Assembly (NCBI GenBank): GCA_963664875.1
Contig: OY761611.1
Span: 3,616,001-3,680,000, forward strand
Length of the DNA: 64,000 nucleotides
Direction of reading: 5' to 3'
Source of the DNA: Candidatus Kapaibacterium sp.
GTDB taxonomy: Bacteria; Bacteroidota; Ignavibacteria; Kapaibacteriales; UBA2268
The position numbers and the translations under genes are program-made. Under the pieces are notes generated by a model that was not told the DNA's origin, did no database searches, and worked only from the letters and a program-made list of their open reading frames with translations. Each line of letters starts with the position of its first letter. Positions within the stretch are counted from its first letter, which is position 1. Positions 1-64,000 of this stretch are shown here, piece after piece.

Positions 1-1
1 A

Positions 2-136
2 AAGAAATACGAAAGAAGCGGCGTGCTACGTGAATTCAAAAAAAGAACTGCCTTTATGAAGCCTTCTGTTGAAAACAGACTTTCTAGATTGAAAGCTGCA
101 AGACGTCAGCAGAGAATTTCAAGAGAAATCGACTAA
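2..136 (+). CDS. rpsU: 30S ribosomal protein S21, 3' part (5' end outside window)
   Basis: Manual translation from base 2: KKYERSGVLREFKKRTAFMKPSVENRLSRLKAARRQQRISREID*, which fits the S21 pattern (G.L.E...R..F.KPS). Confidence 0.9.
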   Translation, partial: KKYERSGVLREFKKRTAFMKPSVENRLSRLKAARRQQRISREID

Positions 137-244
137 GTTCTTTTCTCTTAGATAAAGGCAAATAAAGAAATTGCTTAAGAGCGATATATATTATTTTTAT
201 GTATCGCTCTTCGTGTTTCTAAAATCTACTTATTAGCTTAATTT

Positions 245-771
245 TGTCATTAGAAAATTAAAAAAGTACATAGACATAGCCTATAGTATTTTAACACCAC
301 GGTAGTGTCTCATAAGTTAAAATTTGCATCATATTCTGGATGTTTGCAAGTTTTACCGACAGCTGAAGCAGTCGGTAAAACTTGTGTAACTCTTTGCAAT
401 CGCATGCGTTAGCTTGTGGCAGGAGAAAATATAACGTTTGTTTTTCCGCTACTTTTACTAAATAGCATGACAAAACTCAGACTTCTGAGACAGCCTCACC
501 CTAATTTGAAAAGAGGGGAATTTTCATTCCCCACTCTCCTTGAGAAGCAACTTTCTAAGCTTAAGTTTACCCAGAGTAAAGTCGAAAGGAAACAAAGGTG
601 TGCCCGTAGTGTAGGGCGATGCACTGAGTTTGTCGAAGTGTAGTTGTAAGACTTATTTGTATAAACTTTCCTAAAATGGTAAGAAAATCTTACTTATATG
701 ACAACTCTCTTATTGTTATAACTCGAATAAAAAAGTGAAGTTAGATTCAATAAGAAATTTTTATAATGACA
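245..771. mobile_element. MITE-like dispersed repeat family A, copy 1
   Basis: Ends TGTCATTAGAAAA ... TTTTATAATGACA are inverted repeats. Interior 559-706 and both ends are homologous, in opposite orientation, to 15604-15950. Confidence 0.7.
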
Positions 772-828
772 AATATCTGTCTATATAAAACAAAAAATAT
801 ATAAATCTGCTTCTAAAAAACGTATTTT

Positions 829-1794
829 TTATTTTCGTTTGTCAACCTGCTCTTTAATCCAAGCAAAGGTTTGTGCCATACCATCTTCTAATTTTCGTGT
901 GGGCTTCCAAGCTAAATTCTCAAATATAAGGGCATTGTCGGAGTTTCTTCCTCTGACACCCTGTGGACCCGGGATGTGTCTGATAGTTAGCTCTTTGCCG
1001 GCAATTTTCATAATCATTTCAGCGAGTCCGTTGATAGAAATCATTTCGTCAGAACCTATGTTGACCGGTCCTGTGAAATCAGAACGAATCAATTTAAGCA
1101 CGCCGTCGATACATTCGTCGATGTAAAGGAATGATCTTGTCTGTTTTCCGTCGCCCCACATAACAATTTCGCCACCATTTTCAGTTTCAGCAACTTTACG
1201 GCACATAGCTGCAGGAGCTTTTTCGCGACCGCCCTCCCAAGTGCCTTCAGGCCCGAAAATATTATGGAAGCGTGCGATGCGTACATCCATTCCGAAGTTT
1301 CTATGATAAGAAAGAAAGAGTCTTTCGCTAAATAATTTTTCCCAACCATATTCGCTGTCAGGAGCGGCAGGGTAGGCACTTTCTTCACTGCATTTGGGAT
1401 TGTCAGGGTCTAACTGATTGTATTCGGGATATATGCAAGCCGAAGAAGAATAGAAAATGCGTTTGATGTTTCGCTTGTGACAGGTGTCGAGTACGTTCAG
1501 ATTAACCAAAGCAGAATTGTGCATAATATCAGCGTCGTTGTCGCCTGTAAATACAAAACCTGCACCGCCCATATCAGCGGCTAATTGGTAAACTTCGTCA
1601 AATTGCCTGTCTATTCCACGCTGACATACAGTAATATCCCGTAAATCGCCAATCATAAAATCGTCGGCAGCAGTTTCGCCAAACTCAGGGAATTTCAAAT
1701 CAATACCGCGAACCCAAAAGCCTTCACTTTTCAACCGTTTCACTAAGTGAGAGCCAATAAAACCACCGGCTCCACAAACCAAAGCTGTTTTCAT
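829..1794 (-). CDS. NAD-dependent epimerase/dehydratase, GDP-mannose 3',5'-epimerase-like
   Basis: GAGGFIG Rossmann motif, LAADMGGAGF, YGWEK (YxxxK), REKAPAA and GVRGRNSDN are typical of GME-type extended SDRs. ATG at 1794 preferred as start. Confidence 0.9.
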   Translation of the reverse strand: MKTALVCGAGGFIGSHLVKRLKSEGFWVRGIDLKFPEFGETAADDFMIGDLRDITVCQRGIDRQFDEVYQLAADMGGAGFVFTGDNDADIMHNSALVNLNVLDTCHKRNIKRIFYSSSACIYPEYNQLDPDNPKCSEESAYPAAPDSEYGWEKLFSERLFLSYHRNFGMDVRIARFHNIFGPEGTWEGGREKAPAAMCRKVAETENGGEIVMWGDGKQTRSFLYIDECIDGVLKLIRSDFTGPVNIGSDEMISINGLAEMIMKIAGKELTIRHIPGPQGVRGRNSDNALIFENLAWKPTRKLEDGMAQTFAWIKEQVDKRK

Positions 1795-2035
1795 CACACT
1801 AACTCCAAAAATATTTATTTCTTTATTATCTGTTTTATTTTTTAGCAAATCATTTGCTAACGCAATATATAAAGATTTTATATATCCGTAAAATTAGTAC
1901 ACACTAAAATAGATAAAGTTCGGAAAATATATTGCCAAAAGGGAATATTAAGGTTGAAAAAGAAAGTTTCTAGAAGCACAAGCAGAATTTGCTACCTACT
2001 TGTGCTTCTAAAAAAGAAAGGCTAAATATTTATTA

Positions 2036-2110
2036 CTACATTCTTCTATACATAAACCAGCCACCACCAAATACTAAGCCTGCAGCAAGGAATATTAGCC
2101 CCCATTCAGG
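2036..2110 (-). pseudogene. Detached IPTL-CTERM tail of the 3280-5886 surface protein
   Basis: Translates PEWGLIFLAAGLVFGGGWFMYRRM*, continuing VPTL-PEW of the upstream gene across the IS and its target duplication. Confidence 0.9.
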
Positions 2111-3302
2111 CAGGGTTGATTCATTCTAACAAAGTCACCAATAGTTCTACATTGTCGGCAGTCTCATAGAAAAAGTTGGTACAATCAATACGCTTCTTTG
2201 ACCTAAAAATATTGATACAAATTGACTTTATTATACTCATGACTGAAGCTGCTTGTGTATTTCTCACTTTCCAAGCATCTTCTTTCATTACCACATCCTT
2301 TACCCAATGTAGCTGGTTTTCAATGCCCCAATGTCCTCGTATGCTCTGCATATAATACTTTGCTGGTTTTTCTTGACTGCTCAAATAATAATGTACATGA
2401 ACTTCCTGCATTTGTTTTGTTTTTCTAATCCTTTGTACCTTTACTAATTGCTGTGATCCGGACCACTCGTTCTTAATTTTATCGTTTAATGAATATACAT
2501 ATACTTTACGAGTTTCTCGTCTGTCTCTATTAGTTTCTTCGGTTTTATAATAATCGATCTTTGTTGACCAGCTCGAACTCAAACTCTCCAGTTCTTTGTA
2601 CAAACGACCTTGATTCTTTTTTACGCAAATAATATAGTTGTTGTTAGTACTAACAATTGTTCTTAGAGTTTTTTTGACAGTGTAAAGCATCCATTGTAAA
2701 GACTACGCCAGTCAGTTCTAAATCTCTAATCATTTCTTCAACTACGCTTATCTCGCTTGATTTTTTATTCTCATATTTGCTTATACTTAGTGACATTTTA
2801 CTTGATTGAGAATGTGCAGAAACAATGCTTATAAAGTTCTGGTATTTCGAATTGTATTCTACTAATGTGCCTTTCAAAGCTTTGCCATCTATACTGATTA
2901 TTTCACCGCTTTGAGGCTTTGCATAAACTTTTGACCACTCTTTAAAAATCTGTGCAAATTCATCAAAATCTATATTATTTACCACTCTAAAAATTGTTGC
3001 GTAAGTTGGTAATCTATCTTTATGAGGCTTTAAATATTTCAGTATGTCTTCGGCATTCTTCTTTATAAATCTTTCTATGCCACGATAGCCATATTGTCCG
3101 CTCATAGTCGCCATCAAAACCAGCAATAATACAAATGATTGATTATGGCGTGTGCCTTCCCTGCGACGCTTATCTGTCAACTTATCAAGATAATTTACTA
3201 ACGTTTGCTTTTCCATAAATCCCCCCAGATTAGAAAAGTTTGTGTTTGGCTTTCTATAATTTACTATATTATATGATATTTACAAAGAACAAATCATCCC
3301 TG
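2111..3302 (-). mobile_element. ISAs1-family insertion sequence (1192 bp) with 10-bp target-site duplication CCCATTCAGG
   Basis: Terminal IRs CAGGGTTGATT (2111) and AATCATCCCTG (ends 3302). Direct repeat at 2101-2110 and 3303-3312. Encodes an ISAs1 transposase. Confidence 0.95.
2121..3216 (-). CDS. ISAs1 DDE transposase split into two frames (2650-3216 and 2121-2690)
   Basis: Motifs SIDGKAL, KSSEI, TMDALHCQK, then KKNQ and RGHWGIENQLHWVKDV. The frame switch is at the A7 run 2669-2675. Confidence 0.9.
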
Positions 3303-5886
3303 CCCATTCAGGTAGTGTTGGAACCACGCCGAAGTGTACCTGATCAGAGTAGAATGTACCACCGGCAGTTGTAATGTATGCTCTTACATAGTAGCCGGGG
3401 CCAACGGTTATTGTCGCATTATCAGTAAAGCTGGAGCTACCCGTGCCGTTTGAAGTTGAACCGGAGTTTGTAGTAGTTGTTGGGTTTTGAGATGTACTCC
3501 AGACATAACCTTTTGCTAATATTGGCTCAGAAGTTGGATTATTAATGTCAGCGGTTAGCTGATATTCTGTATCTGTGTTTTTCACTACATTTGAGATGGC
3601 AACAGATAGTTCTTCTGTAGTAAAACTAATTTGGTTGCTGTAGGATGTGCCACCTGCATTAGTTGCATAAGCTCGAACAAAATAAGTAGTACCAGGATTA
3701 AGTCCAGTCATACTACTGGAAAAGACTCCCGTACCTGTGCCGTCACTTGTTTTGTCGTCTGCGGTGGTGGGCGTTCCTGTAGTATTCCAACAGATGCCTT
3801 TTGCCGAAATATCTGCAGCACCGCCTACTGTGATTTCACTTGAAACTGACGCACCAATTGCAGTAATAGAAGTCGCAGGACTTGCTGCTACAACAGCAGT
3901 AGTTGTAAATGTAAGCTCATTACCGTAAGAAGTGCCATTGCCGTTTGTAGCATAAGCACGAACATAATATAAAGTATTTGATGTAAGCGTGTTTGGTGTA
4001 AGATTATAAGTACCTGTTCCGTAACTGCCGTTTTCACTTGTAATTGCATCTGTAGTTGTCGGAGTACCACTTGTGTTAATAGCTACACCACGAGTAGTCG
4101 CGTTTTGTCCACCGGTTGATGTTATTTCACTTGTAATTTGAGCTTGCGTTGTCATAATATTTGCGATAGAATTTGTCGTTACAGTCGGAGAAGTAAAGCC
4201 AACACCTTGTATATTAAAATTATAAGGATTCTCATCTGAGTCATCATTGGCTATGCTGATTGAGGCGGAGCGCGTACCTGTAGTAGTAGGGTTAAATGTA
4301 ACACTAAAAGTAGTAGTTCCGCCACCTGAAGCGATTGTGCCGGATGGAATAGCCGTCAATGTAAAATCAGAAGTGTGTCCAGTTATAGATACATACGGAC
4401 TTGGATTTGTCAAAGTCAAATTCCCTGTACCACTATTGGTAATAGTAAATGTCCGAAGCTGAGTGCCGCCATCGACAGCTATAGTACCAAAATCTGTATG
4501 GTCGTTTGTAGAAGGCGAGACATCTCCGTCGCTTATAACAGTACCATTACCGGAAATTGAAATTTCTGGGGCAGAAGCAGAAACATTTAGAGTGTAATCT
4601 TCTACTTCTCCATAATCAATATCACCATTTGTTGCTCCTGCATATGAAGTAACTACTCTCATTCTAATATTACCTGCTGTTGCAGTAACAGGAACATTTA
4701 TAGTTCCGTTATAAGTCTTGGGTGTGGTATTATCAGTACTATTTTCCATAATTGTAATTTTTTCATTTGCATCCGAAAAATCTTTATCTCCGTTCCAATC
4801 TACAAAAACATAGATATCTTCATTGTCTCCTAACGAATTCCCATTTAAAGTTACAGAGATTGGATAGCCTGTACTAACTGCAACATTTGTACTCTGTGCA
4901 GAATAATCTGAATACCCGGAAGAGTTTGAAGCACCTGACTGTCCCGTTGAATTGTTAATAGTGCCAAAAGTAACATTAGTAATCCAGTTGTATTGATTAT
5001 CACCTGAATTGTCTAAAGTGACGACAGGATACTCAGAAACTGTTATGGTAAATACTTCTTCATATGTGCGTGCTGTGCCATCTGTTACTCTTACTCTAAT
5101 GCTTTTGCTTCCTGCTGTTAATCCTGCTCCTGTTCTCAATTCATCACCTACAATACTAAAAGAAGAATTGTTAGTGCTACCGATACCGGCAACTAAAGAA
5201 TAAGTAAAAGTTTCACTACAATTTGCATCAGTTGCAGTAAATGTGCCAACAGTTACTCCTTGCGTAGTAGAACAAGATGTTCCACTAAGAGCAATATCTG
5301 TTGGATCTAAAGCAGACTGATCTCCTGATATTGCAATCTCATCTATCATACTTTGAGCCGCAGCACCAAAAGTCCCACTACCACAAGTTAAACCTGAATT
5401 TGATGTCATTATCCATCTTAAATAGAGTGTTGATTGGTTTTCACAAGCAACAGGCAGATTAAAAGGACCTTTGTTTGCTTTCGTAGTACTCAGACTGACT
5501 GTTGCTCCTGCAACATCAAACCATGCGATGTTATCAGTACTGTATTGTAACTTGAAATCTTTTGGACCTGACCAGTCAATAAAGCCAGGACAAGTACTGT
5601 ATTGTTGCCAACTTACTGTGATATTTGTCCATCCAGTAGTTGAAAAATTAACACGCCAATATTTTGTACCTGAACCACCATTCCAGTTTGTCGCAATATA
5701 TTCAGAGCCATTACCTCCATTGGAATTGAATAATCCTCCGGAACCAACAACCGTTAAACTGCCCCCACTCGCACCACATGAAGTATTAGGACTCATGGTA
5801 AAACCATTCCAACGTAAAAACTCTGTGCCTTGCATTGGTAGATTTGAAATTATTATAATTAAAAAGATTAAAACTATCTTTTTCAT
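3280..5886 (-). CDS. Large secreted surface protein (cadherin-like, GEVED, choice-of-anchor D/Ig-like, Fn3-like repeats); IPTL-CTERM truncated by IS
   Basis: Signal peptide MKKIVLIFLIII; YGEVEDY; APEISISGN...TDFG...NPYNFNIQG; three T.Y.VRAYA(T/I)N repeats; ends VVPTLPEW then runs into the IS. Confidence 0.85.
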   Translation of the reverse strand: MKKIVLIFLIIIISNLPMQGTEFLRWNGFTMSPNTSCGASGGSLTVVGSGGLFNSNGGNGSEYIATNWNGGSGTKYWRVNFSTTGWTNITVSWQQYSTCPGFIDWSGPKDFKLQYSTDNIAWFDVAGATVSLSTTKANKGPFNLPVACENQSTLYLRWIMTSNSGLTCGSGTFGAAAQSMIDEIAISGDQSALDPTDIALSGTSCSTTQGVTVGTFTATDANCSETFTYSLVAGIGSTNNSSFSIVGDELRTGAGLTAGSKSIRVRVTDGTARTYEEVFTITVSEYPVVTLDNSGDNQYNWITNVTFGTINNSTGQSGASNSSGYSDYSAQSTNVAVSTGYPISVTLNGNSLGDNEDIYVFVDWNGDKDFSDANEKITIMENSTDNTTPKTYNGTINVPVTATAGNIRMRVVTSYAGATNGDIDYGEVEDYTLNVSASAPEISISGNGTVISDGDVSPSTNDHTDFGTIAVDGGTQLRTFTITNSGTGNLTLTNPSPYVSITGHTSDFTLTAIPSGTIASGGGTTTFSVTFNPTTTGTRSASISIANDDSDENPYNFNIQGVGFTSPTVTTNSIANIMTTQAQITSEITSTGGQNATTRGVAINTSGTPTTTDAITSENGSYGTGTYNLTPNTLTSNTLYYVRAYATNGNGTSYGNELTFTTTAVVAASPATSITAIGASVSSEITVGGAADISAKGICWNTTGTPTTADDKTSDGTGTGVFSSSMTGLNPGTTYFVRAYATNAGGTSYSNQISFTTEELSVAISNVVKNTDTEYQLTADINNPTSEPILAKGYVWSTSQNPTTTTNSGSTSNGTGSSSFTDNATITVGPGYYVRAYITTAGGTFYSDQVHFGVVPTLPEWAGMICSL

Positions 5887-6111
5887 ATCCACACCTCCAT
5901 TGTGTAAACAATAGTATTAAATACGCAACACCCCAACGTCTATTATGCAAATATCGCAAATAGTTATTCACTTTTTGCAAAAAAAAGTTAAGTTTTTAAG
6001 ATTTTTTTTATAAAGCTGAGGGGGATAGGAGGCGGGATAAAGTATATATCAAAAAGCCGCAAATCAATTTGACTGATTGCGGCTTGTAACATCTTACTGA
6101 TATGTTTCTTT

Positions 6112-7872
6112 CTATTTCACTACAAATCTTTGCACTGTGCGTTCGCCTTTGTCTGATGTGATAGAGAGCAGATACATTCCTGATTGCAGTTTTACGTTGA
6201 AATTCTCAGTTTGCAAACCTGCACTCCTTTTTTGTCCTGATTTAAGTGTAGCAACCTCTTCTCCATATAGGTCATGAATTGTGAAGTCTAATATACGATC
6301 TTCGTTAAGATTGTATTCTACTGTGAAATCACTTACCACAGGTACCGGATATATTCGCATTTCTTTCAAATCACCGTTGCAGGCTCTCCATACATCGCAG
6401 TAGGTTTCTTCCCCGGCAAGGGACTTTGCGGCACAGTAATCGCCTTCTGCAAGTGCCAAAAGCTCAGGTGCGAGTTTTTCTTTGTATTCTTCAGGTAGTG
6501 CGTCTATCAGCTCCTGAGAGATATCGTACCAAAGGATAAAGTCAGGTTTGACTGATTTGTTGTCAATCTTAATAGCTACTGCAAGCATTTTGTTGAGTCG
6601 GCTGTCGTCGAAAACTAAATTATGTACATGTCCGGTATTACGAATCATCGAATCGAGAGTAGGTAATTGAGATTTGAAAAATTCCAAATCTTCTTCGCTC
6701 TCTAAGCCCAAAGACTCTTTGGTATATTCATTCGAAGTAGAAAACGACATACTTATACTTGATGATTGCTTGTCAGGAGGATTAATGGAAATAGTTGAAT
6801 AAGAATTATTTGCACTATCTGTACCCACTTTGAAAGTCATTAAATTTAGCTGGTTCAAAATGGAATCTACTAAAAGTACATTGTCTTCATCACTTAGTGT
6901 AATGCTTGTGTTTTCAGCATTTAAGCGAGATTGTTTTATAATATCGCCGAGGTGGAGAGTGATTTCGCTTGCACTGTTGTTTGCTGAGTTTGCTATCAAA
7001 TTGTTTATTCTTTGCTGTAAGGAATCATCATCTATATAGGATTTGAAAATTGCAATTTGAGTAGAGTCTGCTTCGATACTATATTTTGCATCATCATTGA
7101 TAAAGGCACTTATATTAATATTAGCGTTAAGCTCTGAGCTGAGAGTATCTTCAAAAATAGATGTTCTTGACATAATTTTTGAGTTGCCGGCATCAAAAAG
7201 ACTAAGCTCTTTATTGCCGTGCGCATTAGTAATCAGCTGAGGGGCGAAGTAACAAATATTTTTATTCTCTGTGTCAGTGTTTATGACAACTGAGTTTTTA
7301 CCTTCTTTCTTAGACAGAGTAATTACAGGAGAAAATCTTGAAACATCGTCTAAATTTTTGAAAGCTTGAATTTCGAACACTCCACCTTTATCAATGATAC
7401 CAAGTCTCTTCAAATCTTGAGCATTTTCTATGCTGATAATATTGATACCTTCTATATTTACTCTTTCCTGCTTATATGCAAGAGTTTTAGATTTCGCAGG
7501 TTCTTTAGCATTTGTATTGTTTAAAGCAATATCAGAATTGACTTGATTGTTTTTGGTAATTGTAGTAGGTTTTGCCACATCTTCGACTTTAACACTCTGC
7601 TGTTCTTTTTGAGTGTTTTGTAGTCCCGGTTTCTGTAATAAATCAGGTTCTGAAAATGGAGTAAATGCTAAATATGCGGCAGTAGCAGCAACTGCTAAAA
7701 TAGATGTAATAGACATAACTAATCTCCCTTTGATAAATTTAGTATGCTTAGTACCGGGTTGTCTTCCTGTGCCGATAATGTCGGACAGTTCGTTTCCACT
7801 GAGCAAATTTGTCTCAGTATTTTTTGCTTTTTGAAGCAAATCTGTGGTATTTTGATTGTTAGTCATGATCAA
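6112..7872 (-). CDS. Single-TM protein in the anti-sigma position with a C-terminal T9SS type A sorting domain
   Basis: About 50 aa N-tail, hydrophobic helix LVMSITSILAVAATAAYLAF, C-terminus IYPVPV...FTIHDLYGEEV...LQSGMYLLSI...QRFVVK. Overlaps the sigma gene stop. Confidence 0.75.
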   Translation of the reverse strand: MIMTNNQNTTDLLQKAKNTETNLLSGNELSDIIGTGRQPGTKHTKFIKGRLVMSITSILAVAATAAYLAFTPFSEPDLLQKPGLQNTQKEQQSVKVEDVAKPTTITKNNQVNSDIALNNTNAKEPAKSKTLAYKQERVNIEGINIISIENAQDLKRLGIIDKGGVFEIQAFKNLDDVSRFSPVITLSKKEGKNSVVINTDTENKNICYFAPQLITNAHGNKELSLFDAGNSKIMSRTSIFEDTLSSELNANINISAFINDDAKYSIEADSTQIAIFKSYIDDDSLQQRINNLIANSANNSASEITLHLGDIIKQSRLNAENTSITLSDEDNVLLVDSILNQLNLMTFKVGTDSANNSYSTISINPPDKQSSSISMSFSTSNEYTKESLGLESEEDLEFFKSQLPTLDSMIRNTGHVHNLVFDDSRLNKMLAVAIKIDNKSVKPDFILWYDISQELIDALPEEYKEKLAPELLALAEGDYCAAKSLAGEETYCDVWRACNGDLKEMRIYPVPVVSDFTVEYNLNEDRILDFTIHDLYGEEVATLKSGQKRSAGLQTENFNVKLQSGMYLLSITSDKGERTVQRFVVK

Positions 7873-8434
7873 CCCTCAGTAGTTTAAGCCGGTCTTCTGT
7901 GTTAATATTACTGTTAATACTTGTGAGATTAGGATCCTGAGTCTCTGTGAGCATAAGCGAGAGTTTTTCTCTTCCGCGGCTTATTCGCGATTTTACCGCA
8001 GAGAGCGAGCCACCCTGCATTTCCTGAATTTCTTTCAAGGAAAAGCCGGATATTTCGAAAAGCACAAGAGCTTCCTTTTGCTTAGCAGGCAACTGACCCA
8101 ATGCCTCGTAAAGCAACTCTATATCGATATTTCTGTCCGCGTTTTGAGCGCTGTCCGGCATTTGATTGGCTTCAATTTCGCTATACACTCCGAAAAATTT
8201 TTTCCGCCATCGTTTTTTCTTAGCTATGCGACTTGCGATAGTAAACAGATAGCTCAAAAATGCTTCTTTATGCTTTAGCGACTCAAAACCTTCGTAAGCC
8301 GCAAGGACAGTATCCGAAGCCAGATCTTTTGCTTCTTCGTAGCTATCAGCCATGGCTCGAGCGTACCGATATAGGTTTTGTTCGACCGGCTTAAACAACT
8401 CTAAAAAAGCTCTTTGTTTTTCGTTTTGCGTCAT
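7859..8434 (-). CDS. ECF-family RNA polymerase sigma factor
   Basis: Region 2 (LYRYA...AKDLASDT...FLSYLFTIA) and region 4 (LPAKQKEALVLFEISGFSLKEI...VKSRISRGREKL). Confidence 0.95.
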   Translation of the reverse strand: MTQNEKQRAFLELFKPVEQNLYRYARAMADSYEEAKDLASDTVLAAYEGFESLKHKEAFLSYLFTIASRIAKKKRWRKKFFGVYSEIEANQMPDSAQNADRNIDIELLYEALGQLPAKQKEALVLFEISGFSLKEIQEMQGGSLSAVKSRISRGREKLSLMLTETQDPNLTSINSNINTEDRLKLLRVDHD

Positions 8435-8957
8435 TTTACTCTTTCAATTGTGCTCACATAGAGTAAGGGAGTTATGTCGTATAAAAGTTGCAGAACAAAA
8501 TATATTTTTTTTGCGAGATAAGAAGAAATATTATTTGACTCGAATAATGAGATAATAAAACACTATTGCATTCATTGAATTAAAGTGTCAAAGTAGGTTT
8601 ATATTACAGTTTTTATTTTTTCTAATCTCCAAACGACAACGCAGGGGATGGATGTTTTTACCCGGATTAGTTATAGGCATCAAAGAATATTGTATAGCTC
8701 TTATATGATTTGATATTTAATTCATTATTTTGGGTAAATATATACTAAATTTCTTTGTCTATATTTTGGCATAACTAATTTATCAATACTTTCTTTCTTT
8801 TCTATTAAATTTTGCAATCAATTACAAATATATGGCTGATAAATACACTTTTTTCAAAATAACATATTGAATATTAGATTTTTTTATGTAGATTTTGCCC
8901 TTTCTTAAGAAAGCTAAGTTTTAGCTAATATTTACTCAATATATGTTTAGGATGCTT

Positions 8958-10175
8958 ATGAGTATCAGTTTAATAGGTAAATCAATAAACCAGTCTGCTA
9001 CTTTGAGACTGAATGAAATAGCTGCTATTCTAACAGCGAAAGGCGAGCCTGTAATCCATCTTGGTGGTGGACAGCCAAAATCTAAGGCGCCATACGATGC
9101 TCTAATTGCTGCCGCAGGGGTAATCAATACAGGAGAAGTAAGATACACTCCTGCAGACGGTATTCCTGAATTGAAACAGGCTATAATCAGATATACCGAA
9201 GAGTTTTATAATCGTAAAGTAGATCCGGAAAATGTAATAGCCTCCAGCGGAGCCAAGCAAGCTCTTATGGTGGCTCTGCAAGCAGTGCTCAATCCGCAGG
9301 AAGAAGTAGTTTTCCCTGCTCCATATTGGGTCAGCTACCCTGAAATGGTCAAATTGTGCGGAGGTGTACCTGTACCTGTTCATGCTGAAGACGGTGGATT
9401 TTTGCCTCGTCTCCAAGACATCGACAGAGTAGTAACTTCCTACACTAAAGTGATAATTATCAATAGTCCTAATAATCCTACCGGAGCTATGTATTCCGAA
9501 GATTTCATAGCAGAAATAGTAGATTATTGCGAGAAAAAAGATATTTATCTTATAATGGATGACATATATCATCGATTAGTCTTCGACGGCAAAAAACCAA
9601 TTAGTGCATGGCAGTTTGCCAAAAATAAAACCGAAACTTCCAAGATGATTATTATTAATGGTGTTTCGAAGCAATATGCTATGACTGGTTACCGCATAGG
9701 CTGGGCAGTAGCAAATAAGAAGCTGATTGAAGTAATGACTAATATTCAGGGACATCAGACATCAGGGCCTTCTGTTGTAGTCCAAAAGGCTGCGACAGCT
9801 GCAATCAACGGTGTGCAATCCTCTGTAGAAAGTCTAAGGGCAACTTTGGAGAACAACCGTAATGTAATGATGGATCATTTAAACAGTTTCGATGGAGTAA
9901 AAGCCTATAAACCTGATGGTACTTTTTATTGCTTTGTAGATTTCAGCTACTATGAAAAGGACTCTGTAAAACTATCTAATCTTCTTTTAGATAAAGTACG
10001 AGTCGTTACGGTACCGGGTGTGGAATTTGGTAAAGACGGATTTTTAAGATTGTCAACTTGTGGCTCAATCAAAGAAATTACGGAAGGTATAGAAAGAATC
10101 AAATGGGTATTGGATCCTGAATCTCCAAACGAACTTTATATTGGTGAACGCAAATTAGTGAGGGATTGGCTATGA
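8958..10175 (+). CDS. PLP-dependent class I/II aminotransferase (aspartate aminotransferase-like)
   Basis: YTPADGIPEL, GAKQAL, PYWVSY, NSPNNPTG, DDIY and SKQYAMTGYRIG (PLP lysine). Confidence 0.93.
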   Translation: MSISLIGKSINQSATLRLNEIAAILTAKGEPVIHLGGGQPKSKAPYDALIAAAGVINTGEVRYTPADGIPELKQAIIRYTEEFYNRKVDPENVIASSGAKQALMVALQAVLNPQEEVVFPAPYWVSYPEMVKLCGGVPVPVHAEDGGFLPRLQDIDRVVTSYTKVIIINSPNNPTGAMYSEDFIAEIVDYCEKKDIYLIMDDIYHRLVFDGKKPISAWQFAKNKTETSKMIIINGVSKQYAMTGYRIGWAVANKKLIEVMTNIQGHQTSGPSVVVQKAATAAINGVQSSVESLRATLENNRNVMMDHLNSFDGVKAYKPDGTFYCFVDFSYYEKDSVKLSNLLLDKVRVVTVPGVEFGKDGFLRLSTCGSIKEITEGIERIKWVLDPESPNELYIGERKLVRDWL

Positions 10176-11839
10176 CAAAATATTTGAAATTCGAAACTCC
10201 TGCTCAAAAGCATGCTCAGGAGCTATCCAGCGTTTTTAAACTGAAAAATCATGGCTTGACTCAACTCGATCAGGTTTATTGGAATTTACCGACACCGGCA
10301 CTTTATGAAGAGTCAGTTTTTCGCGGTGAAGCTAAAATGGTTAATGGCGGTCCGCTATTGGTAAAAACAGGTAAGTGGACAGCAAGAGCTGCTAATGATA
10401 AATATATAGTACAAGAAGCAAGCAGTGAAGATAAAATTTGGTGGGGTGTTTATAACCGCCCTATGCCTTTAGACAAATTTCACGGTTTGCTTGCCAGAAT
10501 GCAGGCTTATCTACAAGGCGAAGAGCTGTTTGTGCAGGACTGCTATGTAGGTGCAGATAAAAACTACAGGCTGCCTATCAGAATTATTACTGATACTGCT
10601 TGGCAATCACTTTTTGCAAGAAATATGTTTATTCCTATCGACAATAAAGACGAATTGAAAAAACATATACCTGAATTTACTCTCATAGCTTCGCCTTCTT
10701 TTAAAGCTGAGCCTATGATAGACGGTACAAGAAGTGAAACCTGTATGGCTATCAATTTTGCAGAAAGGCTTGCTATTGTAGCAGGTTCCTCTTATGGTGG
10801 CGAAATCAAAAAAACTATGTTTACAGTTATGAATTACCTCAAACCAAACGAAGGCGTAATGTCTATGCACTGCTCAGCTAACGTTGGCGAACGAGGTGAT
10901 GCTGCTTTATTTTTCGGACTCAGCGGCACAGGTAAAACTACTTTGTCAGCAGATCCTACCAGAAATCTAATCGGCGACGACGAACATGGCTGGAGCAACG
11001 ACGGTATATTTAATTTCGAGGGTGGCTGCTATGCGAAAGTTATCAGACTATCTGCAGAAGCAGAACCTGAAATCCATGAATGTACCAAAAGATTTGGAAC
11101 AATACTCGAAAATGTGGTATTTGATCCTGCTTCGAGGATGATAGATTTGGATGATGACTCTTTGACTGAAAATACAAGAGCTTCGTATCCTTTAGATTTT
11201 ATTCCAAATGCTATGCCGGAGAAAAAAGTAGATTCGCATCCTGAAAATATTATATTTCTGACTTGCGACGCTACAGGTGTGCTTCCTCCGATAGCTTTGC
11301 TTGATGAAAATCAGGCAATGTACCACTTTATTAGTGGTTACACTTCGAAAATAGCAGGAACTGAAATTGGTTTGGGTATCGAACCTGAAATCGCTTTCAG
11401 CCCTTGCTTCGGAGCTCCGTTTATGGTACACCATCCATATTACTACGCTAATTTGCTTATTCAAAAAATGCGCAAACACGGTTCGAAATGTTGGCTTGTC
11501 AATACCGGCTGGGTTGGAGGAAAATTTGGAATCGGCAAGCGTATTTCTATCAGACACACAAGAAATATGCTCAATGCGGTACTCGAAGGCAAACTTAGCA
11601 ATGTAGAATTCAGGACAGATAAACTGTTTGGATTCAAAGTACCAAAAAGCTGCCCGAATGTTCCGGAAGAAGTATTCGAACCATCGAATGCCTGGGGCAA
11701 TAAGGACGAATACTGGAATAAATACGATGCACTTGCTGCCAGATACATTGAAAATTTCAAATTGTATTCCGACGGTATTCCGTTAGAGGTAGTGCAGGCA
11801 GGTCCTAAGCGTTTAAAGTTTGCAGGTGTTAATCAATAG
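10172..11839 (+). CDS. pckA: Phosphoenolpyruvate carboxykinase (ATP)
   Basis: YGGEIKK, MHCSAN, FFGLSGTGKTTLS, LIGDDEHGW, FEGGCYAK and ENTRASYP. Confidence 0.97.
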   Translation: MTKYLKFETPAQKHAQELSSVFKLKNHGLTQLDQVYWNLPTPALYEESVFRGEAKMVNGGPLLVKTGKWTARAANDKYIVQEASSEDKIWWGVYNRPMPLDKFHGLLARMQAYLQGEELFVQDCYVGADKNYRLPIRIITDTAWQSLFARNMFIPIDNKDELKKHIPEFTLIASPSFKAEPMIDGTRSETCMAINFAERLAIVAGSSYGGEIKKTMFTVMNYLKPNEGVMSMHCSANVGERGDAALFFGLSGTGKTTLSADPTRNLIGDDEHGWSNDGIFNFEGGCYAKVIRLSAEAEPEIHECTKRFGTILENVVFDPASRMIDLDDDSLTENTRASYPLDFIPNAMPEKKVDSHPENIIFLTCDATGVLPPIALLDENQAMYHFISGYTSKIAGTEIGLGIEPEIAFSPCFGAPFMVHHPYYYANLLIQKMRKHGSKCWLVNTGWVGGKFGIGKRISIRHTRNMLNAVLEGKLSNVEFRTDKLFGFKVPKSCPNVPEEVFEPSNAWGNKDEYWNKYDALAARYIENFKLYSDGIPLEVVQAGPKRLKFAGVNQ

Positions 11840-11864
11840 CAGACAATTATTGGCGTTATGATTG

Positions 11865-11903
11865 AAAAAAAAGCGGGAGTGTGTTTTTATGCACTTCCGC
11901 TTT
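11865..11903. terminator. Intrinsic terminator between convergent genes
   Basis: AAAAAAAAGCGGGAGTG ... CACTTCCGCTTT hairpin. Confidence 0.7.
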
Positions 11904-11944
11904 AGTTTATTATTTATTTTTTTCAAAAGCATTACACAAGGCTT

Positions 11945-12619
11945 TTAGCTAAAGGATGAAAATCCACCGCCACCGCTTAGTCTTCTGCGTCTTGATTTGA
12001 TAATTGCTCTGATGATAAGAATAATTACACCAAGCACCATCAAAGTAAAAAGTAATTTAGCAAAAGAAAATGTAGGAGGATATACGCCTATAGTGCCGTC
12101 CGGATTATTTACATAATATGGTCTTGAATAGTAGAATGCAGGATGAAACGGCATAGCCCACATCCAGCTTGTACTTCCCATCATGTAACCGGTCATTAGA
12201 CCGCTACCGTATCCTCCGTAATTATTCATCACGTATCTCTGATTTTGACCGGCAGCATTTCTACCTTCGTAAGTGCTTGTTTTTCTCGGAGCACCATACT
12301 TAGATGTATAAGCTTGTTTGGAGGCGAGTCTGCTACCGCCAAAACTTGACTGCTTAGTTTTAGGTATAGCACTTTTTGTAGTCGTGGCAGTTCTCGAATT
12401 TTTATTTAATCTTGAACTTGAGCGTTTAGTGCCAAAGCTACTGTTAGATTTGCTTTTACTTTTAAACATGCTCGAACCTGAACTTCTGCTTCTGCCAAAG
12501 CTGCTTCTGCTTCCGCCACCACGTCTTGCTTCTGCATATTCAGGAGCAAGAAAGACTGCAAGTGCAAAAAATATGGTCAGAATCCCAAGTATTCTACGTA
12601 ATCTGTTATTACTTTCCAT
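11945..12619 (-). CDS. Hypothetical membrane protein with signal peptide, Ser/Arg/Gly-rich region and C-terminal TM
   Basis: ORF track: AEARRGGGSRSSFG low-complexity segment, Tyr/Gly-rich middle, TM followed by RRRR. Confidence 0.7.
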   Translation of the reverse strand: MESNNRLRRILGILTIFFALAVFLAPEYAEARRGGGSRSSFGRSRSSGSSMFKSKSKSNSSFGTKRSSSRLNKNSRTATTTKSAIPKTKQSSFGGSRLASKQAYTSKYGAPRKTSTYEGRNAAGQNQRYVMNNYGGYGSGLMTGYMMGSTSWMWAMPFHPAFYYSRPYYVNNPDGTIGVYPPTFSFAKLLFTLMVLGVIILIIRAIIKSRRRRLSGGGGFSSFS

Positions 12620-13102
12620 CTAAAAAATCTCCTCTGTTTCTATACTGTCATCTTCATTTCTAAAAGTTATTTCTGCTTTGAAAGTTTCATGCTCAGGTAA
12701 GGAATTTTTGCTTTTCAGCACCTTTTCCATAAAGGTTTTAGTCTTTGTTGGTTTGATGTGCACATATAAACTTACGATGCCGTCTAAAGGTTCGTCATTG
12801 AAATACACTACACATGAGTCGATATCTCCTTGACTTTCGAGTGTGAGTAGCTGCAACTGAAAATTATCTATATCTTCTTCGCTAAAAGAAGGCTCGGTAA
12901 AAACAACATTAGTAAGTCTTTCTTCAAAAATGTGCTTCGTATGGATTTCTTTGTCGCTACCTTCGTATTGGATAACAGAATCGAAAGTCCCTTCTTCATC
13001 AAGGTTCAAAAATACTTCTTTTATACCCTTGATTTGCTGTCCGTTATAGTAAATCGCCGTCTGTTCGATTCTCCCGTTAGATTCTATTGCAAAAGTAGGC
13101 AT
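12620..13102 (-). CDS. Hypothetical acidic protein with internal duplication
   Basis: Two similar units, IESNGRIEQTAIYYNGQQIKGIKEVFLNL and LESQGDIDSCVVYFNDEPLDGIVSLYVHI. Abuts the downstream gene. Confidence 0.7.
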   Translation of the reverse strand: MPTFAIESNGRIEQTAIYYNGQQIKGIKEVFLNLDEEGTFDSVIQYEGSDKEIHTKHIFEERLTNVVFTEPSFSEEDIDNFQLQLLTLESQGDIDSCVVYFNDEPLDGIVSLYVHIKPTKTKTFMEKVLKSKNSLPEHETFKAEITFRNEDDSIETEEIF

Positions 13103-13407
13103 TTTGAGTCTCTCCAAATTTCAAAATAGAAATATAATACTTCATAATATACGAAATAAAATATAGTTTGTTCGATAATAGCTAAAGTGCAAAAGTAGAA
13201 GCGAATTTGCAAATTATTTAAAACTTTATAGAAACAAAAGTGCAACATAATGATAACAAAAGCTATTTATTTGCAAAGATTTTCTTAATAATAGATATAT
13301 ATTTCAAAGTATTTTCTTATTTTAGTACTTAGAGGAAGTGTAGCTTGCTACCATTTCTTTATCTATGCAGCATAAAGTTAAATCATTCACTGAAAATTGG
13401 GGTCGTG

Positions 13408-15483
13408 ATGAAAAAAAGCACGTTGCTTGTGCTTTATGCATTGTTTTTGTCTTTCGGGAATTTATTTGCTCGAGTGCCTTCGGATTCGGTTGCAGTAAAA
13501 GAAACAATCGACACCTTGGAGCTTAAAAAGATTGAGGAAATGAAGCCCCGTTACGGCATTTATGGGCATTACGCTTTAAATATTCACTCAGCTGATTTCA
13601 GAGGTCTGCCGGGTGTGCCGTCTTGTTGTCCTATTTATGATGGTGGGACATCAACCGGTTTGAACCTTGGTGCTCTCTATGAAATACCGCTGAATGACAA
13701 ATTTATTGCCGGCATCCGTCTTGGCTATGCAGATTATAGCATACTTATGGAGACTAATGAACCTATGCAGTTTATCATTGACGGTAAACCTGCTATGGGG
13801 AGTTATGATCACTATTTGGATTCAAAAATCGGAACATTCGGAGTCGAACCTTACGTCTCTTATGAATTGACTGATAATTTCTATGCATCTGCAGGATTAA
13901 GAGCTGCTCTCATGACTCGTAAGCATTATGCTACAAAGCAAACTCTCAATCCTCCAAACGGTACCGGAACAAATCTCGACGGTAGCGTTGTAAACAATGT
14001 CTCCTCGGGTGATATACCGGATGCAACATCGCTTTTGCTGGGTATCCAAGCCGGTATAAGCTACGAATTACCTATGAATAAAGATGCTTGGCTCATGCTC
14101 TGCCCTGAGCTAATGTTCAAATATAACGTTAATCCTTTGGTTAGTGGATTGGATTGGAATGTGTTTTCTGTTCATGGCGGTGTGGCTGTCAAGTTCAAAA
14201 CGCCACCACCACCTCCGCCACCACCACCACCACCTGCGGCGCCACCTCTGCCTAAGCACCTGATGCCTGTGAAGCCTCCTGTGTTGCTCGCAAATATTTC
14301 AGCGGTAGAGATTGACACAAACGGAAGAGAAAGGAAAAACTTTAATATTAAAATAGAAGATTTCATATCCCTTAATATGAGACCTTTGCTAAACTATGTA
14401 TTTTTTGCTGAAAATTCTGCCGATATTCCTGACAGATATAATAAATTGCAGGCAAAAGACACAAGTAACTTTAATCTGAAAAATCTGCAAAACCTCGACG
14501 CTATGGAGACTTACTATCATGTGATGAATATAGTAGGTAAACGTATGCAACAGGATGCCAATGCTAAGATTACTTTAGTGGGTTGCAATGCAGATAAAGA
14601 TACTGAGAAAAACAATAAGGAACTCTCAAAGCAAAGAGCTGAATCTGTCAAAAACTATCTGACAAGCGTTTGGGGTATTGAGGATAGCAGAATCAAAGTT
14701 ACTGCACGCAATTTGCCTAATCAGGAAACTGTTTCGGACGAAGAAGGTGGAGACGATGAAAATCGCAGAGTCGAAATCCTATCTGACAACATCAGAATTA
14801 CCGAACCTGTGATTACAGTGGATACAATGAGGGTTATTTCCAAATCAACAATACGATTCCTGCCTGATATCAAAGCAGAAGCCGGATTAAAATCATGGCG
14901 TCTGGAAGCAGTAAAGGAAGGCACTTCACTTGTAACTTACGGAGGCAAGAACGAAATACCTAAAAAGATAGATTGGGAACTTTCCAACGAAGATTCTAAC
15001 GTACCTCGCAATGCCGGCTCGGTAGAAGTGATGTTTGTTGCAGAGGATTCACTCGGTCAGAGAGCTGTCTCCAAAAACTACAGAGTGCCGGTAGCTCAGC
15101 TTACAATCGACAGAAAACGATTAGAAAGAATATCTGACAAAGAATTTGAATACTACAGCCTTATTCTTTTTGATTATGGAAAGACTGATTTAGCTTCTGC
15201 TCACAGAAAAGTAGTTGATTTTGTAAAAGACAGGCTGACTACTGATGCCACTGTCTATATCAAAGGCTACACTGACAGAATGGGCGAAGAAGACATCAAT
15301 AAACGCATATCAACAAGAAGAGCCGAAGCAGTAGCCCGTAGATTAAAAATACCACAGGCGCAAGTGATTGGTCTTGGCGAATCTGATTTACTATATGACA
15401 ACAAGCTGCCTGAAGGCAGATTCTATTGCAGAACGGTAACAATCACGATAGAAACCCCTGTCAAAGATACCAACGAAGAATAG
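13408..15483 (+). CDS. OmpA-family outer membrane protein (beta-barrel, poly-Pro linker, two OmpA-like C-terminal domains)
   Basis: Signal peptide; amphipathic strands; P-rich linker; NKELSKQRAESVKNYL...ENRRVEI and GYTDRMG...NKRISTRRAEAV...CRTVTI. Confidence 0.88.
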   Translation: MKKSTLLVLYALFLSFGNLFARVPSDSVAVKETIDTLELKKIEEMKPRYGIYGHYALNIHSADFRGLPGVPSCCPIYDGGTSTGLNLGALYEIPLNDKFIAGIRLGYADYSILMETNEPMQFIIDGKPAMGSYDHYLDSKIGTFGVEPYVSYELTDNFYASAGLRAALMTRKHYATKQTLNPPNGTGTNLDGSVVNNVSSGDIPDATSLLLGIQAGISYELPMNKDAWLMLCPELMFKYNVNPLVSGLDWNVFSVHGGVAVKFKTPPPPPPPPPPPAAPPLPKHLMPVKPPVLLANISAVEIDTNGRERKNFNIKIEDFISLNMRPLLNYVFFAENSADIPDRYNKLQAKDTSNFNLKNLQNLDAMETYYHVMNIVGKRMQQDANAKITLVGCNADKDTEKNNKELSKQRAESVKNYLTSVWGIEDSRIKVTARNLPNQETVSDEEGGDDENRRVEILSDNIRITEPVITVDTMRVISKSTIRFLPDIKAEAGLKSWRLEAVKEGTSLVTYGGKNEIPKKIDWELSNEDSNVPRNAGSVEVMFVAEDSLGQRAVSKNYRVPVAQLTIDRKRLERISDKEFEYYSLILFDYGKTDLASAHRKVVDFVKDRLTTDATVYIKGYTDRMGEEDINKRISTRRAEAVARRLKIPQAQVIGLGESDLLYDNKLPEGRFYCRTVTITIETPVKDTNEE

Positions 15484-15509
15484 AATTGAATAAAATTGAA
15501 ATATAATTC

Positions 15510-15545
15510 AAGCTGGCTAAACGCAAATTTAGTCAGCTTTTTTTT
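15510..15545 (+). terminator. Intrinsic terminator
   Basis: AAGCTGGCTAAA ... TTTAGTCAGCTT followed by a T run. Confidence 0.8.
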
Positions 15546-15603
15546 GGTGTGTCACGTATAGTCACGTCAAGGCTTTTTCCTGTTGTCCCCATAAACCGAA
15601 ATT

Positions 15604-15950
15604 TGTCATTAGAAAAAAGCAAACTTAATCTAAATTCTTATTTGATTATAAGTTATAACATTAAAAAGGTTGTCAAATGAGTAAGATTTGCTTACCATTT
15701 TTAGGGAAGTTTATACTCAGAAGGCATCAACTGCCCTTCGGGCATCCCTTTACTTCCCTTCGACTTTGCTCAGGGTAAACTTAAGCTCAGCACGACGCTT
15801 CCCAAGAAGGTGAATCAAAATTCCCTCTTTTCAAACAAGGGCTCTGCACTGAGCGTAGTCGAAGTGTGGCACGTCGAAGACGTGGCGAGGTGTTCAAATG
15901 TAGCAGAAACTTATGTATAGAATCTACTATGGTTTTATTTTCTAATGACA
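15604..15950. mobile_element. MITE-like repeat family A, copy 2
   Basis: Perfect 13-bp TIR TGTCATTAGAAAA ... TTTTCTAATGACA with internal REP-like hairpins. Homologous to 245-771 and 53696-53840. Confidence 0.75.
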
Positions 15951-15999
15951 TTTTTTGGATAACTCAGAGTTTATTCTTCTAATTACAATTCGAAATATT

Positions 16000-16086
16000 A
16001 AAAAAAAGTCGCTCCACCTCTCAGCAGAACGACTTTATTTACTTCAAATACTAAAATCAAATTATGAGCAGCCGCTTGTGCTACCG
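16000..16086 (-). repeat. Duplicate of the nrdJ 3' end plus its terminator (direct repeat of 16576-16662)
   Basis: AAAGTCGCTCCAC..AG.AGAACGACTTT hairpin followed by ATACTAAAATCAAATTATGAGCA.CC.CTTGTGCTACCG in both places. Confidence 0.88.
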
Positions 16087-16096
16087 TAAAAAATTT

Positions 16097-16486
16097 CTAA
16101 TTCTTTGGATCTTCTCCATATTCATTTGGACCAAAATTTCCAGGTGTTAAGTAAAGTATAAAAAGCCAAATCGAACCAATAAAAGGAATCACTGATACAA
16201 ATAAATACAAACCACTTTTGCCTACGTCATGTAACCTTCTAACTGAAAGTGAAAGTCCAGCAATCATGCAAGGGAGGATACATATAAACATAATTATGGT
16301 AAACAAGGTTTCTGAACCGAATTCACCTACAGATTCACTTGCGAAAGCCATTCTAAAAAGGCTAATTATTAATACCACTGCAAACAAAATAACATTCATA
16401 AGGATGCTGGAAAGCCAGAAGTCCTTTCTTCTTGTTCTACCTGAAAAGTCAAACATTTTCAAAAATGGGCTAATTAAATAATTCAT
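16097..16486 (-). CDS. DUF805 (YhaH/YhaI-like) inner membrane protein
   Basis: FDFSGRTRRKDFW, SLSVRRLHDVGKSG and PGNFGPNEYGEDP. Confidence 0.93.
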   Translation of the reverse strand: MNYLISPFLKMFDFSGRTRRKDFWLSSILMNVILFAVVLIISLFRMAFASESVGEFGSETLFTIIMFICILPCMIAGLSLSVRRLHDVGKSGLYLFVSVIPFIGSIWLFILYLTPGNFGPNEYGEDPKN

Positions 16487-16637
16487 ATTAGGTCAAAAAT
16501 ATATTGATAAACTTTATCATATAATTTACATAAAATATTCTAAAATACAATCACAAAAAAACATAAGAATACTATAAAAAAAAGTCGCTCCACTTTTCAG
16601 TAGAACGACTTTGTTCTTCTTCAATACTAAAATCAAA

Positions 16638-19600
16638 TTATGAGCATCCACTTGTGCTACCGCAATCTTCACAAACTGTGCAGCTTCCGTTGCGTTTTAC
16701 TCTTGCCGAACCACATTGAGCACATTGTTCGCCTGTGTAGCCAAAAGCAATAGCATCATCTTTGCTTACAGTCAGTTTTGCAGCAGCAGTGCCGTTAGTA
16801 CCGTTACTAACTGTTTCGGTACCAACTGCAACTAACTCACTAACTAATTCCGGATCGATATCTTCCTCATTAGCCGGGAGAGTATCGTCAAAATCTATTG
16901 CCCTGGGGGTAGATTTTACCGGTTTTTCTTCGTTGTCGTCATGTTTGTCTTCATCCACAGCATTAACGTGAATGAAATCTTTCCTTCCGAGATAGTCATA
17001 ACCAAGTGAGCGGAAAACGTAGTCCAAAACAGAAGTCGCATTTTTAATTGCTTCGTGACCATCAACCAATCCCGCAGGTTCGAAACGTGTAAATGTAAAC
17101 GAATCCACTAATTCTTCCAATGGCACTCCGTACTGCAATGCTTTCGAAGCCAAAATGGCAAAACTATTAAGCAAGCCGCGGAATGATGCACCTTCTTTGT
17201 ACATATCTATGAAGAGTTCACCTAAAGAACCATCTTCGTATTCGCCGGTTCTCAAAAAGACCTTATGCCCACCAACGTAAGCCTCTCTGATGTGACCTGA
17301 GCGTTTTTTAGGAAGCTTGTGACGTACAAGTTTGTAGTGAATTCTGTCTGCAATTATTTCCTGAACCTCTTTAGGACCTTTTGTTTCGTCTAATGTGTTT
17401 TCATCACCTAATGTTATTAGTTCGTCCAAATCCGAATAGTTCGTTGTGTTCAAAGGCTGTGAAAGTTTTGAACCGTCTCTGTAGAGAGCGATTGCTTTCA
17501 CCATAGACTTCCAGGAAGTCATGTAAACTTCGCCAATCTCGGAAACTGATGCTTCCGCAGGCATATTTACAGTTTTTGAGATAGCACCTGAAATGAAAGG
17601 CTGTGCAGCTGCCATAATTCTGACATGAGCCATGTGGTGAATGTAGCGTTTGCCTTTTTTGCCGCATTTGTTAGCAGTGTCAAATATCGGCAAATGTTCT
17701 TCTTTCAAGTGAGGCGCACCTTCTATAGTCATAGTGCCACAGATGTAATCATTTGCTGCATCTATCTGCTCATCTGTAAATCCAAGTCGTTTGAGCAGAT
17801 TAAATTTTGAATCATTGTAGTCGCTTTCGTTGAAGCCAAGAGATTTCAGGAAATCTTCGCCGAGCGACCATTTATTGAAAGCAAAAGTTATATCAAATAC
17901 AGATGCAAGCTGTGGCTCGATTGCTTCGATTTGCTCTCTGTTAAATCCTTTTGCTTCTAAAGATTTTTTGTTGATATGCGGACAACCCACTAATGTAGCA
18001 TGCCCTTTAGAATATTTTTCTATGTCTTCTATCTGCTTATTGCCATAACCCAATTTTGTTAATGCTTTGCGAACTGATTGATTGACAATTTTGAAATATC
18101 CGCCGCCTGATAGTTTTTTGTATTTTATGATAGCAAAATCAGGTTCGATACCTGTAGTATCGCAATCCATAACAAGACCAATCGTGCCGGTAGGAGCTAT
18201 CACTGATACCTGAGCATTGCGGTAACCATATTGTTCGCCAAGTTCCAAAGCTCTGTCCCAGACTAATCTTGCAGCTTCTACTAATTTTTCATCTACATAT
18301 TTTGTATTGATGCCCATTGGTCTGACAGTCAAATCCTCATACTTAGCAGGAGCTTCGTTATATGCTGCTCTGCGATGGTTGCGAATGACTCTGAGCATGT
18401 GCTCTTTGTTGAGTTCGTATTTATCGAAAGTGCCAAGCTCTTTTGCCATCTCTGCGGACGTAGCATAAGCCTGCCCTGTAAGCATTGCAGTCAAAGCACC
18501 CGTCATAGCCAGAGCTTCCGGAGAGTCGTAAGGAATACCGTTTACCATTAGTAATGTACCAATATTGGCATAACCTAAGCCGAGTGTACGGAAATCAAAG
18601 CTTTTTTGCGCAACTTCTTTGGATGGGAACTGAGCCATCAATACGGATATTTCGAGCACAACAGTCCAAATGCGAATTGCATGTAAGTATTCATCTACTA
18701 AGAAATGACCTGTTGCTTCATCGTAAAATTTCATTAGATTTAAACTTGCAAGGTTGCAGGCGGTGTCATCTAAAAACATGTATTCGCTACATGGGTTCGA
18801 AGCATTTATTCTGCCTGATTCCGGGCAGGTATGCCATTCGTTAATAGTAGTGTCGTATTGTACGCCAGGATCTGCTGACTTCCAAGCACTCATGTTTATC
18901 TTGTTCCACAAATCTCTCGCACGTACCGATTTTACAGTATCGCCATTGGTACGGAATTTCAAATCCCACATTTCGTCATTTTCGACACACTGCATAAACT
19001 CATTTGTGATACGAACTGAGTTATTTGAATTTTGGCCGCTGACAGTCAGATATGCTTCGCCTTCGTAATAAGTGTCAAACTCTTCGAAGTTAAGATTAGT
19101 GAAGCCCTGACTTACTAAATCTAATGTTCTGTCTATTATATTTAGTGGAGTTCCTCGGTGGATAGCTCTTTGGATAAGAGTATTTAGTCTTTTGTTTTGC
19201 TTACGGTCAGCATTATTGTTGATGGCTTCATCGACAATAGCCTGCAAAAATGCTTTGTTTACTCTTGAGCCTGCCACCAAAGCAGCAACTTTCTCTTCTT
19301 CGCGAGCTTTCCAAGTGATAAATTCTTCTATATCCGGATGGTCTATGTCAAGTATTACCATTTTAGCTGCACGGCGAGTAGTGCCACCTGATTTGATAGC
19401 TCCGGCAGCTCTGTCGAAAATCTTCAAAAAGCTCATAAGCCCGGAAGAAAGCCCGCCTCCTGAAAGCGGTTCACCGAAAGCACGAATATTAGAAAAATTA
19501 GTACCTGTGCCGCTACCATATTTAAAGATACGTGCTTCTCTAGTTGCCAAATCAAAGATACCGCCTTCGTTAAGTAAGTCATCATTGACTGACTGAATAA

Positions 19601-20150
19601 AGCAGGCATGAGGCTGAGGGCGAGAGTAAGCGTCTTTTGATTTATTGATTTTCTTAGTTTCCGGATCTACAAAGTAGTGTCCTTGCTTGCTGCCTGTGAT
19701 TCCGTATTCATTGTATAAACCTGTGTTGAACCACTGAGGCGAGTTTGGAGCCGCCATTTGGTTTACAAGCATATAAACAAGCTCGTCATAAAAAACTTTA
19801 GCGTCCTGCTCAGAATCGAAATATTTGAAATCAACACCCCATGATTTCCAAGTATTTGCTAATCTGTGCATCACCTGTTTTATAGATTTTTCGCTGCCAA
19901 GTATCTGCTTACCGTCTTCATCTATAACTGGTTTGCCGGATTCGTCATACAGAGGCACTCCTGCTTTTCTGAAATATTTCTGGGCAAGTATGTCAGTTGC
20001 CATCTGCGACCAAGTCGTAGGCACTTCCACATCATTTGCTTCGAATACTACAGAGCCGTCAGGATTCCTAAGCACAGAAGTTCGTTTTGTATATTTGAAT
20101 AAGTCAAAAGGACTTATGCCATCTTTCGTAAAGAGTCGGCTAAATTTCAT
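16638..20150 (-). CDS. nrdJ: Class II (adenosylcobalamin-dependent) ribonucleotide reductase
   Basis: [41 protein letters not shown]-terminal TSCPD domain and CxxC...CxxC ribbon. Confidence 0.96.
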
Positions 20151-20450
20151 GCTGCCACCGTTCAAAATGTCAATAATTATACTTTACATTAGACCAAATC
20201 AGCTTAAAAATTGGTATATTGTAAAACATAACCTTGAATATATAGTTATAATAAAACTTGAATTCTTTAGCAAAAAGTACCCTAAGAAAAATTGTTTATT
20301 GAAGTGGCTACTTCGCTTAAGATACAAATATAGACGTATATTTTTCATAAAAGACTATTGTTTTCCACAAATAGCTAACACCGCCGTAAATCATTTGTGG
20401 ATAAATATTTAGAGCGATAAAAAAATATTGATAATAAATAGGTATTCAGT

Positions 20451-21020
20451 ATGTTAGAGCAAATTTTACAATTAGATACTGAAATATTTCAGCTTGTAAA
20501 CAGCGGAATGGCTAATATAATAATGGATTTGGCTATGCCAATTGTAACAAGCCTGAAATATTGGACTCCTGTATATCTGATAGGATTTCTTTTTCTTTTG
20601 ATAAAATATAAATGGAAAGGACTGTTTTATTGTGTAATGATATTGCTAACAGTCGGAATTGCTAACGAGTTATCGAGCCATATACTGAAAGAATTTTTCG
20701 TTCGCCCGAGACCATGCCACACTCTAAGCGGAGATGAAATTAGATTGTTGGTAGGCTGTGGACCGGGCAAATCATTTCCTTCTTCGCATGCTACAAACAA
20801 CTTTGCTCTTGCAACCATACTAACATACTACTTTAGAAAATACCGCTACTGGTTTTATTCAATTGCTGCACTTGTAGCATTCTCCAGAGTTTATGTAGGA
20901 GTGCACTATCCCATAGATATAAGTGCCGGAGCAATACTTGGCACTTCTGTAGGCTTACTTTTTACATTAATAGCCACCAAAATTGATAAGAAGTGGAATC
21001 TGAAACCTGAGAGTAAATAG
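20451..21020 (+). CDS. PAP2-family phosphatase
   Basis: KEFFVRPRP, SFPSSH and SRVYVGVHYPID motifs. Confidence 0.93.
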   Translation: MLEQILQLDTEIFQLVNSGMANIIMDLAMPIVTSLKYWTPVYLIGFLFLLIKYKWKGLFYCVMILLTVGIANELSSHILKEFFVRPRPCHTLSGDEIRLLVGCGPGKSFPSSHATNNFALATILTYYFRKYRYWFYSIAALVAFSRVYVGVHYPIDISAGAILGTSVGLLFTLIATKIDKKWNLKPESK

Positions 21021-21060
21021 ATTTAGCTACACTAATATCTCTATATATAAAACTATATAA

Positions 21061-21124
21061 CCCCCTTGTGTCCATAAAATTGCAAAATCGCGGACACAAA
21101 GGGGTTTGTGTTTATGTGGGGTTG
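21061..21124 (+). repeat. Palindromic module-boundary repeat D1
   Basis: CCCC(C)TTGTGTCC ATAAAATTGCAAAATCGC GGACACAAAGGGG. Confidence 0.9.
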
Positions 21125-21565
21125 AGAATTTACAAATACAGTAAAAAAACTCCTGCTTTTCTTGGTCAGTCATTTCAAAGAAAGGGAGATGTCTAATAGC
21201 TAATAGAAAAAGAAAGTGCCATTCACACGGAATTGATATTATATATACTTATTTCGGTATGTGTGTTATAGTTTATAAATTTCCAATAAGTAATAATATT
21301 TTTTTAAATTTTGAAAATTATTCTTGTATATGTTGTGATAATTATCTAATTTGTTTCAAATGATAATTAATGCACTATATGTATATGTTTGAGTATAAGT
21401 GTAATGTATTTTAAAATAATGAGGCAAATGTTATGAGGGTTTAAAAAAGGATCGACTTGGGCCAGCCGATCCTCAAATCAGCTCATTCAGTCAATTCAAG
21501 AACTGAATGTACCGAATATACGCAATAATTGACGGATTGAATTCTAAATCAGTTTAATCCAAAAT

Positions 21566-21877
21566 ATGGACAAAAAAATGAAATCGATTATTAAAATTCT
21601 ATGCGGAACTATAATTGTATCTGCAATTGTATGCTTCGGTAGCTTTGAAGCATTTTCCACAATTCATAAAGGTGATTTTTACACAGAATCTGGAAGAATA
21701 GAAAGAGAAGGACAACATGTCAAAACTGAACGTGCGAATGGCGTTTTTATAATTTCTTGTAAAAGAGAAAAGGAAGGATGCTGTTGGGAAATTCGTAATG
21801 GAGAATTAGAAATACATGATCAAAACTTTGTGCAGAGTGCTCCTACATCTGTCGATATTATAATGCCACGGTTTTAA
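21566..21877 (+). CDS. Small secreted Cys-containing protein
   Basis: Signal peptide ending ..FEAFS; mature part contains SCKREKEGCCW. Confidence 0.7.
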   Translation: MDKKMKSIIKILCGTIIVSAIVCFGSFEAFSTIHKGDFYTESGRIEREGQHVKTERANGVFIISCKREKEGCCWEIRNGELEIHDQNFVQSAPTSVDIIMPRF

Positions 21878-21944
21878 AATCAATATTTCACTTAAGAAGG
21901 ACGCCATATAGGTGTCCTTCCACTTTGATATGAGAAGATTAACA

Positions 21945-23144
21945 ATGAAATATATCCTGTTTGCTATACTGCTAATTTCTTGTAACAACAACTTACGATC
22001 GAATCGTACTTTTAAAGTTGAAGAAGATCAAGTTTGTATAATATCGAAACCACTTTCGATTAGTTTTCAATATAACAAAGTACTATTTGCTGATATCACG
22101 GGTAAACTTGTATGTCTCTATTCAAGAGAAGGCAAAATATTGAAAACATTTGCACCTGAAATGCGCTTTTCTGATTCAATAGCGCTCCTTCAAGAAAAAC
22201 CGAAAAATAAAAGATTTGTCTTAATTGATGAGTATGCTCAAGATTATCCTCAGGAATTAGAAAACGGTGGCTTGCAAAACGCACTTGGCAATATGTACAC
22301 AAACTGTTGCTTTAAAGACTCCAATACTATTGTATGTGGTGGAATATTTGGCGTTTTGATTAAGAAGCCTAAATACGCAAAAAAGAGCTATGGAATATCT
22401 ACTCAAACAATGATTAATGAATACAGTTTGCTATCCTCAAAAATCAAGAGCATTCCATTGCCGGAAGTAGAAGAGCCCTATGGTGTTTTAAACTCAGAAA
22501 CAATGTTCTATTTGGAAAAAACAGATAATTATGTAATGGATTTTTCTACTTTCAAAAAACCTGAGGAAGATAGCATACCTTATTGTTATGCACTGTCAAA
22601 AATGGATAAAGATGGAAAATTTCAAAAAGTTTTTTTTGAAGTGCCGAAAGTATTGCAGTCTCCTTTTCTTTCTGATGATTTTATAAGAATCTGTGCTACA
22701 GGAGACGACAGTTTGTGGTGTGCATTCCCTAAAATAACAAAGATTTATAACCCGGAATCCACCAGCTCGTTTGAATTGAAGCTCAAAAACAATTCTAATA
22801 ACCTGTTTCTTGATAGTATGTCTTTCCTTATTGGTAAATACTCTGATGAAATTGATAAGAGAATAAATCAGCTGTATGCACATTTAAGATATCAGGTTGA
22901 ATCTATCTGTAATTTCCATAATAATATACTTGTTTTTCTGAGAGATCTGATAGATAAAAAGCATATCTTACAGCTTTATACTACTAAAGGTAAATTTCTT
23001 AAAGAAGTGATTTATGAAGAATTTAGTGAGAGTGAAGAAATCGCTGGAATTGCATATGCCAAAGACACAGAAGAATTCATTTTTATTTCAATGAAGGACG
23101 AAGAGTGGTTCTTTACTTATAAAAAAGTAGAGGAGGTATTTTGA
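21945..23144 (+). CDS. Lipoprotein, probable beta-propeller
   Basis: Lipobox LLISC; blade-like motifs LYSREGKILK, KMDKDGKFQK and LYTTKGKFLK. Confidence 0.7.
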   Translation: MKYILFAILLISCNNNLRSNRTFKVEEDQVCIISKPLSISFQYNKVLFADITGKLVCLYSREGKILKTFAPEMRFSDSIALLQEKPKNKRFVLIDEYAQDYPQELENGGLQNALGNMYTNCCFKDSNTIVCGGIFGVLIKKPKYAKKSYGISTQTMINEYSLLSSKIKSIPLPEVEEPYGVLNSETMFYLEKTDNYVMDFSTFKKPEEDSIPYCYALSKMDKDGKFQKVFFEVPKVLQSPFLSDDFIRICATGDDSLWCAFPKITKIYNPESTSSFELKLKNNSNNLFLDSMSFLIGKYSDEIDKRINQLYAHLRYQVESICNFHNNILVFLRDLIDKKHILQLYTTKGKFLKEVIYEEFSESEEIAGIAYAKDTEEFIFISMKDEEWFFTYKKVEEVF

Positions 23145-23593
23145 AAAGATTAGTTAATTGTTTTGCCTTATGCCTTTGTATTACTTTTATATTGCTATTG
23201 TCTTCATGCAGAGGTGGAAGAGAGGTCTTTGATGTGAAAATTGAAGGCACTGTAGCCGTCTTTATGTTTGTTGATGAAAACGAATGTTTAGGTTGCTCAA
23301 CTTTTATGCTCGACTGCTTTAGTTTGTTAAATAATCAAAAAGATTTACAGGCTACTGCAATTGTAAATTGTAAGAGAGAAAAACAGCTGAAGACTTTCAA
23401 TAAAAATTATAACTGGAATTACTTGAGCATACTTGATAAAAACTATAAAGAAAAATACAATCTTAATCCTAATACTGTTGTTGTGCTTGCATTTCAGGAT
23501 TCTGAAAATTTAATTGAGTTTTGCAAAGATGATATTCAGGCAATAGAAAAAATAAAATCATATATAAGGATTGTACAAAATGAAATACGCTAG
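23141..23593 (+). CDS. Small lipoprotein with CxxC, thioredoxin-like fold suspected
   Basis: Lipobox LLSSC, ECLGC motif, 4-bp overlap with the upstream gene. Confidence 0.65.
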   Translation: MKRLVNCFALCLCITFILLLSSCRGGREVFDVKIEGTVAVFMFVDENECLGCSTFMLDCFSLLNNQKDLQATAIVNCKREKQLKTFNKNYNWNYLSILDKNYKEKYNLNPNTVVVLAFQDSENLIEFCKDDIQAIEKIKSYIRIVQNEIR

Positions 23594-24794
23594 TTTACTA
23601 ACTTTATTTGTTATCGTTGCGATTAATGTATTTGCTGAAGAAAAATGGTATTTGGAAACATCCAATTATTTCCCTTCTTTCCAAACAATGGAGTTTACTC
23701 AAAATAATCAGAAATATGGTGTAATAGCTGGCTTAAAAGGAGTAATTTTGACGTCAACAGATTCCGGAATTGATTGGTATGGCAATCAAGTATCAGATTG
23801 CCATTGGATAGGTGCTGCTTCCACAGACTCTTTAATTTGCTGTTTTGCTCAGCCGGGAATAGACAATAAAGATAGTTTAATAGCTGTTTATGATATGAGA
23901 ACTGGAAATATTAAACTCAAATCTACCCCTAAAGAAACAGACGGCACAAGAATAACAGGTGTCAATTTGCTAAGTTACCCGAAGGTATATTTAGTCAATT
24001 CGAACGGATCAATTTATGTTTCTGACTCTAATTTTGAAAATTGGGTTATTTATAACACTACTGCTGATTTCGCTGGGTTTGTTAAGTATGACAATAGCGG
24101 AAATCTATGGAAAGTCTCAACAAACAGTCAAGTTTATAAATCTGAAAATAATGGCCAAGATTGGACTATAGTAGAGGAGGCTGGTGAGAATATATATGAT
24201 ATTAAAGTGAGTGGGCAGTGGATATATGCCACTTCGAATCATGAAGCTGGAGTTGCACAAAAGGTTTATTGCTCTTCTGATTCAGGTCTTTCCTGGACTG
24301 AGATTGAATTGCCTTTAAATAAAAGACTTATGCGTATAGCACACTGTGAAAACAGAATCTTTATTACTTTTTGGGAAGAAGAAATAATGACCAATTACGT
24401 TTCAAACGACGATGGTTTGAATTGGACTGAACTTCCTCTTGAAACAAAAGACAATTTGTTGAGCTTCTGCTTTTTGTCCAGCTCTTTAGGTTATGCTTAT
24501 GGTACTCACAATTCTAAAGGTATATTATATAAATACACGATAGATACCTCTGTGTTGACTGAATTATCTTTAGATCCTAAGATTAGCTTGTATCCTAATC
24601 CTGCTTCGAATCTACTTACTATTGATATGCCACAACAAATTGAGCGTGTAGATATATTTTCCTCAGATGGCAAAAAAATCTTAAGTTCCAAAAATAAGCA
24701 AATAGAACTGGATGGCTTGCCTAATGGCACGTATTTTATCTATATCCGGACATTAGATAACACTTATACAAAACAGTTTATAGTATCTAAATAG
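23580..24794 (+). CDS. T9SS-secreted BNR/Ycf48-like beta-propeller protein
   Basis: BNR motifs STDSGIDW, SENNGQDW, SSDSGLSW and SNDDGLNW; CTD LYPNPASN...LPNGTYFI...KQFIVSK. Confidence 0.85.
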   Translation: MKYASLLTLFVIVAINVFAEEKWYLETSNYFPSFQTMEFTQNNQKYGVIAGLKGVILTSTDSGIDWYGNQVSDCHWIGAASTDSLICCFAQPGIDNKDSLIAVYDMRTGNIKLKSTPKETDGTRITGVNLLSYPKVYLVNSNGSIYVSDSNFENWVIYNTTADFAGFVKYDNSGNLWKVSTNSQVYKSENNGQDWTIVEEAGENIYDIKVSGQWIYATSNHEAGVAQKVYCSSDSGLSWTEIELPLNKRLMRIAHCENRIFITFWEEEIMTNYVSNDDGLNWTELPLETKDNLLSFCFLSSSLGYAYGTHNSKGILYKYTIDTSVLTELSLDPKISLYPNPASNLLTIDMPQQIERVDIFSSDGKKILSSKNKQIELDGLPNGTYFIYIRTLDNTYTKQFIVSK

Positions 24795-24813
24795 CAAAAT
24801 GAAAAAACTCAAT

Positions 24814-24884
24814 AACCCCTTTGTGTCCATAAAATTGCAAAATCGCGGACACAAAGGGGTTTGTGTATATTTGCGATGACACAA
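24814..24884 (+). repeat. Palindromic module-boundary repeat D2
   Basis: AACCCCTTTGTGTCC ATAAAATTGCAAAATCGC GGACACAAAGGGGTT plus tail TGTGTATATTTGCGATGACACAA. Confidence 0.9.
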
Positions 24885-24989
24885 GCGATATAGATATTAG
24901 TATATTTGGGAAAAAAAATATTATATTATCAGTCAAAAGGAGCCTGCTGTTTTTAATATGGATACTAAAGTTAATAATGAGTCCGGCGA

Positions 24990-25912
24990 TGATCCAAAAT
25001 CTTATTAGAGTAACGACATTTTATTTAGCCATGTTTATATTCGGAGTGTCTGCCTTTGCCTCCAATAAAGATTCGCTTGCTGAAAAACAAGAATATCAAA
25101 TTGGACTAACCGATGCCTTAGCAGCCACAGGTATATATTATGGAGCTTCTATTTATATTCTCAATAACACTTGGTACAAAGATAGAGGAACTGTTGCTTT
25201 TCATTTTTATGATGATAGTAAAGCTTATATGCAGGTAGATAAGCTGGGGCACGCTTTTGGCTCGTACTTCTATAGCTATATCGGCTTTTCCGGTCTGAAA
25301 TATTTAGGATTTTCTAACCAATCATCTCTGATTTATGGTGGCACTTTGGGATTCGTTTTGCAACTGCCAATTGAAATTATGGATGGCTTTCATGAAGGAT
25401 GGGGATTCTCTTGGTCGGATATTGCTGCAAATGCTTCCGGCTCTTTGTTGGTTATAGGTCAGGAACTTCTTTTTCAAGAACAAATTGCCAAATTTAAATT
25501 TAGCTATTGGGAAACTGACTATTCACGCAATGCGAATGGCTATTTGGGTGACAATACACTTGACAAGATACTTGATGATTATAATGGACACTCCTACTGG
25601 ATATCAGTTCCTATAAATATACTTACTCAGAAATCAATGCTACCCGACTGGCTTTGTTTATCTGTCGGATACGGAGCTAATGGTATGTATGGTGAATACG
25701 AGAATATCACTGAATATAATGGTGTCCCAATTCCTGAAACGCAACGCTACCGCCAGTACTTCTTTTCTTTGGATATTGATTGGACTAAGATAAAAACAGA
25801 TTCTCCAATCCTAAATGTTATACTCAAAGGTCTGACTTTTATCAAATTGCCTTTCCCAACAATCGAATATAACAGCCTCGGCAATTTTGAATATCATTGG
25901 TTGCACTACTAA
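24990..25912 (+). CDS. DUF2279 / YfiM-like protein (start uncertain)
   Basis: QVDKLGH, EIMDGFHEGWGFSWSDIAAN, DDYNGHSYW and RYRQYFFSLDIDW. Confidence 0.85.
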
Positions 25913-26057
25913 GATGTGTAGCTACTATTTGGGAAAATCTACCACAAAAGTTAAACCCTGATTGTCTTTAGAACTCAAAAACATTTGCAACTTCATTTAT
26001 GTGCGAGGAAGAATTCAATTAGTAATTTAAGAAAAACTTACATTTTGAATCATTGAA

Positions 26058-26320
26058 GGGGATGTCTCATAAGTACCCTCTAGATTTTATTAGACTTATT
26101 TCGTGCGAAAAATATTAATACAATAGGAGGCTGAAAGCCTCAAATATATTAGCCCGGGCAACGCCCCGGGAAAGATAAGTCATTGAAATATAGAGCCCTG
26201 TAAGGGCGACCAGCTTGAGACGCAATCATTGCGTCTCTACATTTTGCTTAACTCAATTCACATAATGTATTCAGTAATCGTCAAGTTAATATAGATTGTT
26301 TTGTCGTATGAGACAGCCTC
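26058..26320 (+). mobile_element. MITE family B, copy 1 (about 263 bp)
   Basis: Ends GGGGATGTCTCATAA ... TATGAGACAGCCTC; near-identical to 35871-36134; internal hairpins AGGCTGAAAGCCT and GCCCTGTAAGGGC. Confidence 0.85.
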
Positions 26321-26440
26321 CCAATAAATAAGATAACGACTTGCATTGGTTTTCACATGACATTTTTGGGTTAAATCAATTTTCTGACCTAATAAGCTCT
26401 ATAAGTTGCAAGACACAATCAGTAAAATTGTGATATAAAA

Positions 26441-26507
26441 ACTTTGTGTCCACAAAATCGCAAAATCGTGGACACAAAGTGTTTTGTGTATATTTGCGAT
26501 GACACAA
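26441..26507 (+). repeat. Palindromic module-boundary repeat D3
   Basis: ACTTTGTGTCC ACAAAATCGCAAAATCGT GGACACAAAGT plus the same tail as D2. Confidence 0.9.
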
Positions 26508-26644
26508 AAATCCTATAGTGCTTCTATATTGAATATACGCACATTTGCTAACAGATTCTTTCCAATTTATACAATAATCTTCCAAAACTTTTACCTGAAA
26601 ATATACACGTTTTTAGTGCAATTGGGGTTTGCGTCATTGCAATC

Positions 26645-26765
26645 GGACACAAGTTGATTAGTGTCCTTAAAAAATAAAAAAAGTGGACACAAAATAAAAT
26701 AATGTTGTAAGTTATTAGTATATATAGTATATTAGTGTATGTAAAAAAGTCCGAATAATGGACAC
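26645..26765 (+). promoter_or_regulatory. GGACAC/GTGTCC boxes upstream of the Fic gene
   Basis: GGACAC 26645, GTGTCC 26661, GGACAC 26685 (18-bp spacing from GTGTCC) and GGACAC 26760. Confidence 0.6.
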
Positions 26766-26793
26766 ATATATTTTTAACTTAGGAGTTTTTGCA

Positions 26794-27897
26794 ATGAGAA
26801 CTTACATTCCTGTCGAATTGCCTTTGAAAGATTTAGATTTCAAAAGGCTGCTTGGTATTGTTGCAAAGGCAAATGCAGAGCTTGCAAGGTACGACGGTCT
26901 CCTAAGTGGTATAGTAAATCCTGCAGTTTTGCTTTCACCGCTGACCACTCAGGAAGCAGTGCTATCTTCAAGAATTGAGGGTACGCAGGCTACTTTAGAC
27001 GAAGTCTTTGAGTTGGAAGCCGGTATGCAAAAAACAGAAATCATAGTAATGGATATACACGAAATCCAAAACTACAGAAAAGCTCTGATGCTGGGAGCAG
27101 ATTATCTATTGGATATGCCTATAACTCTTCCGCTAATCAGGCAGATGCATAAAGTGCTTTTAGATAGTGTGCGAGGTGCGGACAAAACGCCCGGTCACTT
27201 TCGGAAAGATCAAAATTGGATAGGGACACCGGGAACGCCTATCGAAGATGCTACTTTTGTGCCGCCTAATCCGTTTATTGTGGAAGAATACCTCAATAAA
27301 TGGATAAACTACATTAGAGCATCAGACATAGATGATTTGATTCAGCTTGCTATAGTTCATGCTCAATTTGAGCTGATACACCCGTTTAATGACGGTAACG
27401 GAAGAATCGGACGCTTGCTGATACCTCTGTTTTTGTACCACAAAAATGTGCTTAGCAGCCCTATGTTTTACCTAAGTGCATATTTAGAAAGACACAGAGA
27501 AGAATACTACGAATCATTGAGAATAATTTCCGAAAGAGGAGATTGGAACCAATGGATAGAGTTTTTCTTAAATGGAATTAGAGTGCAGGCAATGCATAAT
27601 TCCCAAAAAGTCAGAGATATAATGAATCTGTATGATAAAATGAAAACTGTGATTCAGGATATTACACACTCGCAGTATTCATTTAAAATCATAGATGCAA
27701 TATTCGATAAACCGATATTTAGCACTACTGATTTTATCAAAACTACCGGTATATCTAAGCAGTCAGCTTCTAAGTTCCTCACTGCACTAAAAGACAGAGA
27801 GCTGATAGCGATAATGCAAGAAGCAAGCGGCAGAAAGCCGGCAGTCCATATCTTCAGAGAGCTTATCAATATAGCAGAAGGCAAAACAGTAATCTAA
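26794..27897 (+). CDS. Fic-family protein with N-terminal inhibitory motif and C-terminal winged HTH
   Basis: HPFNDGNGRIGR active motif; SSRIEG (S/TxxxE(G/N)); C-terminal TTGISKQSASKFLTALKDRELI. Confidence 0.93.
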   Translation: MRTYIPVELPLKDLDFKRLLGIVAKANAELARYDGLLSGIVNPAVLLSPLTTQEAVLSSRIEGTQATLDEVFELEAGMQKTEIIVMDIHEIQNYRKALMLGADYLLDMPITLPLIRQMHKVLLDSVRGADKTPGHFRKDQNWIGTPGTPIEDATFVPPNPFIVEEYLNKWINYIRASDIDDLIQLAIVHAQFELIHPFNDGNGRIGRLLIPLFLYHKNVLSSPMFYLSAYLERHREEYYESLRIISERGDWNQWIEFFLNGIRVQAMHNSQKVRDIMNLYDKMKTVIQDITHSQYSFKIIDAIFDKPIFSTTDFIKTTGISKQSASKFLTALKDRELIAIMQEASGRKPAVHIFRELINIAEGKTVI

Positions 27898-27900
27898 AAT

Positions 27901-27965
27901 CCTTTGTGTCCACAAAATCGCAAAATCGTGGACACAAAATGTTTTGTGTATATTTGGGGTGACAC
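27901..27965 (+). repeat. Palindromic module-boundary repeat D4
   Basis: CTTTGTGTCC ACAAAATCGCAAAATCGT GGACACAAA; fills the gap between the Fic and HEPN stop codons. Confidence 0.9.
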
Positions 27966-29593
27966 TAAAGCTTTTTTTCTAATAATGTAAAAAAAATAGC
28001 ACTATCTTGCTCAACATCTTTAGTTGCTTCATAACGTATGCAAAAAACATAATTAAATATTGCTGATGCTGTTAGATGTAAAAGGTGTTCAGTTTTTTCT
28101 CTGAATTCTTTTACTTCGACTACTTGGAATAATCCTTCATTTTTTATATATGGAGAAGTTATTTCAGAATTTGTATTACCATTTTGAGTTAGAATCAGAA
28201 GATTATGCTCTAAATTATTTCGCCATTTTTTGTAATCGCTTAATTTCCCATTCTTGTTTAAATCTGATGCTAAAGAATATAGTGCAGTAATGAATGGGTT
28301 TTCTATAGTTTTGATTGCATCCCATCTCTCGTCGGTATTATTTTTCTTGTTTGGTATTTTCCAAAAACTATCAAAATAAAGATTTTCATTCAAATCTTTG
28401 GATAGATTGAAATAAGTGCAGATAGCCTTAGCTATCTTATCAAGAATACCAAAGCAAAGCCGAAAACTATTTCTAAGCATTTCTGATTTTGCTCCAATAA
28501 ACTCATTTTCGTTGAGTTCTGTATAAGTAATTTCTTTATCAATACTAGTACTTATATCATCATTCTCTGAAATACTCTCAAAAAACATCCATCTTGCTAA
28601 ACCAAATTCAGATTTAATGCGATTAAGAATTAGTTCTGATTCTCCTATAAGTTCGCCTTGTACCTCGACTGCAGTTATAACTAAATCATCACTTGAAGCA
28701 GCATTGCAATTGCAATATAAAGCGTGTTCGTTTAGAGCAAGTTTATTTTTTATGCAAAACAGTCTATAAGGAGAATGATTTTTAGCTTCTTCTTCTGACA
28801 ATTTAGTTTCGTGTACACGTGAAGAATAATCATAACCTTGTTGGTTAAGAAAATCATCATAAACATCACTGAGTTTTTTGGCACGTTTAGCATAATCCTT
28901 TGGAAGTGATTGATTTTGACTATCTTTATACCCTATATATATTTGAAACATCAGCTCTAAAGTACTATGTTGAGTATTCATTCTCAAAAATTGTAAACTA
29001 TTTGCTCTGTTATAATTGGCTTGTGGGAATGTTGGAGCTTGGGATAGAATCAAATCATAAAAATATAGAGACTCTATAATTCTTCCAAGTGAATAAAAAG
29101 TATTTGCTATATTATTATACAATTTTAAAGGTGGTGCAATTCCTTCTTTTAAAACAGATTGGAGAGACTGCAAATGATGATTTTTAGCTTCTATTAGAAG
29201 ATTGATTTCTTTAGGAATCTGAAACTTATCATAGTCGTCCGTTTGATTTGTAATTTTATAAAGTCCTTGTTTTGCATTGCCCATAATGTAGTGATAACTT
29301 TCTTCACTCACCAAACTATTAGACTTATACACCTCTTCAAATAGCTGAACTCCATTATTGATAACATCTTCTAATCCACCCTCTGATCCAATATCAATCA
29401 TACGTAATATTAATTCACCTCTATATAATTGAGAAACTTCCTCTTCGTAGTCAAAGAGTTGACCTAATCGTTCCTCTACAATTTTTAAAGCATCACAATA
29501 CTTACATTCATTCAGTAATAAATTTATCGAATCAAGTATATCTTTATCTTTCTCAGTTAGCTTGTCAATATATTGTTGATTTGGATTTTCCAT
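27965..29593 (-). CDS. TPR plus LA2681-like HEPN domain protein (putative RNase, defence candidate)
   Basis: TPR-like YNNIANTFYSLGRIIESL..YD; LNRIKSEF; FRLCFGILDKIA; Rx4H motif RNNLEH. Confidence 0.8.
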   Translation of the reverse strand: MENPNQQYIDKLTEKDKDILDSINLLLNECKYCDALKIVEERLGQLFDYEEEVSQLYRGELILRMIDIGSEGGLEDVINNGVQLFEEVYKSNSLVSEESYHYIMGNAKQGLYKITNQTDDYDKFQIPKEINLLIEAKNHHLQSLQSVLKEGIAPPLKLYNNIANTFYSLGRIIESLYFYDLILSQAPTFPQANYNRANSLQFLRMNTQHSTLELMFQIYIGYKDSQNQSLPKDYAKRAKKLSDVYDDFLNQQGYDYSSRVHETKLSEEEAKNHSPYRLFCIKNKLALNEHALYCNCNAASSDDLVITAVEVQGELIGESELILNRIKSEFGLARWMFFESISENDDISTSIDKEITYTELNENEFIGAKSEMLRNSFRLCFGILDKIAKAICTYFNLSKDLNENLYFDSFWKIPNKKNNTDERWDAIKTIENPFITALYSLASDLNKNGKLSDYKKWRNNLEHNLLILTQNGNTNSEITSPYIKNEGLFQVVEVKEFREKTEHLLHLTASAIFNYVFCIRYEATKDVEQDSAIFFTLLEKKL

Positions 29594-29757
29594 AGTATTT
29601 CCTGAGTAAAGTGTCTATATTTAGATTATATAATAATCAATATTTACAACATATAATAGTTAATAATCCAATCTTATCACAAAAAAAGGCAGCTGTCCAA
29701 AAACACCTGCCTTTCTTCTTTAAAATCTTAATTCCTAATTCCTAATTCCTAATTGAA

Positions 29758-31071
29758 TTAAGTTCCTGCGTTATAGTCTGTTATATAAGCTATTTGCTCA
29801 GGAGTAAGTTTGTCGAGTTTCATGCCCATAGATTCAATTTTTGTATTAGCGATGAATTCATCTTGCTCAGCAGGCAATTCGATAACTTCATTAGGAAGTT
29901 TTACGCCATTTTTGTGAGCTTCAGCCAATTTGATGTGTGACATGAACTGATTAGCAAAAGACATATCCATTACTTCTGATGGGTGACCTTCTGCAGCAGC
30001 TAAGTTAACCAAGCGACCCTGAGCCAAAAGATATAATCTTCTGCCGTCTTGCATCACGTATTCTTCGCAGTTGCGTCTGATTTCACGTTTAGAAACAGCA
30101 AGAGATTCTAATTCAGGGATGTTGATTTCTGCATCGTAGTGACCTGTGTTACAGATAATAGCACCGTCTCTCATTGATTCGAAGTGACGTTTACGGATAA
30201 TATCTTTTACGCCTGTAGCTGTAACGAAAATATCGCCAACTTTAGCAGCTTCGTCCATAGGCATCACTTCATGACCTTCCAAAGTAGCTTTCACAGCAGC
30301 AGTAGCTTTTACTTCAGTACAGATTGTGTTTGCACCCATGCCTTTAGCACGTTTAGCAACACCTGAACCGCAGTGACCATGACCGCCAACAACAATATTT
30401 TTACCTGCAAGCAACACAGAAGTTGCGCGGATGATACCGTCAAGAGTAGATTGACCTGTACCATAAACGTTATCAAAGTCCCATTTAGTTTCTGCATCAT
30501 TCACAGCATAAACAGGGTAGTACAATTTACCTGCTTCAGCTCTTGCACGCAATCTTTGGATACCTGTAGTAGTTTCTTCAGTACCGCCGATAACGTGGTT
30601 ATGAGCCATATCTTCATATTTTTCGTGTACTGTGTTAATCAAATCGCAACCATCATCCAACGTCAAATGAGGTTTTTTGTCGATAGTGCGTTCGATACAC
30701 CAGTAGAAATCTTCGTGGTTGCCGTACCATGCGAAGATAGAGATACCTTCTTCAGCAAGAGCAGCAGCAACAGCATCATTAGTAGAAAGCGGGTTACAAC
30801 CTGACCAAGTCACTTCAGCACCTGCAGCCGCAAGAGTGCGGATAAGGATACCTGTTTCTTTAGTTACGTGCAAGCAACCTGCGATTGTATAACCTTTTAG
30901 AGGTTTAGTTACTTCATATTCTTTTCTAAGTTTAGCAAGAACGGGCATTCTAGAGTCAGCCCAATCTAATAATTTTCTGCCTTCTTCAGCAAGAGAAAGG
31001 TCGCGGACACAATATTGTCCGGGCACTTCATCAAACTTGCCTTGAGCAGCTTTTGCAGGATAATCAGCCAT
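29758..31071 (-). CDS. ahcY: S-adenosylhomocysteine hydrolase
   Basis: GCLHVT, SGCNPLST, TEETTTG, FDNVYGTG and GHPSEVMDMSFANQ. Confidence 0.97.
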   Translation of the reverse strand: MADYPAKAAQGKFDEVPGQYCVRDLSLAEEGRKLLDWADSRMPVLAKLRKEYEVTKPLKGYTIAGCLHVTKETGILIRTLAAAGAEVTWSGCNPLSTNDAVAAALAEEGISIFAWYGNHEDFYWCIERTIDKKPHLTLDDGCDLINTVHEKYEDMAHNHVIGGTEETTTGIQRLRARAEAGKLYYPVYAVNDAETKWDFDNVYGTGQSTLDGIIRATSVLLAGKNIVVGGHGHCGSGVAKRAKGMGANTICTEVKATAAVKATLEGHEVMPMDEAAKVGDIFVTATGVKDIIRKRHFESMRDGAIICNTGHYDAEINIPELESLAVSKREIRRNCEEYVMQDGRRLYLLAQGRLVNLAAAEGHPSEVMDMSFANQFMSHIKLAEAHKNGVKLPNEVIELPAEQDEFIANTKIESMGMKLDKLTPEQIAYITDYNAGT

Positions 31072-31176
31072 ATCTGTTTACCTATTTTTATGTTAAAACG
31101 ATGTTTTTTTCTAATTTAAGTGGTTTGGATAGTTTATATATATCTTTAGAGGACATATAAATAGTAAAGATTCTTA

Positions 31177-31354
31177 TCCACCCCGCCTTCGCTAAGCTCA
31201 GGCACCCCTCAAGAGGGGAATTTGATTCTTTTTAATTTGAGTAAAGAATTATACATTGTGTTTATCATCTGTAAAAAGTATGTTTTTGCAATTTTCCATT
31301 CCCCTTTCCATTCCCCTCTTGAGGGGTGGCACGTAGAAGACGTGACGGGGTGGA
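31177..31354. repeat. Inverted REP pair (REPIN-like)
   Basis: TCCACCCCG...CACCCCTCAAGAGGGGAA and TTCCCCTCTTGAGGGGTG...CGGGGTGGA. The right half resembles the interior of family A (53745-53780). Confidence 0.75.
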
Positions 31355-31428
31355 AAAATTCCACACCATTTGCCAGAAAACCACTTTTAGTATGATACTA
31401 TACATAAAGACTTAAGAATCTACAAATC

Positions 31429-32580
31429 TTACCCAAAATTCTTTTTAAGCTGTTCTACCAAAGTAAGCTGTTCCCAAGGGAAATGATCGCGACCAAAGTG
31501 ACCATAAGCAGCAGTTTCTCTGAATATAGGTTTTCTAAGGTCTAAGCGTTCGATAATTCCTTTAGGAGTTAAATCTATATTTTTAGCTATATAATCTGAT
31601 AGCTCAATAGAGTCAATTTTAGATGTACCGTGTGTGTCCACAAATACTGAAACAGGTTCCGCTACACCGATTGCATAAGAAAGCTGCAAAGTACATTCTT
31701 TAGCTAAGCCCGCAGCCACAATGTTTTTAGCAATATGGCGAGCAGCGTAAGCCGCAGATCTGTCAACTTTTGTAGAATCTTTACCGGAGAACGCACCACC
31801 ACCGTGAGGAGCTCTACCGCCGTAAGTATCTACAATGATTTTACGACCTGTAAGACCTGTGTCACCATGAGGACCACCGATTACAAATTTACCTGTTGGG
31901 TTAACGTGCAATTTTGTGTTTTCATCAAGCAATTCGGCAGGAATAATAGCTTTTACAACGTGTTCGAAAACATCATCTCTGATTGTTTTTTGATCCACAT
32001 CAGGGTCGTGCTGAGTAGAAACTACGATAGTGTCAACTCTTTTGATTTCTTTAGTAAATCTGTCATATTCCAAAGTTACCTGAGATTTAGAGTCAGGGCG
32101 GAGGTATTTCATGATTTTACCTTCTTTTCTGATTTTTGCTAATTTGTGAACTAATCTGTGAGAATAGATTAGAGTAGCAGGCATCAATTCAGGAGTTTCA
32201 TCAACAGCATAGCCAAACATCATACCCTGATCACCGGCTCCTCCGGTATTAACACCCATAGCGATGTCATTAGACTGTGAGTTGATAACATTGATAACAG
32301 AGCAAGACTCAGCGTCAAATCTATAGTCGCCATTGTTGTAGCCAATATCTCTGATAACGCCTCTTACGATTTCAGGCAAGTCAATATATGTATTAGTAGT
32401 TATTTCACCACCAACCACAATCATACCGGTAGCAGCAAAGCATTCGCAAGCCACACGGCTCATTGGGTCGTCTTTTAGCATTGCGTCAAGCACTGCATCA
32501 GAGACTTGATCGCAAATTTTATCAGGATGTCCTTCTGAAACAGATTCAGAAGTAAATAAAAATGTATTTTTTAATGACAT
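31429..32580 (-). CDS. metK: S-adenosylmethionine synthetase
   Basis: [28 protein letters not shown] and YGHFGR. Confidence 0.98.
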
Positions 32581-32597
32581 TTTAGAAAGCCCATAAA

Positions 32598-33572
32598 TTA
32601 TTTGAGATTGATTTCACTTGAACTGCCGACATTATAGCTTAGGAACTGTCCGTTTACCATGGCGTCGTTACCAATGATGGATTGTTCCAGCAAAGAAGCT
32701 TCTACTCTCGCACCATCGCTTAAGATAGAGTTCCTTACAATACTGTCTTTTACCACAGCTCCTGCTGCAACGGTTGCATAAGGCCCGATAATAGAGCGCT
32801 CGACAACAGCATCATCAGCGATGAAGCTTGGTTCTAAAACCACTGATTCTTTCATCGGTCTGACAGAAGATTTAGTATCTAATAGGTATCTGTTTGTAGA
32901 AAGGAGAGTTTCCTTTTTACCGCAGTCGTACCATGCTTCCACAGGGAAAGTGTCCATAGCTTCGCCTTTTTCAATCATAAGTTGCAAGGCATCTGTAAGC
33001 TGGTATTCGCCGCGAGTTTTGATATCATTATCGATAATTTCTTCGAGACAGGATTTGAATAAATCGGCATTTTTAAGATAATATATACCAACCAATGCAA
33101 GATTGGATATTGGTTTGTCAGGTTTTTCGATAAGTTTTTTGATTTTGCCGCCATCTTTGATTACAACGCCAAATCTTCTCGGATCTTCCACAGATTTAAC
33201 GCCCAAAGAAGAATTCCCGGAAGAGAAGGCAAGTTTCAGGTCAACATCGAATATTGTATCACCAAGGATAACGAGTAAAGGGTCGCCGTTGAATGTATCT
33301 TTAGCAGTCCAGATTGCATGACCCAAGCCAAGCTGCTCTTCCTGCTCTACGAAAGCCACATCCATATCATAGCGTTCATTTACGTATTTTTCTACGAGTT
33401 TGCCCATATAGCCTGTGATTATCGTAACTTTATTGATTCCCTGATCTTTCAGTTCATCTAAAATATGAGCAAGGATAGGTTTCCCGGCTACGTTAAGCAA
33501 CACTTTTGGTAAAGTGTAAGTATGGGGTCTCAGTCTTGTGCCGACTCCGGCAACAGGTATAATAGCTCTCAT
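32598..33572 (-). CDS. Sugar-phosphate nucleotidyltransferase (glucose-1-phosphate thymidylyltransferase, long form)
   Basis: [24 protein letters not shown]-terminal hexapeptide repeats. Confidence 0.9.
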
Positions 33573-34186
33573 ATCACTCGTATATTAAATTTGAATAAAT
33601 ATCAGAAATCAAAAATACAATTTTTTTTTCTCTTTTGTAAGCATTGTTTGCTTATTCTCACTACTGCAGCTAATCGCAATAGAGTTATATAAAAATATGG
33701 ACAACTCTGTTTCATTCACTTTTACATATTTATTACCGACTTGCAATAGTTCTTGTCAGCATCATAAATAAGCTATAGCTAAGTTAAAATAGGACTGTAA
33801 TAGTACTAATTAACTTAGTTTATTGTATGAACTTAGGAAACACAGATAAAGTGACGTAAGTAACTAATAATCAGTGCAATAATGTAGATTTTATAAGCTG
33901 AGATATTTGTCATTTTGGTTAACTTAGTGTCTGTTAGTTTTATCAAAAAAACCAAAACTCAAAAGCTTAGCTAATAGAAAAACTAAGGTAAAAATCATAT
34001 TCAATATATATAATATGTTTGATATTTCTATTGAAACTACGTTGATAAGCCTCTAATGCTGCAATTATATGGGTTTATTTGAGCTTATACAAAGTTTGTA
34101 ATCGCAATCTATCTTTATAGATACAAAAAAAGCTAAGATTTTGTTATCTTTGTTGTTTGATACAATCAAAAAACGGAAACATAAAT

Positions 34187-35026
34187 ATGCAGGAAAATAT
34201 TCAAAATATAATCGGCAAAGAATATAAATGTCTCGAACACGGCTTTATCCGCTTGGTTGACGTAATGGGAGATGATGCGGCTATTGTGCAGGCAGCCAGA
34301 GTGTCCTACGGACAGGGAACTAAAACCGTAAACGAAGACAGAGGTCTAATCAGATATCTGATGAGGCATAAACACACCAGCCCTTTTGAAATGGTTGAGC
34401 TCAAATTTCATGTCAAGCTTCCTATTTTCATTGCGAGGCAGTGGATACGCCACCGCACAGCAAATGTGAACGAGTACAGCGGAAGATATTCGGAAATGAA
34501 GGACGAATGTTATTTGCCGGAATTAGAGCAAATCAGGTTGCAGGCGAAAAATAATAAGCAGGGGAGAGCTGACGAAACTCTCGAAAGCAATGATGCAGGG
34601 ACTGTAAGAGACATTCTATCATCAGGGCAGACTGCTGCATTTACAGATTATAAATCAATGCTTGATTTGGGGCTTGCTCGCGAAATCGCGCGTATCAATC
34701 TGCCTTTATCTACATATACTGAATGGTATTGGAAAATAGACCTGCACAATTTACTCCATTTTATCCGCTTAAGGCTCGACTCTCACGCACAGTACGAGAT
34801 TAGAGTTTATGCTGAAGCTATAGCGGAAATGCTTAAAATTATTGTCCCTCTTACATGGGAGGCATTCGAAGATTTTACACTGTACAATATAAACTTTTCG
34901 AGAAAAGAAATAGAAGTACTCAAACAAATCATAAGCGAATTCCCTGATAATAATTTGCTCGAAAAGCACGGATTGAAATCAGGAGAAGCCCGCGAATTTT
35001 TAGAAAAGTTAGAGAAATTGAAATAG
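34187..35026 (+). CDS. thyX: FAD-dependent thymidylate synthase
   Basis: HTSPFE, RQWIRHRTANVNEYSGRY (ThyX motif) and HAQYEIR. Confidence 0.97.
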   Translation: MQENIQNIIGKEYKCLEHGFIRLVDVMGDDAAIVQAARVSYGQGTKTVNEDRGLIRYLMRHKHTSPFEMVELKFHVKLPIFIARQWIRHRTANVNEYSGRYSEMKDECYLPELEQIRLQAKNNKQGRADETLESNDAGTVRDILSSGQTAAFTDYKSMLDLGLAREIARINLPLSTYTEWYWKIDLHNLLHFIRLRLDSHAQYEIRVYAEAIAEMLKIIVPLTWEAFEDFTLYNINFSRKEIEVLKQIISEFPDNNLLEKHGLKSGEAREFLEKLEKLK

Positions 35027-35037
35027 GATTACAAAAA

Positions 35038-35742
35038 ATGAGATTGCTTAAATTATTGCTGCTTTTAGTTTTTACTTTCACTTTTGTCTATGCTGCCAAT
35101 GTCGAAACCGTGCTTAATAGGCACATGGAAGCAAGAGGCGGTAAGGAAGCCTTTGGTAAAATCAATTCGTTTAAAATCAAAGGTACTATCACCACGCCGG
35201 AAATCAAAGCCAAATTCGAGTTGGTATATAAGTACCCCAATAAAATTAAAAATACTATCAGAGATGAAGCAGGTGCCTCTGTTTATATCATAGACGGTGA
35301 CAACAGCTACTTCAAAAATGCTCATACAAAAGACCTGCTGGCAAAGCAAATGCCGGAAGAAATGCAGGCAAATTTTATCGAAAGATCTGATTTTATAGAA
35401 GGCAGTCTCATAAATTCTAAAACAAAGGGAATTAAGACTACTTTTCTAAAAAAAGCAATAGTTGATAACAGGACTGCCTATTTGATTCAAATGAATTACT
35501 ATTATGGCAAAGAGGCTATTGCCTGCATCGACGCTACCACTTACGAACATTACAAAACATATATAGACATCGACAGTACTCATATTGATATGTTTTATAG
35601 CGACTATAAAGAAAAATCCGGTATCATGGTTCCTTTTAGAAGAATCAGCAAAGTGAACGGCAAAATGATAGAAGACGTAAAAGTAGATAAATTGGAAATC
35701 AATCCTAAAGTAGATGATCATATTTTCCAGGATTTGAACTAA
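35038..35742 (+). CDS. Secreted LolA-like / outer membrane lipoprotein-sorting family protein
   Basis: Signal peptide; VLNRHMEARGG..A..KI; YSDYKEKSGIMVP; INPKVDDHIF. Confidence 0.7.
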   Translation: MRLLKLLLLLVFTFTFVYAANVETVLNRHMEARGGKEAFGKINSFKIKGTITTPEIKAKFELVYKYPNKIKNTIRDEAGASVYIIDGDNSYFKNAHTKDLLAKQMPEEMQANFIERSDFIEGSLINSKTKGIKTTFLKKAIVDNRTAYLIQMNYYYGKEAIACIDATTYEHYKTYIDIDSTHIDMFYSDYKEKSGIMVPFRRISKVNGKMIEDVKVDKLEINPKVDDHIFQDLN

Positions 35743-35775
35743 AAAAGCAAGATTGGATGCAGTCGAAATTAATTT

Positions 35776-35822
35776 AAACTCAGGGTACATCTTTCTAACA
35801 TTGTATCCTGAGTTTTTTTTTT
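35776..35822 (+). terminator. Intrinsic terminator
   Basis: AAACTCAGGGTACA ... TGTATCCTGAGTTT followed by a T run. Confidence 0.75.
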
Positions 35823-35870
35823 CTAATTATGTTATTAGTAATACTAATTGAGTCATTATCTTGTACAAGG

Positions 35871-36134
35871 GAGGCTGTCTCATAAGTACCCTTTAGATTT
35901 TATTAGACTTATTTAGTGCGAAAAATATTAATACAATATGAGGCTGAATGCCTCAAATATATTAGCCCGGGGCAACGCCCGTGGAAAGATAAGACATTGA
36001 AATATAGAGCCCTGTAAGGGCGACCAGCTTGAGACGCAATCATTGTGTCTCTACATTTTGCTTAACTCAATTCACATAATGTATTGAGTAATCGTCAAGT
36101 TAATATAGATTGTTATGACTTACGAAACAGCCTC
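35871..36134 (+). mobile_element. MITE family B, copy 2
   Basis: GAGGCTGTCTCATAA ... TACGAAACAGCCTC; near-identical to 26058-26320. Confidence 0.85.
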
Positions 36135-36319
36135 TTCAACAATGCAACACGTAAGATTTACTTACAAGAAAGAATTGTTTTTTTACCGGATAATACTTGA
36201 TGTAGCAGGTATATTAGACTTCTAATGATAATTTCCGGATTAACTATTCTTTATTTTGTTTTCTCGCTTTGTTTGCGGATTTTTGAAGTCTTTAAAATTT
36301 GAATACTCCAGAGACTATA

Positions 36320-37423
36320 ATGAAGAAGAAAGTGCTGATTATTTACACCGGTGGCACTATCGGTATGAAAAAATCTGACAAAGGCTATGTGCCGGATCCT
36401 GATTTTGCAATAAAAGTTAGGCAAATTCCCGAGCTTTACGAACCGGGGATGCCGACATTTGATATTTTGTCTTTAGACCCAATACTCGATTCTTCTAATA
36501 TGAATCCTGCTGATTGGGATCACATTGTCAGAGTTATTTATGAAAACTACTCTGATTACGATGGTTTTATCGTCCTGCACGGCACTGATACCATGGCTTA
36601 TACAGCTTCAGCTCTTTCTTTTATGCTCGAAAATCTGAATTCTCCCGTTATTGTTACAGGTTCTCAAATTCCTATGTGTGAAGTCAGAAATGATGCAAGG
36701 GATAATATTATTACTTCTTTGCTTATTTGCGGAAGCATAGGGGAGGAGCTTAAAGGTAAAGTTACCCTATATTTCGAAAATAAGCTTATGCTTGGTTGCA
36801 GAACTGTTAAAACCGATGCAGTTGGTTTCTCTGCTTTCGAATCTCCTAATTTTCCTCCTGTTGCGAATGTGGGTGTTAAAATCAATATCAATCAGTTTAC
36901 TCATGGTATTGATTTCAATCCAAGCGTGTTCAAAGCCCCGGAAGAATCACCGGTTGAGGATATGGTGCCGGCTCCGAGAGAAGATGAGGACGGCAAATTC
37001 CACTTCATCGAAGGAGACAAAGGGAAAAAGTTTGAAGTTGCAGTAATTAGGCTGTTTCCGGGGATCTCCGGTGATTTTATGCGTAACATCATGCAGCCGC
37101 CGCTTAAAGGGCTTGTCATAGAGGCGTATGGCGTCGGTAATGGTCCCTCAAAAGAGAGCAACCCTGAGCTTTTTGATGCTATCAAAGCAGGGACAGACAA
37201 AGGCATCGTAGCAGTCGCTGTTACTCAATGCCTGCGTGGCGGCATTATGCTCGATCAGTACGAAGCTTCGCTCAAATCAGCTGGTGTTATCAGCGGAAAA
37301 GATATGACTACAGAGGCTGCTCTTGCAAAACTCTATTATTTAATAAGCAAAAAGCAATATTCCGAAAAAGAAGTTCGCAATCTGATTGGAAAAAACCTTA
37401 GAGGAGAACTAACCGATATATAG
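36320..37423 (+). CDS. ansA: Type I (cytoplasmic) L-asparaginase
   Basis: YTGGTIGM, DSSNM, HGTDTMAY, TGSQIP and DMTTEAALAKL. Confidence 0.95.
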   Translation: MKKKVLIIYTGGTIGMKKSDKGYVPDPDFAIKVRQIPELYEPGMPTFDILSLDPILDSSNMNPADWDHIVRVIYENYSDYDGFIVLHGTDTMAYTASALSFMLENLNSPVIVTGSQIPMCEVRNDARDNIITSLLICGSIGEELKGKVTLYFENKLMLGCRTVKTDAVGFSAFESPNFPPVANVGVKININQFTHGIDFNPSVFKAPEESPVEDMVPAPREDEDGKFHFIEGDKGKKFEVAVIRLFPGISGDFMRNIMQPPLKGLVIEAYGVGNGPSKESNPELFDAIKAGTDKGIVAVAVTQCLRGGIMLDQYEASLKSAGVISGKDMTTEAALAKLYYLISKKQYSEKEVRNLIGKNLRGELTDI

Positions 37424-37479
37424 GAGCCTCATTTTCTTTTTAGATGTAAAAGAGAAAAATTTTGGGATTTGATATTAGC

Positions 37480-37525
37480 AAAAAAAACAGTAGAGAAAAA
37501 ATTTACTTCACTACTGTTTTTTTTT
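37480..37525. terminator. Bidirectional terminator
   Basis: A8-CAGTAG ... CTACTG-T9 between convergent genes. Confidence 0.75.
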
Positions 37526-37542
37526 GATGAAATCTATGATTA

Positions 37543-39015
37543 CTACTCTACTACAAATCCTTGAGATTTTTTTTCTATTCCGTTATCTATGACTAAGTAA
37601 TAAATACCTTTCTTCATATCCATGGTGTTGATTCTTTTGAGAGCAATTGCAGTTGTCGGGTCATATTCGAAATTGTTATCAAGCTTGCTCACAAGTTCCC
37701 CGATATAATTGTAGATGCTGAAGGAAGTCTTGCCTTTCGACTCAGGGTGTAGGTAAAAGCTGACATCTGTATATGTTTGTGCAGGGTTGGGTATTGCGTT
37801 AAAAGTAACTAAAGAAGGAATGGATTCGATTACATCAGTATCTGTAGCAAATGGGTCATACGCGATTACTCCTTGATACGCAGGAGCTGCTTGATTTCCA
37901 TCCGGATATATTATAACTCCGAACCACATCAGAGAGTCAGGAGTTACTTTGAATAGATGTCCGATGTAGCTATATGGTGGATTTTTTAATTCTAAATATG
38001 TATAAGTATTCGAATCTTTCGATTTATAATATAGCGAGGATTTTTGGACGTCCATACTTTTACCGTCTGTAAATATTACAAATCTGATGTCGTAGATATC
38101 ACAACTTCCGTTAGAATGAAATCCTGCAACATTATAAGTCTCCATATTTTCTTTCTCGTTTTCTACTATTTCAGGATGCCACTCTAATTTGTCTTCTAAG
38201 CCAACCTCTAATGTATTTAGATTGAATGAATAGATATTAGTACTTATAGGAGAGCAAAAGTGTAACTTATCCCTTATCTCATAAATAGTATTTATGTTTA
38301 GGGATTGCCAAAAGTTTTGTTCTAATTTATTGATACTGTCAATTACATAGTAATTATTATGACCTTGCTTGTCGAAACTTGCAATGCTGAGTTTTTCTTT
38401 TATGGCTAAATACCAATACTTTTTGTTGTAATTATATATTCCATTAGTGTTTGATAATGGGAACCCACCACTATTTTCAGATTTGATAATATCAAATGTA
38501 AAGTTATCTGAATTGAAAAAAATGAATCCCGGAAACGAAATAGTTGTTAATACAAATTTTTTGCCGATAAAACACCAGTTACCGTTTCCCAGATTATAAA
38601 TATAGTATATTGTCAAAGAATCCAAATCTTCGAGATAATCATTTAATCTGTATATGGAATCATTCCTTACAAATAGTAAATCTTGATTGTACTTTGTGAT
38701 ATATCCTTTCTCACTGTATTCAGTATATGGATCAACAGCATCTTTAAGTCCATTGCCTCTTTCAAAAACCTGATATTTGTAGAAATGATTGTCGTCCTCC
38801 AATATTTCAATTGGAATCAATGTATCACCGTCCTTACTAATCCAATTTGAATATAAAGTGCTGACATAAATATTATATAGCGAGTCGTAATCTACATCTA
38901 TTATAGCAGGCAAGTCTTTTGTTTTGCCCATTATAAGAGGTTTGCTCCATTTTCCTGCTTCTGTCGAAGACGTATAAATAAGCAAAATAAATAAAGTATA
39001 TAAATATAATTTCAT
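37543..39015 (-). CDS. T9SS type A sorting domain-containing secreted protein
   Basis: Signal peptide MKLYLYTLFILL; CTD AIPNPA...SIYNYIGELV...KKGIYYLVI...GFVVE. Confidence 0.85.
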   Translation of the reverse strand: MKLYLYTLFILLIYTSSTEAGKWSKPLIMGKTKDLPAIIDVDYDSLYNIYVSTLYSNWISKDGDTLIPIEILEDDNHFYKYQVFERGNGLKDAVDPYTEYSEKGYITKYNQDLLFVRNDSIYRLNDYLEDLDSLTIYYIYNLGNGNWCFIGKKFVLTTISFPGFIFFNSDNFTFDIIKSENSGGFPLSNTNGIYNYNKKYWYLAIKEKLSIASFDKQGHNNYYVIDSINKLEQNFWQSLNINTIYEIRDKLHFCSPISTNIYSFNLNTLEVGLEDKLEWHPEIVENEKENMETYNVAGFHSNGSCDIYDIRFVIFTDGKSMDVQKSSLYYKSKDSNTYTYLELKNPPYSYIGHLFKVTPDSLMWFGVIIYPDGNQAAPAYQGVIAYDPFATDTDVIESIPSLVTFNAIPNPAQTYTDVSFYLHPESKGKTSFSIYNYIGELVSKLDNNFEYDPTTAIALKRINTMDMKKGIYYLVIDNGIEKKSQGFVVE

Positions 39016-39100
39016 ATGACCTTCTCTTTTACATTGTTTGGGTGGAAATTGTAGTAGGTACAACTAAATATTGTACCTACTTATTTTACTTTATTTTATT

Positions 39101-39844
39101 TTATTGTTCGTCACACCTAATAACACATTCGACCCTAACCGGCTGAGTAATGTCATTATTCAGATAATATCGAATAGATTCAGGGCATTGATCAAAAACA
39201 TCAAGCTTCCTGGATACTAATGATGAGAATGCTCTTAATTCATTGAATTCAGGATACCATTTCCAGCAAATCTGATATTGACTTTCACAGTAGGACTCTT
39301 GTGCGCATTTTTTTCTCCCGTAATAATCTTTGATGGTTGTCGTTCCGTCAGGATTTACAGTAGGCAAAGAATAGAGTAATACAAAATCTTTTGAATCGCA
39401 GCTTGCTAAAGAAAGAGTTACAACATTGTTCGTGGCTAAACCAGTTTGGTCACAAAATGGAATTTGATTACCTTGGTTATGGATTGCTACCATTACCAGT
39501 GTCTTGATATAATCTTCCCACAAGCTCCAATATCCAATGTCGAATATTTCCTGGACCTCTGATAAATCACATGGAGTCTCTGTTGGAACAAAGTAGATGT
39601 TTGTTACATAAAAATCATACATGCCCTGAAAATCTCCAGTGTATGCAGCATAGCAAAACTCAACATAAACATCAGCACATAGGATGTGATCTACTAAGAC
39701 AGTACCACCATAATGCCAAAACTGCCCTGCATCCGGGTCATCTGGAGGGCAGTCTCCTTGAGGTGGCTGTGCCAAACTTGTAAAAGAAATAAGTGAAAAC
39801 ATCATTGTTAGCAACAATGATACTAAGGTGTGTTTTTTTTTCAT
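39101..39844 (-). CDS. Secreted cysteine-rich hypothetical protein
   Basis: Signal peptide ending SLAQ; 12 Cys in the mature region. Confidence 0.75.
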   Translation of the reverse strand: MKKKHTLVSLLLTMMFSLISFTSLAQPPQGDCPPDDPDAGQFWHYGGTVLVDHILCADVYVEFCYAAYTGDFQGMYDFYVTNIYFVPTETPCDLSEVQEIFDIGYWSLWEDYIKTLVMVAIHNQGNQIPFCDQTGLATNNVVTLSLASCDSKDFVLLYSLPTVNPDGTTTIKDYYGRKKCAQESYCESQYQICWKWYPEFNELRAFSSLVSRKLDVFDQCPESIRYYLNNDITQPVRVECVIRCDEQ

Positions 39845-40267
39845 AAAAAAACTCCTAAAATAAATTGATAGAATGATTAGAATGTATTGGTACCAAAAAG
39901 CTGATATTATAACTGAATCATTACAATATCACAGCCAATTCTAATTTATAAAATATGATTTATATATGCAAATAAAATATCAAAATATTATGTATATAAA
40001 TAAAAATATATAGTAATACTGTGAGTAGAGTTACTTGAGGTAAATCTTATGTAGAAGTATAATAAAATAAGTTTAGTAAAGCTATTAAACCTTGATATTA
40101 TAGAATAAAAGCTGAATTCAATTTGATATTAATGGCAGCTGATAACGTTTTGTTGGCGGGGAATTTCTCTTTTTTGCGATTTCTTATGTCGCTTAGTGCA
40201 ATAAAAAAAGCCAACCTTCTGTTAAAAAAGGTTGGCTTTGACTCAAATTTCAGTCGTTTTATATATA

Positions 40268-40960
40268 TTAGTCAACTAAGCAAGGATGTTCGATAGTTTC
40301 AAGCCAAGCTTTCCACATTTCTAACTGAGTGTCGTCTAAAATAGCTTCAATTGAACTAATCATTTCATTGAAACATTCGCACATAGCCAATTCGAAAGCT
40401 GCATGAGCTTCAGAATTTTGGATAGTTTCTCTCATTGTAGTATTTAGAGCGTCAAGTTGAGCACGAACTTCTTCGCGAGTGATTTCACCGTTTTTATACG
40501 CAGTGATGATTGCTAATCTTTCTTCTCTTGCCTGAGCAAAAATATCTTCCAAAGCAAGTCTTAAAGTCATTTTAGCTTCGAAAATGCAAGCATAATGAGC
40601 TTTTAGAATGTCCGGAACTAAAGCTAACTGCTCTTCGTTAAGTTCCATCTGAGCGAAAATTTCGCCAAATCTAAAAAATCGTTTACCCTTAGGAGGCATT
40701 TTGTCATTTTTTCCGCCTTTGTTGCCTTTGTCTCCTTTCATCATCATAGTGCCTTCGTACTGAGCAGGAATCATCTGCATATCAGTAGTCATTGTAGCTT
40801 CGTACAAGTCAGGAATAGTGTTTGCTTCGTCTAATTGAACGAAGTATTCTGCAGGTACATCGAAGTCACCGAGATCGACTCCGCCCATGTTTTCTTTGTC
40901 GCAGGAATAAAGACCGAATGTCAAAATGGCTGCAAAGAGTGCTAATAATGTCTTTTTCAT
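40268..40960 (-). CDS. Helical lipoprotein, Spy/CpxP-like
   Basis: Lipobox LYSC; MELNEEQ ... ILDDTQ repeats; K/G-rich linker. Confidence 0.6.
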   Translation of the reverse strand: MKKTLLALFAAILTFGLYSCDKENMGGVDLGDFDVPAEYFVQLDEANTIPDLYEATMTTDMQMIPAQYEGTMMMKGDKGNKGGKNDKMPPKGKRFFRFGEIFAQMELNEEQLALVPDILKAHYACIFEAKMTLRLALEDIFAQAREERLAIITAYKNGEITREEVRAQLDALNTTMRETIQNSEAHAAFELAMCECFNEMISSIEAILDDTQLEMWKAWLETIEHPCLVD

Positions 40961-41161
40961 AGCAATTCCCCTTTAAAATGAGTGTGTAATGGTTTTAAAT
41001 TGTCAAACATCTGAACGTTCTGAATGTTTGATACTTTAAATACCCACAAGGTTTAAAGTGGTTGCAAAAAAAATAATGTCAATTGAAAAAAAAATTCCTT
41101 TTGAGCAATATAATCTCTGAAAAGCCTTGCTATCAGCGAGTATATCAAGAGAAAATTTTTT

Positions 41162-42205
41162 TTATTTTTCTAATTGATAGGGGTGAATCCCTTTCAAAAA
41201 CATTTCAGCTTCATTGACATCGTCTTCGCTGCCAATTATCACAGGGGTTCTTTGGTGTATAGAGTGAGGTTTGATACTTAATATCCTTCTTTCTCCGTCA
41301 ATTGCCCGTCCTCCGGCTTGTTCGACTATCATAGCCAAAGCGTTTGCCTCGTAAACTAATCGCAATTTTCCATTGGTATATTGAGAGTCTTTATAGTATA
41401 GATAAATACCACCATAGTGGAGAGTTCTGTGAATATCAGCGACACCTGTGGCGATATACCTTAGAGAGTAAGGTCGGTCGCCATCATCGGAAATCAAATT
41501 CAGATATTCCACATAATCCTGATTCCATTTGTGCCAGCGATTGAAATAGCCGACATTGGTAGAGTAAATATTGCCTTTTTGTGGTATTTTCAAATTTTTC
41601 TTCGTAAGCAAAAACTCGCCAAGAGTAGGGTCGTATGTAAATACATTAACACCATGTCCGGTTGTATAGACAAGGTTGGTCGATGAGCCATAAAGCACAT
41701 AGCCGGCAGCAACCTGCTTATATCCGGGTTGAAGCAAATCTTCCACTGTGCCCGGAGTTTCAGCTTTGAAGTCTAACCTTTTATAAACAGAAAAAATAGT
41801 ACCGATGGTAACATTAGCATCAATATTGTTGGAACCGTCTAATGGGTCAAAAGCAACTACATATTTGCCGTATCTGCCGTTGTCCGGTATGATTATATCA
41901 TCATTTTCTTCTGATGCCATGACACATACGTTCCCACCTTTGATTAGTGCACCTTTTATCACATCATTAGAATATGTGTCGAGCTTTCTGACCTGCTCGC
42001 CGTGAACATTAGTTTTTCTCGCCAATCCGAGTATATCATTGAGTCCGGCTCTTCTGACGTCTCTGGAGATAATACGGATTGCAAACGTAATATCATGTAA
42101 TAATGCTGAAAAATCACCTGTTGCTTCAGGGTGTAAATTTTCTTCCTGAGAAATATGGTGATCGATGGTTACTAATCTGTCAGTAGTAGAAAAAGGCATA
42201 ATCAT
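41162..42205 (-). CDS. fbp: Class 1 fructose-1,6-bisphosphatase
   Basis: NVHGEQVRKLD, ASEEN, FDPLDGSNN and KLRLVYEAN. Confidence 0.96.
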   Translation of the reverse strand: MIMPFSTTDRLVTIDHHISQEENLHPEATGDFSALLHDITFAIRIISRDVRRAGLNDILGLARKTNVHGEQVRKLDTYSNDVIKGALIKGGNVCVMASEENDDIIIPDNGRYGKYVVAFDPLDGSNNIDANVTIGTIFSVYKRLDFKAETPGTVEDLLQPGYKQVAAGYVLYGSSTNLVYTTGHGVNVFTYDPTLGEFLLTKKNLKIPQKGNIYSTNVGYFNRWHKWNQDYVEYLNLISDDGDRPYSLRYIATGVADIHRTLHYGGIYLYYKDSQYTNGKLRLVYEANALAMIVEQAGGRAIDGERRILSIKPHSIHQRTPVIIGSEDDVNEAEMFLKGIHPYQLEK

Positions 42206-42308
42206 ATCCGAGCATTGTTTAGTTTTAGTATAAACTTACAGTAAATTTCTTTATAAACAAAGTTAGACTTGCAAAATAGTAAAAAATTGTTCTAATCCTG
42301 CTTTTGTG

Positions 42309-42587
42309 CTATCCTTTTGCGAAGCTTTTGAACTGTTTCATTTTCAATCTGATAAATTGAACAGAGCAAGATAGCTCTTTAGCCAATTCTTTGCTGTCTC
42401 GTTTTCTATTTTCTTCAAGATATTTTCTAATAAAAGAATCCAATCGGGTTATCTTAGGTATATAAAATTGAGCTCCCGAGTTTGTCTCCATCAATTTTCT
42501 TACATTTTCTATTCCGATAATCGCTGCCAAATCTTGTAAATCATCAGTCAGGTCATCGAACTCGATTTTTGTGTAGATGTTTGCCAT
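42309..42587 (-). CDS. Mor/C-family transcription activator-like protein
   Basis: LAAIIGIENVRKLME..SGAQFYIPK followed by a C-terminal HTH KELAKELSCSVQFIR, matching the Mu Mor pattern GG..YIP. Confidence 0.75.
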   Translation of the reverse strand: MANIYTKIEFDDLTDDLQDLAAIIGIENVRKLMETNSGAQFYIPKITRLDSFIRKYLEENRKRDSKELAKELSCSVQFIRLKMKQFKSFAKG

Positions 42588-42606
42588 TTTGATTTCTCCC
42601 TATATG

Positions 42607-42730
42607 AGTAATATATACTTGCATAAGTAAATTATATATATTATTTTGAATTAGTAACATTATTTGTCAAAATCAAAAAGATATTTACTAAAAAGAGTAA
42701 TATTTACCTACTATATAAGTAAATATTACT
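42607..42730. promoter_or_regulatory. Operator array AGTA-N5-TACT in a divergent promoter
   Basis: AGTAATATATACT 42607, AGTAATATTTACC 42696, AGTAAATATTACT 42718, plus a half-match ending 42689. Confidence 0.65.
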
Positions 42731-42748
42731 TGTTGTGCAAGAAAAAAA

Positions 42749-43138
42749 ATGGATGCTCTAAAAAAAAATATCGGAAGACGGCTAAAAGAAATCAGATTGT
42801 TTGTATTCGACGGCATGACTATCAATGTTTTTGCCGAAATGCTCAGCGAGAAGCCTGCAAATATATCTAATTATGAGCAAGGCAAAGCAAATATACCGAA
42901 TAGAGTGCTTGTGGAGTTATATCACAAAGGCATAAATCCCATATACATCCTGACAGGTGAGGGGGCAAAAAAAAGAGAGAATTTTACAGAAGCTAATAGC
43001 GGCGAAGCAACTTTAAACCGCTCAAAACTCGAATACCTTATTGAAAAAGCCGATGAAATGACTGCAGCCGCCGGGGACATTAAGAAGTATGTTTTAGAAC
43101 AACAATCGAAATCTGATGCCGATACAAACAACAAATGA
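42749..43138 (+). CDS. XRE/CI-like HTH transcriptional regulator
   Basis: IGRRLKEIR ... FAEML ... ISNYEQGK ... INPIYILTGEG (CI-type N-domain signature); C-terminal TAAAG. Confidence 0.88.
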   Translation: MDALKKNIGRRLKEIRLFVFDGMTINVFAEMLSEKPANISNYEQGKANIPNRVLVELYHKGINPIYILTGEGAKKRENFTEANSGEATLNRSKLEYLIEKADEMTAAAGDIKKYVLEQQSKSDADTNNK

Positions 43139-43718
43139 TTTGAGCTCTTTAAGCGATTACAGTTTATATGGATTAGTCAAAAAATATGTAACGCATGAAC
43201 TGCTTGGCTTTACTCACTCTGCTGCGAAGTTAGACAGATGCATCGCTGAATGCAAAAAGAGAAGAAAGGGTATCTTTATGCGTGCAAGCGAAGATGCCTA
43301 CCTCGAATTTCTTGCAAAATCAGATAAGCAAAGCGAAATATTTAAGACTATCTCTTTTGCTTATGCCTCAAAAGAAGACATTCTAAATATTGCTCCCGAA
43401 ATATCCAATCTACTGCCAGATGAAGCGGATTTTTCGAAATATGATATATATAAAGTATCCGGTGATTCAATGATAAACGCCGGAATTGCCGACGGAGAGC
43501 ACATATTAGCTGAAAGAATCAACGAAGTCAAAGACGGCGACATTGTTGTAGTCAGATACATGGAAAGGATATTTATTAAAAGATACAAACTAATAGAAGG
43601 CACTATTACTCTTCATTCGGAAAATCCTAAATTCCCTCCATTCAAAGTATATAACACAGAAAATTTACAAATACTCGGCAAAGTAAAATTCAAAATCAGC
43701 GTTGTGAGTGCAGAATAG
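43116..43718 (+). CDS. S24-family (LexA/UmuD-type) peptidase lacking an HTH
   Basis: VSGDSMINAGIADG (catalytic Ser), DGDIVV, IKR (catalytic Lys) and LHSENP. Confidence 0.88.
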   Translation: MPIQTTNDLSSLSDYSLYGLVKKYVTHELLGFTHSAAKLDRCIAECKKRRKGIFMRASEDAYLEFLAKSDKQSEIFKTISFAYASKEDILNIAPEISNLLPDEADFSKYDIYKVSGDSMINAGIADGEHILAERINEVKDGDIVVVRYMERIFIKRYKLIEGTITLHSENPKFPPFKVYNTENLQILGKVKFKISVVSAE

Positions 43719-43837
43719 TTGTTTTGATACATTCCCCTTTACTACAATTCTATCTTTTCAAATCCGTAAACGAACTCTCGAAGATATTTGTTATTTTTGT
43801 AATCTTGATATTTTTTCCTAAGTACTTGGATTATATA

Positions 43838-45163
43838 ATGCAAAAAAGAAAAGTATATATAGAAACTTATGGCTGTCAGATGAATTTCAGTGATTCTGAA
43901 ATTGTTGCAGGGATTTTGAATGCAACCGAAAAATATACTATGATAGCCGAACCTGACTCTGCTGACATTATTTTCCTTAATACCTGTTCTGTCAGAGATA
44001 ACGCTGAGCAAACTATTTTCAAAAGGCTAGAGCATCTAAAACATTACAAAAAGAAAAAAGGCAAGCTCGTGGTGGGTATTTTGGGTTGCATGGCTGAAAG
44101 ACTTCGGGATAAACTAATTGGTCACAACAACCTTGTCTCCATAGTTGTCGGTCCTGATGAATATAGGAAAGTGCCGGCTCTGTTAGATCAGGCTTATCAG
44201 GGAGAAGCCGGGATAGCTGTCAAATTAAGCAGAGTAGAAACTTACGAAGACATTTTACCGCTCAGAGTTGAGGGTATCTCAGCCTGGATTTCTATCATGA
44301 GGGGCTGTGATAATTTTTGCTCTTATTGCGTTGTGCCTTATACTCGAGGCAGAGAGCGTTCGCGACCTGCAAGTTCTTTACTGGCAGAAATAAAAGACCT
44401 CGCCAATGGCGGAATTAAAGAAATTACTCTTTTAGGACAAAATGTAAATAGCTATAACGATAAGGAAGGCAATCTTGATTTTCCGGATTTGCTTGCTGCT
44501 ATAGCTGAAGCAGTGCCGTCTGTAAGAATAAGATATACAACGTCGCACCCTAAGGATATGAGCGACAAGCTAATTGAAGTGATGGCAGCTCATAAAAATA
44601 TATGTAATTATATACATTTGCCTGTGCAATCAGGTTCTGATAAAGTGCTTAAGGAAATGCTTAGAGAATACACAGTTGAGCACTATTTAGACCGCATCAG
44701 AAAATGCCGCGAACTAATACCCAATGTATCGTTTTCAACTGACATAATTGCCGGTTTTCCCGGAGAAACAGTGGAAGAACATGAAATGACTCTTGAGCTT
44801 ATGCGAAATGTTCGTTACGACGGGGCTTATATGTTCAAATACTCTCCAAGAGAAAATACAAAAGCGTATAAAATGGAAGATGATGTGCCGGAAGATGAAA
44901 AAATCAGAAGGTTGAACGAAATAATTGAGCTTCAGCATGAGATTGCCCGTGAATTGAATAATGAAGAGATCGGACGCATTCATGAGGTGCTTGTAGAGGG
45001 GCCAAGTAAAAAAAATGAAGATGAATGGATGGGGAGAAGCGACACAAACAAAGTAGTTATTTTCCCGAATGCGGACAGGAAGTATAGAATTGGTGATATT
45101 GTTAATGTAAAGATTACTGATTCTACTTCTGCTACTCTAAGAGGAGAAAGACTTGAGCCTTAG
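43838..45163 (+). CDS. miaB: tRNA-i6A37 methylthiotransferase
   Basis: TYGCQMN, NTCSVR, GCMAE, CDNFCSYC, C-terminal TRAM domain. Confidence 0.96.
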   Translation: MQKRKVYIETYGCQMNFSDSEIVAGILNATEKYTMIAEPDSADIIFLNTCSVRDNAEQTIFKRLEHLKHYKKKKGKLVVGILGCMAERLRDKLIGHNNLVSIVVGPDEYRKVPALLDQAYQGEAGIAVKLSRVETYEDILPLRVEGISAWISIMRGCDNFCSYCVVPYTRGRERSRPASSLLAEIKDLANGGIKEITLLGQNVNSYNDKEGNLDFPDLLAAIAEAVPSVRIRYTTSHPKDMSDKLIEVMAAHKNICNYIHLPVQSGSDKVLKEMLREYTVEHYLDRIRKCRELIPNVSFSTDIIAGFPGETVEEHEMTLELMRNVRYDGAYMFKYSPRENTKAYKMEDDVPEDEKIRRLNEIIELQHEIARELNNEEIGRIHEVLVEGPSKKNEDEWMGRSDTNKVVIFPNADRKYRIGDIVNVKITDSTSATLRGERLEP

Positions 45164-45202
45164 CATGTGGTCTTATTAAAAAATCTATGTTATCTGATAT
45201 GT

Positions 45203-45228
45203 AAAAAGGGGTTTCGCAACCCCTTTTT
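45203..45228. terminator. Bidirectional terminator
   Basis: AAAAAGGGGTT-TCGC-AACCCCTTTTT. Confidence 0.85.
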
Positions 45229-45255
45229 GTATAAAATCTTACAATTATTCTTTCT

Positions 45256-46035
45256 CTAAAGTACGTAACCAAAAATTGCATCTAAAATCAAAATTGAAGC
45301 TGCAGTCAGAGTAAATGCACGAACAGTACTATTACCAACTCCTTCGGCACCACCGGTAGTAGAAAATCCGACATGAACACCTATCAAAGCAGTTACACCT
45401 CCGAAAACGAAAGATTTCAACAGACCGATACCAATTTCGCTAAGTGTAAAAAATCGAACGACAGATTCGAAGAAAACCTCAGCTGTAAAATCGAACTTAA
45501 TCATTGTAAGCAGGTATCCGCCCAGCAGCGCTACAACATTGGAAAATACTGCAAGGACAGGCATCATAATCAATGTTGCTATTGCTCGTGGCATTGCTAA
45601 ATATCTATTTTTGTCTATCGCCATCATTTCCAAGGCATCTATCTGCTCGGTAACGTTCATAGTGCCAAGCTGTGCCGCCATAGAACCGCCTACTCTGCCT
45701 GCAATCACGAGTGCAGTAAGTACAGGGGTAAGTTCAGTAAATACAACCGTTGCGATAGAAGAGCCCAAAAACGGCTTTGCAATTCCAACCATATTGAATT
45801 TAGAAAACAGATTTGTTGCTTGCAGTGCTGCTATTGCACCAGTGAATGAACCAATTAAAATCACCAGCGGTAGGGAGTCCGAACCAACGATACCCATCTG
45901 AGATAAGACAAGTTTTCTGTCTTTGATTGCATTGGGGAAATAGCGTGCAACTCTCACAGATAGAATCGTAAGCTGACCAAACTCAGCAAAAAAATTGAGA
46001 ACCTTTCTTCCTAAACGTGCTATAAGATTAAGCAT
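45256..46035 (-). CDS. mlaE: MlaE-family ABC transporter permease
   Basis: ELTPVLTALVIAGRVGG, EQIDALEMM and GGAEGVGNST. Confidence 0.92.
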   Translation of the reverse strand: MLNLIARLGRKVLNFFAEFGQLTILSVRVARYFPNAIKDRKLVLSQMGIVGSDSLPLVILIGSFTGAIAALQATNLFSKFNMVGIAKPFLGSSIATVVFTELTPVLTALVIAGRVGGSMAAQLGTMNVTEQIDALEMMAIDKNRYLAMPRAIATLIMMPVLAVFSNVVALLGGYLLTMIKFDFTAEVFFESVVRFFTLSEIGIGLLKSFVFGGVTALIGVHVGFSTTGGAEGVGNSTVRAFTLTAASILILDAIFGYVL

Positions 46036-46237
46036 CCTGAATATCCTAATTTCCTGAATGTACAAATTTAATACATTATTGCTTGAGACAAAGATAATTA
46101 CGAATAAAATGGTCAAAAGTGCAAGAAAATCTCAAACAAATCACGATTTGAAGAATAATTTATCCAAGCTAAAATCTAAAAGACAGAAAATAAATATAAT
46201 ATGATATATGTTTGTTTGATGATGATATTTATTCGAG

Positions 46238-46597
46238 ATCCCTAATACAAACTTGCGTTTGTGGCAAAAGGAGCTAACTGTTTGTCTATTTTTTTTCTTT
46301 CTAAATATTATTTAGTCGATAACATATATATAATATCACTGTAAATAGTCCGTGAATTGACTATATATATTGCATCAGCACTCCATAATATAGAAATATG
46401 TTTTTCAGCAATTCCTTAATTGGATGTGCATCTTACGCTTAAAAACTAGATGAGGAAAGGAGACAAAGCGTTCTTTTTTCTTTTTTATCGAAAAAAAAAG
46501 AAAAAGAAATGGAAAAAGTAACACCAATCTCTTATTTATATCACTTGTAAAGGAAAGTCTTGCTGCCCTTACAGGGCTCTGTTTACTCAATATTTGC
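46238..46597 (-). repeat. Dispersed repeat family C, copy 1 (inverted copy of 54032-54434)
   Basis: About 360 bp of high identity in opposite orientation. The spurious ORFs 46405-46590 and 54021-54269 are near-identical. Confidence 0.88.
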
Positions 46598-46722
46598 TAC
46601 AGTGAGGCTGTCAGTTATGAGACAGCCTCTGGCTCGCTGGAAGCGAGACGGGGTGTAAAAAAAACTATAGTCTTGTGTTTATAATCTATTATTTTTTTAA
46701 CTTTCAAATGATATTTCTGGGT

Positions 46723-47925
46723 TTATTCAAATTCCATCAAAAACTTGCGAACATGAAGATGCTCTATACCTTTATAATTGCCATCTGCAAATGGATCCAT
46801 TGATATTAGAATTTTTCTATAGTTGTCCTCTATCTCAAGTAGATTTCCGAACTCTCTTTGCCTTGTGGATTCGTCTGATAGCATATAAGCGACTTGTATA
46901 TAGATAGTGTTATCACCTTTCTTTGCAACAAAATCTATTTCTTTATCACCAAGTTTACCTACATAAACATCATACTGCATAACTTTCAGATGATGATACG
47001 CCAAATTCTCCAAAACTTTAGATATATCATTTATCTGATAGGGCACTATTGAGTGGCGCAACCCCAAATCTTCTAAATAGAACTTTTCACCTATTTCGAA
47101 TATCTTTTTGCCTGCAACTTCGCTTCTTTTTACTCTATCTGTAAAGAAAACACTTTCCAAGTGCGACAGATATTCAATAATAGTTTTTGACTGAATATTC
47201 AAATTTTGTGATTTGAGATACTTACTGATATTTTGTGCTGAAAAAATACTCCCCAAATTATCGCAAAGGAAATGTATCAGATTATCCAGCAAACTAACAT
47301 TTCTAATTTTATATCTTTCTACCACATCACGCAAAACAATGGAGTTGTATATATTTTTTAAGTATTCGTAGTAAACAGCTTCCTCTTTCTTTAGATTGAT
47401 AAGGTGCGGCATCCCTCCATACTTTATATATTCCAATAAACTTGCATCACTATCTTCAAGCTTATGAAAATCTAAAAACTCTCTGTAAGAAAGAGAAAAT
47501 ATACGAATTTGAATATATCTTCCGGCAAGAAGCGTAGCTATCTCACCCGAAAGCAGCTTGGCATTACTACCCGTGCAATAAATATCATATCTGCCTGTTG
47601 TTGAGAAGTGCCTTAACGCCTTCTCAAATAGCTCTATATCCTGTACTTCATCAATAAAAAGGTAGTTATCTGATTCCAAGGACTTTGCTTCTACAAACTC
47701 AATCAGAGACTTATAATCAACAATGTTGTCGAACTCATAGCTTTCTTTATTTATATAAATAATATTAGCTTTCGGTTTAGCATTTTGTATTTCATCTATC
47801 AATTGATAAAATACATAGCTTTTCCCTACTCTACGCTGACCAATAAGTACTTTTATTAAATTAGAATCGATATAAGGTCTGATTCTCTCGATATAAATGT
47901 TTCGGGATTTGAATGGCTTGAGCAT
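46723..47925 (-). CDS. AAA_14 ATPase with DUF4143 C-terminal domain
   Basis: GQRRVGKS Walker A, FIDEVQ Walker B, TGSNA, GGMP, KFYLEDLG and EIDFVA. Confidence 0.92.
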   Translation of the reverse strand: MLKPFKSRNIYIERIRPYIDSNLIKVLIGQRRVGKSYVFYQLIDEIQNAKPKANIIYINKESYEFDNIVDYKSLIEFVEAKSLESDNYLFIDEVQDIELFEKALRHFSTTGRYDIYCTGSNAKLLSGEIATLLAGRYIQIRIFSLSYREFLDFHKLEDSDASLLEYIKYGGMPHLINLKKEEAVYYEYLKNIYNSIVLRDVVERYKIRNVSLLDNLIHFLCDNLGSIFSAQNISKYLKSQNLNIQSKTIIEYLSHLESVFFTDRVKRSEVAGKKIFEIGEKFYLEDLGLRHSIVPYQINDISKVLENLAYHHLKVMQYDVYVGKLGDKEIDFVAKKGDNTIYIQVAYMLSDESTRQREFGNLLEIEDNYRKILISMDPFADGNYKGIEHLHVRKFLMEFE

Positions 47926-47930
47926 ACTAC

Positions 47931-48025
47931 TTTACTTATAAGTAACAGAATGCCTAAATATACAAAATATTTTACTTATAAGTAAAATATTTTAGAATTT
48001 CTGTATTTTCTTTACCTATAAGTAA
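47931..48025. promoter_or_regulatory. Three palindromic TTTACTTATAAGTAA boxes at 40-bp period
   Basis: Copies start at 47931, 47971 and 48011, directly upstream of the ATPase start codon. Confidence 0.75.
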
Positions 48026-48032
48026 AATGTTT

Positions 48033-49811
48033 CTACTTGCATGAAATATCATCAGGAAGTGACAAAATCAAGTGGTACTTTTTGTCGTAAAGGCTTATCG
48101 TGAAAGATTCGAAGCTTATACTAAGCATATATTTATCGCCAAGCTTAGTTTCTAATTGCAGAATTATTTCTTCTTCAAGCTCTTCTAAAGCATTTATGGA
48201 GGATCCAGGCAAATCTCTTTCTAAAAGGAATTCGGAGAGTTTATGTATCGCTTTGATTACGGATTTTTCTTCCCAATTCATAGCAGCCGTAGAAAAAAGA
48301 GGTAATTTTTCAGCAGGAAACTTTTTCAAATCTTCTTCCGAAAATCCGAGTCCTGTATTGACAGGAACTGTCTCGTTCAGCTCAAATCCTGAATGAATAT
48401 AAGGTATGCCCTGATTGAGCAGCATAGTCAAAAACCAGTAAACTATATTGGCACTTTCCTGATGAGGAGTAAGATATTTAGTCCTCGGAGTATTGTGGCT
48501 TTCGGTAGTGGCAAAGTATTTTACAGGAGCGTTTTGCAATTTTAGGAGTTTTGCTAATTTGCTTTTGTCATTGAAATCAAACGGCAGATATCCTATTGCT
48601 GCTTCATAGCCCAATTCTTTAGATTTCTCGCTAAGAGAAAAACTTTCTTCTCTTAATATAAAATTTGGTTTTGCTTCTTTAGCCCTGTTTAAGATGCTTA
48701 TCAGCAAACTTTCAGGCATGGCGTGCCCCATATCTATCATGGCACCATCAATTTTATAAGCCTTGATATAATGAGGTATTACATTTTCGAGATAGCGATT
48801 AAGTTCTTTGTTTTCGTTTGCTTTAGAGACAAGGTTGTTGTCATACATACGCAAAGTATTGTATGCCATATAGTTATAATCTTTTGCATCAAACAGTTTC
48901 AGATAGCTTACATCTGACCACAAGGGCTGGGAGTCGTCAGGTGGCCAATCTGCAAAAGCCCCCGGTATAGTTACTCTCTCGCCAAATCTATCGTAAGAGT
49001 ATAATTTGTTTGTTGATTTGTCTCTTCTTACATCTCCGAGAGGCATAGAGTATTTGTTTTTATATTCCTCGTCAGGTGCCGGAAGATCATTAAAATCATT
49101 TGCATCAATTTTTTGTTTAATCAGTTCCAAAGTGTTATCATCAAATGAAGGTGGAGCAAAATTATTCTCCATTTCTTTTTCTTTTACCCAATAGAACCAC
49201 TCAGGGTGTTCGATAGCTAACTCAGAGTCAATAGAGGCAGTGCGGAAAACAAATTCACAAATGACTTTTATACCTAAAAGATGTGCAGCCTCCACAAATG
49301 CCTCGAACTGGAGCTCTACGGGCAATTCGAGTAAGTCTTCGCTTAGATTTTCATCTAAGCTGTAGTGATTGTTTATCGCATAGGGCGAGCCAAGATCGCC
49401 TTTTTTGCCGTAAGTTCCTATGGAGTTTACCGGCAGTAGATGAATAGTGTCGCATCGAAGAGATTTGATATACCGAAGCATAGCTATAGCTTTCAGGAAA
49501 GTACCTGAAGATTTGAATTTGCCCGGTATATTTTCAATATTTCCTAAATCATAATGATCGAAAGCTGTGCTGTAACGTATCATCATATTATAGGTGCAAC
49601 CTTTGATTGGTTTGTTTTTATCGCCTGCTTTGATTAGGAAAATTGAATCGTCAAAGAAATGAAAAGGATCTATTTTTACTGATGATTTTTCGTAGCTGTA
49701 AGGGTCGTACCACTGAGTAGGCACATAGATAGACTCATGCTTTATTTCTCTGTAAAGCACTCTAACTCTTTGAAGTACAATATCTAAAGCAGAAGACATA
49801 ATCTGTTGCAT
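48033..49811 (-). CDS. GH13 alpha-amylase family protein, maltosyltransferase-like
   Basis: GTFLKAIAML, GSPYAI, EFVFRT, FADWPPD..QP.WSDV and DGAMIDMGHA. Confidence 0.85.
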   Translation of the reverse strand: MQQIMSSALDIVLQRVRVLYREIKHESIYVPTQWYDPYSYEKSSVKIDPFHFFDDSIFLIKAGDKNKPIKGCTYNMMIRYSTAFDHYDLGNIENIPGKFKSSGTFLKAIAMLRYIKSLRCDTIHLLPVNSIGTYGKKGDLGSPYAINNHYSLDENLSEDLLELPVELQFEAFVEAAHLLGIKVICEFVFRTASIDSELAIEHPEWFYWVKEKEMENNFAPPSFDDNTLELIKQKIDANDFNDLPAPDEEYKNKYSMPLGDVRRDKSTNKLYSYDRFGERVTIPGAFADWPPDDSQPLWSDVSYLKLFDAKDYNYMAYNTLRMYDNNLVSKANENKELNRYLENVIPHYIKAYKIDGAMIDMGHAMPESLLISILNRAKEAKPNFILREESFSLSEKSKELGYEAAIGYLPFDFNDKSKLAKLLKLQNAPVKYFATTESHNTPRTKYLTPHQESANIVYWFLTMLLNQGIPYIHSGFELNETVPVNTGLGFSEEDLKKFPAEKLPLFSTAAMNWEEKSVIKAIHKLSEFLLERDLPGSSINALEELEEEIILQLETKLGDKYMLSISFESFTISLYDKKYHLILSLPDDISCK

Positions 49812-49887
49812 TTAATGTGATACGGTAAAATAAGTTATTTTTTGTAAATTGCATAATTATTTAATACCATAATCAGAGAGAAGCAAA

Positions 49888-50631
49888 ATGATTACTTTGA
49901 ATGTGAATGTAGATCACGTTGCTACATTAAGACAAGCTCGCGGCGGTGTCGAACCGGATCCTGTAACTGCTGCTGTCAATGCTGAATTAGCCGGTGCAAG
50001 CGGTATTGTTTGCCATCTTCGTGAAGATAGAAGACACCTGCAAGATAGAGACCTTTATGCTCTTAAAGATGTCAATCAGACAAAACTTGACTTCGAAATG
50101 GCAGCTAATGAAGAGATTATCAAGATTGCTCTCGATGTACTGCCTGATTTGGTTACAATTGTTCCTGAAAAGCGTGAAGAGCTGACTACTGAAGGCGGAC
50201 TTGATGTAGTTAATAATTTTGAGCTTCTCAAAAAAACAACAGAAAGAATGCACGAAAAAGGAATCGAAGTAAGTATTTTCGTTGAACCTGATGAAAAACA
50301 AATCGAAGCCTGCCTGAAATTAGGTGCCGACATGGTGGAATTACACACAGGCACTTATGCAAATGCAAAAAAAGGTGATATGCTTCAGAAAGAATTTGAA
50401 AGATTGGCTTTTGCTGCGAATTTTGCTGCGAACGAAGGCTTGATGATTGCTGCAGGTCATGGCCTAAATTATGTGAATTCTAAGCCTATCTGCTACATTC
50501 AGGAAATCAACGAATTGAGTATCGGTCATTCTATTATGGCACGAGCTATCTTAGTTGGTATTGATCGTGCAGTAAGAGATATGCTTGATATTATAAATAA
50601 TGCAGTCCTTTTGAGAAATCTTGAATTATAA
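49888..50631 (+). CDS. pdxJ: Pyridoxine 5'-phosphate synthase
   Basis: NVDHVATLRQAR, HLREDRRH, VPEKREELTTEGGL and AGHGL. Confidence 0.97.
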   Translation: MITLNVNVDHVATLRQARGGVEPDPVTAAVNAELAGASGIVCHLREDRRHLQDRDLYALKDVNQTKLDFEMAANEEIIKIALDVLPDLVTIVPEKREELTTEGGLDVVNNFELLKKTTERMHEKGIEVSIFVEPDEKQIEACLKLGADMVELHTGTYANAKKGDMLQKEFERLAFAANFAANEGLMIAAGHGLNYVNSKPICYIQEINELSIGHSIMARAILVGIDRAVRDMLDIINNAVLLRNLEL

Positions 50632-50646
50632 TAAACCGGAATAAAT

Positions 50647-52563
50647 ATGTGCGGCATCGCTGGAATAATAAATACGGCTGGAAATACTGAAAAGCTTAAT
50701 ATCGAAATTTTGAAAAATATGACTGACGTCATTATCCATCGTGGTCCAGACTCCGAAGGACAATGGATATCTCAAGATAATAAATGCGGTTTAGGTTTTA
50801 GAAGGCTGTCTATTATTGATTTGTCAGATGCAGGCAATCAGCCCATGCACACACCTGACGGCAGATATTCCATAGTGTTTAACGGTGAAATTTATAATCA
50901 CCGGGATATTAGAAAGGAACTTGAAAAAATCGGCTACAAGTATAGTTCCGGTACTGATACCGAAACTATACTTTACGGCTATGCAGAGTGGGGCAAAGGC
51001 ATTTTAGAGAAGATGCGTGGCATGTGGGATTTCGCCATCTATGACAGCCAAGAGCAAAAACTATTCGCTTCGCGTGATAGAATCGGTATCAAACCATTTT
51101 ACTTTGCTAATTATAACGGAGTATTCGTTTTTGGCTCCGAGATTAAATCTATTTTGCAACACCCATCCATTCCGACTGAATTAAATGCTTCGGAACTGCC
51201 TAACTATCTTAATCTCGGCATGAGTAGCCAAAAGACTTCTCTATTCAAACACATTCAAAAGCTATCAGCAGGGCATTACCTCGAAATTGATAAAAACGGC
51301 GAGATAAATGTTCAAAGATACTGGTCGCCTCTCGACAAAACAGAAGAGTCATATGCTGATTGGGATCAAAAGAAAATTCAAACTCATCTTATCGACTTGC
51401 TCCGCAGTGCGATTGACGATAGAATGATGAGTGATGTGCCGTTTGGTGTTTTCCTCAGCGGTGGTATCGATTCAAGCCTTAACGTAGCCCTCATGGCAGA
51501 GCTTATGGACAGGCCTATCGACACTTACACAGTAGGATTTAAAGAGCTGGAAGAATACAACGAATTGGAATACGCTCGTGTAATATCCAAGAGATACAAA
51601 ACTAATCATCACGAAATACTTATAGATGAGCAGGACTCCATAGATGTACTCGATAAGTTAGTCTGGCACGAAGATGAGCCAAATGCTGACCCTGTATGTA
51701 TTCCGCTTTACTTCCTCTGCAAACTAACTAAAGAAAGCGGCACAACCGTAGTGCAGGTGGGAGAAGGTAGTGACGAACAGTTCGTTGGTTATAAGTGGAT
51801 GATGAGAGATCTCAATTTTTATAATACATATTATAAAGCTTTTGCTTCATTGCCGGGTTTTATGAAAAAAAGTGCTTATGGCATTGCCAAACCGATATTT
51901 GAATCACAGAATCAGTATCTTGCTCTTGACTATCTTCGCAGAGCGGTTTATGACAAGCAGTTCTATATGAGTGGTGTGTCTATTATTTCTCCTGCTCACC
52001 AGCAAAGATTATTCAACTCAAAGCATAATGACTTGAGTAATATTCCTGATGCTTATGCTGAAATGCTGCATAGCGAAGCGTTAAAGATTAAACCTGATGC
52101 TGATATTCTTCAACGTATGCTTTTTGTAGAGCAACAGCACAGATTAGCTGAAACCTTGCTGATGAGAGTTGACAAAGTTGGTATGGCTCACAGTTTAGAA
52201 GCTCGCGTTCCATTCTTGGATAACAGAATAGTTGAGTTTACAACTGCACTAACTCCGCAGCAGAAAATTCCTGAAAAGAACTTTACAAAATACATTCTGA
52301 AAAAGGCAGTAGAGGACATATTGCCTCATGAGATAATTTACCGCAAAAAACAGGGCTTCTGGGCTCCTGTTTCGGAATGGCTTAAAAACCAATGGTATGA
52401 CTTCGCAAAAGAAGAAATACTCAAGTCAGACATAACTAAAGAATATTTCGACAGTAAGTTCATCGAAAAAATGTTCGAGCTACACCGCCGGGGCAAAAAG
52501 AAATATTCTACGGAGCTATTCTCTTTGTTAAATTTATCATTATGGCATAAAAGGTTCTTTTAA
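50647..52563 (+). CDS. asnB: Asparagine synthase (glutamine-hydrolysing) family amidotransferase
   Basis: N-terminal CGIAG, HRGPD, FNGEIYN, LSGGIDSS and LEARVPFLD. Confidence 0.9.
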   Translation: MCGIAGIINTAGNTEKLNIEILKNMTDVIIHRGPDSEGQWISQDNKCGLGFRRLSIIDLSDAGNQPMHTPDGRYSIVFNGEIYNHRDIRKELEKIGYKYSSGTDTETILYGYAEWGKGILEKMRGMWDFAIYDSQEQKLFASRDRIGIKPFYFANYNGVFVFGSEIKSILQHPSIPTELNASELPNYLNLGMSSQKTSLFKHIQKLSAGHYLEIDKNGEINVQRYWSPLDKTEESYADWDQKKIQTHLIDLLRSAIDDRMMSDVPFGVFLSGGIDSSLNVALMAELMDRPIDTYTVGFKELEEYNELEYARVISKRYKTNHHEILIDEQDSIDVLDKLVWHEDEPNADPVCIPLYFLCKLTKESGTTVVQVGEGSDEQFVGYKWMMRDLNFYNTYYKAFASLPGFMKKSAYGIAKPIFESQNQYLALDYLRRAVYDKQFYMSGVSIISPAHQQRLFNSKHNDLSNIPDAYAEMLHSEALKIKPDADILQRMLFVEQQHRLAETLLMRVDKVGMAHSLEARVPFLDNRIVEFTTALTPQQKIPEKNFTKYILKKAVEDILPHEIIYRKKQGFWAPVSEWLKNQWYDFAKEEILKSDITKEYFDSKFIEKMFELHRRGKKKYSTELFSLLNLSLWHKRFF

Positions 52564-52724
52564 CTTACAGTAGATTATTATAGAAGCAAATATTTTCGCC
52601 AATGGAATGGCACTTCAAATCAGGCATAGTTTTTTCTGTCAAAATATTGAGAGGCTTTCTGCTTCTTTCTAAGAAAAAATGATTATATTTTGGTATTTCG
52701 TAAATCAAAGTGCAGGTCTTTGCT

Positions 52725-53648
52725 ATGGAACAAATCCTTTCAGTTTATTTTAATATCGACAGAACTTACTTCACAGTAGTTAAAAGCGACCCGAAAGGTT
52801 TGGAGCTTGTGTACCTCAATTCTACTTCGTCTCCTGTAGATCTTGATAATATGGAAGAGACGTCGCCCGAAGTATTTAACGAAATAGATGACATGATAGC
52901 CGAAATTGACGGAGAAATAAACAGAGTTACCGTTACTCTCCCGGCAGAAAGTGTGCTGGTAAGTCAGTTCCCCGGTACAAGCGGCATGAGCGAAGAAGAA
53001 ATGAAACAGCTTGTCAGTCTAGAAATCAAACAATCGTATCCTCAGTTCAATTACAAAGATTTTACAATCAATGTTATTCCTTTGGCAGAAAGAAAGGACA
53101 GTGCTGCTATGATGATGGGCGTTATAATGCCAAAGTCTTCGTATATGTCCTGTAAAAAAATATTGCAATCTCTCAATCAACCTCTCAGCAATATAGAAAT
53201 CAGCCAACTAAGTGCTCATAACGCATTTTTGTATAACTATCCCGAAAAGCACGATAGCACAGTACTTTTGATGGGCTTGCAGGATCAGTTTATTGATGTA
53301 AGCGTTATCAAAAACAAACAACCTGTTTATTATAATCTTGTTTCATTGCCGACCAAAGAGCAGTTTGGTGAGATATTCGAAGCCGAGTTCAATAAGATAA
53401 CAGAAGAGGTAGTCGAGGGGATATCCTCAGCTTACTTCTTCGGAGCCGGTCTAACTAAGGATTTGCACATGATGGGTTGGGAAACCTCAATGTTGCTTGG
53501 CATAGAAGCGATGCGCCTTAATGCATTCCGAATGATGAAGACCAATCTGGACCAGCGGTCAAAAGAATATTGCTTACGCACTTTGCATATATATCCTCCG
53601 TGTATAGGTGGTGCGATGCCAGCTTATCATGAAAATTTGAGATTTTAG
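52725..53648 (+). CDS. PilM-like actin-fold protein
   Basis: VTVTLPAESV...LEIKQ..P, IEISQLSAHNAF, DVSVIKNKQPVY and FFGAG resemble the PilM/FtsA fold; no other pil genes adjacent. Confidence 0.5.
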   Translation: MEQILSVYFNIDRTYFTVVKSDPKGLELVYLNSTSSPVDLDNMEETSPEVFNEIDDMIAEIDGEINRVTVTLPAESVLVSQFPGTSGMSEEEMKQLVSLEIKQSYPQFNYKDFTINVIPLAERKDSAAMMMGVIMPKSSYMSCKKILQSLNQPLSNIEISQLSAHNAFLYNYPEKHDSTVLLMGLQDQFIDVSVIKNKQPVYYNLVSLPTKEQFGEIFEAEFNKITEEVVEGISSAYFFGAGLTKDLHMMGWETSMLLGIEAMRLNAFRMMKTNLDQRSKEYCLRTLHIYPPCIGGAMPAYHENLRF

Positions 53649-53695
53649 TTAGCCTTTGGGTCAAATATATTATCAGTTTTATTAAATATATTCAG

Positions 53696-53840
53696 TAAGC
53701 TCAGCACGACGCTTCCCAAGAAGGGGAATCAAAATTCCCCTCTTTGCAAAGAGGGGTGGCACGTCGAAGACGTGACGAGGTGTTCAAATGTAGCAGACAC
53801 TTATTTATAGAATCTACCATTGTTTTATTTTCTAAAGACA
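53696..53840 (+). repeat. Family A repeat, partial copy 3
   Basis: Matches 15782-15950, including the right TIR variant TTTTCTAAAGACA. Confidence 0.8.
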
Positions 53841-54031
53841 TTTTCCATCTAACTAATTGTAAGAAAGTAGTTGTTAGGGTGAAAGACAACTATATGAATA
53901 CATATTTGTTATTTTAAACCGTATTGAGTTTATTAGTTAACGTTGTAGTCGAATAATGTAGGTTGATATGAATATATTTGTAGCCTGAAAGGCTGATAGA
54001 TAATAGCCCATGGCAGCACCATGGGACGGTT

Positions 54032-54434
54032 GCAAGTATTGAGTAAACAGAGCCCTGTAAGGGCGGCAAGACTTTCCTTTACAGGTGATATAAATAAGAG
54101 AATGGTGTTACTTTTTCCATTTCTTTTTCTTTTTTTTGCGATAAAAAAGAAAAAGAAACGGCACTTCGACAAGCTCAGTGACCTTTGGAAAAAGAAAAAA
54201 GAACGCTTTGTCTCCTCTCCTCATCTAGTTTTTAAGCGTAAGAAGCACATCCAATTAAGGAATTACTGAAAACAAATATCTATATTATAGAGTGCTGATG
54301 CAATATATATAGTCAATACACGGACTATTTACTATGATGTTATATATTTTTTTTCGACTAAATGATATTTATAAAGAAAAAATAGGCAAACAGTTAGCTT
54401 CTTGTTGCCACAAACGCAAGTTTGTATTAGGGAT
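54032..54434 (+). repeat. Dispersed repeat family C, copy 2
   Basis: Inverse of 46238-46597, with an extra ~40-bp insert containing CACTTCGACAAGCTCAGTG. Confidence 0.88.
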
Positions 54435-54478
54435 TTGGGATAAATAGTTTGTTCAATATAAAAAATAAAGGTCTGTAT

Positions 54479-54847
54479 ATGAACAAAGATAACAAAGCAA
54501 AAGGAAATCTCGGCGAAAAGGAAGCTGCTGAGTATCTTGTTCAAAATGGATATTACATCGTAAAAACTAATTTTAAGTTTGGGAAGCATGGCGAGATTGA
54601 TATTATTTGCAAAAAAAATGATGTCCTCGTTTTTGTGGAAGTAAAAGCAAGGCAATCCTTCGAATATGGCGATCCTCTGCTTTCTATTACTCCAACCAAG
54701 CAGAAATCCTGGAAGAGAGCTGCAGAAGGATACCTTTATGTGAATAAAATAACTGACATAGAGTGTAGGTTCGATGTGATTACCGTCGATTTAAGCAAAA
54801 CTCCGCACAATATCGAACATATAGAAAATGCATTGTCGCCATTTTAA
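54479..54847 (+). CDS. yraN: YraN-family (UPF0102) endonuclease-like protein
   Basis: GNLGEKEAAEYL, GEIDII, VFVEVKAR and CRFDVI. Confidence 0.92.
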   Translation: MNKDNKAKGNLGEKEAAEYLVQNGYYIVKTNFKFGKHGEIDIICKKNDVLVFVEVKARQSFEYGDPLLSITPTKQKSWKRAAEGYLYVNKITDIECRFDVITVDLSKTPHNIEHIENALSPF

Positions 54848-54947
54848 ACTTATTTTCTAATGAACATAAGTTTTCTTGCTAATTCAGCTTGTTTAATTAT
54901 TTTTGTAGTCAAGTATTTAACCGTAAATTCTTTTTGGGATTCTGACA

Positions 54948-55925
54948 ATGAAAAAAGAAGGTATGAAAAAAATCCTCGTTACCGGTGCTCTTGGTCAAAT
55001 TGGTAGCGAATTAGTTTTAGAGCTTCGCAAAAGATATGGCGGCGAAAATGTTATCGCTACAGACCTCAGACCTACTCCAACAAAAGCTATTGCTGAAACA
55101 GGTCCTTTCGAGCAGGTTGATGTATTGAATATCGACAGCATCCGCCAGGTGATTGTAAAATATGACATAGATTCTATCTTTCACTTAGCCGCTATCCTTT
55201 CCGGTGTTGGCGAAAAAGACCCTCATCTTTGCTGGAACGTAAACATGAACGGTTCTATGAATATCCTTGATTTGGGTCGCAAATACGGCTTAAACAGGAT
55301 TATCATTCCAAGTTCTATGGCTGTTTGGGGCGAAGGTGTTCCTAAAGAAAACGTACCTCAGGACAGCGTTTTGAAGCCAACTTCTATGTATGGCGTTACT
55401 AAAGTTGCAGGCGAAAGACTTTGCGACTATTACGTGCAAAAATATGGTTTGGATTGTCGTGGTCTTCGTTATCCCGGTATCATTTCTCATGAAACTTTGC
55501 CGGGTGGCGGCACTACTGACTACGCAGTGGAAATTTTCTACGATGCAGTCAAAAAAGGCAAATACGAATGCTTCCTTTCAGAAGAAACTATGCTTCCAAT
55601 GATGTATATGCCTGATTGTATCAAAGCTACAATTGATTTGGCTGAAGCAGATTTTGACAATTTGAAACACCACAGTGACTTCAACGTTGCTGCTATTAGC
55701 TTCACTCCAAAACAGTTAGCTGAAGAAATCAAAAAACATAAACCTGACTTCGAAATCACTTACAAACCGGATTACAGACAGTCTATCGCAGACTCATGGC
55801 CTTGGTCAATTGATGACTCTGCTGCACGCGAAGAGTGGAACTGGGATCCTGCTTACGATTTGGCTGGAATGACTAAAGATATGCTTGAAAAATTGGAAGA
55901 AAAGCACGCAAAGGGCTTAATCTAA
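54948..55925 (+). CDS. L-threonine 3-dehydrogenase (SDR/GalE-like type)
   Basis: GALGQIG, HLAAILS, YGVTK, RYPGIIS, PGGGTTDYAV and RQSIADSWP. Confidence 0.88.
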   Translation: MKKEGMKKILVTGALGQIGSELVLELRKRYGGENVIATDLRPTPTKAIAETGPFEQVDVLNIDSIRQVIVKYDIDSIFHLAAILSGVGEKDPHLCWNVNMNGSMNILDLGRKYGLNRIIIPSSMAVWGEGVPKENVPQDSVLKPTSMYGVTKVAGERLCDYYVQKYGLDCRGLRYPGIISHETLPGGGTTDYAVEIFYDAVKKGKYECFLSEETMLPMMYMPDCIKATIDLAEADFDNLKHHSDFNVAAISFTPKQLAEEIKKHKPDFEITYKPDYRQSIADSWPWSIDDSAAREEWNWDPAYDLAGMTKDMLEKLEEKHAKGLI

Positions 55926-55947
55926 TTAAGTATAAAGTATTTTCAAT

Positions 55948-55991
55948 AAAATCGCCGTAATATCATTATAGATGTTACGGCGATTTTTTTT
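55948..55991 (+). terminator. Intrinsic terminator
   Basis: AAAATCGCCGTAA ... TTACGGCGATTTT followed by a T run. Confidence 0.8.
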
Positions 55992-56162
55992 CAATATATC
56001 AATCCTCTCTTTGTAGGTTTCATTCAAATAAGAAAGATCTTTGACTGCTCCATTACTTGACACACTCAAAATCCTAAAGATGTTCAGTAATTCTTTGTGC
56101 AGATTAGTCTAAATTTTGTATCTTTGAGGAAATGGGGTATTAGTTATTATTCAAGAAATATT

Positions 56163-56546
56163 ATGAAAACTTCCACTTTGACTAAGCTTGGAATTAAGAA
56201 CGCTGTTTATTATTCTTATCATGGTGTAAAGCCAGAAGAAAAAAAACTTGGCGGTAAATATCAGGTTGATTTAGATTTGTGGTACGATGCCACACAAGCT
56301 ATCATCAACGATGGTGTCAATCATGCTCTTAACTACGAAGAAGCTATGTTTTGTATCTCAGAAATTATAAGCGGAGAGTCTTATAATTTGATAGAAACTA
56401 TTGCAAATGAAATTCTAAATTTGGTCATGGAAAAATTTCCTCAGTGCCAAAAAGCTACTATCAGACTTCGCAAGCTCGCAGTGCCTATCCGCAGACCGAT
56501 AGATTATATAGAAGCTGAGCAAACTATGGAAAGAAGTGAAGGCTGA
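56163..56546 (+). CDS. folB: Dihydroneopterin aldolase
   Basis: YHGVKPEEKKLG, LNYEE and NLIETIA; upstream of folK. Confidence 0.93.
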   Translation: MKTSTLTKLGIKNAVYYSYHGVKPEEKKLGGKYQVDLDLWYDATQAIINDGVNHALNYEEAMFCISEIISGESYNLIETIANEILNLVMEKFPQCQKATIRLRKLAVPIRRPIDYIEAEQTMERSEG

Positions 56547-57030
56547 GCATAATATATTGCTATCGCTTGGAAGCAATTTAGGCAACAAATACGATGTTTT
56601 AAACCTTGCAGTGCAATGCTTGAGCCTTGGCGGAGTCATTCATGATTGCAAGGTTTCGTCTTTTTATGAGACTGAGCCTTTTGGTGTAGCCGAGCAAGAT
56701 TGGTTTGTGAATATAGCTCTTTGTGCAAAGACTCATCACACTCCTTTGGAATTGCTGTTTCTTTGCAAATCTATGGAGTATTTACTTGGCAGAAAACCGC
56801 GCGAAAGATGGCACGAAAGAGAAATTGATATTGATTTGATTTTTTTTGATGATATTACCTTACAATCAGACTTACTAACAATACCGCATATAATGATGCA
56901 TTTGCGTAATTTTGTGCTTGCTCCCGCTGCAGAAATTGCACCGAGTTGGATTCATCCGCTATTTGGAGAATCTGTTTCAGTACTTTTAGATAAATGCCCG
57001 GATAAATCCATTATCAGAAAGGTTGAGTAA
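56536..57030 (+). CDS. folK: 2-amino-4-hydroxy-6-hydroxymethyldihydropteridine pyrophosphokinase
   Basis: SLGSNLG, YETEP, REIDIDL and IPH..MHLRNFVL.P. Confidence 0.95.
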   Translation: MKAEHNILLSLGSNLGNKYDVLNLAVQCLSLGGVIHDCKVSSFYETEPFGVAEQDWFVNIALCAKTHHTPLELLFLCKSMEYLLGRKPRERWHEREIDIDLIFFDDITLQSDLLTIPHIMMHLRNFVLAPAAEIAPSWIHPLFGESVSVLLDKCPDKSIIRKVE

Positions 57031-57033
57031 AAA

Positions 57034-58950
57034 ATGGCAATCCAAATCCCTAACGATAAAATTGAAGAAATAAACCAAAATGCCGACATAGTGGAAGTTA
57101 TTGGTGATTTTCTTGATTTGAAAAGAAGGGGAAGGAATTTTATTACCCGCTGTCCTTTTCACGAAGAAAAAACTCCATCCTTTAATGTCTCGCCTGAAAG
57201 AAACATTTTTAAATGTTTTGGTTGTGGCAAATCAGGAGATTCTATTAGTTTTTTGATGGAGTACAACAAACTTAGCTTTGTGGAAGCAGCTGTGTACCTT
57301 GCCAATAAATTTGGTATAGACTTGCGAGTCGAAGAAAGCCCTGATAAAAAAGAAGATGGAGACGGCAACGCCAGAGCAGCTGCTTATAAGGTCATAGAAG
57401 CTGCAGCGGAGCTTTTTCATCAATATCTATTTTCGAAAGACGGCGTCAACACAATTAATTATTTTCAGGGAAGAGGATTCAAGTTAGACACATTCGAAGA
57501 GTTCAATCTTGGTCTATCGCCTGATTCGTGGGATGCAACTTCAAAGCATTTACTCAAAAAAGGCTTTTCTGAAGATTCTATGCGACATGCCGGATTGATA
57601 ATAGACAAGGATACCGGTGGCTATTACGATAGATTTCGTGGCAGAGCTATGTTCCCGATTCGAGATTTTATGGGAAGAGTCATAGGCTTTGGTGCGAGAG
57701 ACATGACAGGCGAGCAAAAAACTGCAAAATATATAAACTCGCCCCAATCACTAATCTATGATAAAAGTCAGGTGCTTTACGGTTTGTTCGAAGCAAAAAA
57801 TGCTCTCCGAAACAGTCGTGAAGCGATACTTGTAGAAGGCTATGCCGATGTTATTACTTTGCATCAGGCCGGATTCAAAAATGCTGTTGCTTCGAGTGGC
57901 ACTGCGTTGACAGAACAGCAAGTAAAACTACTTTCAAGATATACCAAAAAAGTAAATTTACTTTACGATTCGGATGATGCCGGACAGGCTGCCTCCGAGA
58001 AAGCTCTTCCGCTATTGCTCAAAGAAGGATTAGAAGTTACAGTAATCCGACTTCCTGACAAAGAAGACCCTGATAGCTTAATTAGAGATAGTGGGGTAGA
58101 GGCTTTTAAAATATACAAAAGAGAAGCAGTCGGATTTATCGACTTTCTGCTTAAGAGATATGAAATGAAGGGTATATTGCAAAGTCCTTCTTCTTTGGCT
58201 GAGGCACTACGCGAAGTTACTAAGTTAATCAGACTGATACCCGACAAATTGCAACAGCATTACCATATTCGCCGTATGGTATCAGTTTTCAAAATCTCTG
58301 AAAACGAGCTTGAAATACTGCTGAAAGAAAACAAAAGCGAAAGTATAACTTACAAGAAAGTGATGCCGATTGCAACGGAAGAGGACAATCCTTCACAGCT
58401 GGTTTCCAATCCTGATGTAAAAGAGATTGTAATCGGAGATGCGGTTTATATTGCAAATAAAGATATTTTGAAAGACATATTTAATGCTGAATTACTGATA
58501 CTCAAACTTGCCTTGACAGAAGCAACTTCTATGTCTTTACTCGAAAAGAAATATAATTTCAGCGATGAAAGTATGATAAGTGAAAAAGGGAAAAGACTTT
58601 TTTCTATCATTCGTTATTTCAGTGAGGTTTCGTCAAATCCGTTGTCAACTATTCTGCAGAGTGAATTTATCGAGCAGGAGGACAAAGATCTGATTTCTGC
58701 CCTGTCAATCAAGTTTCAGGAAGTAAATGACAAATGGGATTTGGACGCAGCCGGAGTTAAATTTAGCCCGGAGCGCAATTTTATTGATGCTATATATAAT
58801 CTTGCGATTAAAAAAATAAATATTCGGAAAAAAGAATTAGAACTTCGACTTTCACAAACTGAAGACACTGACGAACAATCGGATATACTCAAAGAACTAA
58901 GAGATCTAAACAGAGCTACCGAAGACATATTTGATAAAATGAGAGATTAA
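57034..58950 (+). CDS. dnaG: DNA primase
   Basis: CPFHEEKTPSF...CFGC zinc finger, KYINSP, VEGYAD, YDSDDAG and DPD. Confidence 0.97.
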   Translation: MAIQIPNDKIEEINQNADIVEVIGDFLDLKRRGRNFITRCPFHEEKTPSFNVSPERNIFKCFGCGKSGDSISFLMEYNKLSFVEAAVYLANKFGIDLRVEESPDKKEDGDGNARAAAYKVIEAAAELFHQYLFSKDGVNTINYFQGRGFKLDTFEEFNLGLSPDSWDATSKHLLKKGFSEDSMRHAGLIIDKDTGGYYDRFRGRAMFPIRDFMGRVIGFGARDMTGEQKTAKYINSPQSLIYDKSQVLYGLFEAKNALRNSREAILVEGYADVITLHQAGFKNAVASSGTALTEQQVKLLSRYTKKVNLLYDSDDAGQAASEKALPLLLKEGLEVTVIRLPDKEDPDSLIRDSGVEAFKIYKREAVGFIDFLLKRYEMKGILQSPSSLAEALREVTKLIRLIPDKLQQHYHIRRMVSVFKISENELEILLKENKSESITYKKVMPIATEEDNPSQLVSNPDVKEIVIGDAVYIANKDILKDIFNAELLILKLALTEATSMSLLEKKYNFSDESMISEKGKRLFSIIRYFSEVSSNPLSTILQSEFIEQEDKDLISALSIKFQEVNDKWDLDAAGVKFSPERNFIDAIYNLAIKKINIRKKELELRLSQTEDTDEQSDILKELRDLNRATEDIFDKMRD

Positions 58951-58953
58951 GCG

Positions 58954-59940
58954 ATGAAAAAGGAAATCAATAAATCTATCAAAGAGCAGATAACAGATAC
59001 TCTAACTTCCAGGGCAGTTATTGCTTCTCTGCTTTTTGCGGTTGCTTTATGGGCTTACAGTAGCTTAAACGAAGAATACACTACAAGGATTATAGTTCCA
59101 CTTGAGGTAAAACTTCCATCTACTCGTGCTTTGGAAGAAGGGCTACCCGAGGAAATATCTTTAGAAGTAAAAGGAACAGGTTGGCATTTATTCAATATTT
59201 ATTTTTTCAATACATCAGAAAACTGTTTTATTGATTTATCAGGCAAGTATATCACTGACAGCATATATACGATTTCGAGGGCAGAGATACTAAAAGGTAT
59301 TCGCAATTTGATGAATCTCCATGCAAGTGATGTAAGCCCGGAATATATGCAACTTGTAACGGGCAGAGTTACTCAAAAAGATGTGCCTGTGATTCCTGAT
59401 TTGAATATTATACCTCGTGATGGATTTACTTTGGCAGAGCAAACAAGAGTGCAACCTCAGAGGGTTACAATACGCGGGAATGACAAAATCATAAAACATA
59501 TAGATTCTTGGAGCACTACACAAGAAACTCTCAAAGATGTTTATCAGGACATAATACTCGATATTCCACTAAAAGACTCATTGCACGGCATTGTAGAAAC
59601 ATTGCCTAATACAGTTACTCTATCTACCAAAGTAGAGCAATTTGCCGAGACAACTATCTATGATGTTCCGGTAAGAGTTAGGGGTGGTGTGCTTACAAAA
59701 GAGCATACACTTAGCTCGAGAAAAATTGATATTACTGTCAGAGCTGCTGCTTCTGTGCTGGACAATCTTACCCCTGATAGATTCATAGTGACATTAGATT
59801 ATAACAAAGTCCTAAGCGATTCGACAGGAATTTTAATTCCAGACATAGAGAGTAGAGACAAACTACAGGTATTGCAAATCTATCCTGAGGTAATCTATCA
59901 CTACAAGCGTTTCAAAGAGACTCTGATAGCAAATATGTAG
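58954..59940 (+). CDS. YbbR/CdaR-like domain membrane protein
   Basis: N-terminal TM SLLFAVALW; repeated Ig-like units (KDVPVIP, P..VTIRG). Confidence 0.75.
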   Translation: MKKEINKSIKEQITDTLTSRAVIASLLFAVALWAYSSLNEEYTTRIIVPLEVKLPSTRALEEGLPEEISLEVKGTGWHLFNIYFFNTSENCFIDLSGKYITDSIYTISRAEILKGIRNLMNLHASDVSPEYMQLVTGRVTQKDVPVIPDLNIIPRDGFTLAEQTRVQPQRVTIRGNDKIIKHIDSWSTTQETLKDVYQDIILDIPLKDSLHGIVETLPNTVTLSTKVEQFAETTIYDVPVRVRGGVLTKEHTLSSRKIDITVRAAASVLDNLTPDRFIVTLDYNKVLSDSTGILIPDIESRDKLQVLQIYPEVIYHYKRFKETLIANM

Positions 59941-60346
59941 AATTTTCTAATCATTTTTCATTGTAGAAAAGTAAGCTCTTGCAATTCTAAGATGATTGCA
60001 TTCATATTTGTAGTTCCTCTCCAAAAAAAAATTTGAATATTTTTATTTTCGCTTTTCTAAAATTCCAATTCAAATCAGAAGTAGTGTTCGCTACCACATA
60101 ATATCGATAAATCACTCCTCAGGAATATATGTGCACTTTTCATAGGTATGAAAAAAGTTTGGATTGTTGGAAACTATTTAACAGGAAATCTTTTTTATTT
60201 TCCAAATTCGTCGTATCTTAAGCAAATAATTGTGTAAATTTGGTTTACAAATACCAAGAATTAGATTAAAATTTTCGATATATCAAACAATAGAGATATT
60301 CCATAATCTATTTATATAATTGTTAAACTAAATCAAAGGACGTCAA

Positions 60347-61891
60347 ATGTTAAAAGGACATCCGAAGGGGCTGATAGCCGCTTCTCTTGCCAATATGGGC
60401 GAGCGTTTTGGTTTCTATGTAATGATGGCAATTTTAGTACTGTTTTTGCAGGCTAAATTTGGCTTAGATGGAGGAGACGCAGGTCTTATTTATTCCATCT
60501 TTTATTTCTCTATTTATATCTTGGCTTTTGTTGGTGGTGTGATTGCCGATAAGCTGAGGAACTACAAAGGCACAATCTTTGTAGGCTTGCTTGTAATGGC
60601 ACTTGGCTATGCTATCATTGCGTTCCCGACCCCTACTCCTGTTCCTGATCAGACTTTGTTCTTGATTCTTACTTGCTTTGGCTTGTTTACAATAGCCTTT
60701 GGTAATGGTCTTTTCAAAGGAAATTTGCAGGCACTTGTTGGTCAGATGTATGACAATCCTGAGTATAGTGCAAAAAGAGATTCAGGTTTCTCTTTATTCT
60801 ACATGTTTATCAACGTAGGAGCCATGGTTGCTCCATTTATTGCTGTTGGTATTCGTAACTGGTATTTGGGTACACATGGTTTGGAGTACAGTGCTGATTT
60901 ACCGGCGTTGTGTCATCAGATGCTAACAGGTGGTTTAAGCCAAGATGCAATGACAATGTACACAAATCTCATGACTCAAGTTCAAATAGGAGCTTCCACA
61001 ATTTCTGATCCTATTGAATTTGCCAATGCTTATTTGAATGTATTCAATACAGGTTTCCATTATGCATTTGGTGCAGCAATTGTTGCAATGGCTATTTCTG
61101 TTACTATTTACTTAGTAAACAAAAACAGTTTCCCTAACGTTCAGAAAAAAGAAAAAGGTGGGGCAAGTGCTGACGCTCCTGAGATGGATCCGCAAGAAGT
61201 GAAACAACGCATCTGGGCTTTGTTAGCAGTATTTGGTGTTGTTATTTTCTTTTGGTTCTCATTCCATCAAAATGGTTTGACATTAACAATGTTTGCTAAA
61301 AACTATACTGATTTAAGTGCTATTGCAATAGATTTAGGATTTGTAAAAATTGAGGGTGCAGAAATATTTCAGTCCATCAATCCAATCTTTATCGTATTCC
61401 TAACTCCTGTAATTATGGCAGTATTTGGTTGGTTAAATGCAAAAGGTATGGAACCTTCTACTCCTAAGAAGATTGCTATCGGTATGTTTATAGCTGCAAT
61501 GGCGTATGTACTAATGGTGATTGGTTCTTTTGATGTTCCTTTGTTTGAAACAATTGACCCTGCAAAAGGTGGTGTTCCATTAGATAATGCTGCTAAGGTA
61601 ACTCCATTCTTGTTGATAGGTACTTATTTTATCCTAACAGTAGCTGAGTTATTTATTTCTCCGCTTGGTATTTCATTTGTATCTAAAGTAGCTCCTCCAC
61701 AGTATCAAGGTGTAATGCAAGGTGGCTGGTTAGGTGCAACTGCTTTGGGTAATCAATTGCTATTTATTGGTGCTATTCTATATGAATCAGTTCCTATATG
61801 GCTTACTTGGTCAGTATTTGTAGTGGCATGTTTAATTTCGATGTTTACGATGCTGTTTATGTTAAAATGGCTCGAAAAAATAGCGAAGTAA
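60347..61891 (+). CDS. Proton-dependent oligopeptide (POT/PTR) MFS transporter
   Basis: HPKGL, ERFGFY, GNGLFKGN, FYMFINVG, FQSINP and ELFISPLG. Confidence 0.94.
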   Translation: MLKGHPKGLIAASLANMGERFGFYVMMAILVLFLQAKFGLDGGDAGLIYSIFYFSIYILAFVGGVIADKLRNYKGTIFVGLLVMALGYAIIAFPTPTPVPDQTLFLILTCFGLFTIAFGNGLFKGNLQALVGQMYDNPEYSAKRDSGFSLFYMFINVGAMVAPFIAVGIRNWYLGTHGLEYSADLPALCHQMLTGGLSQDAMTMYTNLMTQVQIGASTISDPIEFANAYLNVFNTGFHYAFGAAIVAMAISVTIYLVNKNSFPNVQKKEKGGASADAPEMDPQEVKQRIWALLAVFGVVIFFWFSFHQNGLTLTMFAKNYTDLSAIAIDLGFVKIEGAEIFQSINPIFIVFLTPVIMAVFGWLNAKGMEPSTPKKIAIGMFIAAMAYVLMVIGSFDVPLFETIDPAKGGVPLDNAAKVTPFLLIGTYFILTVAELFISPLGISFVSKVAPPQYQGVMQGGWLGATALGNQLLFIGAILYESVPIWLTWSVFVVACLISMFTMLFMLKWLEKIAK

Positions 61892-61912
61892 ACAAAAACT
61901 TTATTATTTTTG

Positions 61913-61948
61913 AACCGTTCCTACATTTTTTGTTTGAACGGTTTTTTT
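61913..61948 (+). terminator. Intrinsic terminator
   Basis: AACCGTTC ... GAACGGTT followed by a T run. Confidence 0.7.
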
Positions 61949-61993
61949 ATATAGTTTTATAATACAGTAATAAGACAATACTGAGTAATTGAA

Positions 61994-64000
61994 ATGAAAT
62001 TTATACTGCTGTTTTTATTAGTTGCCCAATCAATTTATGCCGATAATTATACACAGATTGCAGTAAATTGTGGTGGAGAAGTGGAATATACATTAGAAGA
62101 TGGAATGGTTTATCAACCTGACGGATTATATTCTCTCCAAAGTGGATTTGGAGCCTCGAGAATGGGTAAAAAGCCTAATGCGTCTTTATTGGAAGATTTT
62201 GCTTTTCTAGGTTTAGAAATCAATACATATCCTTATCATATATATAACTCGGAAAATTATTCACCTGAAAAATATATTTTCAATCTCGAAAATGGGGATT
62301 ATGCTTTAGGATTGCATTTTATCGAGAGAGAGTATCATTCTGAAAACAAAAGAATATTTTCTGTGTTTGCAAATGATTCTCTAATTGTTGACTCGTTAGA
62401 CTTAATTAAGTCATTTGGAAGAGGGGTAGCCTGTTTTTCAAAGCATCTTGTTTCAATTACAGATAATAAACTAACACTAAAATTTGATGAAATCAAAGGT
62501 AAAGCAGTTATTTCAGGTATCTCACTGAGAAGAATAGATAGAGACAGCACGGCACCTGAAGAACCTAAAAATATTAAGTTTGTAGGTGGCTTGCGTAAGG
62601 TGTTTGCAAATTGGGATTATAATTTTGAACAGGATTTTGCAGGTTATAAAATTTATAAGCAAACGAAAGATGGTGAAGAAGAGATATTTTCTCATGCGTC
62701 GCGGTTTGTTGACTTTAATGTTTTATCTGATACAAGATACACATATAGAATAGCAACCATAGACCTTTGGGGGAATGAAAGTAAGAAATCAAAAGAATTT
62801 GATGTAAGAGTTTTAGATTTTAAAGACTCAAAACTACCTCTCATCTCAATTTCTATTTCGGAAGATTCTTTGAGGATACTTAATGATGATATATACGCTG
62901 ATCGAACGTTCGAATGCACTGTAAACTATCAAGGCGAGTTTTTTGCCGATGCAAAACTCAGATATAAGGGGCAAAGTTCAAGTAAATACAGAAAGAAAAA
63001 TTTTAAAATATTTTTAGATAATTGTACTTCAGATGGTTTCAATAATCTAAATTTGACTTCTCAATTGATTTCTACTTCTTTTTTAACAGAGGAACTTATT
63101 TGGACTGTTAAGAGAGAAAATTTTGATTTAACAAGCCAAACAAAGTTCGTACGTTTAGTCCTAAATGACAAAGATCAGGGTGTTTATCATCTAAGGCAAG
63201 ACGAGAACGGTAGTTTTTTGGAAAACAACAATATTGAATCTGCAAATATTTATAAGTCAAAATACTCTAATATGGGATATCTAAAAGATTTAGAAGAAGT
63301 TGAACTGAATTTTGAGATAGAGCACGAAGATATCAATGATAGCTATAGTAACCTAAATAATTTTATCCGGTTTATAAATCTAAGTAACGATACTGAGTTC
63401 AAATCAAAGATAGAAGACTATATAGATACAGAAACGTATATGCAAAAGAAGCTTCTGATTAATTATCTTGCTGATAACGATCAAATGAGGCATAATTTTT
63501 TTTTACTTTTCAACTGGGGAACTGAAAGATGGGTTTATCTACCTTATGATCACAATTATGCTTTATCAAGTTTTTCTATGCCTCTTGAGTATCACATTGT
63601 ACCTACAGAAGATGCAGACGGTTATCAAATTCTTATCAATAGATTATATAAGATTCCAGAGTATCGGTTCAGAATGTATCAAATCATGTCTAACTTTATA
63701 TTAAAGTATAACAGCAAAAGGCTTACTGAAATAAGAGATTCTTTGTTTAATTGTGTAGAATACGATTTGAACTTAGACAATACAAATATAAGTGGTGAAG
63801 AAACTGGCTATATCTATGATAAAAACTGTTGGTTGAATCAATTTTTTATAGATCGTGAAAATTTCGCAAAAGAGAATCTCTCTGTATTTTTGCCAAAGCA
63901 ATATACTCCTAACTACGAAATTATACTTAATGAGTACAGCAATCAAAAGCCCAGATATATTGAGCTATTCAATAATTCTTTTGTGGTAGCAGAAATAGAT
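61994..64000 (+). CDS. Secreted malectin + Fn3 + CotH kinase + lamin-tail domain protein (3' end outside window; not in ORF track)
   Basis: Manual translation: MKFILLFLLVAQSIYA..AVNCGG (malectin), APEEP...AGYKIY (Fn3), LRYKGQSS...KKNFKI, HNFFL and LPYDHN (CotH), IILNE...YIELFN (LTD). Confidence 0.8.
   Translation, partial: MKFILLFLLVAQSIYADNYTQIAVNCGGEVEYTLEDGMVYQPDGLYSLQSGFGASRMGKKPNASLLEDFAFLGLEINTYPYHIYNSENYSPEKYIFNLENGDYALGLHFIEREYHSENKRIFSVFANDSLIVDSLDLIKSFGRGVACFSKHLVSITDNKLTLKFDEIKGKAVISGISLRRIDRDSTAPEEPKNIKFVGGLRKVFANWDYNFEQDFAGYKIYKQTKDGEEEIFSHASRFVDFNVLSDTRYTYRIATIDLWGNESKKSKEFDVRVLDFKDSKLPLISISISEDSLRILNDDIYADRTFECTVNYQGEFFADAKLRYKGQSSSKYRKKNFKIFLDNCTSDGFNNLNLTSQLISTSFLTEELIWTVKRENFDLTSQTKFVRLVLNDKDQGVYHLRQDENGSFLENNNIESANIYKSKYSNMGYLKDLEEVELNFEIEHEDINDSYSNLNNFIRFINLSNDTEFKSKIEDYIDTETYMQKKLLINYLADNDQMRHNFFLLFNWGTERWVYLPYDHNYALSSFSMPLEYHIVPTEDADGYQILINRLYKIPEYRFRMYQIMSNFILKYNSKRLTEIRDSLFNCVEYDLNLDNTNISGEETGYIYDKNCWLNQFFIDRENFAKENLSVFLPKQYTPNYEIILNEYSNQKPRYIELFNNSFVVAEID

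What the first reader, a model, noticed from the sequence alone, without database searches (positions are those of the whole stretch)
21061..29593. Cassette-like array of accessory genes delimited by a GTGTCC-N18-GGACAC palindromic repeat
Seen: four same-orientation copies (21061, 24814, 26441, 27901) of a ~65-bp element TTGTGTCC-N18-GGACACAAA plus tail. I saw none elsewhere in the window. D1, D2 and D4 lie 3-40 bp after a stop codon, and D4 fills the gap between the Fic and HEPN stops. The copies are mosaic: D1 and D2 share the loop ATAAAATTGCAAAATCGC and bracket a 4-gene operon; D3 and D4 share ACAAAATCGCAAAATCGT and bracket Fic; D2 and D3 share the tail TATATTTGCGATGACACAA and bracket DUF2279. 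Inference: this is the pattern expected from successive site-specific integrations or excisions at a hairpin site, like an integron array but with a different site. D1-D3 are capped by AAC...GTT but are shorter than canonical attC and lack GTTRRRY. No recombinase lies in the window.
Basis: partly seen in the sequence, partly recalled or inferred. Interest (0 to 1): 0.82.

Follow-up and report, generated by a model that had tools for sequence, protein, structure and literature searches.

The report
Repeated Fic-protein operator, not an integron
The four hairpin repeats are real and confined to this one locus, but they look like the DNA-binding sites of the Fic defence protein encoded between two of them, copied around a variable gene island, rather than the recombination sites of a new integron-like system.

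Summary
Four same-orientation copies of a ~70-bp element lie at 21059, 24814, 26437 and 27897. They are the only copies in the complete 3.83-Mb genome.

Each element holds two palindromes, P1 (TTTGTGT-N22-ACACAAA) and P2 (same arms, N12). The gene between D3 and D4 is a full-length SoFic-family Fic enzyme with a C-terminal winged helix.

- In metagenomes, the same arms lie beside Fic homologues in 4 of 6 hits.
- TTGTGT-N22-ACACAA sits within ~220 bp of all 10 closest Fic homologues among 29 Bacteroidota loci. Other spacings give 0-6 loci.
- The published CccR operator has the same design, 10-bp inverted repeats with a 26-bp spacer.

Best reading (0.6): a Fic operator. Orphan copies bound neighbouring modules in a hypervariable island next to ahcY.

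No integron integrase is present and the attC features fail. However, synteny breaks fall inside the element in relatives, and the copies are recombinant mosaics. A role as recombination junctions therefore stays open (about 0.15-0.2).

Interest is moderate.

The parts
21059..21131 (+). D1: P1 palindrome (CTTGTGTCC-N18-GGACACAAG/A) with its stem extended to CCCC/GGGG. The P2 half is degenerate (TTTGTGTTTATGTGGGGTTGAG). Lies 41 bp after the PAP2 stop.
   Evidence: RNA fold -24.8 kcal/mol, z -2.55
24814..24886 (+). D2: P1 identical to D1, plus an intact P2 (TTTGTGT-ATATTTGCGATG-ACACAA). Lies 20 bp after the BNR/T9SS gene stop and about 75-95 bp before the likely DUF2279 start. Corresponds in position to the single copy in congeners G002 and G004.
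   Evidence: fold -30.3 kcal/mol, z -5.95
26437..26509 (+). D3: P1 with loop ACAAAATCGCAAAATCGT, and a P2 identical to that of D2. Lies about 290 bp upstream of the Fic start.
   Evidence: fold -25.8 kcal/mol, z -4.34
26644..26766 (+). Promoter-proximal Fic operator region. It holds a degenerate P1 (TTAGTGTCC-N18-GGACACAAA, 26658-26695) and extra GGACACA half-sites at 26645 and 26760, all within 150 bp of the Fic start codon.
26794..27897 (+). SoFic-family Fic (AMP-transferase) gene, 367 aa. Domains are Fic_N, Fic and a SoFic-like C-terminal winged helix. The catalytic motif HPFNDGNGRIGR and the inhibitory motif SSRIEG are present.
   Evidence: Pfam; PADLOC SoFic E 7e-115 over residues 2-361; PDB SoFic chains E 1e-34 to 4e-36; translation
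27897..27969 (+). D4: P1 identical to D3, and a P2 variant (TTTGGGGTGACAC). It starts 3 bp after the Fic stop and overlaps the HEPN stop codon.
   Evidence: fold -19.0 kcal/mol, z -2.56
21566..24794 (+). Module between D1 and D2: four co-oriented genes for exported or surface proteins. They are a 103-aa protein, a 410-aa lipoprotein-like protein, a 150-aa thioredoxin-like protein (weak match), and a 407-aa BNR/sortilin protein with a T9SS sorting tail.
   Evidence: Only the 410-aa gene has orthologues at the congeners' loci (65-76% identity).
24959..25912 (+). Module between D2 and D3: the DUF2279 lipoprotein gene. The ORF is listed from 24863; the likely ATG is at 24959 or 24978.
   Evidence: orthologues in G002 and G004
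25951..26376 (.). Copy of an unrelated, genome-wide dispersed repeat (MITE- or REP-like), inserted between DUF2279 and D3.
   Evidence: More than 80 blastn hits across the genome
27965..29593 (-). LA2681-like HEPN gene, convergent with Fic.
   Evidence: Pfam PF18733, E 6e-39; orthologue in G002
20451..21020 (+). PAP2 gene, the left border of the array. Its orthologues in all 4 congeners lie elsewhere in their genomes, with no element behind them.
29758..31071 (-). ahcY, the conserved right anchor of the variable island in all five genomes of the genus.

Best explanation
The ~70-bp repeat is a composite operator for the SoFic-family Fic protein encoded between D3 and D4.

Each copy carries two palindromes built from the same half-site. 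P1 is TTTGTGT-N22-ACACAAA, that is, 9-bp arms with an 18-bp AT-rich spacer. P2 is TTTGTGT-N12-ACACAAA, one helical turn shorter.

Inferred mechanism: a Fic homodimer places its two C-terminal winged-helix domains on the two widely spaced half-sites. It thereby represses its own promoter (D3, the degenerate copy at 26658 and the extra half-sites) and perhaps the promoters next to the other copies. D4 acts as a downstream operator or roadblock.

D1 and D2, and the single copies in three Fic-less congeners, are orphan copies. They were left or spread by recombination and deletion in a hypervariable island next to ahcY. D1 and D2 have stems strengthened to CCCC/GGGG and may now also serve as terminators.

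Shown: the anatomy, the restriction to this locus, the link with Fic genes across taxa, and the fixed spacing.

Inferred: binding by Fic, repression, and the history of the orphan copies.
For: 1. The only gene between D3 and D4 is a full-length SoFic homologue with a SoFic-like winged helix.

2. A metagenome search for the element alone returned 6 contigs with GC 41-60%. Four of them (L024, L025, L026, L028; L025 and L028 are near-duplicates) carry a Fic homologue of 52-62% identity within 200 bp. L028 reads palindrome-Fic-palindrome, like D3-Fic-D4.

3. 29 loci around Fic homologues were drawn from a sample of 401 genomes of the phylum. TTGTGT-N22-ACACAA with at most 1 mismatch occurs in 11 of the 29. 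That includes all 10 loci with >=51% identity (6 genera), always within about 220 bp of the ORF. The 36 other spacings tested, from 4 to 40, give 0-6 loci.

4. More distant homologues have different 9-bp arms at the same 18-bp spacing: TTTGCATAA, AACATCATG, TTATATCTC and TTTGTTGCT, the last on both sides of the gene. Even-spaced inverted repeats with spacers up to 18 bp are found in 10-15 of the 29 flanks, against 0-6 in control stretches. A fixed outer geometry with free spacer sequence fits a protein dimer on duplex DNA.

5. Published precedent, read as passages. CccR, a SoFic-like Fic with a winged helix, protects AGATAATCAT-N26-ATGATAATCT in its own promoter and represses it as a dimer (PMC9755527). 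Dimeric SoFic binds the first 100 bp upstream of its own gene (bioRxiv 10.64898/2026.07.09.737422).

6. In G002 and G003 a canonical terminator already precedes the element, so the element is not needed as one there.

7. In the G000 genome, exact TTGTGT-N22-ACACAA occurs only at D1-D4.
Against: - Binding was not tested. No tool here can test it.
- Four of the five genus genomes lack this Fic, yet three of them keep an intact element. The element therefore persists without its proposed binder. This could be recent loss: G002 keeps TGGGGTGAC, the right part of D4's P2, at its HEPN stop. But that match is only 9 bases.
- D1, D2 and D4 do not sit where an autoregulatory operator is expected. D1 lies about 460 bp before the next gene and D4 lies after Fic.
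- D3 is 290 bp from the Fic start, further than the roughly 50-100 bp seen in most homologue loci.
- Two of the six metagenome hits (L023, L027) show no Fic in the DNA held. L023 has only 237 bp upstream.
- The winged-helix recognition helix did not co-vary clearly with the half-site in my alignment of 21 homologues.
- Palindromic symmetry is equally what a hairpin in RNA or single-stranded DNA would need.
Confidence: 0.6

Rival explanations
1. Recombination junctions. The element, whether or not it is also an operator, is the place where modules are joined and lost. The mechanism would be either an unidentified site-specific recombinase acting in trans, or homologous or hairpin-provoked recombination between the ~65-bp direct repeats. 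Either would give a recombinase-less, cassette-like array.
For: - Each module is flanked by a pair of near-identical direct copies. D1 and D2 share about 62 nt, and D3 and D4 share the whole of P1.
- All four combinations of P1 type (a, c) and P2 type (b, d) exist: D1 a|d-like, D2 a|b, D3 c|b, D4 c|d. This needs at least one exchange between P1 and P2.
- Homology breaks fall inside or at the edge of the element:
  - G003 keeps the left arm and about 8 nt of spacer, then runs into a reverse-transcriptase module.
  - G001 loses homology right after P1 and TTTTGTGT.
  - L028 has a solitary right arm plus part of the spacer at the start of a 300-nt duplication.
- Both flanks of the element differ among the five genomes, while the element stays.
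Against: - G000 has no integron integrase and no serine recombinase.
- The 8 tyrosine-recombinase hits and 4 Y1 transposase genes all lie outside the window.
- The hairpins seen in the loci of the Y1 genes are different.
- Any sequence in a hypervariable island will sit near breakpoints.
- Only five genomes were compared. No empty-site or occupied-site pair with precise junctions was found.
- Gene conversion among four nearby repeats explains the mosaic without any cassette mobility.
Confidence: 0.17
2. RNA hairpins. The copies act as intrinsic terminators or RNA-stabilising stem-loops for the upstream genes PAP2, the BNR protein, DUF2279 and Fic.
For: - D1, D2 and D4 lie 3-41 bp after stop codons.
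- The stems fold at -19 to -30 kcal/mol with z -2.6 to -5.9, and are followed by UUUGUGU.
- D1 and D2 carry changes on both sides, from AAAC/GTGT to CCCC/GGGG, that lengthen the stem.
Against: - The 18-nt loop lies outside the 3-8 nt range the terminator scan accepts.
- The U-tract is interrupted.
- In G002 and G003 a textbook terminator precedes the element.
- A terminator would not keep the same arms and the same 22-nt spacing beside Fic genes in genomes of 36-60% GC. Nor would it often sit upstream of them.
- There is no Rfam match.
Confidence: 0.1
3. Integron-like attC array, or a REP/MITE-type element mobilised by an HUH (Y1) transposase.
For: - The copies share one orientation, form an imperfect hairpin, and D1-D3 are capped by AAC...GTT.
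- One metagenome Fic module is flanked by fragments of a Y1_Tnp gene.
- G000 has 4 Y1_Tnp genes.
Against: - No IntI.
- The AAC...GTT span is about 46-50 bp and the R boxes do not fit the attC consensus. That consensus is recalled, not taken from a call.
- There are only 4 copies in 3.8 Mb, which is far from REP behaviour.
- The Y1 genes of G000 lie in loci where other hairpins were found.
- The other Fic loci examined showed no Y1 gene among the ORFs scanned, although the 29 phylum loci were not scanned for it.
Confidence: 0.05

Closest known systems
CccR of Yersinia pseudotuberculosis and its PcccR operator (PMC9755527, passages read)
   Same: The regulator is a Fic enzyme with a C-terminal winged helix that dimerises through its N-terminal part. 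The operator is two inverted repeats of about 10 bp, separated by an unusually long spacer and lying at the gene's own promoter.
   Different: - The half-site differs (AGATAATCAT versus TTTGTGTCC), and so does the spacer (26 versus 18 bp).
- One operator was described there. Here there are 4-5 composite copies spread over 7 kb, some after genes and some beside genes other than Fic.
- The protein here is closer to SoFic than to 7cb8 by phmmer score. I recall, without confirmation from a call, that 7cb8 is CccR.
SoFic of Shewanella oneidensis and the 'SoFic' anti-phage defence family (PADLOC PDLC03963; bioRxiv 10.64898/2026.07.09.737422, abstract and passages read)
   Same: Full-length match to the PADLOC SoFic model (E 7e-115) and to SoFic structures. 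Dimeric SoFic binds the 100 bp upstream of its own gene.
   Different: No binding motif was defined for SoFic in the passages I read. The repeated, orphan-bearing arrangement has no counterpart in those passages.
Integron attC arrays and CALINs (clusters of attC sites lacking an integrase)
   Same: Same-orientation imperfect palindromes follow the stops of accessory genes, and no integrase lies nearby.
   Different: - No IntI anywhere in the genome.
- The sites are too short and lack the R''/R' boxes. The consensus is recalled.
- The modules are operons or genes with their own upstream regions.
- The site is linked with one particular gene family, Fic, in other taxa.
Core defence hotspots between conserved housekeeping genes
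   Same: The space next to ahcY holds different defence-type or mobile genes in each of the five genus genomes:
- Fic and HEPN in G000
- HEPN in G002
- a reverse-transcriptase module in G003
- RNase T-like and UvrD-like genes, plus an IS21-type pair, in G001
- other genes in G004
   Different: Here a specific 50-70-bp palindromic element persists inside the hotspot while both of its flanks change.

Membership tests
wHTH-Fic autoregulatory operator (CccR/SoFic type) | [quoted passage not shown] | tested here: met
   Pfam Fic_N 1.3e-24, Fic 2.7e-20, SoFic-like_C 7.8e-4 (below its cut-off). PADLOC SoFic 7e-115. The alignment to SoFic chains covers residues 22-353.
wHTH-Fic autoregulatory operator (CccR/SoFic type) | Two inverted half-sites of about 9-10 bp separated by a long spacer | tested here: met
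   CTTTGTGTCC-N18-GGACACAAAG in D1-D4. CccR has 10-bp repeats with N26.
wHTH-Fic autoregulatory operator (CccR/SoFic type) | The site lies in the gene's own promoter region | tested here: inconclusive
   A degenerate P1 and extra half-sites lie 30-150 bp before the Fic start, and D3 lies 290 bp before it. D1, D2 and D4 are elsewhere. No transcription start data.
wHTH-Fic autoregulatory operator (CccR/SoFic type) | The site is conserved beside orthologues, with fixed geometry | tested here: met
   TTGTGT-N22-ACACAA occurs in 11 of 29 homologue loci, including 10 of the 10 closest. Other spacings give 0-6. 4 of 6 metagenome hits to the element lie beside Fic.
wHTH-Fic autoregulatory operator (CccR/SoFic type) | Direct, sequence-specific binding and repression by the Fic protein | not testable with these tools
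   Needs EMSA or footprinting, and reporter assays.
Integron / attC array | Integron integrase (IntI) in the genome | tested here: not met
   TIGR02249: 0 matches over the 265-bit cut-off. The best, 84.8 bits, lies in a 325-aa open frame that is also the top Phage_integrase hit.
Integron / attC array | attC anatomy: R'' RYYYAAC and R' GTTRRRY boxes, 57-141 bp, extrahelical bases (consensus recalled) | tested here: not met
   By reading the sequence. The AAC...GTT span is about 46-50 bp. D1 and D2 have GTTTGTG where GTTRRRY is expected, and D4 has no AAC cap. IntegronFinder was not available.
Integron / attC array | Mostly promoterless single-ORF cassettes, each ending in its own site | tested here: not met
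   The D1-D2 module has four genes. Spacers of 75-460 bp lie between the sites and the next start codons.
REP/BIME with RayT (Y1 transposase) | Tens to hundreds of copies scattered through the genome | tested here: not met
   4 copies, all at one locus.
REP/BIME with RayT (Y1 transposase) | A cognate Y1 transposase flanked by the same hairpins | tested here: not met
   The inverted repeats found in the loci of the 4 Y1_Tnp genes are different, e.g. AAGCACTGAGTAG. One metagenome contig does have Y1_Tnp fragments beside the Fic module.
Intrinsic (Rho-independent) terminator | GC-rich stem, short loop, uninterrupted U-tract | tested here: not met
   The P1 loop is 18 nt and the tail is UUUGUGU. 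The scan reports only an alternative 7-pair stem for D1 and D2. A separate canonical terminator precedes the element in G002 and G003.
Xer/dif-type module sites (pdif) | Two 11-bp arms around a 6-bp centre (architecture recalled) | tested here: not met
   The arms here are 9 bp with 18-bp (P1) or about 8-bp (P2) centres.

The most novel reading that the evidence does not exclude
The operator palindromes of a SoFic defence gene double as portable junctions. A circular or incoming module that carries one copy recombines with a resident copy, between or inside P1 and P2. This builds and prunes a recombinase-less, cassette-like array in a defence and surface-protein hotspot. Solo copies stay behind in relatives, much as solo LTRs do.
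Probability: 0.15. Interest if true: 0.75.

Novelty: new member of a known kind. Interest (0 to 1): 0.42.

Why it matters
If the reading is right, it gives SoFic-family defence and toxin enzymes of Bacteroidota a concrete, testable operator: TTTGTGT-N22-ACACAAA, with lineage-specific arms at a fixed spacing. In the passages I read, the SoFic preprint defines no binding motif.

It also shows such operators outliving their gene and marking the joints of a variable island. That is a warning against reading every gene-bounding hairpin array as a new integron.

If the minority reading is right, regulatory palindromes acting as recombination joints would be a new route by which defence islands are assembled.

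Tried and rejected
- **Rfam.** The E-value mode on 18000-33000 gave only two sub-threshold chance hits. The gathering mode on four loci gave nothing.
- **Generic REP.** Rejected by regex, nhmmer and the exact-spacing scan.
- **Wider distribution.**
  - The covariance model R1 found the element in 4 of 130 family genomes, all in one genus.
  - The pattern found it in 4 of 61 relatives.
  - In genome contigs it found only the three congeners.
- **Y1/HUH link.** The inverted repeats found in the loci of the four Y1_Tnp genes differ.
- **Second binder in Fic-less congeners.** All five genomes share another Fic protein of about 354 aa. It is 61% identical between G000 and G004, with a weak DeoR-like HTH match. 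No N22 site lies near it in G000, so this led nowhere.
- **Decayed HEPN copy after D1.** I asked whether the 440-bp spacer after D1 is one. tblastn gave nothing better than E 7.
- **Co-variation of the recognition helix with the half-site.** The alignment of 21 proteins was not clear enough to use.
- **Promoter idea.**
  - TAnnTTTG is enriched on the sense strand 41-60 nt before ORF starts, 116 against 29 among 1309 genes.
  - The P2 loops of D2-D4 contain TATATTTG.
  - The box is 93-112 nt from the DUF2279 start and is absent from most other Fic loci, so I do not rely on it.
- **Sigma-70 scan.** Uninformative: 42 sites found against 43.3 expected.
- **Earlier findings.** Three look-ups gave nothing that bears on this.

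Full report
**1. What is there**

The region holds four same-orientation copies of a ~70-bp element: D1 21059-21131, D2 24814-24886, D3 26437-26509 and D4 27897-27969. The core pattern GTGTCC-N14-22-GGACAC occurs 5 times in the window, against 0.01 expected. Further GGACACA half-sites lie at 26645 and 26760.

The window lies in a complete 3,827,814-base genome with 36% GC.
- TTGTGTCC-N-GGACACAA occurs there only at D1-D4.
- An nhmmer profile finds only these four at E <= 2.7e-21. The next hit elsewhere has E 0.49.
- Exact TTGTGT-N22-ACACAA occurs 4 times, all at D1-D4. Spacings 8-36 otherwise give 0-2 each.

The repeat is therefore real, non-random and specific to this locus.

**2. Anatomy**

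Each copy has two palindromes made from one half-site.
- P1 is CTTTGTGTCC-N18-GGACACAAAG, which is TTTGTGT-N22-ACACAAA.
- After AAAGTG comes P2, TTTGTGT-N12-ACACAAA. It is intact in D2 and D3, altered in D4 and degenerate in D1.

The two spacers differ by 10 bp, one helical turn.

D1 and D2 share P1 and an extended CCCC/GGGG stem. D3 and D4 share P1 with another spacer. D2 and D3 share P2. D1 and D4 share the P2 variant TGGGGT (16 of 18 bases). All four combinations of two P1 types and two P2 types are thus present. That implies exchange between copies, by crossover or gene conversion.

**3. Genes**

From left to right:
- class II ribonucleotide reductase (-) and PAP2
- D1
- four co-oriented genes for exported or surface proteins: 103 aa, a 410-aa lipoprotein-like protein, a 150-aa thioredoxin-like protein, and a 407-aa BNR protein with a T9SS tail
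- D2
- a DUF2279 lipoprotein, then a copy of an unrelated dispersed repeat
- D3
- Fic
- D4
- LA2681-like HEPN (-), ahcY (-) and metK (-)

The Fic protein is a full-length member of the SoFic family.
- PADLOC SoFic scores E 7e-115 over residues 2-361.
- SoFic crystal-structure chains score E 1e-34 to 4e-36 over residues 22-353.
- Pfam finds Fic_N, Fic and a sub-threshold SoFic-like C-terminal winged helix.
- The catalytic HPFNDGNGRIGR and inhibitory SSRIEG motifs are present.

**4. Relatives**

Three of the four other genomes of the genus (G001, G002, G004) carry one copy each. None of 56 genomes outside the genus does. A covariance model finds the element in 4 of 130 family genomes, all in this genus. 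An exact-pattern scan of one genome per species returns only those three congeners. Their record titles read Candidatus Kapaibacterium, Chlorobiota and uncultured bacterium.

All copies lie in the same place, the variable space next to ahcY-metK. The flanks differ, however:

| Genome | Order of features |
|---|---|
| G004 | o410 orthologue - element - DUF2279 - two unknown genes - ahcY |
| G002 | TIG/fn3 gene - terminator - element - DUF2279 - HEPN - ahcY |
| G001 | transposase - o410 orthologue - element - RNase T-like and UvrD-like genes - IS21-type pair - ahcY |
| G003 | TIG/fn3 gene - terminator - left arm plus about 8 nt of spacer only - unknown gene and reverse transcriptase - ahcY |

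Further points on the relatives:
- The G002/G003 comparison puts a homology break inside the P1 spacer.
- G001 loses homology directly after P1.
- PAP2 orthologues (83-85% identity) lie elsewhere in all four congeners, with nothing like the element behind them.
- This Fic is found in 1 of the 5 genus genomes at E <= 1e-10.
- G002 keeps TGGGGTGAC, the right part of D4's P2, exactly at its HEPN stop. This suggests that G002 lost a Fic module rather than that G000 gained one. The match is only nine bases.

**5. The link with Fic**

A metagenome scan for the element alone gave 6 contigs with GC 41-60%. Four of them (L024, L025, L026, L028; L025 and L028 are near-duplicates) carry a Fic homologue of 52-62% identity right beside it. 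L028 reads palindrome-Fic-palindrome. The other two (L023, L027) show no Fic in the little DNA held.

I then took Fic homologues from a sample of 401 genomes of the phylum. Forty had a match at E <= 1e-60, and 29 loci besides the window's own were fetched.
- TTGTGT-N22-ACACAA with at most 1 mismatch is present in 11 of the 29. That includes all 10 with >=51% identity (6 genera).
- In those 10 it lies within about 220 bp of the ORF: upstream in six, downstream in three, on both sides in one.
- The 36 other spacings tested, from 4 to 40, give 0-6 loci.
- More distant homologues carry other 9-bp arms at the same 18-bp spacing: L046 TTTGCATAA, L054 AACATCATG, L061 TTATATCTC, and L055 TTTGTTGCT on both sides.
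- Inverted repeats with even spacers up to 18 bp occur in 10-15 of the 29 flanks, against 0-6 in control stretches.

Fixed outer geometry, free spacer sequence and lineage-specific arms are what a dimeric DNA-binding protein on duplex DNA would give.

**6. Published precedent**

CccR of Yersinia pseudotuberculosis is a SoFic-like Fic with a C-terminal HTH. It footprints AGATAATCAT-N26-ATGATAATCT in its own promoter, needs dimerisation, and represses the promoter. The authors relate the long spacer to the 70 Å between the two DNA-binding helices (PMC9755527, passages read).

A 2026 preprint reports that dimeric, but not monomeric, SoFic binds the first 100 bp upstream of its own gene. A third paper notes the shared architecture of this group (PMC10628234, passages).

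I found these through two literature searches. I made no search that would show the Bacteroidota motif to be unpublished.

**7. Best explanation (0.6)**

The element is a composite operator of the SoFic-type Fic protein. The promoter-proximal sites serve autoregulation. D4 is a downstream site, as in at least three other loci (L028, L043, L055). D1, D2 and the congeners' single copies are orphan copies in an island that is being reshuffled. D1 and D2, with strengthened stems (-24.8 and -30.3 kcal/mol), may also terminate the upstream genes.

Binding and repression are inferred, not shown. The main weaknesses are:
- intact elements in genomes without this Fic;
- the odd positions of D1 and D4;
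- an inconclusive co-variation check.

**8. Rivals**

(a) Recombination junctions (0.17). The direct-repeat pairs around each module, the four-combination mosaic and the breaks inside the element speak for it. Against it stand the absence of an integron integrase and of any serine recombinase, and the fact that all eight tyrosine-recombinase hits and all four Y1 genes lie outside the window. It is also trivially true that sequences in a hotspot lie near breakpoints. This rival does not exclude the operator reading.

(b) Terminator or RNA hairpin (0.1). Against it are the 18-nt loop, the canonical terminators that precede the element in G002 and G003, and the conservation of arms and spacing beside Fic genes in very different genomes.

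(c) attC or REP type (0.05). The defining features that could be tested fail; see the membership table.

**9. Novelty and verdict**

The finding is real. It is better explained as a new member of a known kind, the palindromic wide-spaced operator of a winged-helix Fic protein, than as a new integron-like system. Two things are new in detail: the motif and its fixed N22 geometry across Bacteroidota SoFic genes, and the orphan copies at the joints of a variable island.

The boldest reading not excluded is that these operators act as module junctions. I give it about 0.15. Interest overall is 0.42.

Noticed in passing
window 25951-26376; also about 35873-36134 and 53966-54065: A modular dispersed repeat (MITE- or REP-like) with more than 80 blastn hits across the genome. 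Copies reach 89-95% identity over 260-390 bp. Tandem copies at about 265-bp spacing lie next to a Y1_Tnp (IS200/RayT-like) gene at genome position 3.453 Mb. It is unrelated to the Fic palindromes.
   Followed up: partly
space next to ahcY: window 21000-29700; L005, L006, L007, L030: The space beside ahcY-metK holds different defence-type or mobile genes in each of five genomes of the genus: Fic and HEPN; HEPN alone; an unknown gene plus a reverse transcriptase (retron- or DRT-like); RNase T-like and UvrD-like genes with an IS21-type pair; and two unknown genes next to phage genes.
   Followed up: partly
L025 388-687 and 2095-2394 (= L028 1544-1656 and 3251-3363): In a 54%-GC metagenome contig, the palindrome-Fic-palindrome module is bracketed by a 300-nt direct repeat (98% identity) of part of a Y1_Tnp gene. 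The repeat begins inside the spacer of one palindrome.
   Followed up: partly
whole genome G000: The Bacteroidetes-type -7 promoter box TAnnTTTG is enriched on the sense strand 41-60 nt before ORF starts, 116 against 29 on the antisense strand among 1309 genes with free upstream DNA. This lineage therefore probably uses Bacteroidetes-style promoters.
   Followed up: partly
G000 genome 2708464-2709528 (L072 1174-2238) and orthologues L066-L069: A second Fic protein of about 354 aa, with a weak DeoR-like C-terminal HTH match, is conserved in all five genomes of the genus (61% identity between G000 and G004). A third, RhuM-Fic, lies at 1.349 Mb in G000.
   Followed up: partly
L036 and L037 (genomes G293, G433): In two genomes the closest Fic homologues (62-63% identity) sit between the end of an upstream gene and a downstream gene that begins MSERI..., with the palindromes between Fic and that downstream gene. 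Fic looks embedded in a restriction or BREX-like operon, but the neighbouring genes were not identified with a tool.
   Followed up: no

Follow-up and report, generated by a model that had tools for sequence, protein, structure and literature searches.

Can the two halves of a LexA- or CI-type repressor, the DNA-binding part bearing the cleavage site and the S24 peptidase, occur in nature as separate gene products? S24 regulators such as LexA, phage CI and UmuD are textbook examples of self-cleavage, and what is known of trans cleavage by S24 peptidases comes from engineered fragments or from homodimers. The question is raised by a three-gene locus in a 64,000-nucleotide stretch of Candidatus Kapaibacterium sp. 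DNA (hereafter the window), which a preliminary description had read as a repressor with an Ala-Gly site, a separate S24 protease acting on it and a divergent Mor-like activator gene. The observations made in that description are confirmed here in every detail, and its interpretation is partly supported. Judged from sequence, we put the chances that the locus encodes a naturally split switch of the CI/LexA type, made of two polypeptides and cleaved in trans, at about even. No split HTH/S24 pair was found described in full-text searches of the freely available literature.

The locus and its surroundings

An open reading frame for a Mor-like protein of 92 aa (42309-42587, minus strand), a small HTH protein and the presumed output of the switch, diverges from an ORF for an XRE-type HTH protein of 129 aa (42749-43138, plus strand). 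In the latter, the HTH occupies residues ~9-72 and is followed by a variable linker and then by a C-terminal tail that carries an AAG motif and reads ...EMTAAAGDIKKYV; the codons for Ala106-Ala107-Ala108-Gly109 lie at 43064-43075 on the plus strand, and Ala108|Gly109 is the proposed scissile bond. The S24 Ser/Lys peptidase of 200 aa is a polypeptide of its own (43116-43718, plus strand), the ORF of which overlaps that of the HTH protein by 23 nt in a different frame. The divergence of the Mor-like and HTH genes, the 23-bp overlap, the EMTAAAGDIK tail, the Ser in GDSM and the Lys in IKR, all described previously, can each be read in the sequence.

Pfam identifies the flanking genes as those of an FBPase (fbp, 41162-42205, minus strand) and a MiaB-type radical-SAM/TRAM protein (miaB, ORF 43724-45163, plus strand). 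Between 29.7 and 55.9 kb, 13 of 15 further ORFs have Pfam matches and two have none; the matched neighbours are mostly housekeeping enzymes, together with Por_Secre_tail, AAA_14/DUF4143 and a UPF0102/NERD protein. There are no phage families among the Pfam matches of these 13 ORFs, which bears out the earlier statement that fbp and miaB flank the locus and that phage genes are not nearby, and the Pfam matches of the neighbouring ORFs likewise include neither SOS genes at the locus nor a polymerase gene adjoining it. PADLOC and NCBIfam contain no specific model for the HTH, S24 or Mor-like proteins or for the small acidic ORF mentioned below.

Conservation of the split arrangement

Of 24 same-family genomes, 23 carry the HTH gene (E<=1e-10); 22 have it once, and G023 has a weak second match (E 9.8e-13) besides. 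At the same threshold, none of the 16 genomes representing ten further families of the order has it. Across the family it occurs in different chromosomal neighbourhoods, and in the one genome without it (G006, 100% complete) the HTH gene, the N-terminal domain of the S24 protein and any S24 match are all missing together. This distribution, with three intact reading frames, conserved key residues and no phage families among the Pfam-matched ORFs within 26 kb, speaks against a decayed prophage immunity remnant, a CI with a Mor-type early activator that would have no present function in the host. Such an origin would account for the PHROG matches of the HTH protein to phage repressors and of the Mor-like protein to a late transcriptional activator (E 2.2e-6), Mor being a phage Mu family, and we regard it as quite improbable.

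According to collated coordinates, an S24 match adjoins the HTH gene on the same contig in 19 of the 23 genomes that bear it. In the species collection the S24 gene directly follows the HTH gene at 43 of 49 loci; for five of the six exceptions whole genomes were searched, and each has exactly one full-length S24 protein with the N-terminal domain encoded elsewhere (E 5e-58 to 6e-64), with no HTH gene beside it. All four genomes of the same genus encode the S24 protein at its full length of 200 aa, with 55-63% identity; further genera have it with 30-37% identity, and internal stops are absent in both cases. The junction between the two genes differs by genus, with overlaps of 23, 8 or 4 nt and gaps of 0, 2 or 5 nt, and in L010 the two genes share a frame with a stop between them.

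The 23-nt out-of-frame overlap looks like a frameshift junction, and the two ORFs might then be one fused repressor divided by a sequencing error, a pseudogene or a programmed frameshift. Fused relatives do exist at greater distance: the distant matches of the HTH profile are ordinary HTH-AAG-S24 repressors (P0203, P0207 and P0243), of which P0203, with 243 aa, reads ..QIAAGEP.. followed by GKSM..KK and has an HTH that matches the HTH profile with an hhalign probability of 99%. In an exhaustive profile search, fused forms appeared solely among such distant HTH matches. Moreover, 47 of the 49 closest representative HTH clusters (E<=1e-30) are of 200 aa or less. A word-based search among longer proteins found no fused close homologue, which is weak evidence. 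The variable junctions, and the separate locations of the HTH and S24 genes in five genomes or more, also contradict a frameshift or readthrough, which we therefore reject; that the two ORFs are one gene in any of these ways is exceedingly improbable.

Whereas self-cleaving repressors hold a DNA-binding and an S24 domain in one polypeptide, the two are on separate polypeptides here, and on the evidence of the genomes compared the HTH/S24 split is real and old. The three-gene synteny that the preliminary description had proposed to check is conserved among relatives, and the split is kept with variable junctions and even with unlinked genes; within the family we found neither fused homologues nor an unconserved AAG motif, two of the findings that had been named as speaking against the proposal.

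The Ala-Gly tail of the HTH protein

The HTH protein matches HTH_19 (20.1 bits, cut-off 30.2) and HTH_3 (18.2 bits, cut-off 23) of Pfam, in both cases below threshold. When 48 orthologues were aligned, the A-G motif was the sole conserved feature of the linker, with Ala (25), Val (19), Leu (3) or Ser (1) at P3, Ala (40), Val (6) or Ser (2) at P2, Ala in 48/48 at P1, and Gly in 47 and Asp in one at P1'. Since the P1 Ala and the P1' Gly are near-invariant amid an otherwise unconserved linker, conservation of the motif goes beyond chance, and the check on it called for earlier has a positive outcome. The motif lies 3-25 residues from the C-terminus in these 48 proteins, and in nine of them the tail after Gly is just 3-5 residues long.

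In the wider set of representative clusters from the profile search (E<=1e-30), A-G is retained at the motif position in 43 of 49. A minority of orthologues have Gly replaced (AAAD in L006/P0137, VAAN in P0142 and AAAA in P0153), and the homologues P0138 and P0144 lack the motif. In E. coli LexA a Gly-to-Asp change at the P1' position makes the protein non-cleavable. The AA..D[IM] surroundings are often retained where Gly has changed, as in AAADD of L006 and AAAAD of P0153, a hint that the motif may also serve binding or that some lineages may be non-cleavable.

The S24 peptidase

The S24 protein matches Peptidase_S24 of Pfam (PF00717) above the cut-off (E 1.1e-19) and has the Ser-Lys pair of the S24 fold. 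Its catalytic core comprises residues ~109-194 (43440-43697, plus strand), with the codon for Ser118, in GDSM, at 43467-43469 and that for Lys155, in IKR, at 43578-43580; both residues are invariant in 39/39 orthologues. The AF2 model of the protein has a pLDDT of 91.2, and its best Foldseek matches are the LexA C-domain and UmuD' (E 3e-9 to 5e-7, over ~85-103 residues only). Going by the invariant Ser and Lys and by the predicted LexA C-domain/UmuD'-like fold, the separate S24 enzyme is intact. No metalloprotease family matches it at E<=0.1 in Pfam, where Peptidase_S24 and Peptidase_S26 are the only matches; PADLOC has no match for it, and it scores 59.5 bits against the cut-off of 110 for the UmuD subfamily of NCBIfam.

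What the enzyme lacks is a site of its own. Self-cleaving LexA and CI proteins carry an Ala-Gly or Cys-Gly on the same chain ~35 residues before Ser, whereas here neither dipeptide is found in residues 1-117 of the S24 protein and the A-G is on the HTH chain. The Peptidase_S24 match spans profile positions 37-115 of 116, and the unmatched first 36 positions correspond to what we take to be the cleavage-site region in LexA-type proteins. A relic of the form G[AG]A[K/R]xxP is present in the S24 proteins of L011, L017-L020, L032 and L045, and GASKYH in that of L027; it aligns with the AAG of the fused relatives, and in L017 we count 35 residues from relic to Ser, presumably the same spacing as that from Ala84 to Ser119 in E. 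coli LexA. The preliminary description had held that the AAG motif would be too distant from Ser even if the genes were fused. This is so in the genus of the window and fails in other genera, as in L039 and L050, whose S24 partners consist of the bare core alone (103 and 88 aa, respectively) and begin at the HTH stop codon.

The relic in several genera, with its pseudo-substrate-like GAA[K/R], fits an arrangement in which nothing is cut: the AAG tail would dock as a strand in the S24 cleft of what is in effect a non-covalent LexA, the S24 protein would act as a dimerisation or co-repressor module, and regulation would come about by displacement of the tail or turnover of the S24 protein. The survival of the motif context after loss of Gly fits this as well, and the post-Gly tails of 3-5 residues in 9/48 orthologues make cutting look nearly inconsequential. 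However, invariance of Ser118 and Lys155 (39/39) is unexpected for a purely structural partner, and Gly at P1' (47/48) is in LexA-type sites a requirement of catalysis and not of strand docking. We consider docking without cleavage unlikely. A predicted complex of the S24 protein with HTH residues 86-129, scored 0.02 and 0.00 and run without controls, carries no weight either way.

The N-terminal domain of the S24 protein

Ahead of the core, the S24 protein has an N-terminal helical domain of ~100 aa (43116-43415, plus strand) that belongs to no recognised family and may be a sensor or docking domain. Models place its helices at residues 14-29, 36-49 and 53-69, and a separate model of the domain has a pLDDT of 78.4. 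The fold gave no Foldseek match at E<=0.001 and no ESM Atlas match above 0.80, and its best VIA Z of 6.2 is within the noise range for helical bundles. That the domain might be a decayed HTH is unsupported, as hhalign of the domain against the HTH profile returned a probability of 0.08%. A search of the 24 same-family genomes detected it in 17, and in the lineages L039, L040, L047, L050, L053 and L061 it is either replaced or missing.

A domain so widespread in the family, with no known fold, and exchanged or absent as an exchangeable sensor might be, raises the question of what signal the protein reads. LexA, lambda CI and UmuD respond to RecA*, and RecA is encoded in the same genome, as is ClpX. 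Nevertheless, the pair may be a cleaving split switch that answers to something other than DNA damage, with the N-terminal domain sensing phage infection, a metabolite or a partner protein. Autocleavage of IrvR is reported to be independent of RecA (PMC7101444). The locus is moreover without SOS genes, and the distribution of the operator pattern indicates no regulon; the bare-core S24 partners of L039 and L050, which have no N-terminal domain at all, speak against sensing by that domain. A signal of this kind is in our estimation a minor possibility.

The Mor-like gene and the control region

The Mor-like protein falls below the cut-off of Pfam Mor (PF08765; E 1.2e-4, 22.4 bits against 24.9), and 34 of its 39 orthologues match that family at E<=0.01, the best at 1.1e-8. 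The best PDB match of a profile of the 39 orthologues is phage Mu Mor 1rr7 (residues 54-117, E 5.9e-4), in an alignment that takes in GG..YIP, so that the protein has the Mor/C segment, G-G-x-x-Y-I-P followed by a C-terminal HTH. G38, Y42 and P44 are invariant among the orthologues. The majority of the other genera encode a small acidic protein alongside the Mor-like gene.

The divergent control region (42588-42748, 161 bp) holds the candidate operators. Two of them are palindromes of the form GTAA-N3-TTAC, GTAATATTTAC at 42697-42707 and GTAAATATTAC at 42719-42729, the second of which is 22 bp from the first and precedes the HTH start codon by 20 bp. A degenerate one, GTAATATATAC at 42608-42618, lies 21 bp ahead of the start codon of the Mor-like gene, in a direct repeat (D2) with 77% identity to the copy at 42711-42732. 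The window contains 7 strand-matches to the pattern GTAAWWWTWAC where 1.37 would be expected, and 0/100 shuffles reach 7. Of 28 orthologous control regions, 19 contain GTAA-N3-TTAC, in many cases 22 bp apart, a spacing that recurs in L020, L023 and L033; the exact pattern is missing from the other nine. A scan for sigma-70 promoters gave 8 against 6.7 expected, which is chance level, and such a scan is uninformative for Bacteroidota.

The control region is the sole place in the 3.83-Mb genome where two GTAA-N3-TTAC sites lie no more than 70 bp apart. A role for the HTH protein as a global regulator with a regulon was rejected, as the pattern shows no enrichment across the genome, with 134 sites where 132 are expected. 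An extra exact site of the operator type lies at window position 38069, inside a 506-aa ORF.

Proposed mechanism

The HTH protein would bind the GTAA-N3-TTAC sites of the 161-bp region and repress both the Mor-like gene and, probably, its own operon, with its tail presenting Ala-Ala-Ala|Gly to the Ser118/Lys155 active site of the separate peptidase. Upon a signal, which the novel helical domain at the N-terminus of the peptidase may read, the peptidase would cut the tail in trans. RecA*-ssDNA as this signal is proposed by pure analogy. Since only 3-25 residues would be removed, a cut that is not obviously inactivating, exposure of a ...Ala-Ala-COOH end is the likely outcome, and this end may act as a latent ClpX degron, like the one that the N-terminal fragment of LexA exposes after autocleavage. 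This step is taken over from other systems: PMC5742171 and PMC10584840 (citing Neher 2003) describe cleavage-exposed ClpXP C-degrons beside the site in LexA and IrvR. A possible added effect is that the HTH protein would no longer be tethered to the presumably dimeric protease. By degron or by loss of the tether the repressor would be destroyed or weakened, and the Mor-like activator would then be produced and switch on its targets. Taken as a whole, this two-polypeptide LexA, with a sensor-domain S24 protease, a cut in trans, an Ala-Ala-COOH degron and release of a Mor-type activator, is a tentative proposal.

Comparison with known systems

The locus resembles the self-cleaving repressors of the LexA, lambda CI and PrtR type (MEROPS S24) in the S24 fold and Ser-Lys dyad, in the [AV]-A-A|G site beyond a flexible linker of an HTH repressor and in a divergent operator region, here with candidate operators; relatives of the HTH protein that can be detected also include fused HTH-AAG-S24 repressors. 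It differs from this type in that the DNA-binding part with the site and the protease are separate, sometimes unlinked, gene products, that the protease has an extra ~100-aa helical domain and no site of its own, and that the site is 3-25 residues from the C-terminus of its own chain. PrtR/PrtN of Pseudomonas pyocins, in which an S24 repressor presumably holds down a small activator gene, resemble the circuit proposed here.

The logic proposed here, of an XRE repressor with a separate protease, is shared with ImmR/ImmA of ICEBs1, DdrO/IrrE of Deinococcus and CapH/CapP of CBASS, in which an adjacent protease cuts the XRE repressor near its C-terminal part under stress. Proteases of the ImmA/IrrE type are zinc metalloproteases; unlike ImmA, IrrE and CapP, the protease here is a Peptidase_S24 with GDSM and IKR, and the proposed site is a LexA-type Ala-Gly.

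In size and fold the catalytic core is closest to UmuD' and the LexA C-domain. UmuD is a protein of ~140 aa with a Cys/Ala-Gly arm of its own, is encoded with umuC, and has no DNA-binding partner, acting instead with UmuC; the S24 protein here differs in its 200 aa, in the lack of its own site and in having miaB downstream. According to PMC5342242 (citing McDonald 1998), the S24 active sites in a UmuD dimer act in trans, each cutting the arm of the partner subunit; there, unlike here, enzyme and substrate are one gene product.

The non-canonical LexA of Bacteroidetes (COG2932, HTH_3 + S24), from the same phylum-level neighbourhood, likewise has a CI-like HTH and an S24 domain, and short palindromic operators with an AT spacer, CTAA-N5-TTAG and, for one paralogue, TTAC-AAATT-GTAA, according to Sanchez-Osuna et al. 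2021 (PMC8565304). These proteins are single fused polypeptides, have their own Ala-Gly and control SOS regulons, whereas here the protein is split and the operators cluster at its own locus only.

If true, a natural lineage-wide split would mean that the enzyme and substrate halves of such a switch can evolve as separate genes, would provide a clean system for studying S24 substrate recognition without intramolecular constraint, and would join S24 chemistry to the logic of a protease plus XRE repressor so far described for metalloproteases. It would also be a near-universal, unexplored regulatory circuit, with a Mor-type activator as output, in a bacterial family rich in uncultured members. 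As a short portable tag cut by a dedicated small protease, ..VAAG.. could serve as a tool.

The same genome also encodes a LexA homologue without an Ala-Gly site and without the catalytic Lys; the split pair could for this reason be the actual cleavage-based stress sensor of the lineage, and the Mor-like activator could pass the signal on to a regulon. Other S24 proteins in the genome could act on the HTH tail, and the split pair is not the sole LexA-type protein of the organism.

Organization and conservation of the module

In this study, we show by direct reading of the window that a 92-aa Mor-like ORF (42309-42587, minus strand) diverges from the 129-aa HTH ORF (42749-43138, plus strand; tail ..EMTAAAGDIKKYV..), and that the 200-aa S24 ORF (43116-43718, plus strand) starts in a different frame 23 nt ahead of the HTH stop codon. 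The preliminary description had proposed this arrangement, together with the AAG of the HTH tail and an fbp/miaB neighborhood free of phage genes, and it holds in each respect. Pfam places an FBPase on one side of the module and a MiaB-type protein on the other, and no phage family occurs among the Pfam matches found for 13 of 15 further ORFs over 26 kb. The S24 ORF matches Peptidase_S24 (E 1.1e-19) over profile positions 37-115 of 116 only, while the matches of the HTH ORF to HTH_19/HTH_3 and of the Mor-like ORF to Mor are weak and under the curated cut-offs. PHROGs labels across the three ORFs were repressor/CI-like, transcriptional regulator and late activator.

Judged from sequence, the HTH/S24 split is real. 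The 200-aa S24 protein, including its N-extension, recurs free of stops, at 55-63% identity in all four same-genus genomes and at 30-37% in further genera; the order Mor-like, HTH, S24, with the Mor-like gene diverging, is maintained in the loci of genomes bearing it. The module adjoins fbp within the genus and has other neighborhoods in other genera. When one genome per species was scanned, 49 loci were recovered, from records named Kapaibacterium, Kapabacteria, Ignavibacteria and similar MAGs. Of these loci, 48 have an identifiable HTH ORF, 43 an S24 gene 3' of it, and 48 a Mor-like gene (divergent in 44, directly upstream on the same strand in 4), so that the proposed synteny is found well beyond the window. 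The junction differs in nearly every genus, with overlaps of 23, 8 and 4 nt and gaps of 0, 2 and 5 nt; at one locus (L010) the two genes share a frame with a stop between them. This variety rules out sequencing errors and conserved recoding sites as the source of an apparent split in a single protein. Moreover, whole genomes were searched for five of the six loci lacking an adjacent S24 gene, and each carries, at another site, a single full-length S24 gene with the N-domain (E 5e-58 to 6e-64), among unrelated neighbors and with no HTH gene alongside. The two proteins therefore co-occur and need not be co-encoded, and the split architecture claimed earlier is upheld. In profile searches at E<=1e-10, the HTH protein was found in 23/24 same-family genomes and in 0/16 genomes from ten other families of the order. 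It is single-copy in 22 of the 23, with a second weak match in G023. G006, the only genome of the family from which it is missing, is 100% complete and contains neither the N-domain nor any S24 match.

The Ala-Gly motif and the S24 enzyme

We aligned 48 non-redundant HTH orthologues. Of the 49 loci, seven repeated loci already in the set, L034 and L037 were near-duplicates, L048 encodes a 472-aa variant and L049 yielded no HTH ORF; all of these were left out. A linker variable in length and sequence follows the HTH and leads to the motif [AVLS]-[AVS]-A-G, with 3-25 residues C-terminal of it. P3 is Ala in 25, Val in 19, Leu in 3 and Ser in 1; P2 is Ala in 40, Val in 6 and Ser in 2; P1 is Ala in 48/48 and P1' Gly in 47/48 (Asp in L006). 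When 1.84 billion representatives were searched exhaustively with the profile, the matching clusters numbered 49 at E<=1e-30, 107 at <=1e-10 and 1474 at <=1e-3. Lengths are <=200 aa in 47 of the 49, and A-G is retained at the motif position in 43, in line with the conservation anticipated for the AAG; the other six comprise AAAD, VAAN, AAAA, two motif-less sequences and one 497-aa multi-HTH protein. The 472-aa orthologue (L048:2941-4359, plus strand; also P0162) reads ..YKVAAGAPKK.. followed by repeats of ..PAPIVEEAPRRRGRPRLS.. (AT-hook-like RGRP), and the 253-aa P0179 likewise has a long Lys/Glu-rich stretch past AAG.

As first described, the S24 protein has intact Ser118 (GDSM) and Lys155 (IKR), and direct reading finds no Ala-Gly or Cys-Gly upstream of this Ser. 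Both residues are invariant across 39 aligned S24 partners. Its confident AlphaFold2 model (pLDDT 91.2) has three long helices (about 14-29, 36-48 and 51-69), a strand and two short helices ahead of a beta core at residues 109-194; in Foldseek only the core found matches, which were LexA C-domains and UmuD' aligned over about 85-103 residues. The N-domain occurs in 17/24 same-family genomes. Some partners are bare cores of 88-139 aa (L050, L039, L061) and others carry different N-domains (L040, L047, L053). In two genera, homologous ORFs of ~94 aa lie directly downstream of the S24 gene (L007:2354-2635, plus; L009:1187-1474, minus), with a motif ..GYLRGTV.G...CSWSR.T.KG..; the window has no such ORF.

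Origin and relation to known systems

Distant HTH-profile matches are ordinary fused repressors (P0203, P0207, P0243), of which P0203 (243 aa) reads ..IRGQIAAGEP.. and then NGKSM and KK; hhalign gave 99% probability over the HTH between the HTH family and a fused relative. When fused repressors and S24 partners were aligned with MAFFT, the segment G[AG]A[K/R]xxP (L011, L017-L020, L032, L045; GASKYH in L027) lined up with the AAG of the fused proteins; 35 residues lie between it and Ser in L017. This segment, lost in the window's genus, has the look of an inactivated cleavage site carrying Lys/Arg instead of Gly. With fused distant relatives and this apparent relic, the family looks like a CI-type repressor turned into two genes, of which the HTH gene would retain the HTH and the site, and the S24 gene the active site, its own site having been lost.

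The pair shares its proposed chemistry with LexA/CI/PrtR, but it is not one polypeptide and its protease has no site of its own. It shares its architecture with ImmR/ImmA, DdrO/IrrE and CapH/CapP, but its protease is not a metalloprotease. For these reasons it belongs to neither group. The Bacteroidetes 'non-canonical LexA' proteins are, as PMC8565304 presents them, fused, whereas the window's pair is split. Full-text literature searches found no description of a split HTH/S24 pair.

The divergent control region

The 161 bp between the Mor-like and HTH genes hold two candidate operators 22 bp apart, GTAATATTTAC on the HTH side (42697) and GTAAATATTAC by the HTH start (42719), and a degenerate copy by the Mor-like start (42608). 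Of 28 orthologous control regions, 19 contain exact GTAA-N3-TTAC, and the 22-bp spacing recurs among them; L020 and L033 have three sites each. The pattern is not enriched genome-wide (134 observed vs 132 expected), and the window's two sites are the only pair <=70 bp apart in the whole genome. These findings argue that the HTH repressor is a local switch and rule out a role as master of a regulon. A single exact GTAAATATTAC palindrome at 38069-38079 falls within the 506-aa ORF of a Por_Secre_tail protein and is most likely due to chance.

In most other genera the operators are separated from the Mor-like gene by a fourth gene, which shares the strand of the latter (L010:597-881, minus; L011:2724-3074, plus; L009:2583-2813, plus; about 25 more loci). 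Its product is an acidic protein of 70-120 aa that has the conserved motif D[LI][RK]F[IL][IL][DN]DY[LF] as well as an acidic tail and gave no match or noise against PADLOC and NCBIfam. The gene is missing in the window's genus, whose intergenic region spans just 161 bp.

Proposed mechanism and other S24 proteins

In the most likely mechanism, to which we give an even chance, the divergent promoters would be under repression by the HTH protein until a signal leads the S24 protein to cleave Ala108|Gly109 in trans, and the trimmed repressor would be inactivated. Since so few residues would be removed, the most economical route of inactivation would be exposure of a C-terminal ClpXP degron beside the site, as in LexA-like proteins; genes for both ClpX and RecA are present in the window's genome. 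The fragment of E. coli LexA has Val-Ala-Ala as its C-terminal end. Cleavage of LexA-like proteins is described as uncovering such a degron directly by the site (PMC5742171, PMC10584840, citing Neher et al. 2003), and according to PMC5342242 the S24 active site of UmuD is able to cut a partner chain. The trans-cleavage reading is weighed down by the minority of orthologues without Gly, and one main rival is that the HTH tail docks on the S24 protein without being cleaved. The other is cleavage set off by something other than RecA*. The further S24 proteins encoded in this genome also weigh against trans-cleavage by the pair's protease.

Among them, a LexA homologue outside the window (G000:C1:2890628-2891314, minus; L068:1084-1770; LexA_DNA_bind plus S24) has, when aligned to P. 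aeruginosa LexA, T-E-G at the Ala-Gly position and Arg for the catalytic Lys, with Ser kept. It may be non-cleavable, as reported in PMC7567884 for some cyanobacterial LexAs. An orphan S24 protein (G000:C1:1852464-1853018, minus) has GDSM and a Lys, without an HTH or an Ala-Gly upstream of Ser. About 38 kb before the window lies a tandem pair of S24 genes of ~140 aa (G000:C1:3577266-3578135, minus; L066:1009-1878), with no umuC-like gene beside it; such a pair is also seen at L012:858-1794, and tandem S24 matches recur in many relatives. One member has an S-A-G site and lacks the catalytic Ser (GKEL or GREM for GxSM), the other has GESM/Lys and lacks Ala-Gly, and the two may represent a second division into enzyme and substrate among the S24 proteins of this lineage.
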